From a virus (Duplodnaviria; Caudoviricetes), in IMG/VR virus record IMGVR_UViG_3300011115_000699, positions 1 to 53,643 of that record: DNA of 53,643 bases; one strand, given 5' to 3'. Position numbers and translations under genes: made by a program. The notes below the pieces were generated by a model. It ran no database searches and was not told where the DNA came from. It saw only the letters and a list, made by a program, of their open reading frames with translations. Positions within the stretch are counted from its first letter, which is position 1. Each line of letters begins with the position of its first letter. Of the stretch, positions 1 to 53,643 are shown in pieces.

Positions 1-2
1 CG

Positions 3-542
3 ACAACCGTTACTGCTGCGGTAACAGGACTAGGTTTATCAAGTTCTATTGTCGGTACATCGACTATTTCTGCTAATGGTAGTCAGTTATGTATATGTCC
101 ACCTTGGCAAAACATATACGACTGGTCCTGTGGATGGATTAAGGATCAACAAAGTTGCGTAACAGTACAGCAACTGCCATTCCCATTCACGATACCTGTA
201 TTCCGTTTCTACGACCTGGCGCTTGCTACGTCATCGCACGGTTCACTGTGGACTTACAACACTACACTGATGCCGTTGTATAACGTGGCGGCTACGCTTA
301 CTACAACGTACACATACTCACAGCCAAATGCTGTAGCGTTTAGTTATCCGCCAACAGCGGTATATCTATTTGAAAACGATGGTACGTTAGTAACGTCATG
401 GAATCCATCGACTTCACTAGTCAATGCCTACATTACATGGCAGACATTGACATCAACATTTACTCCTACGGTTACATTGAACAATGCATTCAAAAGCAGT
501 GAAACCCTTGTACTACAATGGAGAAGAGGATCTTGTGACTAA
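3..542 (+). CDS. 3' part of a tail-associated protein (5'-truncated at window edge)
   Basis: Frame is open from position 3 and continues into ORF 270..542; Thr/Ser-rich; stop overlaps next start (TAATG). Confidence 0.6.
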   Translation, partial: TTVTAAVTGLGLSSSIVGTSTISANGSQLCICPPWQNIYDWSCGWIKDQQSCVTVQQLPFPFTIPVFRFYDLALATSSHGSLWTYNTTLMPLYNVAATLTTTYTYSQPNAVAFSYPPTAVYLFENDGTLVTSWNPSTSLVNAYITWQTLTSTFTPTVTLNNAFKSSETLVLQWRRGSCD

Positions 543-3500
543 TGGCAGATAATACACGTAACGCAAATGTAGTTAGTCAAACCTACACGTTTGGCGACAG
601 GCGTTTCATTGGCATAAACACCAACATACAAGCCAATAACCTGGAAGATGGTTACGTGCAAGATGCGATCAATGTTTGGAATGATGGCGGTGCTTTGGTC
701 ACCAGGCCCGGATGGCAAGCGCAACTAACGTCATTGTCTGGTCTTACTTCTAGTTATGAACCTATTGCATATCGCCAAGCAGACAACTCAAGCAACTTCC
801 TCATCTATGCGGAAGGCACCGCTGGTGGTACCACCGCTAACATTCGCAAATTTGTAACAGGCGCAACAACAACAACATTACTTGGAACCGTAACTGCTGA
901 TCCAGCCAAAGTACGAATGGTTCAGTTTGGTAAGTACGTCTATGGCGTACCTGGTGATGGCGGTGGCAACGTATTCCGCACAGATGGCACTACACTTGAT
1001 GTTGTCCCAACAGTAAAGCCAGCGTTTAAAAACGGCACTGACCTGGTTACTCCTAAAGCGACACCACTTACAGCTGCTATAAGACCTATCGCACAAGTTG
1101 CCACATCTGTGACATTTGCTGCATCAAGTTCAACAATTACTAGCACAAATACTTTTGTTGCAAACGAACCAATAGTCTTTGTAGCATCTCTAGATACCGT
1201 GTTGTTAGCCAACACTGTTTACTACGTAAGAGCGACTGGTCTATCTGGATCGTCGTTCTCTGTTAGTGCGACGGCTGGTGGTGCTGCGCTAACCCCAACA
1301 ACATCTGCTACGTACAACGCATTCTCACTGCGCGGAATTGACAATGCTTTGTCTACTGGTTTTGATCCAGTATTCGTATCTAGTCCTGTTGCAACGTCTA
1401 CGGTTACGTTTGCAACGTCAGGTCCAACCCCCGTTACTTGTGCTACGGACGTATCAACATATGTGGGCGTTGGGTCTACAGTTACATTTACAACTACAGG
1501 TACATTGCCTACTAACATTACGGCTGGCGTTACTTATTACGTGAGAACGATTTCAGGAACAGCAATTGCAATTGCTGTGGCACCGACTGGTGCACTTCTT
1601 ACCCCAGCAACTACTGGTTCACCTACGACCACGGCTACGTTTTCCAATGCTGGTGAAGCTGAACTGATTACCAATACAGTTACTACTACCGGTTACACGT
1701 TTGAAAGTGATACGTCTGGGTCAAATCCAAGTACAACTTTCTGGACATCATCAGGTAGTCCTACCGTAAAAACAATCTCTGCTAGTGGATCAAACTGGTA
1801 CGGTGGGTCAGGCAAGATCATATCTTACGATGCAGGAACCAAGTCGTTACTCCTGGATAAAGGTACGGATGCAATAGAGTCGTTCAACAAAGTCGTTCCA
1901 TCTTTTTCGTTTAACAACCAAACGAGAAAGGCTGCACTATTTTTATTCAAGTGCGTCATGTTCAATAACGACTCGCTGACAGCGCCTCGTAATCAATCTG
2001 TTCGCATTACGGTAACGGGCAAAGACAGTGCTAACGCGGCAATACCAGGAGCAGTTTTTACGCAAAACATATCACCCGCTGTAGCAACATCAACAAATGA
2101 CTGGAAAGCCATTAGTGTTGTCGTTGACTTCCGGGCCTGGGCAAGTTCTATAAGTAAAGTATCTGTCAGGTTATCAGTAGGAAACCCAGCGCAAACAACT
2201 GGGTCTGATCAAGGTATTTTCGTAGACAATATATGTTTCTATAGCATTGTTGATCACGTTGTTCCGGATCTATCTAACGCTTTAGATTCACAGAACCTGG
2301 TAACCATCCGCGCCAAGCAGGTGAACGCATCGGTGTCACCACTAGCTGCCGGTTACATCAAAGGTGCAAGTCTTCGTTTCAGCAGTATTACAAAAACTGA
2401 TTTCTCTAAAGAAGACACCATCAGTTTGCGTATGGACTTCCCGACAGCCATTAAAACAAACCTACCATTCCTGAGCTTGGGTTTACAGAACACTGGAGCG
2501 ACGTCTCCTGAGTGGACTGGGTATGGCATTTACGATCCTGACAAGGGATACATGACGTGGAAGATCTATGGCATTTCACAGAGTAAACGAAACAACATCC
2601 AATATATGTATGTTCGATGTGAAACCGAATATCCAGATGTCATCAATAACTCAATACTATTCTCCATTGGAGAACTTGTTTCTAACGGTAACCTTACCCC
2701 TGAGACAGATTATGAGTACACGTTTACCAGGTGGTATAGCAGTGATCAAACAAACTTGCGTCCACCTACGTTTCACGAAGGCACTGTATATCAGACTGGT
2801 TTAGAGACCCTTCCGTGTAATGTAAGCAACTCAATTCATACAACGGCTGCATACAGTAAATCGTCCGTTATACTAAACCCACAAACTGTCCCTGCTGTTG
2901 ATCTAGAATGGGACACGTATCCGCTTGTAGTATCAGCAACACCCAGTGAGTTTGTTACAGATACTATTCCAGCGTCTAACCAACTATCTGTTATTTCAAC
3001 GTCTTCTGGAACGCTAACATACACAGATTCAAATGGCGTTACTGGACGTACAATTGTATTAACTGCGAATGTACCTGCGGTACTCTCCTTCGCTATCAAA
3101 AACGTAACGGCGTTTACTGGCACAGATGCTGTATGGCTTAGGCATAATCCAACATACACAACATCTGCAGCGTACAAGTATAGTCATATCTTGGTTTATC
3201 GTCGTGCAAACGGAGTGTTTCCAGACGGACGGTTTAGACTTATTGCAGTAGTACCTATTAGTGCATCGAGCAGTGGTACTAACTGGACTTCAACAGTTAC
3301 ATCTGTTACTACGTCTGGTACTTGGAACGAGATTACGTTATTCGATAACGTCCCTGATGGAGACCTGTTTTACGAAGGTGCGCCCTACGACCAAGGGCAC
3401 TTCCTTGAACCAGGTCGCGATCAATTCCCTAATGGATGTACGTCTCTTGCTATACATCAGAAACGCTTGTGGGTATCTAAAGGTAATACTGTTTATGGAT

Positions 3501-4819
3501 CCTGGGTTCTAAACTTTGGGAACGAGTATTCCTTGTACACAACCTTGGTTCCGGATGCAACCGACCCTAACCATGATTTTAAAGGAACCAGTTTTACTCT
3601 GTCATCTAAGTTTGACAATGAGAAGATTGTTACTTTGTTGTCGTACGGTGGCGATCAGATGTTCTTCAATAACAGCTCTAGTGCTGTTATGTTGGTCGTA
3701 AGAGAAAGAAGTATATACCCTCTGTTAGGTTGGGATCCGTCCACATTTACTATTCAGTCAATGATTACAGAAGCGTCTACTGGGTGCATATCGCCCAAGG
3801 CGGCTATGTCCGTTTTTGGTAAGTTAATGTGGCAGAGTCCAATTGGTGTAGTTGAGTTTACCAATGGAACCATTGCTCCAAGAAGTATGGAATTGCGCAA
3901 GATGTTGTCTATGGATAAAGCAACTGGCGCCCCAGACTTAACAGCGGCGGCATATCGCGGAATAAGTTACGCCATCCATAACGGAAGGCTGTTTATCTTT
4001 GCGCCTGGCGTTGGTGATTCTGTAAACACGTATATCTACGTTTTTGACACGCGCACCAATGGTTGGACTAGGTGGAGGACTATTCCTACTACGTCAACGT
4101 ATGGCACTGTACCAAGTGCATTCCAAGGGTTTACTGGTGGTGTATCCATGAGTTTTGGCAATGACACAGCCGACTTCTATGCACTTGGAACCAATGGTCA
4201 AATCTACAAACTTGCAAGCACCGTGGATATGCAAACCACAACTCTGACAAACCCAATCTATTGGTCGCTGACTTCTCGTCAATATGGTCAAACATATAGT
4301 GAAGGCATTGCATACTACAATCAAAACAAAGTGTCGCAATTAAACTGTCATATGTTTACGGGTACCGGAGTAACCGGAGTAAGTGGAACCTTCTCTGGTC
4401 CAACAGTAACCGCGACAAACACGTTTAAGGCAAACGACCTGGTACGACTCAGTAAAAACGTAGTTACTAACGCAACTGAAAACACGTATTACTTGGTGTC
4501 GTCGGCAACTGGTTCGTCATTTGTTGTCAAAAACCTGGACAACTCTGCTATCTCGTCCGCAGTAACAGGATCGATTACAGCGGAACATGGCTTTGCATTC
4601 GGGTGGGCTGTTCAAGATGAGAGCGGCATAAACAAACACGGGACAGGAACCTGGTATGTGCCAATCAACTTCAACCGCACGTTTGCTATCCGTAGCCTCA
4701 ATAGAAACACACTTGCTACAGTCATGCAGATAAACCTTTACGGTTGGTCTAACACGGCTAACCGGCTGTATGCATCACACATCCATTGTGCGGATGCAAG
4801 AATTGCAAGGTCGCTATAA
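542..4819 (+). CDS. Tail tubular/nozzle (P22 gp10/T7 gp12-like) protein with inserted beta-rich domains
   Basis: 1425 aa; N-terminal GxN..N..GALVTRPG, C-terminal propeller-like segments (HQKRLWV, TGCISP, YVFDTRTNGWT); inserted TVYYV..SFSVSATAGG repeats; lies before the ejection genes. Confidence 0.6.
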   Translation: MADNTRNANVVSQTYTFGDRRFIGINTNIQANNLEDGYVQDAINVWNDGGALVTRPGWQAQLTSLSGLTSSYEPIAYRQADNSSNFLIYAEGTAGGTTANIRKFVTGATTTTLLGTVTADPAKVRMVQFGKYVYGVPGDGGGNVFRTDGTTLDVVPTVKPAFKNGTDLVTPKATPLTAAIRPIAQVATSVTFAASSSTITSTNTFVANEPIVFVASLDTVLLANTVYYVRATGLSGSSFSVSATAGGAALTPTTSATYNAFSLRGIDNALSTGFDPVFVSSPVATSTVTFATSGPTPVTCATDVSTYVGVGSTVTFTTTGTLPTNITAGVTYYVRTISGTAIAIAVAPTGALLTPATTGSPTTTATFSNAGEAELITNTVTTTGYTFESDTSGSNPSTTFWTSSGSPTVKTISASGSNWYGGSGKIISYDAGTKSLLLDKGTDAIESFNKVVPSFSFNNQTRKAALFLFKCVMFNNDSLTAPRNQSVRITVTGKDSANAAIPGAVFTQNISPAVATSTNDWKAISVVVDFRAWASSISKVSVRLSVGNPAQTTGSDQGIFVDNICFYSIVDHVVPDLSNALDSQNLVTIRAKQVNASVSPLAAGYIKGASLRFSSITKTDFSKEDTISLRMDFPTAIKTNLPFLSLGLQNTGATSPEWTGYGIYDPDKGYMTWKIYGISQSKRNNIQYMYVRCETEYPDVINNSILFSIGELVSNGNLTPETDYEYTFTRWYSSDQTNLRPPTFHEGTVYQTGLETLPCNVSNSIHTTAAYSKSSVILNPQTVPAVDLEWDTYPLVVSATPSEFVTDTIPASNQLSVISTSSGTLTYTDSNGVTGRTIVLTANVPAVLSFAIKNVTAFTGTDAVWLRHNPTYTTSAAYKYSHILVYRRANGVFPDGRFRLIAVVPISASSSGTNWTSTVTSVTTSGTWNEITLFDNVPDGDLFYEGAPYDQGHFLEPGRDQFPNGCTSLAIHQKRLWVSKGNTVYGSWVLNFGNEYSLYTTLVPDATDPNHDFKGTSFTLSSKFDNEKIVTLLSYGGDQMFFNNSSSAVMLVVRERSIYPLLGWDPSTFTIQSMITEASTGCISPKAAMSVFGKLMWQSPIGVVEFTNGTIAPRSMELRKMLSMDKATGAPDLTAAAYRGISYAIHNGRLFIFAPGVGDSVNTYIYVFDTRTNGWTRWRTIPTTSTYGTVPSAFQGFTGGVSMSFGNDTADFYALGTNGQIYKLASTVDMQTTTLTNPIYWSLTSRQYGQTYSEGIAYYNQNKVSQLNCHMFTGTGVTGVSGTFSGPTVTATNTFKANDLVRLSKNVVTNATENTYYLVSSATGSSFVVKNLDNSAISSAVTGSITAEHGFAFGWAVQDESGINKHGTGTWYVPINFNRTFAIRSLNRNTLATVMQINLYGWSNTANRLYASHIHCADARIARSL

Positions 4820-5262
4820 TGTCAATAGACATCCTCTATCCTGATGACTCATCAGCAAACAGTACTGGCACAACCGGCAGTGGATCACTCAATGGAGTCT
4901 CTGGTGTAAGCATAGAAGAGACTACTATTTTTGGTACACCTCTGTTGCCATATGCGCCGGTCAACATGATTACCAAAGTTGTAACAGCATCTGAGACGTT
5001 TGTAGATGCACCGCTATTGTTAATGGTAGACGCTAGTGCGGCAGCTGTAACTATCACGTTACCGCCCAGTGGGTCTGGGGTTGGTAAACTGTGCGTAGTA
5101 ATGAAAACAGATTCGAGCGCCAACACTGTAACTATCAACGCTGTATCTGGTGAGACAGTCTATAAGTTGTCTTCGTTTACAAACCTATCATCGCAGTATC
5201 AAGCAGCGATGTTTATCGGTATCAAGTTTAGTACTTTCAATGGATGGGCAAAGGTAGCGTAA
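4819..5262 (+). CDS. Small virion structural protein
   Basis: ATG at 4819 coupled to upstream stop; VDASAAAVTITLP..KTDSSANTVTI motif common in phage tail proteins. Confidence 0.55.
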   Translation: MSIDILYPDDSSANSTGTTGSGSLNGVSGVSIEETTIFGTPLLPYAPVNMITKVVTASETFVDAPLLLMVDASAAAVTITLPPSGSGVGKLCVVMKTDSSANTVTINAVSGETVYKLSSFTNLSSQYQAAMFIGIKFSTFNGWAKVA

Positions 5263-6692
5263 TGAGTACATATGGGCCAGGACAGTTTTATTATCCAGGA
5301 GAAGAAGATACTTACGGATTTGACCAGCAACCTACAATTAATGTAAATCAAATGAGGAATGGCGTTCAAGGCGCCGGTATGGGAATGATGGGTGGTGGCG
5401 GTCAGTTTAAAAACATTAACCGCGCACTTGGCACACCTATGGGTCGCATAGGCGGTAACGCCGTGATGGGTATGCTTGGAGGACAGAATCCAGGGCAAGC
5501 ACTCATGGGTGCTGGTATGGACTTTGGTAAGAACTCCTTGATGAAGTACGGCGCCAAGCAGTTGCTTGGTGGTGCGCTTGGCGGTCAAGCCGCTGGATTC
5601 CTTGGCGGTCCGTACGGCATGGCAGCGATGGCGGCAATGCCTTTCTTGTCAAAGGGTTTTAGCAGCCTGGGTCGATCACTTGGCATTGGTAAGCGCAGTG
5701 GACCATCGCAACAGCAGTTGGCTATGGGTGAAGCCAAGAACAACATGATGGGTATGCGCGGTACGTTTGGTGCAGACATGGGCGCAGGACAAGCACTTCG
5801 CGATAAGTACAACCCAATGCTCGAAAACCAAATCGGGCGTATGCAAGAACTTGCTGATCGAGGGTTGTCTACCGAATACAACACTCGTCAGATGGCTGGA
5901 GCCGCCGCTAACACTGAAGCCGCACGTAGAGCTGCCGAAGCACGTATGAAGGCAACCAGTGGAATGATGGGTGGAGGTCAAGCGTTATCTGGGTTTGGTG
6001 GAATCAACCAGGCTGCAATTGGCGCCCAGGCTGCTGGTGGCTACAACGCCGCGCAGAACAACATGAACTCACAACCTGGTTACATTCAGGCATTGGCTGG
6101 CATGGCTGGTTCACAGATTAACCGTGGTGACAATTACTACAATCAAGGTCGATCAGGAATGATGGGCTTAGATCAAAACCTGTACAACCTTAACGCACAG
6201 GAGAAGGCTCGTGCTGATGCGATGTCTCAGCAGAACCGAGATCGAGAATCCCAGATGATTGGCGGCGTGATGAATATGGCTGGTACAGCCGCTGGTATGG
6301 AGCAATCACGTAGGCAAAACCGTGACTACATGAGTGCGTTATTCCCGCAATCATCTGATTCTACTGGTAAACCTACGAGAAGCAGTGGTGGGTTCCAAGG
6401 GATGCCTGTTACTGCTGATGGTCAACCTGACTACGACCTTATGCAATCTCAAGGTATGGTCAGTACGATAGACGATATGCCTCCGGCGCAACCTCAGATG
6501 GATATTAGGATGCCTCAATATCCTGGAGTCGCACTAACTGGTTCTAATGCCGGTGGATATAGATACGATCCGAATGGTGGTCAATTTTACGACCCAGGAA
6601 TGGGAATGGAAGATCCAAGCCAAAACTATCAACAATCAGATGATGGATATGGTTATGATCAATATGGCCGAAGAGTTTGGATGGGGTATTAA
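5262..6692 (+). CDS. Internal virion/ejection protein 1 (Gly/Met/Gln-rich)
   Basis: Coupled ATG at 5262; Gly/Ala-rich hydrophobic stretch and helical Gln-rich region; position typical of podovirus ejection proteins. Confidence 0.6.
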   Translation: MSTYGPGQFYYPGEEDTYGFDQQPTINVNQMRNGVQGAGMGMMGGGGQFKNINRALGTPMGRIGGNAVMGMLGGQNPGQALMGAGMDFGKNSLMKYGAKQLLGGALGGQAAGFLGGPYGMAAMAAMPFLSKGFSSLGRSLGIGKRSGPSQQQLAMGEAKNNMMGMRGTFGADMGAGQALRDKYNPMLENQIGRMQELADRGLSTEYNTRQMAGAAANTEAARRAAEARMKATSGMMGGGQALSGFGGINQAAIGAQAAGGYNAAQNNMNSQPGYIQALAGMAGSQINRGDNYYNQGRSGMMGLDQNLYNLNAQEKARADAMSQQNRDRESQMIGGVMNMAGTAAGMEQSRRQNRDYMSALFPQSSDSTGKPTRSSGGFQGMPVTADGQPDYDLMQSQGMVSTIDDMPPAQPQMDIRMPQYPGVALTGSNAGGYRYDPNGGQFYDPGMGMEDPSQNYQQSDDGYGYDQYGRRVWMGY

Positions 6693-6694
6693 TT

Positions 6695-8470
6695 ATGGCA
6701 GTATCTTCTGGATTTGGAAGTGCATTTACAGGTTTTGGTTCTGGTTATCTAAACGCTTTGCGTCAAGGACAGTCAGAGCGCAGTAACCTTATCAATGCCA
6801 AAATCAGACGCGAAGAAATCAATCGCAAGGGTCTTGAAGATAAAGCGAATAGCGAGTTTCGCAACCTTCAAAAAGCGTATATGCTTAAAAACCAAGAGGC
6901 ATCAACTCAGTTCAGGACTGATCAAGCGCAGACCAGTAAAGATAAGTTACGCAACCAGACGATATACAACGCGACTCGTTTGATGACTGCGCATATGCCA
7001 CGCTTGAACAGCATTACTGATCCGCAGCAGGCTGAAGCAGAACGTGCGGCTGTACGTAACTCAATTGGTTCCATATTGAGTACGTCAGGCAACTTTAAGC
7101 CAGAAGAGATAGATAGTATTACTCAATCCTGGTTGCCATCTATTGGGTCAGCAGTGCAAGGTTCAAGGCAAACGGTTAATAGGCTTGGTGATATTGACCC
7201 AACGAAAACCAAAGACATCAACTACGCTGACGCTCTCAAGCAATTCGGTGGACTAAAGCCAGGGCGCAACATTATGCCTGGTGTAGGACCTGATGGTGCG
7301 CCAATGGCACAAGACATCAATGTCACAGCACGTGACCCGTTTGCTGTGGCAGCGGCTGGTGCTGGCAACTTTGCAGATAATGCTCCAGCTCCGATTGCTA
7401 AAACAAATGACTTTTTGCAAATGGCTGCGGATCCTTCTGGACTTAGTGGATTCACTAAATTTATGCAAGGTCCGAGGGATGCCAGGGGTAACGTAGACTT
7501 CCAAGGTCAAGCTCGTCCTGACCAACGCTTTGATGCTACAAGTACGCCACGTGAAGTTTATTCCGAACAAGTTCCGGTTACAGCACGTACTGGACTAAGT
7601 GACGTTGACCAGGCTAAGGTTGACTTCTCAAATGCAAACACTGCTAGTTTGACTCAGCGTACAGAGTTTGCAAAAAGAGCATTCCCGCTTGAGATGCAAA
7701 AGATTCAGGCGTACGTCAACAACACCTACGACATGATTAAAGACAGGAAAGTTGCTAACGCATTCAAGGAGAAAGAACTTAATTTCCGTCTGCATCAGTT
7801 GAGTGTTCAGTCTGACTTGACACGAGCTGGTCACGCTATTCAAAGAACAGCAAACGACATTGCGCAAGGACGCTTATCTGTGTCGCAAGGCCAACTGCAA
7901 CTAACTCGTTTGATGCGTCCACAGGAATTGATGGGTGGTCTAGATCGAACCATTACTATTTCAAGGCAGTTTCTTACAGAACAGCAAACCGCTAACAAAG
8001 GTAAGAAAGAAAGTCCAGAAATGGCTGCGTTGCGTGGTCAGATTACTAGTATGGAAACGGCAAGGCGTGACCTTGATAGGTTTAGTCGTCAATCCACAAC
8101 TGATCCAAAGGCATGGCAGGACATTGCACAAAGAGTCCTTGCAGTGGCTGATGCAACCAATACATTGCCTAATGGCACTAGGTTGATTGATAAAAAGACT
8201 GGGCAAAGGATTGAAGGTCCTGCTCGTGATCAAATGTTGTATGACGCAATCGACCAACGGGGTCGAGCAATGCCGTTTATGCCACAAAACTCAATGTACC
8301 GTGGTGGTTACGAAAACCTTCCTGGCACATTTGGGCCGAATATGGCACCAGACTTTGACTACGGCGGTAGTGAGGGATTTGGAAATATACCTTTCTTTGG
8401 TGAAAGCCAACTTCCGCCAACTGCTGGAGCATACGATCCTCGCTTTGATGATATGGGTCGCACATTCTAG
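6695..8470 (+). CDS. Internal virion/ejection protein 2
   Basis: N-terminal GFGSAFTGFGSGY followed by coiled-coil-like sequence; between the other two candidate ejection genes. Confidence 0.55.
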   Translation: MAVSSGFGSAFTGFGSGYLNALRQGQSERSNLINAKIRREEINRKGLEDKANSEFRNLQKAYMLKNQEASTQFRTDQAQTSKDKLRNQTIYNATRLMTAHMPRLNSITDPQQAEAERAAVRNSIGSILSTSGNFKPEEIDSITQSWLPSIGSAVQGSRQTVNRLGDIDPTKTKDINYADALKQFGGLKPGRNIMPGVGPDGAPMAQDINVTARDPFAVAAAGAGNFADNAPAPIAKTNDFLQMAADPSGLSGFTKFMQGPRDARGNVDFQGQARPDQRFDATSTPREVYSEQVPVTARTGLSDVDQAKVDFSNANTASLTQRTEFAKRAFPLEMQKIQAYVNNTYDMIKDRKVANAFKEKELNFRLHQLSVQSDLTRAGHAIQRTANDIAQGRLSVSQGQLQLTRLMRPQELMGGLDRTITISRQFLTEQQTANKGKKESPEMAALRGQITSMETARRDLDRFSRQSTTDPKAWQDIAQRVLAVADATNTLPNGTRLIDKKTGQRIEGPARDQMLYDAIDQRGRAMPFMPQNSMYRGGYENLPGTFGPNMAPDFDYGGSEGFGNIPFFGESQLPPTAGAYDPRFDDMGRTF

Positions 8471-8495
8471 TGCGTAGTGTTTGGAAATGCCCGAC

Positions 8496-8513
8496 TGGTA
8501 AAATCTGAATATG
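8496..8513 (+). promoter_or_regulatory. Extended -10 (TGG-TAAAAT) 6 nt before ATG, leaderless-type promoter
   Basis: TAAAAT 8499-8504, ATG 8511, no SD sequence. Confidence 0.5.
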
Positions 8514-11500
8514 AGTAACGAAAAGCCTTTGACTAAAGACCAGCAAGTTGAGAAAACTGCACAGTCTCTCCAAGCAAGGTATGGATTCAACACGCTAAGT
8601 GGTCGAACAAAGGCTTTGTACGAAGGCTCTAAGCACGATGACATCTTGTTTAGTAAGAAGTACAAAGATACTCTTATGCAGTCCAAGAGAGACGGCCTTA
8701 TCAGTTCTAAGGATGCCCAGCGTATTGGCTCCTATATGGCTGAACGTGCTGTTGAACTTGCTAACAATGGTCAGGCTAGTGGGTTTACTCCAGAGGGTGA
8801 ATATAAGCCTTGGGTTTCAAAGGCTGATATGCGTAAGCAACGCCAATCTGCAAAGGCGCAGTATGGCGAAGATATACAGCAGGTTGCAGCAGCTGATCGC
8901 GCTCAGATGCAATCTATGGGATTCAACCGTAGTGATTTGGAAAATCAAGGATATAAACTTCCTGAAGGTACTCCATTTGCTAGTGGTTACGAGATGCCTA
9001 TTACAGGTGCTGGGTTTGCTAAAGATCCTTTACATGAACTTGGCATATACGGACAAACAGCAGCTCAAGGCATAGTTGGTGGACAACAAGGCTTGTCTCA
9101 AATACCGCAAGCCCTTGGTGCCAGGATGATGGGGCAAGACCCATCGGCTGTTGTACAAGAAGGTACACCTGGCTTTGAAGCAGGACAAGTAACAGGTCAG
9201 CGGTTTGCTGGATCTGTAGCCGCCCTGCCAATCACCGTACCCGCTATGTCTGGTGGTGGTGCTGCGGGTAGTGCTATTGGTGGCGGTATCGGTGGATTGC
9301 TTGGGCCTGGTGGACGTGTTGCTGGTCAAGTTATTGGTGGTTTCCTTGGTGGCGCAGCCGGTGCATACGGTGGTCACTACTTGGCTAACCTTGCTGGCAC
9401 AGGCGCGATGAATATGTTGCTTGGTCAGGCAGCAAACGCCAAACTTAGCCAGAAGCAAAACGAGATGGCAGATAAGTATCCGCTTGCCGCTCGTTACGGT
9501 GAGAGTGCGCTTGAAGTTTCTATGTTTGCGCCACGCATCAAACCGGAAGGATTCAGCACTCGGCTGGCCGCGCAAGGTTATAAGCAATCAGGTTTGGGTG
9601 GTCTTAGACAAGGTATTACTGATCAAGGTGCATTCCTAAACAGTTTTGTTGAAGGTGGCGGAGAAGGCGCCTTGTCTCTTTGGCAAGCAAAGAAACAGTC
9701 CGATCGAGAAAAAGAACTTGGTATGCCGGGTAAGTCTGCAATGGACATACTTGCGGAAGGTGCCTTCGGTGCGCTCTTCCAAAAAGAAACCAAGTTTGGT
9801 AAGAAAGTATTTGGCACACTTAGTGGTCGAGACTTTATGGATAATCGTGCTAATGCAATGCCACAATTCAACCCAACTAGTGTTGAGGGATTAGCCGGTA
9901 AAGCAGCAACAGCACCATCTACAGGTGTAGATACTGCCACGATGACTCCGGAAGGCTGGAAGCGTATCAACCTGGGCGGTCGCATCAAGGGTGGCGTAGA
10001 CAAAGAAGGTAACCCGATTGTAACTGGCGCACGGTATGCGGTTTACAATCCAACCGAACGAAAAGCCAGTATTTACACAGATAATGACTTTGCGTTGACA
10101 GGAGAGCGCACTCGTAACGCAGCGTTCAACCTGACGGTTGCTGACAACCTATTCAAACATAACCCCATCATGGGCTATAAAGACCCTGTAGAGGGCGTAC
10201 AGCGCACCATATTGGGTATTACACGTGACGCTGGTGTCCGCGTCCGCGATATCAACAATGACCTTACGTCAACAATCAAGGTTGTCCCGCTATCTGAGAT
10301 TCGTGACAAGAAAGTTGCCAAGCGTATTGACGAGGTAATGCAGGAGCAAGGCGTTCTCGCAAACAAAGCTCCAGCACCTCACACACCTGAAGCATTCGCT
10401 AACGCCGATAAGATTGCATTCCCAGATGAGGTTGCGCTTGATGAAGGCGCCCCAGTTGCAGCTCGCGTGGTATCGCAAATCGGCAAGAAGAGCAGCAATA
10501 TGTATGTTGTTGCTTTGCCTGATGGTTCACACATTCGTGCTAACGGCGGATCTATCAATGTTGGTAAGCCAGGTTCAGTCCTTGTAAGAGGTAAGTTGTC
10601 GGAAGGAATGTTCCCAACATCTTTGTCAGACTTGGTAGCACCAAAGGGTGGACTTGAGAATCAAGCATTCATCAAAGATGGCGAGGATTTTCATCACCTA
10701 CAACTTACGCCTGATCAGAAATCTATTTACGCACGAGTAAAGAATAGTTTCGCAGCAGAAATCCGCGCTGCTAAAGACGAGCCGGATGATGCTCGCCGTG
10801 AAGCAATGATTGGCATCGTAAAGAACAAGATGGGTGAGGAGTTTGCGCGTGTTGCAACAATTGCTGCTCCATCTGGCAAGTTTAAAGATGCGGACGTTAT
10901 TGATATCAACCTGGAACAATCCAAATTCAAAGGTGTTCCACAAACGGCTATTGTTGTTGGACGTAATAAGTTTGGCTATCAAGTAAGACTTGTTGACCAC
11001 GACGGCATTGGTGAGTTTACTGTGCCTGAATCCCTTATTGCTGGTTACGACCCATCAATGGGTATGCCAGACGCTGAGACAAACTTTGAAGGTCCTACGG
11101 CTGATGGCGCGATGCCTAAGTCTGCTATGCCTGGGCCTGGAACTGTTCCTATTGGGCGACCACTTGGTCCAGGCCCACGACCAAAGGTTGCAACATCTGT
11201 AGTACGCGAAGGTGACTCACCAACCGTAGATACAAACCCTGATGCTGACAATGTAGATTTCCATGAGTTGCCTGAGCCTATTCGCGCACGTATCAACAAT
11301 ACACTCACGCGGCATGGCGATCATATCAAAGGGCTTGGTATCGGCAATGCTATTACCATTAATGAAAACTCGGCTAACGCTATACACGACATCACGATTA
11401 AACGTATTGACCCAACATCGTGGCAGTACACGCTTCGTACGTCCGATGTAGATCCAAAGAGTCGTGTTGTCACCAATCAATTTGTCAGTGATTACACACT

Positions 11501-14500
11501 TAGCGTTGACGAGAAGACCGGTGAGATTATTGCTACAACTGGTAAGCCAGTTGCGGAAGATCAACCTGACGATGTGTATGACACGTCAGATGTGCAAACA
11601 GCCATGGCTTATCAAACGGATTCAGAATCCGAAGCAGGTGAGCCAACAGCACCACAGTTTGAGCCAGGGTCTACCACTCGTGGACGTGCAGCTATGGCTC
11701 GCAGATATCTACTTGGAAAAGTCAATGTAGCAGATATCTTTGCATTCAAACGTGAACGCACAGCGATTGAACAAGACCCAAGCCTTTCTCAGGCAGAGAA
11801 AGAAAAGAAAATCATCGAGTTAAACAACACCTACAAAGAGGTGCTTGATGATCTTATTAAAAAGGGAATATTCAACCTCAACCGGATTAGTACTGAGGCT
11901 CGTTTACCTGAAGGTATGCAAGCAACCGGCAGTCGTGAGGAACGATACGGATACAAGATTAAATCCAAGGAAGGTAATGATCTTACTCAGTTGCAATACG
12001 CTGAGACTGAACCAGCCGGTATCAATGACAAGGAAGTTGTGCAGACCGCTGTAAAGATGGGTAAGGATACATTCCTCCTGAATGCTATTCGTGTCAGTAA
12101 CAAACGGCAGTTTGCTGCTGTATTGGCGGAACAGTATAAAGTCAAGCCAGAAGTTGCTGGTTACATTGCGGACATTGTTGATCGCTTTGCGCGTGGATGG
12201 GCATTGGATAAAGTCAATGAACAAGTTGGTAGAGCGCATGACCTATTTGAAAGCACTGGTAAGTTACAGGAACACTTGGCTAACCGTAAACCAGGTGAAT
12301 ACGCTGATACTCGCGGTATGTACTTCCGTCAGTTTGCTCGTACAGAACCAGAAGTAAACAAAGCCGTCAGTGAGTTTATGCGCGAGTTTTATCGCGAGCG
12401 TTTTGCGGCATTCGCTGTACTTGATCAGGCTACTGCGTATGACGATAAGTATCGAGGAGCAATCTTCCGTGCAGTCAAGGAAAACAACACGGCATTCAAT
12501 GTCATAGTTGGATTCTCCAGCCGTAACGTGTCTACAGCCGTACACGAGATTGCACACGCTTTGCTTCGCGGTATGTCCGACAAGAACAAGGCGTTGGTCA
12601 TTGAGCGGTTCCATCATGCTGCTAGAGCAAAAGACAATAAGTTACCTTTAGACATCGAGGAAGCCTGGGCTGGCGCATTTGAAGCTGCGCTGATGCGTGG
12701 ACAATTTCCACAGAACTACGCTGCCCAAAAAGCATTCAAAGACTTCTCAGAAAAAGATCGCCTTCTATATGATCCTGTACTTCAGAATACATGGGAAGAA
12801 GTAGGTCGTTATCTTAACGGAGTACGTGAGCTTGTCATTAAAAAGCGTGACGAAGCAGGTCTTCCGACTAACGCTGAATATCGATCTGGTCAAGTATTTT
12901 GGGAAGCACCATATAAGACAAGTGAACGCCTGTTTAAGGGCATGAGCATTGAAGTCATGATGCCTGGTGGTACTAAACAGTTTGGCGTCGTAATGAAAGC
13001 GCAAGCACAAACCGGTTTGCCTGTTCAAGTACGATTGAATTCCGGAAGTGTTCAGTCAATCACGCCTAGTCAGATCACACGTATTGCGGGTTGGTCTGAT
13101 GGCTTTAACAGTGCAGTACTTGACCTGGTTGCTGGATTGACCAGGCAAAACTACACGCAACACATGAGAGAGTTGCAAGCATCAAACCCCGAATTATTCG
13201 CAGGGTTTAGTAAAAACAAGCCAACCATCACTGGGTCGTATGACACAGAGATTGCAACATCACCGCGTAAAATCACGTTTCAGACTAACGTCGAGAACCA
13301 ACTGAACCAAGATCAATGGTTTGCGACAAAAGAAGATGTCGCATCTGTTAAAAAAGGTGTTTCCGGATTAGTCAACTCTGGCAGAGTAGTCCTTGATGCC
13401 GAAGGCAAAGTAACCAGTGTTCTTGATCAGAACGGCAAGCCATCGTTTGCTTACTCGGTATTACAAACGGTAAATGGCTACACACCAGAAGCCGCCTTGG
13501 CAATGTATGCCATAACAGAGACACCCGAATACCGGAAGTGGAGCGGTGGCAAGCCGTTGGTAGAAGCTGTGTTCAACACAGATGTACGAGCCGATATGCC
13601 TGTCGGTCAACTGATGTCAGAAGAGCGCGTTATGATCCGCCAGATGATGGCTGGCGTCGAACTCTTGAAGGCATTGAAAGTTGCGCATCGTGGCGATAGA
13701 TCAGATGACCTAATCGCTGACATCGAGGTTCTATCAAAGGATTACTACGGATACAACACCCCGGATGCCAAGAAGGCTGCTGAGATGGCAGAGTTTTACA
13801 CCTCTGACACAGATGAAGCCAACGTAGCATTGACTGGACTGATATCTGCGCTTGACTACGAAATCAATAAGTCAACCAAGTTTGACATGATTCGTCCGAT
13901 CATTCAGTCATCCAATGATTACCGCGCAGCAATGCGGAAGCCTCGCACAGGCACAGGGTTTGTTACGATGGCGTTTCATCCGAACAACACTCACGCCTGG
14001 TTGCCGAGTGAAGGTGGATACATCATTCCAAATGGTGTCAGCGGAATTGATGGAGTCGGTCGTGGCGGTGCATACATCAGGCTAAACAATCCATTGGTTG
14101 TTGACTTGAAGAACAACGGTATGGCAACAGACCGTGTAGCCAAGTACAAAGCGCAAGCCAAGGCAGCTGGACGTGATTCAGTTGTACTCCTCAATGTACG
14201 ACACTCGGTTGGTGGCACAAGTACATTGCACAACATGGTTATCCCAATGAACAATCACCCACTGCGAGTGATGGATTCAATGGGCAAGATTAACCTGAGT
14301 ACCTTCTTCTCTGGTGGTGGTTTGATTGAAGCAGGAAGCAAGAATGTTGCTACACCTATCAAAGCTGTCGAGTTTGACAAGAACATTGCTTCCGTATACC
14401 GCAGTAACCATGGAGATCACGTAGAAGTTGGTGACGTGCGCAATGTTGATATTGCATCCATGGTTGGGACTGAATGGTTCCACGCATCACCGGTGTGCAA

Positions 14501-17039
14501 GAATTACTCTGTAGCCAGTACAGCCAAGACCGAATCGAATGAAGACATCACAACAGCAAAAGCAGTAGTCGATGTCGTTGATCGCATTCATCCACCTGTT
14601 GTCACTATTGAAAACGTTCGGCAGTATGACGGTACTGAAGCATTCAATATGATTATCGACGCTCTGGATCGTAATGGTTACAACCATCAGACCGCAGTCT
14701 ATAAGACTAGCGACTTTGCTGGAAGCACCATGCGCGAGCGTTTGCTTATCCGTGCGACTCGCGGTTTTGCATTACCACCTATTACGCAAAACAAGTTGTA
14801 CAAGGCTAAGTCTTGGTACGAAGCAGTCGAAGACTTGATTGACGATATGCCAATCGGACAACTGACACAGCAACAAGCAAAGCAGTTTACTGATCGTGGT
14901 ATGGACCTTGCTACGATTGATCAGCCGTATCTTGTACAGAGTACAAGTAAAGGTGCGCCACAAAAGATGTACGGTCCAGCATACACAGTCATGGCTGGCA
15001 CTGGTCAAGCGATGCGTATTGTATTACCTGGTGGCATTGTCAAGGTTGTGACTGATCGTGCATTGGCACGATGGCAGGGTTTGCCAGATAGTTACGTATT
15101 GCCTAAAGCACACACTCTTGCCAATAAGGTTGTAGGTAATGGTGTCCCTACTGAGTTGACTAAGTATGTTCTTTCACCAGTGGCTGAAGCGTACATGAAA
15201 CACAAAGCAGAACAAACCGCAAAGTCTGCTATGCGTGAAACAGAAATGGCGTTCCAATCTACCGGTGAAGAAGAGATGGCATTTGAATCTCCATACGAAC
15301 CAACCATGGCGATGGGTAACCGGGTATACCGCCAACCAGCCAGCCCTGGTGCGCCATCCACGGTTACGCGCATCATGCCACGAAGTAGCCCATCTGGTTA
15401 CGGTAGGTGGTGGGCAGCTATTGACTTCCTAAACGACGTCACACGTATGGTGTTGTCTGGAGACTTAGCATTTACTACACTCCAGGCAGGTATCATCGGT
15501 CTCTCAAACCCAAAGGTTGGTTTTGCAGCTTTCGTGGCTGGACTTAAAGGGTTTGCACCGAATATGCAAATCGTAGTCAATGGTAAAAAGATTGGCACAC
15601 GCAAATTCGGACGTGAGGTTTATCACCAGGTCGGCGATCAGATGCGAGCCAACCCGGCATACGAACTTGCGCGTGAAGCCGGTCTCAAGTTACAGATGTT
15701 TGAGATTGATGAGCGGTTCAATGATATGCGCCAGGTTGAGTTGGCAAACCTTCGTAATGAAGACCCAACGGCAACACTGGCCGACACCAAGACCACGCTC
15801 ATGGATGTGGATGAACTTGGTACAAACGACGAGTGGTACATGAAGAACCGTTTGACTGCTCACCTTCCAGGCCAAGGGCAGTTCGAGCGGTACAACAGCA
15901 TCTTGCATGACACCATCCTTCTTACCCAGTTTGATAACTGGTACAAGACATTGTTGTCGCAAGGATACGAACCAGGATCCGCTAAGTTTACGAAGGCAAT
16001 GCAAGACAGTGCGCGTATTCTAAACGTGTCCATTGGTGACATCCAATACTCGACAGATACAACTAAAGATGCAGCCGCAAGTCGTATTGCAAAGGTTCTG
16101 TTTACAGCACCTCGATGGTTGATGTCTCGTGCATTGATTGATCCATTCATCAACACTGGTCTGTCTAACCTGTCGTGGGTACGTGATGTCATGGGGCATG
16201 ACAACCCAGTCTTTGATCTGTACAAGAATGGCTCTGTTGATCCGGAGGTACGCAAACTAGGACTTAGTATGTGGCTCCGCGTTGCTGGCGCTCAGATTGC
16301 AATGATGCTGATGGCAATCCTGTATCAAAACTGGAGTCCAGACGTAGAGGCTAACGCAGACAAGAGCTTTGGACGTGTTCGCATAGGTGACTTCCGCTTT
16401 GATCCTCCCTCCGGTGTCTTTGACCACTACCGCCTTGGCATTCGTTTGTACCAGGCTATGTTGTCTACTGATCCAAAGAACGTACAGAAGGCAGAGAAGT
16501 CGGGTGTGCCTCTTTGGTACTACCAAGTACAAGACCTTCAGAAGGAAATCCAGTACAAGTCAAGCCCACTGGTCAACACCGTTGTGTCAATGTTTGGTGG
16601 CAATGACCCAGCTGCATTCTTCGGTGGCATTGAAGGCATCCAGAATGCCCAGGCTAAGTCTGTGGTTGGTGAACCGTATTACGGAACAAACGAACCGGCT
16701 CAATTCTTCTACGACAGTTTCATCAAGGAACGTGTTCGTGAGTTGTTTGGTTCACAAGTAGCAGATAATGGTGGATTCAGTAATGCATTCATCGAACGGT
16801 TACCGACAGTGTTCCCGCAGTTTATGGATGCGTACTACCGAGCATACGAGTATGATCGCCCACCTCTGGCTTACGCTCTAGCCAACATGATTCCTAACTT
16901 CCTTGGACTCAAGGTTGAAGTGACTCCGGCTGAATACTTGAAAGATCGAGTCAAGGATCGTAATGAAGTCACCGAATCACCCAATATACTAAGGCTCATA
17001 GCCGAAGGTGAAGGACGAAAGGTAATCACAGGACAATAA
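8511..17039 (+). CDS. Giant polyvalent internal virion protein with HExxH motif, degenerate ART-like region and C5 DNA methyltransferase domain
   Basis: 2842 aa; Gly-rich N-terminal segment; HEIAH at 12543-12557; YIRLNNPLVVD..GRDSVV near 14070-14190; MTase motifs FSGGG, SPVC, IENV, RER, ARWQGLP, GNGVP at about 14292-15200. Confidence 0.8.
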   Translation: MSNEKPLTKDQQVEKTAQSLQARYGFNTLSGRTKALYEGSKHDDILFSKKYKDTLMQSKRDGLISSKDAQRIGSYMAERAVELANNGQASGFTPEGEYKPWVSKADMRKQRQSAKAQYGEDIQQVAAADRAQMQSMGFNRSDLENQGYKLPEGTPFASGYEMPITGAGFAKDPLHELGIYGQTAAQGIVGGQQGLSQIPQALGARMMGQDPSAVVQEGTPGFEAGQVTGQRFAGSVAALPITVPAMSGGGAAGSAIGGGIGGLLGPGGRVAGQVIGGFLGGAAGAYGGHYLANLAGTGAMNMLLGQAANAKLSQKQNEMADKYPLAARYGESALEVSMFAPRIKPEGFSTRLAAQGYKQSGLGGLRQGITDQGAFLNSFVEGGGEGALSLWQAKKQSDREKELGMPGKSAMDILAEGAFGALFQKETKFGKKVFGTLSGRDFMDNRANAMPQFNPTSVEGLAGKAATAPSTGVDTATMTPEGWKRINLGGRIKGGVDKEGNPIVTGARYAVYNPTERKASIYTDNDFALTGERTRNAAFNLTVADNLFKHNPIMGYKDPVEGVQRTILGITRDAGVRVRDINNDLTSTIKVVPLSEIRDKKVAKRIDEVMQEQGVLANKAPAPHTPEAFANADKIAFPDEVALDEGAPVAARVVSQIGKKSSNMYVVALPDGSHIRANGGSINVGKPGSVLVRGKLSEGMFPTSLSDLVAPKGGLENQAFIKDGEDFHHLQLTPDQKSIYARVKNSFAAEIRAAKDEPDDARREAMIGIVKNKMGEEFARVATIAAPSGKFKDADVIDINLEQSKFKGVPQTAIVVGRNKFGYQVRLVDHDGIGEFTVPESLIAGYDPSMGMPDAETNFEGPTADGAMPKSAMPGPGTVPIGRPLGPGPRPKVATSVVREGDSPTVDTNPDADNVDFHELPEPIRARINNTLTRHGDHIKGLGIGNAITINENSANAIHDITIKRIDPTSWQYTLRTSDVDPKSRVVTNQFVSDYTLSVDEKTGEIIATTGKPVAEDQPDDVYDTSDVQTAMAYQTDSESEAGEPTAPQFEPGSTTRGRAAMARRYLLGKVNVADIFAFKRERTAIEQDPSLSQAEKEKKIIELNNTYKEVLDDLIKKGIFNLNRISTEARLPEGMQATGSREERYGYKIKSKEGNDLTQLQYAETEPAGINDKEVVQTAVKMGKDTFLLNAIRVSNKRQFAAVLAEQYKVKPEVAGYIADIVDRFARGWALDKVNEQVGRAHDLFESTGKLQEHLANRKPGEYADTRGMYFRQFARTEPEVNKAVSEFMREFYRERFAAFAVLDQATAYDDKYRGAIFRAVKENNTAFNVIVGFSSRNVSTAVHEIAHALLRGMSDKNKALVIERFHHAARAKDNKLPLDIEEAWAGAFEAALMRGQFPQNYAAQKAFKDFSEKDRLLYDPVLQNTWEEVGRYLNGVRELVIKKRDEAGLPTNAEYRSGQVFWEAPYKTSERLFKGMSIEVMMPGGTKQFGVVMKAQAQTGLPVQVRLNSGSVQSITPSQITRIAGWSDGFNSAVLDLVAGLTRQNYTQHMRELQASNPELFAGFSKNKPTITGSYDTEIATSPRKITFQTNVENQLNQDQWFATKEDVASVKKGVSGLVNSGRVVLDAEGKVTSVLDQNGKPSFAYSVLQTVNGYTPEAALAMYAITETPEYRKWSGGKPLVEAVFNTDVRADMPVGQLMSEERVMIRQMMAGVELLKALKVAHRGDRSDDLIADIEVLSKDYYGYNTPDAKKAAEMAEFYTSDTDEANVALTGLISALDYEINKSTKFDMIRPIIQSSNDYRAAMRKPRTGTGFVTMAFHPNNTHAWLPSEGGYIIPNGVSGIDGVGRGGAYIRLNNPLVVDLKNNGMATDRVAKYKAQAKAAGRDSVVLLNVRHSVGGTSTLHNMVIPMNNHPLRVMDSMGKINLSTFFSGGGLIEAGSKNVATPIKAVEFDKNIASVYRSNHGDHVEVGDVRNVDIASMVGTEWFHASPVCKNYSVASTAKTESNEDITTAKAVVDVVDRIHPPVVTIENVRQYDGTEAFNMIIDALDRNGYNHQTAVYKTSDFAGSTMRERLLIRATRGFALPPITQNKLYKAKSWYEAVEDLIDDMPIGQLTQQQAKQFTDRGMDLATIDQPYLVQSTSKGAPQKMYGPAYTVMAGTGQAMRIVLPGGIVKVVTDRALARWQGLPDSYVLPKAHTLANKVVGNGVPTELTKYVLSPVAEAYMKHKAEQTAKSAMRETEMAFQSTGEEEMAFESPYEPTMAMGNRVYRQPASPGAPSTVTRIMPRSSPSGYGRWWAAIDFLNDVTRMVLSGDLAFTTLQAGIIGLSNPKVGFAAFVAGLKGFAPNMQIVVNGKKIGTRKFGREVYHQVGDQMRANPAYELAREAGLKLQMFEIDERFNDMRQVELANLRNEDPTATLADTKTTLMDVDELGTNDEWYMKNRLTAHLPGQGQFERYNSILHDTILLTQFDNWYKTLLSQGYEPGSAKFTKAMQDSARILNVSIGDIQYSTDTTKDAAASRIAKVLFTAPRWLMSRALIDPFINTGLSNLSWVRDVMGHDNPVFDLYKNGSVDPEVRKLGLSMWLRVAGAQIAMMLMAILYQNWSPDVEANADKSFGRVRIGDFRFDPPSGVFDHYRLGIRLYQAMLSTDPKNVQKAEKSGVPLWYYQVQDLQKEIQYKSSPLVNTVVSMFGGNDPAAFFGGIEGIQNAQAKSVVGEPYYGTNEPAQFFYDSFIKERVRELFGSQVADNGGFSNAFIERLPTVFPQFMDAYYRAYEYDRPPLAYALANMIPNFLGLKVEVTPAEYLKDRVKDRNEVTESPNILRLIAEGEGRKVITGQ

Positions 17040-17040
17040 C

Positions 17041-17832
17041 ATGGGTGACCGAGACATATTCATTGAGATTGCACGGAAGTACGTTGGTATCAAAGAAGAG
17101 CCAGAAGGAAGCAATCGCAGTCCGATTATTGACGAATGGAACCTCCAGGTCGGAGTGCCTGTAGGTTCTTTCTGGTGCGCATCGTTTGTATCAGAGGTTG
17201 CTAAGGAATGGTCGCATCAAGTAGGCGATCACTTCCCTATGCCTTTGAGTGCATCGTGTGACCATTGGCTCAACGTTGCAGAACAACGCAACTTGTTGTC
17301 TGACGTACCAGGTCGTGCGTCAATCGGGCTTGTTATGAATCCAAAGAACGCATGGGATGCTACGCATATCTTCATCGTTGAGGGAATGAAGGATGGGCTT
17401 TGGTCTTCCATTGAAGGTAACTCCAACAGCGGTGGTAGCCGTAACGGTACATCCGTTGCGCGTCGAGCAAACTGCATGGCAGGACGATCTCGCGTCAAGT
17501 TTATCCATTGGTATGAAGGTGACGACCCACAGATTCCTTGGCATCTGTCTATTAACGTAGGTGGAACCAAGAAGTCTATCGAGTTGCAAACTGTAGGTAA
17601 TAACACTTACTTGCCTGTGCGCTCCACGCTCAAAGAGTTGGGCCTGGACACAAGTCTCCTTACATTCAACGGTCAGCCAATGTACAACGGCATCAAGATG
17701 AAAGATGTCCTTGTCATTAAAGGGTCAACCCACATGAAGGTCCGAGCTTTCTGTGAGTTATTCTCTCTTCCGTTTACGATTAACAACTCCACAAAGGTAA
17801 TATCCGTAAGTGAAAAAACATCCTGGCTTTAA
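17041..17832 (+). CDS. Endolysin, CHAP-like peptidase with C-terminal copper-amine-oxidase-N-like domain
   Basis: ARKYVGIKE..N, WCASFVS, HIFIV, IEGNS motifs; YLPVR..LG C-terminal motif. Confidence 0.8.
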   Translation: MGDRDIFIEIARKYVGIKEEPEGSNRSPIIDEWNLQVGVPVGSFWCASFVSEVAKEWSHQVGDHFPMPLSASCDHWLNVAEQRNLLSDVPGRASIGLVMNPKNAWDATHIFIVEGMKDGLWSSIEGNSNSGGSRNGTSVARRANCMAGRSRVKFIHWYEGDDPQIPWHLSINVGGTKKSIELQTVGNNTYLPVRSTLKELGLDTSLLTFNGQPMYNGIKMKDVLVIKGSTHMKVRAFCELFSLPFTINNSTKVISVSEKTSWL

Positions 17833-17965
17833 GGCTGTTCAAGGTCAAATTGCGAAGAAACAAGGTGTTTCGTCCGAGGTGGCCGCGGCCATCTTGGCAT
17901 CTGCAAGCCGTCGTGCTTCTCCGAGTGCCAAGAAAGCGAATCCTCGTCTAAAGAAAGTGAAGTAG
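17810..17965 (+). CDS. Small basic protein, 51 aa (MKKHPGFKAVQ...ANPRLKKVK), absent from ORF track
   Basis: GTG 17810 to TAG 17965, translated by hand; HPGFKAVQ..IA..AAILA..R.AS..AK.ANPRL pattern recalled from small phage proteins. Confidence 0.6.
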   Translation: MKKHPGFKAVQGQIAKKQGVSSEVAAAILASASRRASPSAKKANPRLKKVK

Positions 17966-18281
17966 GTGGATCAATAGGATTCCACACGTCATCGATATCC
18001 CTGCGCCCGATCACACAGGTCATGCCAGGGATTATCTTTACCTCGTCTACGGACAGCCAGTCTGGGATCTTCTCGTAGTCAATCTTCACTACCCCTAACT
18101 TCATCGCTGCTCGCCATTCATTTGTGACATCCAATAGTTTAAAAAGATGCCAAGTTTCTTGCTGTAGCGCAAACTTAGTAATGCCTAGCCGTCTAGCAGC
18201 TGTCTCTCGATCTGGTGATAGCAACAAAGCAAAGCAAACCATACGCATCCAGTTGCTAACCCGTTTCCTTGGTCGTTTCAT
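17829..18281 (-). CDS. Hypothetical protein with degenerate LuxR-like HTH
   Basis: RETAARRLGIT..LFKLLDV..AAMKLG resembles a LuxR C-terminal domain; start overlaps dnaB stop. Confidence 0.45.
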   Translation of the reverse strand: MKRPRKRVSNWMRMVCFALLLSPDRETAARRLGITKFALQQETWHLFKLLDVTNEWRAAMKLGVVKIDYEKIPDWLSVDEVKIIPGMTCVIGRRDIDDVWNPIDPPTSLSLDEDSLSWHSEKHDGLQMPRWPRPPRTKHLVSSQFDLEQP

Positions 18282-19660
18282 AGTAGTGTTGGCTCCAACT
18301 CAGCAAAGGTACCACGGGATGGCATGAAAGATAGTCGGACAATCCCTACGGGTCCATTCCTGTTCTTCCCGATGACCACCTCAGTCTCATCCTCTATCTC
18401 ATCTCGTAGTTGAGTAGGTTCGTAGTAGGATGGACGATAGAGGAACATCGCTATGTCTGCGTCACTCTCGATGTCTCCCGACTCGCGTAGGTCAGACATC
18501 ACAGGACGCTTATCCTCGCGCTTGTCAGCCGATCTATTGAGGGATGACAATGCCATGACAGGACAATCCATCTCACGTGCCAGGCCCTTGAGGAATCTAC
18601 TGAGGTTGCCAACTTCTGTCACACGATTGATACCTGGGGTTGCAATCATCTGCAAGTAGTCAACCACGATGAAGTCTATAGGTGCCTTGTTGGCGAGCTT
18701 GACGCACTTGGTACGTATGTCATGCGTTGTCATAGGGTTAGCTGCCGCCAAGTAGATTGGCATATCAAATAAGTCTGCCCGTGCTTGACGTAGTTGCATC
18801 ATTTCTGACGGAGACAAGACGGAGTTCTGTAGCCGGGTAAGATCGATGCCGGTTTGCATTGACAACAAACGATGCGTTGTCATCTGCTCGCTCATCTCGA
18901 TGGATACAAATAGTGCAGTCTTCCCAGCCTTGGCGGCGTTCATCATCAGGTTCAAAGCAAACGCAGACTTACCCATCGATGGTCGGGCGCCCAGGATCAG
19001 CAACTCGCCCTTGCGCCATCCACCAGTGACGGTGTCTAACGATGTCCATCCACTAGATATACCGCCAAGGCGGAACCCAGGTTTACGGTTACCAATCTCA
19101 TCGATGACAGGCTTGATGCTGTCATCAAGGTGGATGGCATCATTACTCTTGCCACCCATGATGCCCTTGGTCTTGAGGGTGAATGTATCAGCGACCTGGA
19201 TGGCTGTGTATTCACCAGACATAACGTCCTTGACCATCTGGTGGGCTACCTCGATGATAGATCGCTTGTCTGAGTCGTGTCTGACTTGATCCGCATACGA
19301 CATCGCGTTCGACACGGTAGGTACAAACTCACCTATCTGCATCAGGAATGCAATACCACCACAATCCTCAAGTAAGTCCTTAGCCTTCAGCTCTTCCATC
19401 ACAGTGACGATATCAATGGGCGTCTCGTTTACTGCACACGACTTCATCGCTTCATAGATGCGACCATGGGCCTGGCGATAGAACAGCGACCCACCTGGTA
19501 CAACAGACTCCACCTTTGTAAGAGTCCTGATCCCACCCAACATCACCGCACCAAGTAATGACATCTCTGCTTCAATCGAGTGAGGTATCTCCCTCGATGA
19601 ACCCCCAAGTAGATTCATTGAGTTGTTTAAATTGTAAGTTGTGTTTCTTTCCGACTTCAT
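18278..19660 (-). CDS. dnaB: Replicative DNA helicase
   Basis: PHSIEAE, GARPSMGKS Walker A, SIEM, VVDYLQM, SDLRESGDIESDAD, KNRNGP. Start may be 19618. Confidence 0.97.
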   Translation of the reverse strand: MKSERNTTYNLNNSMNLLGGSSREIPHSIEAEMSLLGAVMLGGIRTLTKVESVVPGGSLFYRQAHGRIYEAMKSCAVNETPIDIVTVMEELKAKDLLEDCGGIAFLMQIGEFVPTVSNAMSYADQVRHDSDKRSIIEVAHQMVKDVMSGEYTAIQVADTFTLKTKGIMGGKSNDAIHLDDSIKPVIDEIGNRKPGFRLGGISSGWTSLDTVTGGWRKGELLILGARPSMGKSAFALNLMMNAAKAGKTALFVSIEMSEQMTTHRLLSMQTGIDLTRLQNSVLSPSEMMQLRQARADLFDMPIYLAAANPMTTHDIRTKCVKLANKAPIDFIVVDYLQMIATPGINRVTEVGNLSRFLKGLAREMDCPVMALSSLNRSADKREDKRPVMSDLRESGDIESDADIAMFLYRPSYYEPTQLRDEIEDETEVVIGKNRNGPVGIVRLSFMPSRGTFAELEPTLL

Positions 19661-19877
19661 CTAGATAAAACTCCATGGAGTAAAGGACGGTCTCGTACTC
19701 GTCCGATGTTGTACAGGCTATGTATTGTCTTCGTAAGTGTAAATGTACGTGTCTGGAACAATAGCGTCTGGTGAAGGTTAGTAAGGCTGCCGTCGTGACG
19801 GGGTCACCCGTACAGCCTTTGATCTCGTCCCCTGGCTTAGGTGACGGACGCAATCGCCTTGACAACACCACTGCCAA
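19572..19877 (-). CDS. Hypothetical protein
   Basis: Fills the gap between loader and dnaB; overlaps both; no motif. Confidence 0.3.
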   Translation of the reverse strand: MAVVLSRRLRPSPKPGDEIKGCTGDPVTTAALLTFTRRYCSRHVHLHLRRQYIACTTSDEYETVLYSMEFYLDEVGKKHNLQFKQLNESTWGFIEGDTSLD

Positions 19878-20367
19878 TCGACTTCAATCCATCAGGTGGT
19901 GATGCCAGCAACTCATCGAAATCCATGGAGTCATAACATCCACCAAGAACCTTCTCGATCAACCGAAGGTTATCTTCGCTACTCCTGGTGGCTGTCTCCC
20001 GCCATCCACCAAGTTTGTTCACGACATCACCAATGATCGGATTCATCTTCCCTTGGTTAGTCATCTTCTCAGTGAATGCATCACGTTGAGTTGGATGCAC
20101 CTTGATGATGAAACTGGATATCTGTCCTTGGACTTGCATCGGCGAGAGCTGTGGCACGATTAACTGCATAGCAATCTTCCGCAACTCGGCTGGAGTTGGT
20201 CTAAAGTTGCAAGTAAGCAATGCCTTTTTCACAGCATATTCTACGATAGTGTCATCCCAATCCTTGAGCGCATAGGCATACATGACTGCCACGCGCTCGT
20301 CCCATTGCACCTGTGCTGGCATTACAGCCAATAGGTTTGAAACAATTCTAAATGTATCGTCTCTCAT
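19837..20367 (-). CDS. Helicase loader/inhibitor (G39P-like)
   Basis: GGAGG SD before ATG 20367; L.D..V..A..FRPTPAELR motif and ..LGGW; between initiator and dnaB. Confidence 0.6.
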   Translation of the reverse strand: MRDDTFRIVSNLLAVMPAQVQWDERVAVMYAYALKDWDDTIVEYAVKKALLTCNFRPTPAELRKIAMQLIVPQLSPMQVQGQISSFIIKVHPTQRDAFTEKMTNQGKMNPIIGDVVNKLGGWRETATRSSEDNLRLIEKVLGGCYDSMDFDELLASPPDGLKSIGSGVVKAIASVT

Positions 20368-20398
20368 ACTTCCTCCTCGTCCTTTGTACCCGCAAGTA

Positions 20399-21232
20399 TC
20401 AGTCTGTGCAAGGCCCACGAACAGACCTTAGTGCCGCTGATGCCATGTCGTTGATATCTGTCACCTTCTTCATGGCAGATGGCAATGTTGACCTATTGTC
20501 CGATGCCGCCGCCGACCAGTGCTTCCAGAGAGAGCGCACGGTAACCATGGTTGACTGCTTCCATTGTCGATGAAGGTTACGTGTTCTGATACCAACCTCA
20601 TCAGCGGTAACACCCGACCGAATCATCTCCCGTAACACCAGGTGAACACCCTGCCACTCCCCAACACTAAACTCCAGTGGATAAGACAGCGCTTCCCTAT
20701 AGGCTTGGTAAAGGATCAATGCTGGATCATCATCCTTTGGTAATCCAACCATTGACTTAGCCTTCTTGGGGACTATAGGGGTAATTACTTCTTTCTTAAT
20801 CTGGTTCAATGTAATGGGGGGTATAAAATCTGTCCCCTCCAGGGATATAAAATTTGTCCCCTCCCTCTGCTTTTCAAAGTCATCTATCTGATCCTGAGTT
20901 GGCATCACAATGTAGAGGTTACTTGTCTGCCGTCCGTTCTCCGCCCGTCTTTCACTCACTGCAAGTACTCTCTGAGACCCCACAGTGACCGTACAGAGAC
21001 GTTTGATGGCGGTCTTGACAGTTTGCTCACTGAGTCCTGTCTGCCGGGCTAGTTTAGCCAAACTCGGCCAGCACACATTCGTGCTTCCGATGTGCATCAT
21101 CAAGCACGTCATCACCATCCAGTCAGATGGCTGGAACAGATGCAGGTTTTCGACAAGCTCTGTCTCCAGCCTGATGAACGTCACGTTCTCTACTCGTGAT
21201 CCATACGACCGTCCACTGAATACACCTATCAT
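20399..21232 (-). CDS. Replication initiator (HTH_36-type N-terminus)
   Basis: CWPSLAKLARQTGLSEQTVKTAIKRL..RQTSNLY; internal direct repeats. Confidence 0.8.
   Translation of the reverse strand: MIGVFSGRSYGSRVENVTFIRLETELVENLHLFQPSDWMVMTCLMMHIGSTNVCWPSLAKLARQTGLSEQTVKTAIKRLCTVTVGSQRVLAVSERRAENGRQTSNLYIVMPTQDQIDDFEKQREGTNFISLEGTDFIPPITLNQIKKEVITPIVPKKAKSMVGLPKDDDPALILYQAYREALSYPLEFSVGEWQGVHLVLREMIRSGVTADEVGIRTRNLHRQWKQSTMVTVRSLWKHWSAAASDNRSTLPSAMKKVTDINDMASAALRSVRGPCTD
20822..20864. repeat. Two 19-bp iteron-like direct repeats inside the initiator gene (probable origin)
   Basis: TATAAAATCTGTCCCCTCC (20822) and TATAAAATTTGTCCCCTCC (20846), 24-bp period. Confidence 0.65.
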
Positions 21233-21780
21233 CTAAACGGACACTCCTGGCATAGTGTTACATCACCCGTGCATTGATGTGCGTTCTTCAGTAGGCGCTC
21301 TGCTTCATGTGGTGTCATGCCTTCAGGTACCTTGACTAATTCTACGACTCGTGGATTTACAGGCGTACCCTTCACAGCTGCGACTAACTGATCGTGAGTT
21401 AGCCCACGGTTGGCAGCGTCTTCAAGCACAGCCTTCTGTTCGTTGTGATCCAGACGTGCGACTACGCGATGATGACTCCACGACAATCCAGGTTTCCGGT
21501 TCTCGTGCAGTACTGATCGGCTCACCCACGCAAAGTTAGCCAGGGCCTGGTACGAATGACCAGTAGATTCCATAGCCTGGCTATACTTCTCGCCGTAGGC
21601 AGATGACCCGTAGTTCAAGGCATCACCCAACGCAAACTGGAAAGCTGTCTCAAGTCTACTAAGCGTAGACATCAACCGGCTCCAGTCTTCAAATGCAATA
21701 TCCGATGTAAACACAATGCCTACATCGGATACTCGCACACTATCTGGCATGGACGCTATGCGTACCACCTCGTTATTCAT
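21229..21780 (-). CDS. LmbU-like DNA-binding protein
   Basis: FEDW..QFALGDAL..YGEKYSQA..LSWSHHRVVA motifs. Confidence 0.65.
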   Translation of the reverse strand: MNNEVVRIASMPDSVRVSDVGIVFTSDIAFEDWSRLMSTLSRLETAFQFALGDALNYGSSAYGEKYSQAMESTGHSYQALANFAWVSRSVLHENRKPGLSWSHHRVVARLDHNEQKAVLEDAANRGLTHDQLVAAVKGTPVNPRVVELVKVPEGMTPHEAERLLKNAHQCTGDVTLCQECPFR

Positions 21781-21907
21781 CCCACTTACTCTCTCTCTTG
21801 TTCGTGTAGTCATCTATCTTCGTAGCGATGTATGCAATGACAAACATGGGGGCAAACAAAGTTACCCCCAACACAATCGCGATGATGATTCCTGCTACAT
21901 GAGTCAT
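21773..21907 (-). CDS. Small membrane protein, 44 aa (MTHVAGIIIAIVLG...), absent from ORF track
   Basis: ATGA overlap with the upstream gene stop; one hydrophobic helix; stop overlaps next start. Confidence 0.55.
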   Translation of the reverse strand: MTHVAGIIIAIVLGVTLFAPMFVIAYIATKIDDYTNKRESKWDE

Positions 21908-22500
21908 TCGTCTGATCCAACAGTCTTGATGACGTACTTGGTTTCCTCTGGCGTAATCTCAAAGCCGTGAATGGTTGCAAGTGACGGTTCATCAAACATC
22001 TTCTGCTTGACATCCTCTGGTATCAGGCTGACAAGTACAGATGACTTGACTTTGATCGCACCAGGGCAGTTAACCTGCGCCCAGAACACGCTTGCTTCAT
22101 CATGTCCAACACTCAGCCGTGCTTTACTCTGCCTGATGGCGATGTCACCCCAAGGTGTAGTCAATGTCTTCAGCCGGAGAGATCCGTCTGCCTTGCGTGG
22201 CAAAGCATTCTCTGCATAGCGTCCAAGTTGGTTCTGGTAATTCTGGAGTAACCAGGCTTCACGATTCTGCAATCGCTTCAGCTCACGTTCCTGCTGCTTG
22301 ATAAGCAAGTTGTACCGGGCCTGGACACCAACCTGCTTTGACTTGACATCTGCAATGGCTCGCATGACAGCAAGTGCTTCCTCTTCGGATGTCACTTCAG
22401 GCGCCAACCACTTAGACTTGGGTCCGGCATACTCACCGGTCTCAGGGTGGTACAGATGCACCACCCCGTCCTCTTCAATCTCTACCCAGTCGATGTTCAT
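21904..22500 (-). CDS. Mu Gam-like host-nuclease inhibitor
   Basis: Long N-terminal coiled coil, then KTLTTPWGDIAIR beta motif; adjacent to SSAP. Confidence 0.6.
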   Translation of the reverse strand: MNIDWVEIEEDGVVHLYHPETGEYAGPKSKWLAPEVTSEEEALAVMRAIADVKSKQVGVQARYNLLIKQQERELKRLQNREAWLLQNYQNQLGRYAENALPRKADGSLRLKTLTTPWGDIAIRQSKARLSVGHDEASVFWAQVNCPGAIKVKSSVLVSLIPEDVKQKMFDEPSLATIHGFEITPEETKYVIKTVGSDE

Positions 22501-23144
22501 TCGACCACCTTCACAATCCTGCCTTCGACCAAGCCGTTGATCAACTCGTTCGCTTCCTCAAAGGTCTTACATTCCTTCAGCACACTGGCCGCTGCGTACA
22601 CTGCATCAATCTCGTAGTCTTCACGACCACTGAGCAGCTGATAGATCCGGGCGTTATCTTCTTTTGGCATATCGCCCCAAAGACGAGCGATCTCTGCCTT
22701 GAGCATGGTTCCGCCTTCACGCATCGTGCGCTTTTCCACTGTTGCCTGAGCGGTTATCTTTTTGCGTGTAGTAGTGTCAACTGGCGAATCAACAATGCGT
22801 GGATTCTCTACACCTGGTGTGATCTCGTCGAACTCTGGTGCAAACTGCGTACCATAGCCTAAGATGCCCAGCGCTCTACCAATGGCGCCTGTCTCAGCTT
22901 TCTCTAGCCAATCACCAAAGCCCTTGATGTCTTCCATCTTGGTACCCTGGGCAAGGATGCGTCCGTGCTGATCAGTGATGGTGGCTTTGACGATTGCGTA
23001 CTTAGCCTCTGTATCAATCTTGATGATTTCAGTGGTGATACCCCAATCAGGATGCTCATCACGGAACCAGACAAGACGGAACTTGACTTCGAGATATGAC
23101 TTGCCCTTGAGATTAATCAAGTGATCATTCGGGTTAAACGGCAT
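22497..23144 (-). CDS. Single-strand annealing/recombination protein (Rad52/Sak-like)
   Basis: KGKSYLEVKFRL.WF..EHP, EKAETGAIGRAL..LGYG motifs. Confidence 0.65.
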   Translation of the reverse strand: MPFNPNDHLINLKGKSYLEVKFRLVWFRDEHPDWGITTEIIKIDTEAKYAIVKATITDQHGRILAQGTKMEDIKGFGDWLEKAETGAIGRALGILGYGTQFAPEFDEITPGVENPRIVDSPVDTTTRKKITAQATVEKRTMREGGTMLKAEIARLWGDMPKEDNARIYQLLSGREDYEIDAVYAAASVLKECKTFEEANELINGLVEGRIVKVVE

Positions 23145-23146
23145 AA

Positions 23147-23407
23147 CTAAAACCTCCCAACAAAGTCCTGAATCCAGTTACGTTTTGGTTCGGACACGAT
23201 GACGTTGCGACGAACGTGGATGGCGCCTTTGATAATATTTTCGGCATCCATGCTCATGCGATTGATTGCAGCCAAAGCTTCCTTCACTTCTGGTTCGTCT
23301 GCTTCGTCGGATGACATAAGCATAACCTTCAGTGTGTTCACTCCAAGCAGTAGGTTATGACCTTGGGTCAATAACTCTTCGGCGATATCTGACGCTCTAG
23401 TCTTCAT
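23147..23407 (-). CDS. Hypothetical protein
   Basis: In operon, GGAG SD. Confidence 0.6.
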   Translation of the reverse strand: MKTRASDIAEELLTQGHNLLLGVNTLKVMLMSSDEADEPEVKEALAAINRMSMDAENIIKGAIHVRRNVIVSEPKRNWIQDFVGRF

Positions 23408-24101
23408 TGTTCACTCCCTTTGATAGATTCATAATGCGGATGAGTTCTTCCTCTCGATCACCCACAAGCATCATTACAAACTTTGGATTCAAGGATAACG
23501 TATCCCTGGTGTCGTACGCGTCCCCACGGTACAAGACTGTCTTGTGCGTGACGCTTATATCCATCAATGTTGACTGATGGAATTCAGCTTCATCAAACAC
23601 ATCGCCACCGTAGCCATCTTCGTCCAGTGCGTTGATGACATCAGCAGGATGTCCACCGATGTACAAGGCGCCATCTTTGTCCGTGACCGGCTTGCCATCT
23701 ACGACGGCGTAGGAGACCATTGTGTACGGATCAGGAACCAGCATCCCATTAGGAGACATCAGTACACTCAGTGGCAACCAATCAATCCCGCTGATCACCA
23801 ACTTAACTGTCCCCTTGTAGAGGATGCCGCGCCATTGATGGCAGAGAGTCAACCAGGTTGTCTCTGTAACAGCAAACTCTTCATCGGTATTTACCGTGGT
23901 GTGAGCTTGTGCAAGTGTTATCTGCTCACGGACATCTTCTTCGGTGTCACCACAGATGATGTATTGCAGATCACCTTTGCCTACACAAAATGCTCCAAGG
24001 CGATCACCGCGCTTTGGTGCTGATGCGTAAAAGACTTTGTCTATTGCGCGTTTGTTGACTACGTATTCCCAGTCATCTAGGCTTAGAAAATTCTCTAACA
24101 T
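23397..24101 (-). CDS. Hypothetical protein
   Basis: 234 aa ORF in operon, GGAGG SD. Confidence 0.7.
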   Translation of the reverse strand: MLENFLSLDDWEYVVNKRAIDKVFYASAPKRGDRLGAFCVGKGDLQYIICGDTEEDVREQITLAQAHTTVNTDEEFAVTETTWLTLCHQWRGILYKGTVKLVISGIDWLPLSVLMSPNGMLVPDPYTMVSYAVVDGKPVTDKDGALYIGGHPADVINALDEDGYGGDVFDEAEFHQSTLMDISVTHKTVLYRGDAYDTRDTLSLNPKFVMMLVGDREEELIRIMNLSKGVNNED

Positions 24102-24498
24102 TATTTAGTAAAACCTCCAGGCGTTTAGCCTTCTCCTCCGAACCAAACTTTCGCTCTACATTCAACACGACAGCCAATGCTTCCTCTTCGGAGCGAACAA
24201 TATCTGTCATGTTCATATCTGCCAGGTTCTTTTGTTCTTTACGAACAGCCCCACCTGGCTTCTTCAATTCGAGACCAATACCTACGGGCATTCCCCACCA
24301 TGGCGCATGGATATAAAGATCCGGAGTGCCGATAGTGTTGCCCTGCCAACCAGTAGGATAACTCCAGGCCCGACACCTGGTGCATTGGACTTTGCGGCGA
24401 GCTTTGCCAACTTCCAGCACCGTATATCCCTGCAATACAAGCAACTGCTTGATGGCGTTTTGGATATCTGCTTCAGATCGCTTTATGGTACTATTCAT
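24073..24498 (-). CDS. VRR-NUC (PD-(D/E)xK) nuclease with CxxC insert
   Basis: SEADIQ..I, GTPDL, LELKKPGG..RKEQ; CTRC. Confidence 0.8.
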   Translation of the reverse strand: MNSTIKRSEADIQNAIKQLLVLQGYTVLEVGKARRKVQCTRCRAWSYPTGWQGNTIGTPDLYIHAPWWGMPVGIGLELKKPGGAVRKEQKNLADMNMTDIVRSEEEALAVVLNVERKFGSEEKAKRLEVLLNNVREFSKPR

Positions 24499-24576
24499 TG
24501 GTCACTCCCGACTGTGGTGGTGGGTTCCTCCTACTCCTCGCCCACCACCACATCCTTCTACAGCGTGTAGAAAAGT

Positions 24577-25113
24577 CTACTCCATAACCGCTGCTGTGTC
24601 AACCTGCACGTTGTGACACCATCCCCACAAATACCGGACAATACCGATGCGCAGCTTGTATCTCCGCGCATATTGGTAACCGGCTAGGCGCATTGCTATG
24701 TGTAATGACCTAGCATCCGGCGCCCTTACGATCAACTCCCGCAACCCCAGGTCGTGTTGTACTGCATCAATCCATGCTGCGTATGCAATATGCGGATGAG
24801 TGTTGGCATCCCAGGTATGTGTTGCAGGACGTAGCATACGTGTTCCACGTTTACGCTTGACAACGACACCTCCATAGAATTCCCATTCCATGCGTCTCTT
24901 TGGCTCATCGTGTTTGCCATTCAGCCAGTCAATGATCTGTGCAACAGAAGGTCTGGCACAAGGCGCGGGGATAGAATCGATGAACACCATCCCCGTGCTT
25001 TTGTTTTCCCTCATCACCTCAACGTAGTGCAAGGCGATAAGCTGTGCGACAGTCTGTGAAGACGCCCATTCTCTGCATCCTGGGCGTTGTATACACCAGA
25101 TGTAACTAGCCAA
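24577..25113 (-). CDS. Hypothetical protein
   Basis: In operon, overlaps upstream stop. Confidence 0.55.
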   Translation of the reverse strand: MASYIWCIQRPGCREWASSQTVAQLIALHYVEVMRENKSTGMVFIDSIPAPCARPSVAQIIDWLNGKHDEPKRRMEWEFYGGVVVKRKRGTRMLRPATHTWDANTHPHIAYAAWIDAVQHDLGLRELIVRAPDARSLHIAMRLAGYQYARRYKLRIGIVRYLWGWCHNVQVDTAAVME

Positions 25114-25555
25114 AGTTAGGTTTCACTATGCCTTTTAGGCGATCACGGCAGAAACCACACTTCCAAGGTGGAGTCCAAGTACCTTCCAAGAATCCATCAA
25201 GCAGCTCGTAAAGGTAAGCGACCCGTATCCACTTGTAACTGTTCTCAGTGTATTGATTGCGGATAGCAAACGTATTGAGTGGTCGGCCATCTTCAGTACA
25301 TAACCAAAGCCGGTCACAGTTATCAATCTTCTCTGCAAGTTTGATATCTTTGGCATTCTCATCGGTCAGGATGAAGTTGCATACATCGAGCTTCCATGAC
25401 GGCCAGATCACGGTAACAATGATGTTGTTCTCCTTGACCCCAACCTTTGTACGGAAGTGTTTGTATCCATCAGTGATGGCGATATCTGCATCCAACCTAA
25501 GAGCATTTAGTATTGATTCACTAGCCTGGTGGGCTTCACGAATTGTCATTTCCAA
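25106..25555 (-). CDS. Hypothetical protein
   Basis: GGAGG SD before TTG; C-terminal CxxC. Confidence 0.6.
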   Translation of the reverse strand: MEMTIREAHQASESILNALRLDADIAITDGYKHFRTKVGVKENNIIVTVIWPSWKLDVCNFILTDENAKDIKLAEKIDNCDRLWLCTEDGRPLNTFAIRNQYTENSYKWIRVAYLYELLDGFLEGTWTPPWKCGFCRDRLKGIVKPNFG

Positions 25556-25988
25556 AACGAGCCTCCTTCCGTGCCTTCACGCTGTCATCTGTTTCTGCAT
25601 ACCAATCCATGACGCCGGTATGTTCTTTCTTTAGTCCATCTATGATGCTATGGGTCAGCGTGTGACCCAGGTCAATGAGCAGATGGAGTTCGGCTACTGT
25701 ACTGTAACTGTCATCGATGACATACCCGACCGGCAGGTCAAGGCATTCATTCAATGAGTGATCGTGTTCAGTGATGCTGGCAAACAAACCCAAGTCTGTG
25801 CTGATCTGCAGCTCATTCCGCTCGTTGATCTTGATGCTGGTCTCGTACGACTTTGTTGCTTCCATGTAGTGTGGATTGAGATCGTTAGAGTTGGATTGCA
25901 TAGCGAGTGTGTTGAGCGTTGCAATCATGTGTTGGATTGACTGCACAGCATCTTCGATAGTTACTGCTGGACGTTGTGTGTATTTCAT
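25536..25988 (-). CDS. Hypothetical protein
   Basis: ATGA coupling, AAGGA SD. Confidence 0.6.
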   Translation of the reverse strand: MKYTQRPAVTIEDAVQSIQHMIATLNTLAMQSNSNDLNPHYMEATKSYETSIKINERNELQISTDLGLFASITEHDHSLNECLDLPVGYVIDDSYSTVAELHLLIDLGHTLTHSIIDGLKKEHTGVMDWYAETDDSVKARKEARFGNDNS

Positions 25989-26206
25989 TTGGATTCCTTG
26001 ATCCGTACCTCTCCATCAACAGTGGTGATGTAAACGCGGGTATCACCTTGCTTGTAAGTGACGTACAGAATTGCGCCAGTAGCTGCATTTGAAATGGTTG
26101 TGGCATACGGACTGTTAACTGCAGCCATGAGTGCCTTACCATAGTCATCAAAAACCACATTGCATTCTGGGTATCTGTTTGTGTGAACGATGTACTTGTT
26201 TTCCAT
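25985..26206 (-). CDS. Hypothetical protein
   Basis: GGAG SD; in operon. Confidence 0.6.
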   Translation of the reverse strand: MENKYIVHTNRYPECNVVFDDYGKALMAAVNSPYATTISNAATGAILYVTYKQGDTRVYITTVDGEVRIKESK

Positions 26207-26208
26207 AA

Positions 26209-26604
26209 TTACTTAACTCCAAACCAATATGGCAGATTGTCTACCATAACCTCATGTATCTTAGACATTGACCACTCACGTTCCTTGGCGTCGTAAGCGG
26301 TATTGATCATTGATTCTGCCCAACCGTCAAAGTCGTGTGTGTTATCGAACACGTCATCGAAGTTGACGCTGGTTTGTTCAACGTAGACGCACAGCGAAGT
26401 AAGAAACAAACCTGTGACCAGGTCGTGATCTTCCTCTGAGTTGACATCCAACGTGAGACATTCACCTGCCGTGATGACGGCATCAGTTAGGTCGAGTGCC
26501 AAGCCCCACACATAGGGGGCTGGCTCTGTGTCTTTAGTGTAGTGACCCTGGTCATCCCAGTGATCTGAGAATCCGGACTCCCACTCTACCAAGTCTTTAT
26601 TCAA
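26209..26604 (-). CDS. Acidic hypothetical protein, first gene of the leftward operon
   Basis: GGAGG SD 9 nt before TTG; strongly Asp/Glu-rich. Confidence 0.65.
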   Translation of the reverse strand: MNKDLVEWESGFSDHWDDQGHYTKDTEPAPYVWGLALDLTDAVITAGECLTLDVNSEEDHDLVTGLFLTSLCVYVEQTSVNFDDVFDNTHDFDGWAESMINTAYDAKEREWSMSKIHEVMVDNLPYWFGVK

Positions 26605-26646
26605 ATGTACAAGCCTCCATAACGTACCTCTAAGATTTACAAGGAC

Positions 26647-26675
26647 ATTACATCACCTCTATTCAGACCCCGCAA
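26647..26675 (-). promoter_or_regulatory. Sigma70-type promoter TTGCGG-17-TGTAAT
   Basis: -35 at 26670-26675, -10 at 26647-26652, upstream of the leftward operon. Confidence 0.6.
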
Positions 26676-26842
26676 GCAAGTGTGGGTACTATTTTCAGCC
26701 ATATACATCAGCATTACTTGCTGTGTGTGTGTGCGCTCGCCCGGCGCCGTTGATCCAAGCAGGGAATGCAATATGGGAATTGGTGCTGGAGTGGATGAGG
26801 ATTCCCAGCATCATTATCAGCCATCAATACCTGCGTGTGTGT

Positions 26843-26874
26843 GTGATGGTTCCGAGCGCAGCGAGGAACATCAC
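26843..26874 (+). repeat. GA-GC-GNA-GC-GA DNA hairpin (plus-strand copy)
   Basis: GTGATG-GTTCC-GA-GC-GCA-GC-GA-GGAAC-ATCAC. Confidence 0.7.
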
Positions 26875-27198
26875 CCGGCAGGGTGATCCAGCCCTGGGTG
26901 GCAGGGTGGGAGGGGGGATAGCAGCCCCCTGGCAGCCGTCAGGCGCCCGAAAAGCCCTGGACGCAGCCCAAAGCTGGACGCGGAACCGGCACCGGATCAA
27001 AATCCTGGCAGCCCGACTCCCCCACTCCCCCCCCGGATCGATGTCCCCCTGATTTCGGGCCTGGATCCGGTCCCCCACTCCCCCACCGCGCAGCATACCG
27101 GTCTATTTCGCCCAAATACCGCAGGTATCCCCCTGCCGAGATAATCTGCCAGCCTGGCATATAACGCGCCTATTTGGCGATCCTAGCAGCCCAGACGC

Positions 27199-27230
27199 AA
27201 AAAGATCCGGCACCTGGAAGGCACCGGATC
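27199..27230 (-). terminator. Intrinsic terminator of the island operon
   Basis: GATCCGGTGCCT-TCC-AGGTGCCGGATC followed by TTTTT on the minus strand. Confidence 0.75.
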
Positions 27231-27311
27231 GAGATCGAAGCGGAGAGCTTTATCGGTTATCTCGCTCCAGCTTTATCAGGAGTGACAACCCGGCCCAGAT
27301 CAAGAGCATGA

Positions 27312-28205
27312 TTATAATGTGGATGCTGCACCTACACTTTCACCGGCGCGCCGAATGCGCATTTGAATGAGCTTGGATTTTCCGCCGTGCGCAGCAAATC
27401 CAATCGTGATATTTTTCTCCTTCAAAAAATCATCCTGCCAGCACAGGCGACAGCTCATGCACGTGACGTCTGATTTGCCCGCAGATTTCGCAACCTGCTG
27501 CGGGCATGGCAAAAGCGTACCACCATCCGGAAGCGGTGAAGGTATCGCGCGCCCGGCATCATTGACATCGAACTGATCGACGACCAAAGCTGTCGCATAC
27601 CCTGCTGATTTGGCGGCTGGAATGTCGTCGACGGAATCACACGATGCAAGAATCGAAACACCCTGCCACGATGAACGCGCCACCGAGCGCCACGCATGAG
27701 TATAAGACCAAACAGGCGCACCATGCACCGACTGGTACCGCATAGCAGCAGATGCAACGGTATGCGCCGAATAATCGGAAATGCAATCGCCCACAATGTG
27801 AATACGAAGCGGAAGCGCCGCGTACATTGTCATGCAGTCAATCGCCTGAGCTTCCGCATCCGCTACATCATCCGGCGATACTTGCAAGCCCCCAGCGCCC
27901 AGCGCCGCCACGTTAACCCGGCGCGTGGTGAAAGCACAATGTCCCTCTGTCGCATAACATCCGGCATTGTACAAAGCGCAAGGATTGAGATCCGTTGCAC
28001 GGTAGCCGGGACATGATACCTGTGATGTCCAGGTAACAGCACACGGCCCTGTTTTACCGTCGTCCGTGCCATACACAGGGACAACGAGATCAGCGAGCGG
28101 ATGCGACCGGGATTTCTTCGCCCTTACGAAGGCGATCCGCTCAGTGACAGAGACGCCCGCAGGGATTTGCCATTTCCGAATGGCAGCTACAAGACTAGTA
28201 GACAT
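27312..28205 (-). CDS. Cys-rich putative Fe-S protein (phage gp88-like, radical-SAM-related)
   Basis: SCP..C..GCYA, RIHIVGD, WSYTH, CPQQ..TCMSCRLC, IGFAAHG; start 28205 with GGGAG SD. Confidence 0.6.
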   Translation of the reverse strand: MSTSLVAAIRKWQIPAGVSVTERIAFVRAKKSRSHPLADLVVPVYGTDDGKTGPCAVTWTSQVSCPGYRATDLNPCALYNAGCYATEGHCAFTTRRVNVAALGAGGLQVSPDDVADAEAQAIDCMTMYAALPLRIHIVGDCISDYSAHTVASAAMRYQSVHGAPVWSYTHAWRSVARSSWQGVSILASCDSVDDIPAAKSAGYATALVVDQFDVNDAGRAIPSPLPDGGTLLPCPQQVAKSAGKSDVTCMSCRLCWQDDFLKEKNITIGFAAHGGKSKLIQMRIRRAGESVGAASTL

Positions 28206-28292
28206 AACGTAAATTCTCCCCAAACAAACCCAAAGAATAGCCTACCAGGCACACCCGCAGGTATGCAGCTGGTAGGCATGGAATCCGGATCC

Positions 28293-28508
28293 CTAAACAG
28301 ATCCGGAAAATGTAGCCAACAGAGAATCAAAATCCCCAGCGGCCCAACGGATCAGAATATAGCGCGTGATGTCCCGCGCCGACTTGGTTCCCCAGTATCG
28401 CCCAGGTACGTGATCGATCATGCGCACGGCTATGTATTCGCCGACGCCAGCCGACTGCAAGGACGTACTAACAGACTGCATTTTTCCCCAAATAGATCCC
28501 CGTTGCAT
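28293..28508 (-). CDS. Hypothetical protein
   Basis: ATG directly after upstream TAA. Confidence 0.5.
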   Translation of the reverse strand: MQRGSIWGKMQSVSTSLQSAGVGEYIAVRMIDHVPGRYWGTKSARDITRYILIRWAAGDFDSLLATFSGSV

Positions 28509-29285
28509 TTAGATGTCCCCCTGCCGACCGGGACCCGATGTAGAATCCCAAAGCTCTGCGATATCGCGGAAGATATCCCGGTATGGATGACCCGAGATTC
28601 TACCGGCAGCGCCAAGCTCGCACCATTTGCAGAGGAGAAAGAAATCACCATAAGTGGTGATGTCCCGCATGGTATCTAAATACCGTTGATACGGATCCCA
28701 ATGAGGAGGATCAGCGCAGGTAGCCAACTCATGCACCCGCCCCCAATACCACTCATAAAACGAAGCAACCTGCCCGCGTACAAATTCCCTATGCCATTGA
28801 TCGAGATCGAGAACGCGCCACACGAGAACGCCGGGGAAATAATCCGTTGCATTTGTTTCCCAGTCCCGCCGAGGATCAGTAACGCGATCCGCTGCCGGGA
28901 TAAATTCCGCAGGGATATCGCGGAAACTTGCATCAAGCGCTTTATAGGCGTGACGCGCTTTATCGCAGACGTGCAAACGATCCGCACCTGCAACGATAAC
29001 ACGGCAAAGCTGGTACGCTTGACGGCGAGACAATGCCAACCGCGTACGTGACATCAAGTGATTGACACAGCGTAGCCGATTGAACACGCGCCGTTCCACG
29101 CCGTCGGAAATGGTGGAAGGATGCAAGCTGTCAAGCTTGGAAGGTTCGAAACCCGTAGCCGAGATCATCGACTCCACAGATGCATGGAAATCAGGCGAAC
29201 CCGAACCATACCCGCGAACAGCGAAGATCGATGCAGCCCTAAGCGTAGCGTACCGCGCATCATGCCCAGCGTATTTAAATGCCAT
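28509..29285 (-). CDS. Hypothetical protein
   Basis: Start reassigned to 29285 (AAAGGGG SD plus TACGTTATG). Confidence 0.65.
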   Translation of the reverse strand: MAFKYAGHDARYATLRAASIFAVRGYGSGSPDFHASVESMISATGFEPSKLDSLHPSTISDGVERRVFNRLRCVNHLMSRTRLALSRRQAYQLCRVIVAGADRLHVCDKARHAYKALDASFRDIPAEFIPAADRVTDPRRDWETNATDYFPGVLVWRVLDLDQWHREFVRGQVASFYEWYWGRVHELATCADPPHWDPYQRYLDTMRDITTYGDFFLLCKWCELGAAGRISGHPYRDIFRDIAELWDSTSGPGRQGDI

Positions 29286-29346
29286 AACGTAAACCCCTTT
29301 ATAGAATCCCTGCCAGGTGAAGCCCAGCAGGGATAGAACGACGAAG

Positions 29347-29889
29347 CTAATCGATGCGAGATCCGGAAGTAATCTCAATTTTTGACGTAGCCGGGAAATC
29401 CTGGCCCCAGTCATCGATTGACTCGCGCAGCGATTCTACAAACGCATCCGCAAATGCCCGTTTGCGATCATAAGACTGCCCAAACTCGCGAACCCACAGA
29501 GAAAGCCCGGTGCCAGAGTATGAAGGAGAAAAGCCCGCATCGATGAACGCTTGACGCATCAAGCCCCGCGCGCCCTTCACATTTACCCATGCAAATCCAC
29601 AAATACCAGAATGCACATAGAAAGCTTCACGGTTCGAGGGGCATTGTTGAGTAATCCAGCCTATAGGTTCGACAGTGACTGTAGATGCAGCTCGCGTACC
29701 TTCCGAGGTAGCATTTGCCACGCTATCGGTAATAAGGGAATGCAAGAGCTCGCGATCAAATGCGCGCTCAGCGGATTTCTTCGAGATCATCGAGCGCCAC
29801 GCCGCGGCAGCTTCGCGCTTGTGAACAGCGCAGTATTTAGAACGCGCAGCAGTATGAAGGTTACAACCCTCAGATGCACAGGTAGACAT
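29347..29889 (-). CDS. Conserved phage protein (CGFAWV family) with N-terminal C-C-C-H finger
   Basis: GICGFAWV..QSYDRKRAFA..SRID pattern recalled from phage hypotheticals; CASEGC..YCAVH. Confidence 0.7.
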   Translation of the reverse strand: MSTCASEGCNLHTAARSKYCAVHKREAAAAWRSMISKKSAERAFDRELLHSLITDSVANATSEGTRAASTVTVEPIGWITQQCPSNREAFYVHSGICGFAWVNVKGARGLMRQAFIDAGFSPSYSGTGLSLWVREFGQSYDRKRAFADAFVESLRESIDDWGQDFPATSKIEITSGSRID

Positions 29890-29931
29890 AACGTAAATTC
29901 TCCCAACTTCAAAACAGAATCGAACAGAGAC

Positions 29932-29960
29932 ATATTACAGGCGAGATTGTAACCCCGCAA
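29932..29960 (-). promoter_or_regulatory. Sigma70-type promoter TTGCGG-17-TAATAT
   Basis: -35 at 29955-29960, -10 at 29932-29937; shares CTTGCGGGGT with the 26670 promoter. Confidence 0.6.
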
Positions 29961-30161
29961 GTAATAAGGCAAACGATTTGCCCGGAGGTTCCCAGGTTAT
30001 AAGACGGCTAAGGCATCGGATCCCGATCAATGGAGTAAATCTAAGGGTGATTTGTATTGGATTTTGATGCAGCTAACGCCAAATATTTACCAGCGATTTG
30101 TATAGCATCATTACCTGCGGTGTATATCTGTAATGCCAACCAGGGGATATTTTGCCCTCAA

Positions 30162-30251
30162 AAAATCGATTTTGTACTGCAAGCCCGCGCCTACTGCCGA
30201 GCAGCTGCAAGCGCCTAAAACGCCCCCGCAAAAATCGATTTTGAACTGCAA
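30162..30251. repeat. Direct repeat of palindrome AAAATCGATTTT plus G(T/A)ACTGCAA
   Basis: Copies at 30162 and 30231, 69-bp period. Confidence 0.7.
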
Positions 30252-30389
30252 AGCGCCCCTGTCATCTGTTCAGCTCGCGATCCTGCAGCGCTGCAGCTCA
30301 GAAAAAATACCGGAACGGATCAATACTACGCCGGAATGCGGCAGCCCTTGTGTTAGCACAGCACCAGGCCCCCCAGTCGGGTTCCAGGA

Positions 30390-30618
30390 ACCTTCGCATA
30401 CGCTCAGGTACCGTATTGTCTGTGTACGCAAAGCAAAGGGTAGGAACGAGATACCAGGTTCGCTACGCTCACCTGTTGAGGGGAACCACACACCCTGTGT
30501 AGCCGATAAGGCACCCCCCTCCCCGTTCCAATCCCCTTCGCTACGCTCAGGGTCTGTAAAAGGTAACACGCTCAGTTGTGTGGGAGGAGACAGTGCCGTG
30601 TCACTACGTTCCCCGGCA
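30390..30618 (-). repeat. Cluster of four GA-flanked GNA-loop DNA hairpins
   Basis: 30390-30409 (4-nt GTAT loop variant), 30455-30475, 30534-30552, 30594-30618; different but paired lower stems. Confidence 0.75.
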
Positions 30619-30858
30619 GAGACCTTGCCCTGTACTTGCGTGAGTCCTGTGTGGTCTTGTGTGGGTGTGTGATTCCAATTACCTGGCATATATACCTGCG
30701 TGTCTTGTGTGGGATGCTTCGCTATTGGGTGAACCTGGAATCCGTTGGTGGGTGTCCGCAAAGTGGGCTGGAATCCGCCGGGCAGCTGCCGACCTGATCG
30801 GTCGGTCTGGATCCGCAGACCTGATCCCCTCCCCTCCCCCGCCCTGATCGGAAGGCAT

Positions 30859-30887
30859 AAAAATACCCCGACTGGATGTCGGGGTAT
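30859..30887 (-). terminator. Intrinsic terminator
   Basis: ATACCCCGAC/GTCGGGGTAT stem followed by a T-run on the minus strand, just after ORF 30897. Confidence 0.8.
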
Positions 30888-30896
30888 CTGTTGGGG

Positions 30897-31127
30897 TTAG
30901 AGCGTTGGAACCGACAGGTTATCCTTGCAATAGCCCCAGCCCCTTAGGAACGCCAAGGTGCTAGCGCTATCCCCGGAATGTATCTGGTATCCCGCCCGCC
31001 CCGGCTGGATGTCATCGGTCAAATAGAGCGTATACCAGTATCCCGGCATATTCCCTTGAATCTGCAAGTCAAGCTTGAAAGCCCGCGCCTTGCGCATGAT
31101 GATAGTTTTGTATGGTTTACGTTCCAT
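30897..31127 (-). CDS. Hypothetical protein
   Basis: GGAGGGG SD; ATG directly after upstream TAA. Confidence 0.6.
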   Translation of the reverse strand: MERKPYKTIIMRKARAFKLDLQIQGNMPGYWYTLYLTDDIQPGRAGYQIHSGDSASTLAFLRGWGYCKDNLSVPTL

Positions 31128-31361
31128 TTACTTATTCCCCTCCAGATCCCGCAAGCAAGTATCAGCTGAGGTATTGACAGCACACCACCAACCGAGCGTA
31201 TTCCAGCAACCATAAGCCGTCAAGCCCAGCACCAACAGTGCGAACACTTGAAACCAACTCCCCCAAAAGATGAACACGGCAACGTAGACGAATAGAGCTG
31301 AGGAAAGCGCAAAGCCTACCAACAGCATAACGATTCCCAAAATAGCGAGTGCATTTTTCAT
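31128..31361 (-). CDS. Small two-TM membrane protein
   Basis: Two hydrophobic helices; AAAGGA SD plus TACGTTATG. Confidence 0.65.
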   Translation of the reverse strand: MKNALAILGIVMLLVGFALSSALFVYVAVFIFWGSWFQVFALLVLGLTAYGCWNTLGWWCAVNTSADTCLRDLEGNK

Positions 31362-31411
31362 AACGTATTTCCTTTAGTTGCCGGGGATATTTCACCCCGG
31401 CAGATTCCCAA

Positions 31412-31885
31412 CTAGCGTGATTCCCCAGCGTATAAACAATCCACAAGGCACAGCGGAAGATCAGTAATATTGATTTCTGATTTGATGTAATGAATCACTT
31501 TCGCGATGATTTCAGATGCAGACTCCGCCGTCAGTCTGTCATCTTGAATATTTACCCCAAGCTCTTCATTTGTATACCCAAGGATACAGGAGACGACATT
31601 TGAAGAATCACCAAACCATTCCCCGATTTCGTCTAGGATAGTTTCGATTTCGTAGAATCCCCCGCACCCTTTATCACCGTCAAGCGTCAAGGTTCCGTTA
31701 TCATAAATCATCTGCAAAATAGAATCATGGTCTAACAACTGAATAAAGCCCGGACATTTCTTATTTGTAATAATGTCGCCGGCAACCCCTAGCAGAATGC
31801 TAATGGATGTCAGATCACAGCACGTCAAGGGCTGCGTTACAAGTTGCAGATCAGGTGCGATTTGCAAGCGTGAACCGGTGTTCAT
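31412..31885 (-). CDS. Acidic hypothetical protein
   Basis: GGGAG SD plus TACGTTATG. Confidence 0.65.
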   Translation of the reverse strand: MNTGSRLQIAPDLQLVTQPLTCCDLTSISILLGVAGDIITNKKCPGFIQLLDHDSILQMIYDNGTLTLDGDKGCGGFYEIETILDEIGEWFGDSSNVVSCILGYTNEELGVNIQDDRLTAESASEIIAKVIHYIKSEINITDLPLCLVDCLYAGESR

Positions 31886-32101
31886 AACGTATATACTCCC
31901 AACTAAGTCACAAGCGTTGGAACGATTCCAACGTCTATAGGTTCGACAGCAGATCAGGTATTTCCTTCCGAGTCGGACATATATTTTCAGTTATTTTTTC
32001 CGGCTGGATCAGGGCTGGATTTACTAGCGGGGTATATAGGCGCGATTTGTACCGCCACGCAGCTACACAGTCCGATTTTTGCCGGGGGAGGGGTCGGGTT
32101 T

Positions 32102-32241
32102 CAACCGACTTCGCTTCGCTCAGTCGTTGTAGCCTACGGCTCTAAGACTGCCAGGTTGTGGGTGTGTGCTTCCTTGTTCTCTTCGTCCTTGTCGTCCTTC
32201 GCTTCGCTCAGGCCGAGAGTCCTCGGTCGGCTTCGCCTCCC
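32102..32241 (-). repeat. Second cluster of GNA-loop DNA hairpins
   Basis: 32102-32129, 32131-32141 (no GA pair), 32192-32216, 32225-32241. Confidence 0.75.
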
Positions 32242-32445
32242 TTCGGTTCCTTGTGTACTTACTTGCCTCCTTCCTACTTCCTCTTCCTTTTGTGTGCGTG
32301 TGGGGGGTGTGGCAACCCCCACCCCCGTATATATGTACCATTCCCCCCGTCCCCTACAGAACATCTCCTTACTTCTTACTTCTCCAACTGTAGAAACAAC
32401 CACACTCCCCAAAAATAGATGTATACTTGCGTGGGAGGTAACTTT

Positions 32446-32703
32446 ATGGTTACGATTGACAAGGCTCTGCGGCATTTGATGATTGGCAAGCCTGTGCGTC
32501 TCGCGTACTGGCAAGACAACGAATACTTGCGGTATTCAGAGTTGTTTGAAGTGTACGAGATGGTATGTGGTGGGGAAAAGCATCACCTGGAGCAGTTAAA
32601 CCTCCCTGGCGAGAGTTTCTGCGCTCCTGAGTGGGTATTGGGTGAGTTTGATCCAGTGCGTGAGGATGTTATCCATTGGAGTGAAGATGCCGAAAAGAAG
32701 TAA
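32446..32703 (+). CDS. Tad2/DUF2829-like protein (divergent)
   Basis: KALRHLMIGKPVRLAYW..SFCAPEWVL; TATACT and GGAGG upstream. Confidence 0.45.
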   Translation: MVTIDKALRHLMIGKPVRLAYWQDNEYLRYSELFEVYEMVCGGEKHHLEQLNLPGESFCAPEWVLGEFDPVREDVIHWSEDAEKK

Positions 32704-32896
32704 TTGGACAGAGGAGCAGAGACAACGAGAGCGTAATACTGACAAGGTGCGCCGTGACTCTGTTGAATACGATGTGTTCGACCAGGATGGGTACAAGATC
32801 AAGTCCTACAGCAAGAAGGTTAGTGCTGAGATTTGGTGCAACGACCACGATGGTCATACGTTTCTGAGGACGTACTTGCGTGATAAGCATGGATAA
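32687..32896 (+). CDS. Hypothetical protein
   Basis: GGAG SD before ATG 32687. Confidence 0.5.
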   Translation: MPKRSNWTEEQRQRERNTDKVRRDSVEYDVFDQDGYKIKSYSKKVSAEIWCNDHDGHTFLRTYLRDKHG

Positions 32897-33287
32897 GCGT
32901 AGGAAATTGACTGATGCCCAAGTAGATGGGATTCGTGAGATGCTTGCCGAAGGGCATACCTTGGAGCGCATTGCCAGAGAGTTTAATGTCAGCGATAGTC
33001 ATGTCCACCGGATCAAGGATGCACACAGTAAGGGTGAAGTAAAACTCAAGCGTTCATCTTTGTCGAGCTGCATGAATCTGATTAAGGCTGGTATGCCATT
33101 CAAGCGCGTTGCTTGGGGAGACCACTTCTATTACTTCTATGACACCGAGGAGTCTTGGTTTATAAAGCATAGATGTCTAGGGGAACATGGCGATGACTAC
33201 GAGATTATTGAGTACACGCTCGATCTTAGTATGGAGGACCTGATGGCGAAGGACTGGGTTGTACTTACGTGGGAGTCAGTAGAATGA
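32889..33287 (+). CDS. HTH domain fused to Tad2/DUF2829-like domain
   Basis: KLTDAQV..IREM..G.TLERIAREFNVSDSHVHRIK, then LIKAGMPFKRVAW..LSMEDLMAKDWVV. Confidence 0.7.
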   Translation: MDKRRKLTDAQVDGIREMLAEGHTLERIAREFNVSDSHVHRIKDAHSKGEVKLKRSSLSSCMNLIKAGMPFKRVAWGDHFYYFYDTEESWFIKHRCLGEHGDDYEIIEYTLDLSMEDLMAKDWVVLTWESVE

Positions 33288-33517
33288 CTGGACTAGAAGC
33301 ACTGGAGTTATTGAGAAATAGCGACACTAAAGTTAAACGTGCCGAATGGCGAGATGGTGAATACCTAAGAGCATATGGTAACGGTCAAGGCATATGTCCA
33401 TCAGTAGGCTATCACCGTAAACGGGGAGAGGACTGTTACTATCCAGAGGATGCAGTTACTTTAACCGATGACATTTTAAACGACTTTACAGCAGATGACT
33501 GGGAGGTAGTGGCATGA
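33284..33517 (+). CDS. Tad2/DUF2829-like protein
   Basis: EALELLR..KVKRAEW..DFTADDWEVV. Confidence 0.65.
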   Translation: MTGLEALELLRNSDTKVKRAEWRDGEYLRAYGNGQGICPSVGYHRKRGEDCYYPEDAVTLTDDILNDFTADDWEVVA

Positions 33518-33774
33518 AGTTTGAGGTCAACGCAGTAATGAAAATTGGACACGACGAGGACTTATACGAAGCAGTCTCCGTCTTGTCAAAGTACTTTACT
33601 GAGAATCCAGATGAACCATATGTGGAGCTTATTTACGATCGAGATGGCGTAAAAGAAGTGGTTGGCAGGATCAACAACCCGCAGTTCACCGAACTTATAT
33701 ACGCTGTTAGTTATGGGCTTGATAAGTTGAAACGCAAAAACGCAATACGTACTGTGGAGATAAAGAAGCAATAG
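33514..33774 (+). CDS. Hypothetical protein
   Basis: GGAGG SD, ATGA coupling. Confidence 0.6.
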   Translation: MKFEVNAVMKIGHDEDLYEAVSVLSKYFTENPDEPYVELIYDRDGVKEVVGRINNPQFTELIYAVSYGLDKLKRKNAIRTVEIKKQ

Positions 33775-33775
33775 A

Positions 33776-33982
33776 TTGAAAAAAGGACAGCCAATTAAGC
33801 CAACTGGCTTCGCTAAAACCTTTGCTAAAAAGTTACACGATGCAGCTTCTAGTAAAGGAAACGCAGAGATGTTTATGCGGAAGGACGTGTACGACCATCT
33901 TGTTGACGCCAACAAAAAGGGTACATCCACGGTAACATCAGAGGGATCGAAAGATCAGTTAACGAAAGGCCAGAAAACCTAG
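33776..33982 (+). CDS. Small basic hypothetical protein
   Basis: TTG start after upstream stop; Lys-rich. Confidence 0.45.
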   Translation: MKKGQPIKPTGFAKTFAKKLHDAASSKGNAEMFMRKDVYDHLVDANKKGTSTVTSEGSKDQLTKGQKT

Positions 33983-34004
33983 TTAACTTTGGACTCTGCA
34001 AAAG

Positions 34005-34034
34005 AAAGACCAGCCGGCCACGCTGGTCTTTTTT
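34005..34034 (+). terminator. Intrinsic terminator
   Basis: AAAGACCAGC/GCTGGTCTTT stem plus T-run. Confidence 0.7.
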
Positions 34035-34047
34035 GTTATACTAGGGT

Positions 34048-34434
34048 ATGTCCAGTGCAGTAAAAAAAGACCCAGCAAAATGGAAGCGTGTTGTTGCTAG
34101 TGTCAAATCCGGAACCAAGGGTGGAGACCCAGGTGAATGGTCTGCTCGCAAAGCGCAACTCGCTACACAGAAGTACAAGGCATCTGGTGGTGGCTACGTA
34201 GGTCCTAAGACAGCAGACAACAGTCTAGCGAAATGGACGGATCAGAAGTGGCGTACAAGCGATGGGACGCCCAGTGAAGGCAAGAAACGCTACCTTCCAG
34301 ATAAGGCTTGGTCAACTCTTTCTAAATCGGAAACGGTTGCTACCAACAAAGCAAAAGCAGCTGGAAACAAGGCTGGTAAACAGTACGTTCCACAACCTAA
34401 AGCAGTAGCACAGAAGGCAGCCAGACATCGATGA
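34048..34434 (+). CDS. Basic phage protein (DUF5872-like)
   Basis: GEWSARKAQL..YK..GGGY..SLAKWT.QKW..RYLP; TGT-TATACT 5 nt before ATG. Confidence 0.7.
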   Translation: MSSAVKKDPAKWKRVVASVKSGTKGGDPGEWSARKAQLATQKYKASGGGYVGPKTADNSLAKWTDQKWRTSDGTPSEGKKRYLPDKAWSTLSKSETVATNKAKAAGNKAGKQYVPQPKAVAQKAARHR

Positions 34435-34646
34435 TTAAACGTAACATCCACGATGTGGGTCCATTCAATGTCCCCTTGAAAACAAAGGTCAGCATTGACC
34501 TGGCAAGCAAACTAAAACAGTACTGCCTGAAGAATGGACTACCAGAAGACTTCGTTGTCCGAGCCGCCATTGCCATACACCTGGCGATTAAGAACGAAGA
34601 CAAAGAAGAAGATGTCCAATACGACGAAGTCGGGCCTGGAACATAA
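34431..34646 (+). CDS. Hypothetical protein, possible ribbon-helix-helix
   Basis: KTKVSIDL..KLKQYC..G..VVRAAI pattern. Confidence 0.45.
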   Translation: MIKRNIHDVGPFNVPLKTKVSIDLASKLKQYCLKNGLPEDFVVRAAIAIHLAIKNEDKEEDVQYDEVGPGT

Positions 34647-34671
34647 AAAAGCGCACCACCCGGTGCGCTTT
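34645..34671. terminator. Bidirectional terminator between convergent genes
   Basis: A6-GCGCACC-ACCC-GGTGCGC-TTT. Confidence 0.75.
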
Positions 34672-34674
34672 CCT

Positions 34675-35310
34675 TTACTGTATGTAATGCGCTTCAAACG
34701 CAGCAGTCGTTACTGGTAGTACATCTTTCAGTACATTCCAGCAGTCCGTAGCAAGCTCTCGATGCTCTTCTTGGGTATGTTCATCCATACGTACACGGCA
34801 GTAATGCAACCAATCACGCACAGTACCCTTCATGTACAACCTGGTGCCTACACACATAGGTAGAACCATCCTGGCTGACTCAAGGGCTACACCGTGCTTG
34901 ACAAGGTCATCGTAGGCACGAACGGCAACCAGGATCGATGCCAACGCCTTGTTGTCCATCTCAAGTTGTGTTTCTTCATCCTCAAATGAAACACTGCCTT
35001 GACGGTTAGTTGAACCTTTGCGGCGCATCGATGGCAAGTCCAACTCAATCTTGCCAGGGTTAGCATACCGTTGACTAAATTCTTGAAAATGGAAGCTCCT
35101 GTGACGCAAGATCTGTGCTGAGATTGCCCTGGACGTGTAGATTTCCATCGTCACGTCAACCATCTCAAACACGCTCCAATGCCCATGTTTGATGCAGTAC
35201 GTGAGTAACTTCTCGTAGTCAGGGTTATCTGGGTTACTCGATGAAACCCGCGCAAGATGAATCATAAACTTCTCTGCGTCAGGCTGTATGTGCTTTAGTG
35301 TTGCTGCCAT
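34675..35310 (-). CDS. thyX: FAD-dependent thymidylate synthase
   Basis: GHWSVFE, QILRHRSFHFQEFSQRY, ESARMVLP. Confidence 0.96.
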   Translation of the reverse strand: MAATLKHIQPDAEKFMIHLARVSSSNPDNPDYEKLLTYCIKHGHWSVFEMVDVTMEIYTSRAISAQILRHRSFHFQEFSQRYANPGKIELDLPSMRRKGSTNRQGSVSFEDEETQLEMDNKALASILVAVRAYDDLVKHGVALESARMVLPMCVGTRLYMKGTVRDWLHYCRVRMDEHTQEEHRELATDCWNVLKDVLPVTTAAFEAHYIQ

Positions 35311-35715
35311 CTAAACTCCTGTACTTCCAAATCCACCTGTGCCACGCTTGAGCGCGTTCTTCTCTACTGGTTGCACCAACGTCATCTGTAACAGTTGAGC
35401 AACGCGATCACCACGCCTGTATTCAAAGGTGGTCTTGCCCAGGTTACACAACAACACGCCGACATGACCGTCATAGTCAGCGTCAATCACACCAGGTGCA
35501 TTGATTACAAACACACCTTTACTTGCCATCCCAGACCTACTGCACACCAGGCCCACAGTGTTCTCTTCAAGCAACACCTTGATGCCAGTCGCTACGTGTA
35601 CAACATTGTTCGGTTCCACGCGCCCGTCATCGATAGCGCGTAGGTCGTAACCTGCTGATTTAGACGTCGCTCGCGTAGGTATAAACCCATTCAACTCAAC
35701 TACAAAGTTCATCAA
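35311..35715 (-). CDS. dut: Trimeric dUTPase
   Basis: AGYDL, RSG, GVIDADY, RVAQL, RGTGGFGSTG. Confidence 0.96.
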   Translation of the reverse strand: MMNFVVELNGFIPTRATSKSAGYDLRAIDDGRVEPNNVVHVATGIKVLLEENTVGLVCSRSGMASKGVFVINAPGVIDADYDGHVGVLLCNLGKTTFEYRRGDRVAQLLQMTLVQPVEKNALKRGTGGFGSTGV

Positions 35716-35728
35716 TCCCTCCTTCCAC

Positions 35729-35771
35729 AGGATACCACGCAGGTACGTACCGGTGATATAATACTTGCGTG
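35729..35771. promoter_or_regulatory. Divergent promoter region with inverted TACYTGCGTG boxes
   Basis: CACGCAGGTA (35736) and TACTTGCGTG (35762) flank TGA-TATAAT (35757); TGG-TATCCT on the minus strand. Confidence 0.6.
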
Positions 35772-35793
35772 ATTATCCACACGGAGGTTTCTA

Positions 35794-36096
35794 TTGATTA
35801 CTATTGCAAGGGCTGATCGCAGCTGCAATGTCACTGTGAAGATTCAGCATCTTCCTGATGGTGTGTACTTCCACATCACTGCGCCCAACGAAACCGTAGC
35901 CGAGCGTTACACTCCTGTCCAGGCATGGAATTTCCTGTACAGTTGCGTAGAACTTGGTGATGTAACTATCCCTACAAAGACGCTTCTTGAGATTGCCGAC
36001 ATGGTAATCCAGTACTTTGCACCACAAAAACGTGCAACGCCTGTGAGTGTTGAGATGGGATCGATGTCCTTTGATGGAGGAGATATCGATGGTTAA
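35794..36096 (+). CDS. Hypothetical protein
   Basis: GGAGG SD before TTG. Confidence 0.55.
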   Translation: MITIARADRSCNVTVKIQHLPDGVYFHITAPNETVAERYTPVQAWNFLYSCVELGDVTIPTKTLLEIADMVIQYFAPQKRATPVSVEMGSMSFDGGDIDG

Positions 36097-36499
36097 TCGT
36101 GTAGTCCTTACAGGGCGCCTGTGCGCTGATCCAGAGCATAAGACATCAGCCGCTGGCAAGTCTATCTGCTCGCTTCGTATCGCTGTGGACCGCAAAGGTC
36201 GCGAGAAGGAGACGGACTTCTTTGACGCGACGGCTTTTGGTCAGGTCGCTGACTTTGTTGGCACCTACATCAAGAAGGGTCGCATGGTTGGTATCGATGG
36301 CAAGCTGCGCACCAGGGAATACGAAGCCAAAGATGGTACACGCCGTAAGGTGTACGAGATCATCGTGGATGATGTAACCGCTCTTGATCGTCCAAAGGAC
36401 GGTGACCCAGGTGGATTCACCGAGCAGTCAAGCGGAATCAAGCCAGCTGCAAAGCCCCAGGCCCAGACCCAGGATATTGATGACCCATTCGCGGAATAA
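36089..36499 (+). CDS. ssb: Single-stranded DNA-binding protein
   Basis: NRVVLTGRL..DPE, TDFF, KGRMV..G.L.TREY, acidic tail DIDDPFAE; GGAGG SD. Confidence 0.96.
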   Translation: MVNRVVLTGRLCADPEHKTSAAGKSICSLRIAVDRKGREKETDFFDATAFGQVADFVGTYIKKGRMVGIDGKLRTREYEAKDGTRRKVYEIIVDDVTALDRPKDGDPGGFTEQSSGIKPAAKPQAQTQDIDDPFAE

Positions 36500-36529
36500 A
36501 ACACGCAATTAGACATCAAATAAAACAAG

Positions 36530-36561
36530 AAACACTCCCTCAACTAAGGGAGTGTTTTTTT
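36530..36561 (+). terminator. Intrinsic terminator (probably bidirectional)
   Basis: AAACACTCCCT/AGGGAGTGTTT stem plus T-run. Confidence 0.75.
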
Positions 36562-36767
36562 ACTTTGTCAACAATCTGATCAGACAACTCTTCGTCATCA
36601 GTCAGCTCTACAACCAAGTACCAGATTGCTTTGTGAAGATCCTGGTTCTTGTACTGCTTGTGATTGCACCTGGCAACGTACTTGATTACGTTGAACAAGT
36701 GAGGGTTCAGACCCCAATCCATGGCAAATTTCCGTGGACTGGGACCTTTCCTGTAATGCTCAACCAT
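36540..36767 (-). CDS. DUF3310 family protein
   Basis: HY..NVIKYVAR..K..QDLHKAIWYL; likely start ATG 36767. Confidence 0.8.
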   Translation of the reverse strand: MVEHYRKGPSPRKFAMDWGLNPHLFNVIKYVARCNHKQYKNQDLHKAIWYLVVELTDDEELSDQIVDKVKKHSLS

Positions 36768-38535
36768 CGTTAGATTCTCGGATGACTGCACTGGCCTTGG
36801 TAATCTGTTCGCCAAGCCACTTGATGACCGGGACTGCCATACTGTTTCCAAGTGCTTTGAATCTTGCTCCGTCTGTTGCGGTTTCAAGTACTGCATTTTG
36901 TTCTTCGGGACATCCATACTTACCCAACTCCTCTCTAAAACACCCAGCCTTGGATTTGTACCAACGTATGTCAGTGTATCCATCTGGGAATCCTTGAAGA
37001 CGCTCACACTCAACTGGTGTAAGGCGCCTGACAATCATGTTTGTATGAACAGCAGGAACAGAGTTACCACCAGCACTAGACATCAATGTAGGGGATAGTG
37101 TTTCGCTGTATCCAATGGACCTGGCAGCTGCACCTTGTCCTAACTTGAACGCACCTACATCATGGGCAACGTACTGATCAGGAGTGGTCGCTATCGTGTA
37201 TGCACACTCATCTTGTCCCATGTAACCGGCTCCTCCTCCTCCAGGTTTCGGTGTTCCACCGCTCACACCAGAGTAATGACCAATGCCACGTACTTTGAAG
37301 ACATGAGCAACACCTTGCGTAGCCATGCTGTCGAGCGTGTATGACGGATCACCATCATCACCTATACCCATGCCGTTCTGTTTCTTCTCTATGTCTCGGA
37401 CATCCTGGATTGGTATGGCGCCTTGCACAACATAGTTAATTGCATGATGACTTGTTGTTGCTGGTTGCGCAGCTTGTAAGCAGTTTGCTACTTCACTCTC
37501 TGTCGCACTGAACGTGTTAGCCTTAGCGTCTTCACGGACGCTGTAGACAGAGGTATGGCTAACGATTGGTGTATTCCCACCACCAGTGCCAAACCTGGCT
37601 ACAACCGTCTGGCACGTCTCGCCCATCTCTTTCACACGACTGTCAGCCGGGTGGGTTTCATACGCCTGGACTATGGTGTGCGTTGATCTGATATCACCGA
37701 TGTCAAAACAATTAAGTGTATTACTGACATCTGCTTCTACCCACGTCTCGTATCCGTCAGCAGATGTAGCACGAGTAGACTTACGGTAAGCCGTTGTGTC
37801 TACTATGTATGGACGATCTTTGACAGACGTAATAGTAGGAGAAAGATCACCTTCTATGATTTCCGCTTTTGCTTGACCGGACGCAACAGCAATTAACTCT
37901 CCGTCATCGTTACTGCTATCGATTCCAGTGCCAACTTGAGGGTTGGCGGCAGTTGTCTTCCTCTTACTTCTGCCCTCCGCAGGATTCCGACACACGCTTT
38001 CGCGCTCAAATAATACCGAGGATGGATGTCGCCAATCGCCTGAAGAGTGCGCGACAACAAAGACACGTCTGCGTCTTTGCGCGACTCCGAAGTACTGAGC
38101 GTCCAGCACTCGCCAGGACACGCTATACCCGATACTGACCAACGCCCCGATGAAGGCTCCAAAATCCCGTCCTCCGTTACTCGACAGGACACCAGGGACG
38201 TTTTCCCATATGACCCACTCAGGACGTACGTGGTCAACCAGACCGACAAAGGCAAGGGCGAGGTTACCACGTGGGTCATCCATTCCTTTTCTGAGTCCTG
38301 CGACTGAGAAGGATTGACAGGGGGTGCCTCCGATAAGAACGTCAACTGAACCTCTTGCAATGTTCCATTCCTTATACTTGGTTAGATCGCCGTAGTTCTT
38401 GACACCAGGATAGTGTTGATCCAAGACACGGGATGGGAATGCATCAATCTCAGCAAACCCTACGGGAGTCCAACCTAAAGACTCCCAGGCTACACTCGCA
38501 GCTTCTATACCACTGCAAACGCTTAGGTACCGCAT
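36760..38535 (-). CDS. C5 cytosine DNA methyltransferase with expanded modular variable region
   Basis: CSGIEA, GGTPCQ, ENVPG, QRRRRVF, RRLTPVECERLQGFPD, ALGNSMAV. Confidence 0.95.
   Translation of the reverse strand: MRYLSVCSGIEAASVAWESLGWTPVGFAEIDAFPSRVLDQHYPGVKNYGDLTKYKEWNIARGSVDVLIGGTPCQSFSVAGLRKGMDDPRGNLALAFVGLVDHVRPEWVIWENVPGVLSSNGGRDFGAFIGALVSIGYSVSWRVLDAQYFGVAQRRRRVFVVAHSSGDWRHPSSVLFERESVCRNPAEGRSKRKTTAANPQVGTGIDSSNDDGELIAVASGQAKAEIIEGDLSPTITSVKDRPYIVDTTAYRKSTRATSADGYETWVEADVSNTLNCFDIGDIRSTHTIVQAYETHPADSRVKEMGETCQTVVARFGTGGGNTPIVSHTSVYSVREDAKANTFSATESEVANCLQAAQPATTSHHAINYVVQGAIPIQDVRDIEKKQNGMGIGDDGDPSYTLDSMATQGVAHVFKVRGIGHYSGVSGGTPKPGGGGAGYMGQDECAYTIATTPDQYVAHDVGAFKLGQGAAARSIGYSETLSPTLMSSAGGNSVPAVHTNMIVRRLTPVECERLQGFPDGYTDIRWYKSKAGCFREELGKYGCPEEQNAVLETATDGARFKALGNSMAVPVIKWLGEQITKASAVIRESNDG
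37893..38360 (-). CDS. Nested out-of-frame ORF, candidate MTase beta polypeptide
   Basis: 155 aa in another frame; AAGGA SD before TTG; WTLSTSE..YYLSAKACVGILRRAE.RG..LP motif. Confidence 0.6.
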   Translation of the reverse strand: MQEVQLTFLSEAPPVNPSQSQDSEKEWMTHVVTSPLPLSVWLTTYVLSGSYGKTSLVSCRVTEDGILEPSSGRWSVSGIACPGECWTLSTSESRKDADVSLLSRTLQAIGDIHPRYYLSAKACVGILRRAEVRGRQLPPTLKLALESIAVTMTES

Positions 38536-38783
38536 CAGTCGATGAAGCCCATCGTGCGACCCTTGCGTACAGCACGATCACGCGCTCCTTGACCACTGAC
38601 GCCCAACTTCCAATACAGGTTGTCCATGTGAAACTGAACAGTGCGATGCGAGATGTTCATAGATACACCCATCATCTTTGCGGTCCGTTGAGATGGAAGC
38701 ATCTTAAGGATTTCCAATTCCCTGGCAGACAACTCGAATGCCAGTTTCTTTTCCTCGGTTTTTTCTTCTACTTCTTCGCTCAT
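38535..38783 (-). CDS. Stand-alone LuxR/GerE-type HTH regulator
   Basis: LSARELEIL..ISHRTVQFHMDNLYWKLGV. Confidence 0.88.
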   Translation of the reverse strand: MSEEVEEKTEEKKLAFELSARELEILKMLPSQRTAKMMGVSMNISHRTVQFHMDNLYWKLGVSGQGARDRAVRKGRTMGFID

Positions 38784-39100
38784 TTCTTGTACCTCTTCAT
38801 AATGTTAGTCCATGCTTTATCGGCAGAGATGTCATCCTTGTAGAACTCAATACTCTGCCGATCGTCCTCGTTGTATGCGATAAATGCAGCTTTGCCTTTG
38901 TACCCACGAATCTCACAGAATTCGACCTGATACTTATGCCCTGGGCAAGCCAAACCAACGCAGGGTGTGTCACACACAGTCCTGCCTGATTCAAAGCGCA
39001 CTCGCTTGACATATTGCTTATCTGTTTTGGCAACCGGTTTAGTGGATCGATATAGCAACGCATCAATGCAAAGGTCATCATAAATAACCGAAGACAGCAT
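38780..39100 (-). CDS. Hypothetical protein (leaderless start at 39100)
   Basis: ATG 6 nt after TATACT; C-x3-C-x4-C-x2-H cluster. Confidence 0.55.
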   Translation of the reverse strand: MLSSVIYDDLCIDALLYRSTKPVAKTDKQYVKRVRFESGRTVCDTPCVGLACPGHKYQVEFCEIRGYKGKAAFIAYNEDDRQSIEFYKDDISADKAWTNIMKRYKK

Positions 39101-39106
39101 ACGGGA

Positions 39107-39135
39107 AGTATATACTTGCATACTTGCAGGTGCAA
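39107..39135 (-). promoter_or_regulatory. Promoter TTGCAC-17-TATACT with tandem TACTTGCA boxes in the spacer
   Basis: -35 at 39130-39135, -10 at 39107-39112; TACTTGCA twice at 39113-39128. Confidence 0.7.
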
Positions 39136-39167
39136 GCGGTAGTCCATTCCTAATGTACAATCATGAT

Positions 39168-39416
39168 ATGGGCGTAGTCAAAAAATATCAGAACCCATCA
39201 GGTGGACTGAATGCCGCTGGTCGTGCGCATTTCAAAAAGTCTGAAGGACTCAATCTGAAGCCACCAGCACCAAACCCAAAGACACCAAAAGACGCGTCTA
39301 GGCGTAAGTCATTTTGTGCCAGGATGGAAGGCATGAAGAAAGTCAACACGTCTGCAAAGACGGCTAAAGATCCGAACAGCCGCATCAATAAGAGTCTTCG
39401 GGCCTGGAACTGCTAA
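39168..39416 (+). CDS. Basic phage protein (DUF6321-like)
   Basis: GGLNAAGR..RRKSFCARM..SRINKSLRAWNC; TACAAT 6 nt before ATG. Confidence 0.75.
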   Translation: MGVVKKYQNPSGGLNAAGRAHFKKSEGLNLKPPAPNPKTPKDASRRKSFCARMEGMKKVNTSAKTAKDPNSRINKSLRAWNC

Positions 39417-39661
39417 TGAATAAAAATATCAACCACGCGCAAACATTTACACGTGATCTTCCCGACATTGAACGCCGCGAACATGGTTTGAAGAAGGCTC
39501 CAACCAAAGCGCAGATGCAGATGATGGAGAAGAAGGAACACGGACTTAAGCGTACACCATCTATGGGACAGATCATGATGATGGAACGCAAGGAACACAT
39601 AAAGCCTGATGGCAATGTGATTATTGGTAAAGGTTATAAAGGAAGAGCGAGGGCAAAGTAA
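39416..39661 (+). CDS. Small basic protein with internal EHGLK repeat
   Basis: Coupled TAATG start; EHGLK repeated. Confidence 0.6.
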   Translation: MNKNINHAQTFTRDLPDIERREHGLKKAPTKAQMQMMEKKEHGLKRTPSMGQIMMMERKEHIKPDGNVIIGKGYKGRARAK

Positions 39662-39774
39662 TGGCTAAGACAGTAAAGACTATGAAACCGGCAAAGACTA
39701 TGTCTGACATGATGGGCGTGAAGAAGGCTCATCCAATGGGATGCAAATGCCCTAACTGCAAAAAGAACTGCTAG
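39661..39774 (+). CDS. 37-aa basic peptide with HPMGCKCPNC motif, absent from ORF track
   Basis: Coupled TAATG start; TAG 39772-39774 one base before the next ATG. Confidence 0.55.
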   Translation: MAKTVKTMKPAKTMSDMMGVKKAHPMGCKCPNCKKNC

Positions 39775-39775
39775 T

Positions 39776-41752
39776 ATGCCAGACATTCCTAAAGGTCATA
39801 AAGTAATTGACACGGTAAAAGACAACAAGGGCTTTTATCGAATTATTCAACGCCCAGATGGAACAAAGTATAGTCAAACACTAAAACTGTTCACTGAGCA
39901 AGATAACGACAGGAAAGTACGCGCAGAAAACAAATCCCTAGGTCAGTATTCAACCACCAACATTAAAGGCAACATGGCAAACGCTATGGCGTTGACTGCC
40001 GTTGGTGGTGGTGCTACTGCCTTGGCTTTGCATAATGCTACACAAGGACGCCAAGACAAAGTCGGACGAAAAGTCCGTGGTGCTGCGTTTGGTAATACTA
40101 GACCACAAGGTGTTGGTTTAAAAACTCCTGCTGGTACAGCAGGTGACGTACGTGGACGAATATCAACTGATCGTCCTCCTGCTATTGTTAGATCAGTAGA
40201 CAGTTTTAATAAAAGAGGTTCAACTATGCCACAAACTGGCGATTTATTTAATCAACCAGAACCACCAAGTGGTGGTACTAAAAAAGCCGGTACACGTTAT
40301 GCTCCAGCCGGTACGGCTAAGGCTACAGGTAAAGGCACACGAGGTGTTCCACGTCCTGCTCCAAGATCAAGTGGAAAACCTACTGGATCAGCGCCTAAAA
40401 CTCCAGTAACGCAAGCACGACCTACGCCACTTGCACCAAGTCGCTTGGCAGGTAGTCCTATTAGACCTAAATTCAGGCCTTCACCATTGCAACCACCTAT
40501 GCCAAGTAAGATATTAGAAAGTCCAATTAATACCTATACAAGGCCTGGATACAGTGAAAGTTATCTCCCTGGTGGAGGACGACCACCGGTAAAAGGTCCA
40601 GGTGGTACGGAAATACGCCCAGGGCAAGGCAGTATTTATGACGTAAGGTCTAAATTCGATCCAAATCGTCTTGCTACCCGTGCAGGTTTACCAGGACGTG
40701 TACAACCGCAACTATCTGGTGCGGCACAAGCTGCACAAGACATGGCATCAAAATCCTCAACCAGTGGCAGTGCTAAAAAAGCCGGTACGCGTTACGCACC
40801 AGCTGGAACTGCTAAAGCCACTGGTAAAGGTACTCGTGGTGTTCCACGTCCTTCTCCGCGCTCTAATTTCAAACCGGCTACTGGAGCAAAACCAACTGGT
40901 GGTATGCCAGCACAACTTAGTCAGATGCCTCCAGGTGGTGCTGGTCCAACTGCACCAGGTAGAACTAATGTTGCCGGTGCTATTAATCAGTCAAAGATGC
41001 CAGCGCAGTTTAAGCAAATGCCTCCAAGTGGTGCTGGTCCAACTGCCAATGTCCCATCGCGTTTGACACAAAGCATTCCAAAGCCTGGTTTCCTCAATAA
41101 CATAAATAAATTTGTTAGTAATTTAGGTAAGGGACGCACCGGCATAAAACAAGTAGATGCAATGTATCAAGCTGCTGGAATGATTGATAAATATGGTGGC
41201 GAACCATATCGACAACATATGGCTGCGCATCCAGAAGATAAAAAAATGACCCCGATGCAATTAAGCACACATATACGGGAGTCGAAACTTGAAGCACCAA
41301 AAGCAACACTAGCAGCAACTGCGCCAGCTGCATCTGGTGGCAATAAGCCAGTCGGTGGACAAAAGCCTTACGAACCTAGGTACTTCCCAGAAGCTGGTGG
41401 CAATGGTAATGCTGTTCGTAAACCTGATAGTTACCTTGGTGAAGCGTTTGACTACTCACTTCAAAAGGGTACTACATCTGGAAGCAAGTACCTGGAACAT
41501 ATGTTCCGCCGTGACAAGGTTAGTGAAGACGATCAACAGCGACTGCGCGAGCGGTTCAACAAGAAGGTTGTTGGAGATCTGACGCTTAAAGAATATGGTG
41601 CTGACAAAGGGATTACTCAAACCCTTGAAGGTAAGAAGTCTGGTCTTGGTGAAGCATTGCTTGGCAAGTATCGAGACACTGGTACCTACAAAGGTAATAC
41701 CGATTACGATGTCATGCGAGCAGCTGCTGAAGCAAGAATGGCAAGGAAGTAA
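39776..41752 (+). CDS. Basic Pro/Gly-rich, probably disordered protein with internal repeats
   Basis: 658 aa; duplicated 26-aa and 17-aa peptides. Confidence 0.75.
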   Translation: MPDIPKGHKVIDTVKDNKGFYRIIQRPDGTKYSQTLKLFTEQDNDRKVRAENKSLGQYSTTNIKGNMANAMALTAVGGGATALALHNATQGRQDKVGRKVRGAAFGNTRPQGVGLKTPAGTAGDVRGRISTDRPPAIVRSVDSFNKRGSTMPQTGDLFNQPEPPSGGTKKAGTRYAPAGTAKATGKGTRGVPRPAPRSSGKPTGSAPKTPVTQARPTPLAPSRLAGSPIRPKFRPSPLQPPMPSKILESPINTYTRPGYSESYLPGGGRPPVKGPGGTEIRPGQGSIYDVRSKFDPNRLATRAGLPGRVQPQLSGAAQAAQDMASKSSTSGSAKKAGTRYAPAGTAKATGKGTRGVPRPSPRSNFKPATGAKPTGGMPAQLSQMPPGGAGPTAPGRTNVAGAINQSKMPAQFKQMPPSGAGPTANVPSRLTQSIPKPGFLNNINKFVSNLGKGRTGIKQVDAMYQAAGMIDKYGGEPYRQHMAAHPEDKKMTPMQLSTHIRESKLEAPKATLAATAPAASGGNKPVGGQKPYEPRYFPEAGGNGNAVRKPDSYLGEAFDYSLQKGTTSGSKYLEHMFRRDKVSEDDQQRLRERFNKKVVGDLTLKEYGADKGITQTLEGKKSGLGEALLGKYRDTGTYKGNTDYDVMRAAAEARMARK

Positions 41753-41756
41753 CCGA

Positions 41757-41781
41757 AGGGGAGCAAACGCTCCCCTTTTTT
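41757..41781 (+). terminator. Intrinsic terminator
   Basis: GGGGAGC-AAAC-GCTCCCC-TTTTTT. Confidence 0.8.
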
Positions 41782-41805
41782 CTTGTCTGCCGTATACTTA
41801 CGTGC

Positions 41806-42573
41806 ATGAGTGAACTGCAAGCAGGTACAGAGTTTGAAGAAGACGGTATCTGGTATCGCCGTACGAGCATGGGTGTCGTTAAACTCTGCGAAGGAACTAT
41901 CGTTCGCGAAGGCAAAGAGGCGCGGTGTCGTAGTGCATCCATCAAAGGACAACAGTATTGTCCGCAACACGGCATGAAACATATGGTCAAATCAGAACGA
42001 CCACAAGCCCTGGCTCATGCGTATCAGAAGCACCGCCGTCGGTTCAAGTCTATTGGTAAAGAGTTACTTGAGAAGGTGGATGACTACCGAGAAGACCCAG
42101 ACCTTTTCTCACTACGTGACGATACAGCCTATCTAACTGCCTTATTGGATAAACGTGCCGAAGCAGCAGCAGAAGGCGTTAGTATCGAACAGTACAAGCG
42201 CATAGAGGCAGCATACAATCTCTGCCGAAGTAAACTTGGTAGCCCTGACTTCATCGACTGCTTTGAACAACTAGGTGAGTCCATTACACAGAGACTTGAT
42301 GAGTTTGCAGCATCTAAAGACGTACTCGATCTTATTGAACGCCGTACTGACCTGGTTGAAGCAGAACAACGGATGATGCAGACGAAGTCATACGTACTCG
42401 AAGCCGATCAAGCATTCATGCTGATTATGCAAGTTGTTGAGGTTGTCAAGTCCTGCGTACGTAATGCGGACGAATTGATGGCTATCAAGACTGGTATAAA
42501 TAAGTTATTGAAATCGCACAAACAAGAAACCGATGAATCAATAGAGGATGCCGTAATCGTAGATGAACGCTAA
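41806..42573 (+). CDS. Putative terminase small subunit
   Basis: Immediately upstream of TerL; C..C..YCPQHG finger then helical body. Confidence 0.55.
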   Translation: MSELQAGTEFEEDGIWYRRTSMGVVKLCEGTIVREGKEARCRSASIKGQQYCPQHGMKHMVKSERPQALAHAYQKHRRRFKSIGKELLEKVDDYREDPDLFSLRDDTAYLTALLDKRAEAAAEGVSIEQYKRIEAAYNLCRSKLGSPDFIDCFEQLGESITQRLDEFAASKDVLDLIERRTDLVEAEQRMMQTKSYVLEADQAFMLIMQVVEVVKSCVRNADELMAIKTGINKLLKSHKQETDESIEDAVIVDER

Positions 42574-44296
42574 ACAACTAAAGCGCAACACGCCCAAAGA
42601 GTTTCGTCACTTCACTAGAAACGATAAGCCGTTGGCTGAAGCGTTGCTTGAAGCAATGGGAGATCAGATACAACTCGTGCTTGAAACTGGTGACTACGAC
42701 TCAGGACGTGCAGCTGCTATTGACGGCGCATCAATGGATTACGCTACGTGGCTAAGGACGTATGCACCTCACGCTATGTCTTCTTCACTTGGAGAACATC
42801 ATAAGCGGGCCTGGGAGTGGGCAGAGAGTATAGAACCTGGCGTTGTCCCACCCGCTCTAATTGAGTGTTGGTTCCGAGGTGGCGGTAAGTCCACAACGAT
42901 GGAACACATCGCTGCACGTATTGCAGTCAAAGGATCAAAACGATTCTTACTGTATGTCTGTTCTACTCAAGAAGCGGCAGATAGACACGTATCTGATATT
43001 GCCCACACGATGGAGCGTTGTGGTATTGAAAGGGCTTTGAACCGTTATGGATTCTCCAAAGGATGGAACGCTTCCAAACTCCGCACAGCCAACGGTTTTA
43101 ACGTTCTTGCGTTCGGTTTGGACACTGGTGCGCGTGGTGTCAAACTTGATCACCTACGTCCTGATTTCATTATCCTTGACGACATTGATGAGCTTGATGA
43201 TAGCGTTAATCGCGTTGAGAAAAAGATAGCCACAATCACTCAGACAATCCTTCCGGCTAAGAGTACGGACTGCGCTATCGCGTTTGTACAGAACAAGATT
43301 CACGCCAATAGCGTAATGGCACAGATTCTCAATGGTGAACTAGATGCACTCCAGGAACGCATACAAAGCCCTATCGTGCCAGCAATCGAAGGATTGACAT
43401 ATGAACCCATTGAGCGTGAAGATGGGCGTACTGGATACAAGATTACTGGCGGGACTGCAACGTGGTCTCACAAGAATATCCCAGTGTGCCAACGCGAGAT
43501 TGATGACTACGGCATCCTTTCCTTCCTACGTGAGTGCCAACATGAAGTTGGCGTAGGCGGTAGGTTCTTCCCGCAGTTTAAACCATATGACAGCACAGGA
43601 CAGCCGTGGCACGTTGTTGACTACGTTGATGTAAAGCCTTGGTGGCGCATCTGGGCAAGTCATGACTTTGGTACAGCCAGCCCAGCCTGTTCAATCATCT
43701 ATGCCAGTGACGAGAATGAAACCATCTATGTCATTGGTGAGATTTACGAATCAGGCAATGTAAGTAGTCAGCAAGCGATGAAACTGCTTAAATGGCTTGA
43801 AGCACGTGAGTACGCGAAACCATTGAAACCTAAGATGGAAGATGGACCGTGGAATACAAAACTTGAAGCAATTGCGTTTGACTACGGCAACACGTTTCCA
43901 CCGGAGAATGTTGCACAACGCATTGGTGAGTACCCGGTTGAGGTTTGGTGGCGCCGTGGTCTTCCTGCTGTTCGTGCGGTCAAAGATCGAAAGGCTGGAT
44001 GGCGCCGACTACAGGAATGGCTCGTTGCTGTTCGCATGAAAGATGGCAAAGCATTCCCAAGGTTTGTTATTGTTCGTAATGGTTGCCCTAACTTAATCCG
44101 TGAAATGGAAGCAGCCATGTGCGACCCTAAAGACCCAGAAGACCTGGACAGCGGAACCAAGTCAGATCACGCCTTAGACTCTTGTCGTTATGGTGTTATG
44201 TGGCGTGAGTTTCCAGTCACTTGTCCAGAGGTATCTAAAGCCGGACCGTGGAAGCCAGCATGGCTCAGTGGTAAAGATGAGGACAGTTACGTTTAA
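42563..44296 (+). CDS. terL: Terminase large subunit
   Basis: RGGGKST Walker A, IILDDID Walker B, HDFG and DHALDSCRY nuclease motifs. Confidence 0.93.
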   Translation: MNAKQLKRNTPKEFRHFTRNDKPLAEALLEAMGDQIQLVLETGDYDSGRAAAIDGASMDYATWLRTYAPHAMSSSLGEHHKRAWEWAESIEPGVVPPALIECWFRGGGKSTTMEHIAARIAVKGSKRFLLYVCSTQEAADRHVSDIAHTMERCGIERALNRYGFSKGWNASKLRTANGFNVLAFGLDTGARGVKLDHLRPDFIILDDIDELDDSVNRVEKKIATITQTILPAKSTDCAIAFVQNKIHANSVMAQILNGELDALQERIQSPIVPAIEGLTYEPIEREDGRTGYKITGGTATWSHKNIPVCQREIDDYGILSFLRECQHEVGVGGRFFPQFKPYDSTGQPWHVVDYVDVKPWWRIWASHDFGTASPACSIIYASDENETIYVIGEIYESGNVSSQQAMKLLKWLEAREYAKPLKPKMEDGPWNTKLEAIAFDYGNTFPPENVAQRIGEYPVEVWWRRGLPAVRAVKDRKAGWRRLQEWLVAVRMKDGKAFPRFVIVRNGCPNLIREMEAAMCDPKDPEDLDSGTKSDHALDSCRYGVMWREFPVTCPEVSKAGPWKPAWLSGKDEDSYV

Positions 44297-44436
44297 TGCT
44301 CAATGGTATTATTCAAGTTGCATTATTGGTTGTTATTGCTACATTTTCAGCATTGACTTACCGTGACGTACGATGGTTTCGCATGGAACAACAGCAACGA
44401 ATTGATCGGATTAAACAAGGTGAGAGGTACTTATGA
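44296..44436 (+). CDS. 46-aa single-TM protein, absent from ORF track
   Basis: TAATG and ATGA coupling at both ends; N-terminal hydrophobic helix. Confidence 0.55.
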   Translation: MLNGIIQVALLVVIATFSALTYRDVRWFRMEQQQRIDRIKQGERYL

Positions 44437-46697
44437 GAAACCCGCTATTTACTCTTAAGCGGAAAACAGCCGAGCCTGGTATGTTTAACCGGTCTCAAGC
44501 TGTTGGTCTCAACCCACCTGGTATGCAAACTATCAAGCAGAGCATTATGGCTATGAAGAAGCCAAAGGCTACTGGTACGCAAGGTAGTTTTGACACAGGC
44601 AACCTTGAACTTGATGACCCAGATGAACTTGGCATCGATCACGAACACAATAAATGGAAAGTTGATCCTGGTGAACAACCAGAAGAAGCAGTCAAGATCA
44701 CTTCGTTTATCAAGGGTGAGTTTGATCGTGCGTACCGCGCTCGCCAGGAAATGGAACTAGAGTGGGCGCAAGCATTAGCATTCTTTGAAGGTCGGCAGTG
44801 GTTCCGCATCAACTCTCAGACTCGTAACCTGGTGCAGTTGCAGAACCCGTCAGAACCTAACCGCTACATGACGGTCAACAAAATGCGTCCTTTGCTCGAC
44901 GGCGTTGTCGGCAAGTTGACCCAGGTTGCTCCAGATGCTCGTGCTGTCCCACTCAGCATGAACCCTAAAGACCAAGCTGCTGCAGACGAAGCCAACTTTA
45001 TTGCCGGTCATTACACAAGAAAGTTTGATCGTGAAACACAAACCAAGGAACGTGTTCGCTGGGCTTGCGTAACTGGAACGTGTTACGTCAAGATCTACTG
45101 GAACGCCAAGTCCGAAGTCGTAATGCCAAAGATGTCCATCGATGATGGAAACATCAATGGATACGAATCACTACCGCTTGGTGATGTTGAAGAAGAAATC
45201 ATCCCGTGTTTTAACGTACTGATTGATCCGACAGCACAACGCGACGAAGATATTCGCTGGATGATTCATGCCAGCATTAAGCCTTTGTCTTGGTTTACGG
45301 ACAACTACGGTGAAGCGGGTAAAGCCGTACAGCCGGACGCTATTGCTGGACAAAACTCTGGGTATGTTGATGCGTACCTGGAAGGCGCAAACGGTTCTGG
45401 TAATGGATGGGTACAACCATCGTCTGCCAGGATGAACAACATGGACTCTAAGAAACACGCCGCAATCGTGTATGAGTACTGGGAGAGACCAACTGCACAA
45501 TATACAGATGGACGCTATATCGTTAGTACTAATAGCGCATTACTTCACGCAGGTGTTTGGCCATACGAAAAGAAAGACGACTTTCCCTTCATTCCACTGC
45601 GATGGCAACCACGATCGGGTACCGCGTACGGACACAGTCTGGGGTTTGACTTGTGTCCATTGCAGCAAATGTACAACCGACTTTATTCAAGAGCTCTAGA
45701 GCAGTTTGAAGTCAACAAAGACTACATCATGGTTGAGCGCCTTAGCCGTATCGGCGCAGACGCATTTGATCAAGCCGCAGAAGACATTGATGACAAGTCT
45801 CGTATCTACCGAAAGGTTTACTACGATCGAGGTTCTCAACCTCCGCAGATTCAACGCGCACCCGGTATTTCTGCCGATCTTTTCCCAATGATGCAAACAT
45901 TGGAGAAGGACATGGCGGACATTGCTGGGTTGCATGACGTATCCCAGGGCCTGGCCCAAGCAGGAACGCCAGCGGAATCCGTACGCTTATTGCAACGTGC
46001 TGACAATACACAGCATTCATACATCAGGGCTGACATCGAAAAGAGTATTCAGAAGATCAAAGAATGGGAGATTTCACTGGTATCCCAGTTTGCAGTCACT
46101 CCGTTCATTGGATCTGTTGATGACCAAGTCAATCCTCAGAATAACATCAAGCAGGGATTGATTACGTTTGACGCTATTCGTGAAGGTGGACAATTCCGTG
46201 TTGTTTACATTCCTGGTTCATCCATGCAAGATAGCCCGGATCAGAAACTACAGAAGATTGTCATGCTTCGCCAGATGGGTCTCTTTGGTGATCCGACTGA
46301 TGCAGATACAAACGCGCTTACCGTCAAGATGCTTCAGTTACCAGAGACAACTGACATCCTGGAAGTCTTGGCTATGCAACAACAGAAGCAAGCCCAGATG
46401 CAACAGCAGATGATGGCTATGCAACAACAGCAAATGGCTTTACAGTCACAGCCTAAACAGGCTCCGTTTAATCCTGAAGCCGAGCAGATGAAAACACAAC
46501 TTGACTTAGAGAAGCAACAGCAACTATTCCAAATGAAGCATCAAGCTGACATGGAAAAAATGCAAGTGCAAGCCGGTTTAAATTCTGAAGATTACGCGAC
46601 AAAGCAGATTGCTGACATCGCAAAAGATGCTCTTACCTCCAGTGGTAATAGCAAGGGCGCGACCCCTGCACAAAAAGTGCAAAAACAACAAAAGTAG
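44433..46697 (+). CDS. Portal protein (P22-like, Gln-rich C-terminal barrel)
   Basis: FFEGRQW, VNKMRP, PFIP, PLQQMYN motifs; follows TerL. Confidence 0.85.
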   Translation: MRNPLFTLKRKTAEPGMFNRSQAVGLNPPGMQTIKQSIMAMKKPKATGTQGSFDTGNLELDDPDELGIDHEHNKWKVDPGEQPEEAVKITSFIKGEFDRAYRARQEMELEWAQALAFFEGRQWFRINSQTRNLVQLQNPSEPNRYMTVNKMRPLLDGVVGKLTQVAPDARAVPLSMNPKDQAAADEANFIAGHYTRKFDRETQTKERVRWACVTGTCYVKIYWNAKSEVVMPKMSIDDGNINGYESLPLGDVEEEIIPCFNVLIDPTAQRDEDIRWMIHASIKPLSWFTDNYGEAGKAVQPDAIAGQNSGYVDAYLEGANGSGNGWVQPSSARMNNMDSKKHAAIVYEYWERPTAQYTDGRYIVSTNSALLHAGVWPYEKKDDFPFIPLRWQPRSGTAYGHSLGFDLCPLQQMYNRLYSRALEQFEVNKDYIMVERLSRIGADAFDQAAEDIDDKSRIYRKVYYDRGSQPPQIQRAPGISADLFPMMQTLEKDMADIAGLHDVSQGLAQAGTPAESVRLLQRADNTQHSYIRADIEKSIQKIKEWEISLVSQFAVTPFIGSVDDQVNPQNNIKQGLITFDAIREGGQFRVVYIPGSSMQDSPDQKLQKIVMLRQMGLFGDPTDADTNALTVKMLQLPETTDILEVLAMQQQKQAQMQQQMMAMQQQQMALQSQPKQAPFNPEAEQMKTQLDLEKQQQLFQMKHQADMEKMQVQAGLNSEDYATKQIADIAKDALTSSGNSKGATPAQKVQKQQK

Positions 46698-46720
46698 TCG
46701 TGCTAAAATGGGAGACATAA

Positions 46721-47617
46721 ATGCCTGAAGAGATGGTGACACTAACTTCCGATTCACCAGCGGAAGCACCAGGCGGTTTGGGAAACGCAGTTGCAGACTT
46801 CATTCAAGATAACGCCGGTCTTGAAGATAACTCACAATGGGCGACAAGTGAGACTGACGGAAGTTACGAAACTGCGGACGATGGTTATGACGAAGTTGCT
46901 GAAGTTGATGAGACGGATTACGACTCACTAACTGATGAACTGCTTGGTATTGACAACAATCAATTTCATGCACAAGAACAGGAAGAACCTGGGGCGGTGC
47001 CATACGAGCGATTCCGTGAAGTCAATGAGCGAGCGCGTCAAGCCACCGAGTATGAGGAACGATTCAATCGTTGGGGTCGTGTCATTGAAAACCTTGAGTC
47101 CCAGGGATATCAGGATGCGGATGCGGTAGATGCAATGCTTGCTCAACAAGAGCAACAACAACGTGAATACCAAATTCAAAACCGATATCGCCAGATGGCG
47201 GATCAACAACTAATTGATCCACAACTGGCAGAAGCCCAGGCCCGAGCTGAAATTATGCAGCAACGGTACGAAGGCCAGATGGCTCAGGTCAACCAGTATA
47301 TGTTGTCTCAGCAACGAGATTATGCTGTTCAACAATACCCACTGGCACAACGTGCGCCTGAACTTGTGGATAACTTGATCTCCGCTGGGTTCTCTCCAGA
47401 ACAAGCGGCTCAAGCAGTACATGAGCAAGTGCGTACAATTACTCGTAGTCTTGTTCCTGAGATTACAAGCCGCTTATCGAGATCGCAGCGTAGTCCGCAA
47501 CCAATGGGAAATGCAAACACAGCAGTGCCAGCACCACCAGGCCGTGGAGTACAACAACAGCGAGGTTCTTCGATTGGTGCGTTGCTTGGAATTGTTCGGG
47601 GCAAAAACACTCTTTAA
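46721..47617 (+). CDS. Capsid scaffolding protein
   Basis: Acidic N-terminus, VPYERFREVN motif, coiled coil; between portal and MCP. Confidence 0.75.
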   Translation: MPEEMVTLTSDSPAEAPGGLGNAVADFIQDNAGLEDNSQWATSETDGSYETADDGYDEVAEVDETDYDSLTDELLGIDNNQFHAQEQEEPGAVPYERFREVNERARQATEYEERFNRWGRVIENLESQGYQDADAVDAMLAQQEQQQREYQIQNRYRQMADQQLIDPQLAEAQARAEIMQQRYEGQMAQVNQYMLSQQRDYAVQQYPLAQRAPELVDNLISAGFSPEQAAQAVHEQVRTITRSLVPEITSRLSRSQRSPQPMGNANTAVPAPPGRGVQQQRGSSIGALLGIVRGKNTL

Positions 47618-47628
47618 GGTAGAAAATT

Positions 47629-48678
47629 ATGGCAATTGCATCTGGTGCAGTCCTGCTTGATACACAGGCTCTTACTCTTGCCGATCAGGCAATCATCTCT
47701 AACGACCCTCTCGTAAAAGAAATTACGAAGGCTCTTCACAAGACCTGGAATGCTCTTAAGGACATTCCTTTGACAACCTCTCCATCCCTTCGCCAAGTTG
47801 GCGTTCGGTTTACGAACCAACAGGGTTCGCTTCCGACGATTAACTGGGCAACGGTCAACGAGGAACCAACGGTTTCCAAGGGCAAACCAAAACAGTACGA
47901 AGAATCCATGTATCTTGTTCGTAACAAGATCCAGGTAGACCACGTACTTCTTGATCAGCCTAACAACATTGTTGATCCAATTGAAGCACAGGTTCAGATT
48001 TTCATGGAATCGTTTGCTTATGATTTCAATACGAAATTCATAAACAATGATCCGACCGCCGCTACCGGCGATACGGATTGTTTCCCTGGACTTCGTTATC
48101 GTCTTGCTAACCCAGATCAGTTTGATATCCCTGGTGAAATGTCTGTCAATGCCGCTGGTACGGACCTTACGACAGCTACTTCGGCTTCTGCTCTTGCTAA
48201 CAACATGATGCTTTACATCCAGCAGTTGTTGGACAACATGAACAGTCCGGACGGAGATGGAGTAGTTCTTTACGTATCAGAGCGCGTCAAGCGGCGTATT
48301 GAATGGGCCATCAGGAATATGGGCATAGGCGCAGGCTTCGACATTACGAAGGACTCGTTTGATCGTCCTGTCGAAAAGTACAAAGCTGCAACTGTTCGTT
48401 CTGTTGGACGCCGCGCAGACGGTGTGACTCACGTCCTTAAAGATGAAACCGCAGCTGGTGTTGAAGCTTCTTCGGCTACTGGTTTGGAATCCATCTATGC
48501 TGTTCGTTATGGCTCCGGCTATGCAACAGGATGGCAGAGCGGTCCATTCAAGCCTACGTACCTTGGTCTTTCTAAGGAAAACGGCGTTCTTCACAACATC
48601 GTTTTTGACTGGGGTGTTGGTCTTTGGATGCCTCACGTTCGTGCTGTAGGACGTGTCTACAACATCAAGGTTGCATAA
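47629..48678 (+). CDS. Major capsid protein
   Basis: 349 aa after scaffold; LPT..W..VNE, FINND..FPGL, SIYAVRYG; followed by decoration gene and terminator. Confidence 0.85.
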   Translation: MAIASGAVLLDTQALTLADQAIISNDPLVKEITKALHKTWNALKDIPLTTSPSLRQVGVRFTNQQGSLPTINWATVNEEPTVSKGKPKQYEESMYLVRNKIQVDHVLLDQPNNIVDPIEAQVQIFMESFAYDFNTKFINNDPTAATGDTDCFPGLRYRLANPDQFDIPGEMSVNAAGTDLTTATSASALANNMMLYIQQLLDNMNSPDGDGVVLYVSERVKRRIEWAIRNMGIGAGFDITKDSFDRPVEKYKAATVRSVGRRADGVTHVLKDETAAGVEASSATGLESIYAVRYGSGYATGWQSGPFKPTYLGLSKENGVLHNIVFDWGVGLWMPHVRAVGRVYNIKVA

Positions 48679-48688
48679 GGAGTAACTG

Positions 48689-49270
48689 ATGGCACAAGAT
48701 TATCTCTTGAAGTTTGGAGCATTGGCGTTGTCTGCCTTGGCAGAAGCCAACTCTGGTACTCCAACCTTCACCACAAGTTACGTTACGGGACCTGCCTCGC
48801 AGATCTTTCCAACGGTAATTGACCTCGGAGCAATTGGTGGTCAAAATAACCGTTCGGAAATGTTTGCAAAGGTCAACATCAACGTAACAGCTCTTAGTTC
48901 TTCTACAACACTTGCTGATGCTACAAACTACTGGACATTCAATCCAGTTGTTGAAGCAAGTAAAGATGGTACTAACTACAGCATTGTTTCAACATTGCCT
49001 ATTGACATAGCTGCTTCTCGCGTATTTTACGCAGCAGGTGGTGTCACAATTGGCAGTGATGCATCGGTACAGTTGTATGTCCCACTTTATGCACCAGCCG
49101 GTACGATTTCACAGAACTCTTCTGGAGCTGCTGAAGACAACTATCGTTACTTCCGTGTTCGTTTGCTTTGTCGGCCAGGTGTAACTGGCGGTGGTACTAC
49201 CGGTGCTAACCGTACAATTACATTGAATGCTACGGCTGCAATGGTTAACGCTAAAGACGGAGCTATCTAA
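48689..49270 (+). CDS. Capsid decoration/cement protein
   Basis: AAGGAG SD, follows MCP; EASKDGTNY..YRYFRV beta-sandwich pattern. Confidence 0.55.
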   Translation: MAQDYLLKFGALALSALAEANSGTPTFTTSYVTGPASQIFPTVIDLGAIGGQNNRSEMFAKVNINVTALSSSTTLADATNYWTFNPVVEASKDGTNYSIVSTLPIDIAASRVFYAAGGVTIGSDASVQLYVPLYAPAGTISQNSSGAAEDNYRYFRVRLLCRPGVTGGGTTGANRTITLNATAAMVNAKDGAI

Positions 49271-49273
49271 GTT

Positions 49274-49302
49274 AAAGGGGAGGGGAAACCCTCCTCTTTT
49301 TT
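49274..49302 (+). terminator. Intrinsic terminator after capsid genes
   Basis: GGGGAGGG-GAAA-CCCTCCTC-TTTTTT. Confidence 0.75.
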
Positions 49303-49314
49303 GAAAGGAAACGT

Positions 49315-50340
49315 ATGGCAAAAGACTTTTTGCTACAATCGGGAGGCGTGATTGCATCTGCATTCACTATCTCAACATCTGGCACAAAATATTACTCGCC
49401 TCCTGTATCACTTGAACCATTTGGGTCAAACGGCAGTAACAGTTTGTTTGGTCGGTTTATGTTGGCTCCAGGTATTACTTACGCTGCCGTGCCTGGTGCA
49501 GCAACGACATCTGCTTTTCAGTTTGGTTACGATGTCAGTAAAGATGGTTCTACGTGGACCGCTATGCATCAGTCACCAACTGAAACGCAAGCATTTCGCA
49601 CACATGACGTTTACACGATGGTATATGCAACCAACGCAACTACGCCATGTAACCTTAACTATGCAACGTCATCGTCTACAGCAGGTGTTTCAGCTTCGGC
49701 TACCATAACCACTGCACCTGTAGTTTCAATTGGTGATGTAGTTACGTTTGGTGCGACTGCTAACGGTTTTACAACAGGTGTACCGTATTACGTCATCTCG
49801 TCTGTTCCAACCGCTGCATCACAGCCATCTGCAACTAGTACGTGTACTATTCAGGTTAGCCTTACTCCAGGCGGCGTTCCTGTAGTTGGTACTGGTACTG
49901 GTACTCCAACTGTCACACGCTACTACCCTGCATCTGTATCCGTAGCGGTTGGTGATGCACTTGTTGTGTCTGGTGCAACGGTTGCTGGTGCAAACCCAGC
50001 ATCGTTGACGGCAGGAACAGTTTTGTATGTAAACTCAATCACCTCACAAAACTACGCTGGTTATGTTGTAACTCTTGCAACAACCTTTGGTGGTACTGCG
50101 TTTGCACCAACAACGGCGTTTTCAACAGGTACGTTTGTGACACGCGCACTTTCTCCAATGTCAGAGTATTTCTTTACCGTTCCAACAATCAGTGGCTTTA
50201 TTGATCTAAATGGAATTGGTCAGGATGTATACAAGTACGTTCGTGGGTGGGTAACGTGTACGTTCCCATCGGGTGTAAACCCTACTGTTCCATCTGCTCG
50301 TTTTGACTTGGTGCCAAGCCGAGATGGAGCCTATTCCTAA
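49315..50340 (+). CDS. Paralogous decoration protein with inserted domains
   Basis: Shares termini and core motifs with 48689..49270. Confidence 0.55.
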   Translation: MAKDFLLQSGGVIASAFTISTSGTKYYSPPVSLEPFGSNGSNSLFGRFMLAPGITYAAVPGAATTSAFQFGYDVSKDGSTWTAMHQSPTETQAFRTHDVYTMVYATNATTPCNLNYATSSSTAGVSASATITTAPVVSIGDVVTFGATANGFTTGVPYYVISSVPTAASQPSATSTCTIQVSLTPGGVPVVGTGTGTPTVTRYYPASVSVAVGDALVVSGATVAGANPASLTAGTVLYVNSITSQNYAGYVVTLATTFGGTAFAPTTAFSTGTFVTRALSPMSEYFFTVPTISGFIDLNGIGQDVYKYVRGWVTCTFPSGVNPTVPSARFDLVPSRDGAYS

Positions 50341-50987
50341 TGACACGAGGTGAGATCAAACGGCGCATCCGTCTTCTTGGACGGCACTATTTTGGTTCGG
50401 ATTCGGACCAGGATCCGTTTGGTCTTGACCTCCTCATTTTGGAAGTCACTAATCAGATAGCCAGGTCAACTGACTGCTTTACAGGCAGAAGGTATCTTGA
50501 TCTGGCTGCTGATACATCAGAGTACTGCGCTCCTGATATCTATCGCGTACGTAACGTCCAGGTTAAAAACACCGGCGGTGACTGGCAACGTATGCGCATT
50601 CTAGACGCTTACAACCGTAAGGTTGATATGGTCCGCAATGACGGATCATCTGCATTCCCAACAATAGCCGTGTTTACCGGGATGAACAAGGTGGCTGTGT
50701 ACCCACCACCGGCATCGGCTATTACACAAGGGTTAATGCTTGAAGGATATGCAATCCCTGGAGATTACTGGGTTTACGATTCTAATGGAGTTGCTCAGAC
50801 TATTACAGACGCTACAGAATGTCCGTTACCTGCGGTGGCGCACGACTGTCTTGTCTATGGTGTTCTGGCTCAAAGGGCAATGCAATCTAAAGATGTTGAT
50901 GGCTTTCAGTTGTACCAGGCCCAATATACTGATCGGCTTGGCATGGTTGAATCGTTCGCGGCAAGTTATGCAAGGAGACCAGTGTAA
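50340..50987 (+). CDS. Head-tail adaptor protein
   Basis: MTRGEIKRRIR..VYPPP..LPAVAHDCLVYG pattern. Confidence 0.65.
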   Translation: MTRGEIKRRIRLLGRHYFGSDSDQDPFGLDLLILEVTNQIARSTDCFTGRRYLDLAADTSEYCAPDIYRVRNVQVKNTGGDWQRMRILDAYNRKVDMVRNDGSSAFPTIAVFTGMNKVAVYPPPASAITQGLMLEGYAIPGDYWVYDSNGVAQTITDATECPLPAVAHDCLVYGVLAQRAMQSKDVDGFQLYQAQYTDRLGMVESFAASYARRPV

Positions 50988-51721
50988 TGGCTCTCACAAT
51001 GGCGGAATTAACAACTGAGACATACAAGCTGCTGAACGAAGCAACTAACTCTACGTTGGGCATTGTGAGCGCCGGTGATGGCACTGCAACTGCGCCTAAT
51101 GATTCAGACACTACTATCAGAGGTTTCATTGGTGAAGCCGTATCGGAAATCTGTCGAACGTGCGTGACGTTCCAGGTATCAGGTGATCTTACATACACAA
51201 CGAACACCAGGAATGTTTTGCTTACTAGTATGTCAAACCCTAGTCCTGCGTCTTCTACGATGTGGTTTGTTACTGATGCATACATTGGGTCAACCAGACT
51301 TGTACACGCATCTGAATCTAGTGTTCGCGCTAACGATTTGAATTATGCATCTACAGTAGTTGCAGTATCTACAGGTATTACTAACTGGTACAGGATGGAC
51401 AACTACTCTGTTAATCTCTATCCATATTCCTCAAACGCAACATCTACAGTTGTCAAGGTGTACGGTTACGGCATACCTAATATTACTAACGCTACCGGAA
51501 CATCTTTGTCGTTTATTCCTGATGACTTAATGAAGCAGATGATTCCAGCGTGGGTAGCCACAAAACTTATTATGAAGAACATCGATGATCCAACACTTGG
51601 TAACAGACTGTTCTGGAAGAATTGGTATAACGAAGGGCGAATGAAGCTCTATATGCAGTTGGATGCCGGATTGAGACAAGCCGGTGGTCCATACTCAATC
51701 CCACCAGTGATAATGCAATAA
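50987..51721 (+). CDS. Second adaptor-like protein
   Basis: LTMAEL..LLNE..LYPY..IPDDL pattern. Confidence 0.55.
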   Translation: MALTMAELTTETYKLLNEATNSTLGIVSAGDGTATAPNDSDTTIRGFIGEAVSEICRTCVTFQVSGDLTYTTNTRNVLLTSMSNPSPASSTMWFVTDAYIGSTRLVHASESSVRANDLNYASTVVAVSTGITNWYRMDNYSVNLYPYSSNATSTVVKVYGYGIPNITNATGTSLSFIPDDLMKQMIPAWVATKLIMKNIDDPTLGNRLFWKNWYNEGRMKLYMQLDAGLRQAGGPYSIPPVIMQ

Positions 51722-51766
51722 CAATGCTGAAGGGACAAGAAACCAGTGGAACGACAGGACAACGTG

Positions 51767-52051
51767 ATGGATAAGTTGCATTTTGATTGGAATCAATTGC
51801 TTGCCGGGTTTATTGGCGCAATCATTGGTACCGATTGGCACAAAATTAAAACAGTAATGCAGGGAATCATTATGGTGTTGTCTGGCACAGCATCTGCCAT
51901 TTATTTGACTCCTATGGTTGCCAAACAAATTGGATGGGAGCAACCCCATCAGATGATTGGCTTATCCTTTCTGCTTGGCACACTTGGGCTTAGAACTGTT
52001 CAAGCTTTTAACATCCTTATTGAGAAGGCCCTTAAGAAGGTTAGTGAGTAG
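51767..52051 (+). CDS. Holin-like membrane protein
   Basis: Three hydrophobic segments, AIYLTP, FLLGTLG, basic C-terminus. Confidence 0.65.
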   Translation: MDKLHFDWNQLLAGFIGAIIGTDWHKIKTVMQGIIMVLSGTASAIYLTPMVAKQIGWEQPHQMIGLSFLLGTLGLRTVQAFNILIEKALKKVSE

Positions 52052-53200
52052 ATGGCTCTAACAGAAATTGACTTTCTGTATCCACGAGTAATTATGCCTC
52101 AAGGTGGTGCTATTACTGCTGCGACAAACATCCCGATAAACGGTACTGGAGACATACAAGTATGGATCTGTCAAGCAGACGAAGATATGACCATTACTGC
52201 TGTAGGCTGTCATGTTACTACTAGGACTGGAAGCCCAGGCAACACTGCAACTGGCTTTCGTTTAGGCATTACGTATATTGATGCAACAACAGGCTTTCCA
52301 ACTACAACGCCTACACCCACATGGGCAGACGCTACGTTTAGTGGTGCAGCTGGAACCGCTTATCAGCAGTTTAATGCCACAACAGGAATTACGATAAATC
52401 AAAATTTAATCGCAACATTGACAACACCTGTGACAATTACGAGAGGGACTGTATTCGGTATTTGCGCTGATGCTAACGCTGGTACATGGGATACAGGCAA
52501 TCTTATAAACATAAGAACAGGATTTGTGTCAACGTACCCGTCATATAACTTTCCATACAGCACTGGGATTCTTACTGGTGGTGTTAATGTTGATAACACC
52601 GTAGACTGCCCAACGTTCCTATACAGGTCATCGACTAAAACGTACGGTCAGCCATATGAAACAGTAGCGTCAATAAATAATGATCAAGGCGCTACACCCG
52701 ACGAGTATGGAATGTACTTTAGGTTTGCAACTGGTACTACTAGTACATATCAAATATCTGGAGTTAGATTAGGTTGTTTAGTTGCAGCAGATTTTGATGT
52801 CATTCTTTACGATACAAATGGAACAACAGTATTAGCATCTGTTACAGCAGACTCTAGCATTCAAAATCAAACAACTCATGGTGCTTATAATTATCTGTTT
52901 ACTGGAACTACGTTACCTACGTTAACGGCTGGATCGTATTATAGACTTGTTGTACGTCCTTCTACGTCTACTCCTATGGGGCCTGTTCAGTATTTTACGT
53001 TTAGGACAGATGCTGATAAGACTGCTATTCTTGGAGCTGCTGATGATGTTCAATACACATCACGTACCAATGCTGGTGCATGGACACAAGATACTAACCG
53101 TTTGTTTGCTATGCAAGCAATAGTTGTTGCTCTTGATGCAGGTGGATCAACTGGCGGCATGTTAGTTCATCCCGGCATGACTGGCGGAATGAGAGGCTAA
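52052..53200 (+). CDS. Tail/virion beta-rich protein
   Basis: Thr-rich, two similar beta-sandwich halves. Confidence 0.55.
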   Translation: MALTEIDFLYPRVIMPQGGAITAATNIPINGTGDIQVWICQADEDMTITAVGCHVTTRTGSPGNTATGFRLGITYIDATTGFPTTTPTPTWADATFSGAAGTAYQQFNATTGITINQNLIATLTTPVTITRGTVFGICADANAGTWDTGNLINIRTGFVSTYPSYNFPYSTGILTGGVNVDNTVDCPTFLYRSSTKTYGQPYETVASINNDQGATPDEYGMYFRFATGTTSTYQISGVRLGCLVAADFDVILYDTNGTTVLASVTADSSIQNQTTHGAYNYLFTGTTLPTLTAGSYYRLVVRPSTSTPMGPVQYFTFRTDADKTAILGAADDVQYTSRTNAGAWTQDTNRLFAMQAIVVALDAGGSTGGMLVHPGMTGGMRG

Positions 53201-53201
53201 C

Positions 53202-53643
53202 ATGAGTAAGCGATGGATTAAATCTGGCTCAACTTCTCAAACCATAGATATCTTTGTATTGAACTCATCAAGTACAGTTGGAGCTGGTTTAACTGGATTG
53301 GTATTTAACTCTGCTGGATTAACCTGTTACTACCGCAAAGGTGCGTTAGGTGCTGCAACATCAGTCACACTTGCTACTCTTGCGTTAATTACAACAGCAT
53401 GGTCAACAGGTGGGTTCAAAGAAGTAGATGCCACGAATATGCCCGGCCTCTATAGATTTGACATACCTAATGCTGCGTTAGATACCGCTGGTATAACTGT
53501 CATCTATTTTAAAGGAGCAACCAACATGGCTCCTGTTGTACTTGAGATTGAAGTTGTAGCAGTTGATGTATTTGACGGCGTACGAATGGGCTTGACCTCA
53601 CTTCCAAACGCTGTTGCTGGCGCAATCAATGGTGTTCCGTTAT
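53202..53643 (+). CDS. Tail-associated protein, 3'-truncated
   Basis: GAGG SD, ATG 53202, open to window end (MSKRWIKSGSTSQ..MPGLYRFDIP). Confidence 0.65.
   Translation, partial: MSKRWIKSGSTSQTIDIFVLNSSSTVGAGLTGLVFNSAGLTCYYRKGALGAATSVTLATLALITTAWSTGGFKEVDATNMPGLYRFDIPNAALDTAGITVIYFKGATNMAPVVLEIEVVAVDVFDGVRMGLTSLPNAVAGAINGVPL

Follow-up and report, generated by a model that had tools for sequence, protein, structure and literature searches.

The stretch of DNA analysed here (the window, 53,643 nt) belongs to a freshwater phage whose early control regions contain eight small, strand-specific DNA hairpins, named A to H (Table 1). All eight are confined to three spacers, located at 26605-27311, 29890-30896 and 31886-32445, which add up to approximately 2.3 kb, or 4% of the window, and set early transcription units apart: one spacer is flanked by divergent operons, and the other two each follow a terminator and precede the next promoter. 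None of the seven ORFs that overlap these spacers has a PHROG match. The original prediction had described the hairpins as bracketing an early island; this is fair for A with respect to B-E, but F-H constitute a third cluster, beyond the island.

Table 1. Hairpins and neighbouring features in the three spacers
Feature	Position	Strand	Description
Hairpin A	26843-26875	+	core hairpin 26849-26869, GTTCC-GA-GC-GCA-GC-GA-GGAAC; exact core and covariance model
Hairpin B	30390-30409	-	ACCT-GA-GC-GTAT-GC-GA-AGGT, 4-nt loop; model E 0.015
Hairpin C	30455-30475	-	CAGGT-GA-GC-GTA-GC-GA-ACCTG; exact core and model
Hairpin D	30534-30552	-	CCCT-GA-GC-GTA-GC-GA-AGGG; exact core and model
Hairpin E	30596-30616	-	GA-AC-GTA-GT-GA, upper stem altered on both sides; model E 0.002
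Hairpin F	32106-32126	-	CGACT-GA-GC-GAA-GC-GA-AGTCG; exact core and model
Hairpin G	32196-32212	-	CCT-GA-GC-GAA-GC-GA-AGG; exact core and model
Hairpin H	32225-32241	-	weak variant GG-GA-GGC-GAA-GCC-GA-CC, 2-bp outer stem; weak DNA fold
TACCTGCGTG motif and alternating TG tract	26828-26846	+	directly 5' of hairpin A, same strand
TACYTGCGTG promoter-like motif, two further copies, TG-rich tracts	30633-30642, 30693-30702	+	just past hairpin E
Intrinsic-terminator-like hairpin	27204-27230	-	ends the 29889->27312 operon, separating it from the hairpin A spacer
Terminator-like hairpin and T run	30857-30886	-	ends the 31885->30897 operon, precedes cluster E-B; read from sequence and fold, not listed by the scan that supports 27204-27230

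The reality of the set is confirmed by the exact core GAGCGNAGCGA, which occurs five times in the window (26854+, 30460-, 30538-, 32111- and 32199-) where 0.04 occurrences are expected, a number reached by none of 100 shuffles, and by the outer stems of these five hairpins, which are Watson-Crick paired throughout (5, 5, 4, 5 and 3 bp, respectively). The bare pattern with up to two mismatches is present at chance level (32 found, 34.9 expected), so that the evidence for the hairpins consists of the exact cores and the pairing. A covariance model derived from 58 hairpins, six from the window and 52 from other loci, matched A-G with E values between 1.6e-6 and 0.015, the next match in the window having an E value of 6; over the 53.6 kb it detected no further hairpin at E<=0.015, and it missed H. 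The covariation figures were drawn from rows picked for pairing and are thus circular. Two such hairpins were present in 60 unrelated loci (274,076 b) that served as background.

The anatomy of the element involves a variable Watson-Crick outer stem, a tandem GA/GA, a two-base-pair G-C clamp and a GNA triloop, with the tandem 5'-GA/GA-3' purine mismatch carrying a pyrimidine on its 5' side and a purine on its 3' side. The hairpin is well formed on one strand only, the purine-rich one, which is the plus strand for A and the minus strand for B-H, precisely the polarity that had been proposed; the GTAT loop of B, the swapped upper stem of E and the GGC-GAA-GCC top of H also agree with the earlier description, and the notion of a structure-defined, strand-polarised family with covarying stems and invariant GA/GA is supported. 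Hairpin A can be extended by 5 bp to 26843-26874, with one bulged G in the DNA fold, and there is an overlapping second hairpin at 26870-26887; in hairpin E, four of the five outer-stem positions are paired, and no more than this outer stem appears in the DNA fold. A nearest-neighbour DNA model, which includes no terms for sheared G-A pairs or GNA loops, yields -2 to -7 kcal/mol with little strand asymmetry, and the term 'hyperstable' is therefore owed to the literature, as covered in a review (PMC13037366), and not to computation.

Many start codons are preceded by the TACCTGCGTG motif at a distance of 1-70 nt, and a single copy lies directly after a terminator, which gives the motif the appearance of a -10/discriminator element. 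The copy that precedes hairpin A is separated from its start by 12 nt on the same strand, and this motif/TG module is conserved in two relatives of the phage, G002 and G003.

Close relatives carry hairpins at matching places and on matching strands, with changed stems. G001 (about 88-91% nucleotide identity) retains F, with a GAAT loop, G, which is identical, and H, whose sequence is kept; 1- and 2-base indels are present within the F-H spacer of relatives. In G002 (about 70-75% nucleotide identity, at which the spacers otherwise hardly align), the homologous regulatory region holds two hairpins whose stems differ but whose distances are similar. G002 additionally has an A-like hairpin, which adjoins the conserved TACCTGCGKG-(TG)n module and has the same relative strand, whereas the sequences that correspond to cluster B-E are degenerate there and fall short of significance. 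Repeated insertion at preferred sites, instead of selection in place, could also explain the conservation in G002. In the complete, more distant relative G003, the model detected no such hairpin, the adjoining motif being retained up to the foot of hairpin A; the hairpins are thus dispensable for this kind of phage.

The element is not private to the phage. It is a member of a family of short interspersed hairpin repeats that is very widespread and has expanded patchily; many unrelated viral contigs, as well as bacterial and archaeal genomes and contigs from many phyla, carry the core with covarying stems. In five genomes, one of which (G007) is unpublished, 91-876 cores were counted, against 6-116 in a backwards control, and a clear excess was seen in only about 5-6 of 61 genomes of one phylum, including the centre genome, chosen as a carrier. 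Among all cores in pattern-hit loci, outer stems of at least 3 bp accompany 83 of 363 viral and 83 of 391 bacterial copies, with about 1.6% expected by chance. Twelve of 18 upper-stem variants in hairpin frames are fully Watson-Crick and four more have one G-T pair, and the pair that adjoins GA is pyrimidine-purine in 103 of 118 cases. Single non-Watson-Crick positions are G-T plus A-G/G-A in 47 cases, versus 24 for their complements, which favours the purine strand. The family follows no orientation rule relative to genes: by crude ORF calling, the purine-rich strand of hairpins in tandem gene contexts is the sense strand in 12 cases and the antisense strand in 12.

A number of known systems offer partial parallels. 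Extraordinarily stable DNA mini-hairpins of the types d(GCGNAGC) and d(GCGNNAGC) were described by Hirao and co-workers, and the review lists GCGNAGC forms at the G4 ori, RSF1010 ssiA and N4 early promoters (PMC13037366). The phage tops have the same GC-GNA-GC form (GGC-GAA-GCC in H, AC-GTA-GT in E), but the phage element adds the invariant tandem GA/GA and a variable Watson-Crick stem below, is repeated as a family, and has 4-nt loop variants, GTAT and GAAT, that do not fit GNNA. REP/BIME/REPIN elements are likewise short, imperfect palindromes outside genes; their copy number reaches tens to hundreds in some genomes and stays low in others, and they too form arrays and inverted pairs, about 105-112 nt apart. 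Unlike them, the hairpin family lacks a 5' GT[AG]G, and one core is common to many phyla, archaeal contigs and phages, whereas REPs are species-specific; furthermore, a Y1 (RAYT) transposase was not found in two of five repeat-rich genomes, among them genomes with 412 and 292 copies. The Bpu short interspersed elements of Cycas and Ginkgo mitochondria were reportedly described by Chaw in 2008. The Bpu consensus printed in PMC8297867 holds CCTGAGCGTAGCGAAGGG, which agrees with hairpin D (CCCT-GAGCGTAGCGA-AGGG) at 18 of 19 bases, whole core included, and its stem also pairs; Bpu, however, is a 36-nt unit with AAGG terminal direct repeats and about 500 copies in the organelle, and the phage copies have no such ends.

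We tentatively favour, at somewhat less than an even chance, the reading that these are REP-like, hyperstable, purine-strand DNA mini-hairpins that are kept in regulatory spacers and act at the DNA level. The anatomy, strand asymmetry, distribution and positional conservation of the hairpins, along with the negative search for a phage RNA polymerase, are established; folding in vivo, action as DNA rather than RNA, and a partner that binds or senses the hairpin are inferences. Negative supercoiling behind RNA polymerase, or a replication fork, could open the duplex, upon which the freed purine-rich strand would rapidly adopt a mini-hairpin of unusual stability, which may serve as a structural mark or landing site within the spacer. 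The roles initially put forward, in priming, staged injection, packaging or protein decoying, were neither supported nor demonstrated.

Among the other explanations, neutral passage is an unlikely one: selfish or structure-driven REP/MITE-like hairpins, perhaps host-derived and useless to the phage, would have been inserted or copied into tolerant spacers. Interspersed-repeat behaviour (uneven copy number, arrays, inverted pairs, no orientation rule), the restriction of the phage copies to non-coding spacers and the similarity of adjacent copies (F and G share 15 identical bases, C and D the same loop) point in this direction, as does the hairpin-free G003. Yet matching places and strands persist in G002 with quite different stems, the near relatives compared show no presence/absence polymorphism, and no mobilising enzyme was identified. 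Of the observations that the original prediction had named as refuting it, kinship with abundant bacterial REP-like repeats applies, but the hairpins are conserved in position, with altered stems, in relatives. A role as single-strand initiation signals, in which hairpins exposed on ssDNA would recruit a PriA-type primosome or a primase so that lagging-strand synthesis begins or resumes, is improbable. It would suit a phage that brings only its O-like initiator and DnaB-like helicase, both of which are encoded, and Pfam and PHROG scans, with several small ORFs left out, named no polymerase or primase. The 11-nt core GAGCGTAGCGA also occurs once in ColE1, at 1332-1342 (0.03 expected), between the ori region and rop, in a stretch that presumably holds the primosome assembly site; the resemblance originally noted holds in part. 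The GCGNAGC-type hairpins at the G4 ori and RSF1010 ssiA point the same way. A mild correlation between strand and chromosome half is seen in one complete bacterial chromosome (plus 92/65, minus 56/79), in a test in which the origin position is not known, arrays count as independent and gene orientation is confounded. However, the ColE1 outer stem needs a bulge, and ssi sites of the ColE1 and phiX174 type are single, in contrast to eight hairpins in 5.4 kb, arrays, and hundreds of copies in a bacterial genome; assuming an origin in the O-like gene as in lambda, the nearer fork would have B-H on its leading-strand template; and the family extends to archaeal contigs and plant mitochondria, which are without PriA.

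An RNA-level role is comparably doubtful; in this view the purine-rich form would be transcribed and would stabilise a 5' or 3' end, mark a site of processing or pausing, or belong to a small RNA. Classical REPs stabilise mRNA 3' ends, hairpin A follows its -10/discriminator-like motif in an arrangement that recurs in G002, and for the leftward operons downstream of B-E and F-H the purine-rich strand of these hairpins is the sense strand; in addition, a contig from an RNA library, in which DNA carry-over is possible, spans 30541-30750 and 32181-32584, the sequencing runs found being assembled contigs without ends or strand information. Against this, the wider family has no gene-orientation preference, A and B-H are oppositely related to the operon that follows, the loops are GNA triloops with GTAT, GAAT and GATA variants instead of RNA-typical GNRA tetraloops, and G-T exceeds A-C at single positions by merely 25 to 15. 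The hairpins have no Rfam match, and the surrounding RNA fold is unremarkable on the plus strand (z -1.2) and modest on the minus strand (z -2.5). The N4 analogy, whereby an injected virion RNA polymerase would recognise an extruded template-strand hairpin and start early transcription, is highly improbable. N4 early promoters use a GCGGAGC/GAA-loop mini-hairpin, according to the same review (PMC13037366), and two of the three phage clusters are similarly placed, with purine-rich A and F-H, GC clamp and GNA loop included, on the template strand upstream of the early operons 26604<- and 32446->; moreover, the structural genes include ones for giant proteins of 1425 and 2842 aa. Nevertheless, Pfam, PHROG and PDB sequence searches found no phage RNA polymerase in the large proteins, the 1425-aa protein resembling tail, muzzle or nozzle proteins at low scores and the 2842-aa protein having a C5-methylase domain only; a six-frame PF00940 search gave no match, but neither did its controls, so that it carries no weight. 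A, C, D and E have a pyrimidine at the loop centre, B-E are on the wrong strand for the downstream operon, tandem GA is present, the distance to start codons varies between 200 and 700 nt, and the same element abounds in bacterial chromosomes.

A further parallel is offered by the promoter-early stem-loop (PeSL) cassettes of T4-type phages, in which a stem-loop and promoter-like motifs are repeated between early gene cassettes. Gene replacement in the relatives of the phage likewise stops at conserved start regions, but PeSL stem-loops are ordinary terminator-like hairpins, whereas those of the phage are GA/GNA mini-hairpins. In two T4-like contigs, hairpins of the family lie upstream of a gp55-like sigma gene.

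The exact 11-nt core GAGCGNAGCGA occurs five times in the window, where 0.04 would be expected, and the outer stems of these five copies are Watson-Crick paired over 5, 5, 4, 5 and 3 bp, with differing letters. The bare core pattern falls to chance level in the window once two mismatches are allowed, so that the evidence consists of the exact cores and their pairing. Hairpin B carries a GTAT loop, E has both sides of its upper stem altered from GC/GC to AC/GT (AC-GTA-GT), and H combines a three-pair top (GGC-GAA-GCC) with a two-pair outer stem. A GC clamp closing a GNA or GNNA loop, the hallmark of the Hirao mini-hairpin, is present, GC-GNA-GC being counted in six of the eight copies; the loop centre is C in A, T in C, D and E, TA in B, and A in F, G and H. 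A covariance model of 58 aligned hairpins, six of them in the window and 52 at other loci, recovered A through G in a window scan with filters off (E between 1.6e-6 and 0.015, the next window match lying at E 6), and missed H. All eight copies are located within three spacers that look non-coding; none of the seven ORFs drawn over them has a PHROG match, and the F-H spacer displays 1- and 2-base indels in relatives. The predicted polarity is confirmed, the purine-rich strand being plus for A and minus for B-H.

Alternating TG tracts and long runs of G or C, sequences prone to non-B-DNA structure, are found in the spacers too, among them TCCCCCACTCCCCC, directly repeated at 27018 and 27071; CTGGAT(C) recurs many times. 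A 179-aa ORF, 30133-30672(+), crosses B-E and renders the hairpins as ...SLRS... twice; such repeats yield spurious ORFs, and the same ones are probably also the origin of spurious hypothetical proteins annotated in bacteria.

Coordinates of the hairpins, their spacers and surrounding features in the window
Feature	Positions	Strand or direction	Remark
Hairpin A	26843-26875	+	
Hairpin B	30390-30409	-	
Hairpin C	30455-30475	-	
Hairpin D	30534-30552	-	
Hairpin E	30596-30616	-	
Hairpin F	32106-32126	-	
Hairpin G	32196-32212	-	
Hairpin H	32225-32241	-	
Hairpin spacers	26605-27311; 29890-30896; 31886-32445		
TG tracts, G- or C-runs	26722-26740; 26833-26846; 26907-26920; 27018-27088; 30655-30675; 30838-30852; 32157-32173; 32287-32310		
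TACYTGCGTG, exact	26828; 30633; 30693; 32424; 32873; 35762	+	
TACYTGCGTG, exact	35736	-	
TACYTGCGTG, one mismatch	20389; 28254; 29954; 31152	-	
TACYTGCGTG, one mismatch	33262; 41795	+	
Structural block	39776-53643, continuing 1-17832	+	Pfam/PHROGs
Replication operon	26604->17829	leftward	O-like initiator, DnaB-like helicase, Gam-like protein
O-like initiator gene	20399-21232	leftward	in replication operon
Operon including DUF7227 protein	29889->27312	leftward	
Three small genes	31885->30897	leftward	
Early operon	from ~32446	rightward	
Terminator-like hairpins	27204-27230; 30857-30886		ends of the two short leftward operons
Shared start regions	28191-28224; 29875-29908; 31871-31904; 31357-31373; 29287-29300	-	

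The record is linear and estimated by CheckV to be 86% complete, with ~14% of the genome missing and open reading frames cut at both ends. Its annotation, based on Pfam and PHROGs, places the large terminase, a P22-like portal, the major head protein and two giant proteins (1425 and 2842 aa) in the structural block; these scans of the window proteins named no DNA polymerase, and a tRNA scan returned none. The rightward early operon probably begins at ATG 32446, behind GGGAGG, rather than at ATG 32419 as listed.

The motif TACYTGCGTG is enriched in the window, with 21 sites at no more than one mismatch, seven of them exact, against 6.6 expected, and many start codons have a same-strand copy 1-70 nt upstream of them. 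To judge from its sequence and setting, it is probably the 3' part of the -10 element together with a conserved discriminator of phage promoters; a scan for sigma-70 promoters remained at chance (six found, 5.6 expected). The copy at 41795 directly follows a terminator-like hairpin and is separated by a single base from an ATG, which suggests a leaderless mRNA. On the plus strand, the motif lies 12 nt before A, twice just past E, and, at 32424, ahead of the first rightward gene. These positions therefore place the hairpins in the promoter-distal parts of spacers between early transcription units, and A is the one copy whose purine sense would be transcribed from a neighbouring motif.

Three useful phage relatives were found through the portal protein. 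Of these, G001 (~88-91% nucleotide identity) lacks window 17.6-30.8 kb in its contig and retains F (with a GAAT loop), G and H within a highly conserved spacer. G002, at ~70-75% identity, carries two model-significant hairpins with very different stems, TCTCAGG/CCTGAGA with a GATA loop and ACC/GGT with GAA, in a region that has conserved promoter-region blocks in common with the window's 32.2-32.45 kb spacer; their relative strand is the same as in the window and their distance from the first start codon is similar. A further hairpin of the same phage resembles A, with a 7-bp stem, the GA, a top of one pair and a GTA loop, and scores E 0.055 in the model; it follows immediately on a conserved TACCTGCGGG-(TG)n tract and, as for A in the window, lies on the strand opposite the replication operon. 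Candidate counterparts of B-E in G002 are degenerate and lack significance in the covariance model. G003, a complete genome of 62 kb with 67% portal identity, yielded no covariance-model match at E<=10; it retains the TACCTGCGGGTGTGTGTGATG module, and homology ends where hairpin A begins in the window. The expectation that the family would recur with covarying stems in related phages is thus borne out in part: place and strand are kept in G001 and G002, with very different stems in G002, but G003 has none. Place and polarity are retained across moderate divergence while stems are altered, and the hairpins are dispensable for phages of this kind.

Further homology was sparse. A blastn search of window 26000-33000 against phage records gave no match, and that of the F-G stretch gave only short ones, covering 22-32% of the query at E 0.03-4 and mostly under annotated genes, which were taken as chance. 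Relatives of the DUF7227 protein showed no hairpin at nine viral loci and one hairpin each at two of 60 metagenome loci, the downstream stretch being non-homologous at the one close locus (L277, 80% aa identity); the proteins at 31412-31885, 26209-26604 and 29347-29889 have no relatives among viral contigs. All sequencing runs were examined as assembled contigs, devoid of termini or strand information; bins lacking coverage and runs of small share carried no weight. Another viral-metagenome run and a riverine metagenome run from a different study (X2, X3) contain contigs 94-100% like parts of 25500-33000, and run X8, of a coded named organism, holds diverged relatives. Several relatives have other sequence in place of gene 31412-31885 and of the stretch following 30750. 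It is also observed that G002 carries a repeated promoter-like block, GCGAACGCACGTGAGT(A/C)TAGAC, at 36071-36095 and 36266-36290, and that the G003 spacers hold two copies of a TACCTGCGTG ... GGCAATACTAGCGTGG module, at 38158 and 41282 (-). In addition, perfect hairpins topped by GC-GAAA-GC, the alternative Hirao mini-hairpin type, stand at three places in G003, 39409, 40416 and 43961 (+); at least the last, being followed by a T run, is terminator-like.

The family extends well beyond these phages. A search for two cores 55-85 nt apart matched at least 110 viral and at least 120 bacterial or archaeal contigs, and every core in the matched loci was counted, beyond the pair that recruited each locus. 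Among the matches listed, an outer stem of at least three pairs frames 83 of 363 viral and 83 of 391 bacterial cores (chance, ~1.6%); among the 110 viral loci listed, 23 hold at least two well-paired hairpins and 61 hold none. Isolated helicase, methylase or similar matches apart, tblastn with 56 window proteins found none of the viral loci listed to be akin to the phage. Upper stems other than GC/GC are fully Watson-Crick in 12 of 18 hairpin-framed copies (AC/GT, as in E, seven times) and include one G-T pair in four more. Of 118 copies, 103 have a pyrimidine-purine pair adjoining GA, the context in which tandem G-A mismatches take the sheared form. Single non-Watson-Crick positions favour the purine strand, with 47 G-T and A-G/G-A against 24 of their complements. 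High covariation figures were given no weight, because the rows had been preselected for pairing and the figures are thus circular.

In bacteria the consensus is tGTCA-YYCT-GAGCGNAGCGA-AGRR-TC, arranged in arrays and inverted pairs, and five genomes contain 91-876 cores each, against 6-116 in a backwards control. The unpublished genome G007, which includes locus L179, has 412 copies, with inverted pairs at regular spacing. A clear excess was seen in only ~5-6 of 61 genomes searched, all of one phylum, and one of these ~5-6 is the centre genome, picked for carrying the repeat; the family is therefore patchily expanded. No orientation rule relative to genes was seen with crude ORF calls, the purine-rich strand being sense in 12 and antisense in 12 tandem contexts, and 12 hairpins lying in convergent and six in divergent spacers. 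In the bacterial genome G010, hairpin strand is mildly skewed with respect to chromosome half, in one chromosome and with confounding. Six hairpins with a 28-nt period (4331-4497) lie immediately upstream of a tRNA gene (4528-4598) at bacterial locus L224, and two unrelated T4-like viral contigs, L035 (8133-9050) and L056 (4497-6330), have hairpin pairs upstream of a gp55-like late sigma gene, the hairpin strand differing between the two. Contigs, including draft ones, often end within ~120 nt of a hairpin or cluster (G001 at about window 30780; contigs C2, C7, C43 and C46 of G007), so that the repeats may break assemblies.

DNA nearest-neighbour folding reproduces the proposed structure in six of the eight window copies, with modest energies and a small strand asymmetry, since the nearest-neighbour model lacks terms for these motifs. 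The invariant GA/GA is non-palindromic and, together with the GNA loop, is not explained by a dimeric duplex-binding protein, which points to folding of one strand. The absence of an orientation rule in the wider family, the use of GNA triloops in place of GNRA tetraloops, and the presence of the core within mobile DNA of mitochondria favour DNA over RNA, though not decisively. Our tentative reading is therefore that the elements are DNA mini-hairpins of a REP-like kind, folding on the purine strand, which this phage lineage retains at set positions within its regulatory spacers; this interpretation may well be right but falls a little short of probable. Upon opening of the duplex, the purine strand would fold into a mini-hairpin, and in regulatory spacers the folded mini-hairpins could serve as structural marks or landing sites; we infer both the folding in vivo and whatever senses the hairpins.

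The likeness to REP and REPIN elements lies in short, imperfect extragenic palindromes that reach many copies in some bacterial genomes; the phage has eight, all in spacers. Unlike those elements, the consensus has no GTAG (5' GT[AG]G is absent), and the bacterial flank is tGTCA. An association with RAYT, the Y1 transposase (PF01797), is not supported: it has no match in two of the five repeat-rich genomes, G007 and G010, among them those with 412 and 292 copies, in assemblies that may be incomplete, and only a weak match in G006. Identity with host REP elements, which the original prediction had raised against itself, agrees with the form and bacterial abundance, but not with the place kept in relatives. 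That the hairpins are simply neutral passengers is unlikely; repeat-like behaviour and absence from G003 fit it, and the maintenance of place and polarity at 70-75% identity fits less well. The notion of RNA elements, somewhat less likely again, suits A, and suits B-H in that these are sense-oriented relative to the leftward operons, but the family-wide lack of orientation misfits; RNA folding around B-E (z -1.2 on the plus and -2.5 on the minus strand) is not decisive. Rfam, for its part, has no match in the window at gathering score, and chance-level matches alone at E<=10 for the region and six repeat-rich bacterial loci.

A role in priming is about as improbable as one in RNA. It draws on ColE1, where the predicted likeness stood in the form of a shared 11-nt core, one copy, between the ori region and rop; on a review that places the GCGNAGC mini-hairpin at the G4 origin, RSF1010 ssiA and N4 early promoters (PMC13037366); and on the strand skew of one chromosome, which is mild and confounded. 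Should the origin be located in the O-like gene, however, a lagging-strand-template position fits A and misfits B-H, which would be on the wrong template. The claimed resemblance to N4 promoters was not supported, and promoters of that type are very improbable here. In Pfam, PHROGs and PDB sequence searches, the 1425-aa, 2842-aa and other large ORFs yielded no polymerase, in a genome of which ~14% is missing; Atlas look-alikes of the 1425-aa protein are, at low scores, tail, muzzle or nozzle proteins, and a six-frame search with PF00940 was silent, as were its controls, which leaves it uninformative. The N4 hairpin has a 5-7 bp stem and a 3-nt loop with a purine centre, GGA or GAA (PMC13037366), whereas the phage stems are broken by tandem GA and the loop centres of A, C, D and E are pyrimidines. 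Hairpins A and F-H lie on the template strand and B-E on the sense strand, the wrong polarity, with start codons ~200-700 nt away. The Bpu element of Cycas and Ginkgo mitochondria, described as 36 nt long with the hairpin core at its centre (PMC8297867), has in common with the phage copies the central hairpin alone: its AAGG terminal direct repeats are absent, and the flanks of D and other copies differ.

Beyond the reading as mini-hairpins kept in regulatory spacers, a wider but doubtful proposal is that Y-GA-GC-GNA-GC-GA-R in a stem constitutes a cross-domain, transposase-independent, self-folding DNA punctuation, read by a conserved replication or repair activity and present as strand-specific copies in phage early spacers. 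Its reader might act, for example, in restart primosome loading or polymerase pausing on single-stranded DNA, and such reading would explain the core in multi-phylum bacterial repeats, archaeal contigs, the vicinity of the ColE1 origin, Bpu and many phages. If this is true, the phage copies would serve to organise how the first DNA used after entry is replicated or transcribed. If functional, the elements would amount to a compact strand-specific DNA signal at fixed places in phage early control regions, with the same signal at work in many bacteria and organelles; as mere passengers they would be an ordinary repeat family, mattering mainly for annotation. The components are already known, namely mini-hairpins, tandem sheared G-A, REP-like repeats and Bpu. 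What appears to be new is one framed core spanning phages, multi-phylum bacteria, archaeal contigs, a plasmid origin region and plant mitochondria, and its strand-specific, positionally conserved use in phage early spacers; no prior description of the breadth of the core with covarying stems was found in the literature searched, mostly outside subscription journals and supplements, which offered mini-hairpin chemistry and the Bpu element and nothing else.

Other observations concern the genes of the phage. A C5-cytosine methylase domain, nearest M.HhaI, occupies residues ~1930-2220 of the 2842-aa structural-block protein, 8511-17039(+), and a second lies in a 591-aa protein, 36760-38535(-); thymidylate-synthase-like and dUTPase/dCTP-deaminase-like genes adjoin each other at 34675-35715(-), and, taken with the two methylases, these genes suggest that the DNA may be modified. 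The DUF7227 protein, 27312-28223(-), has many distant relatives (33-44% identity at nine viral and 60 metagenome loci), mostly at loci free of the hairpins. Five leftward genes have a near-identical translation start region in common (GGGAGAATTTACGTTATG and variants), and at 31885 G001 carries another gene behind the same start region.
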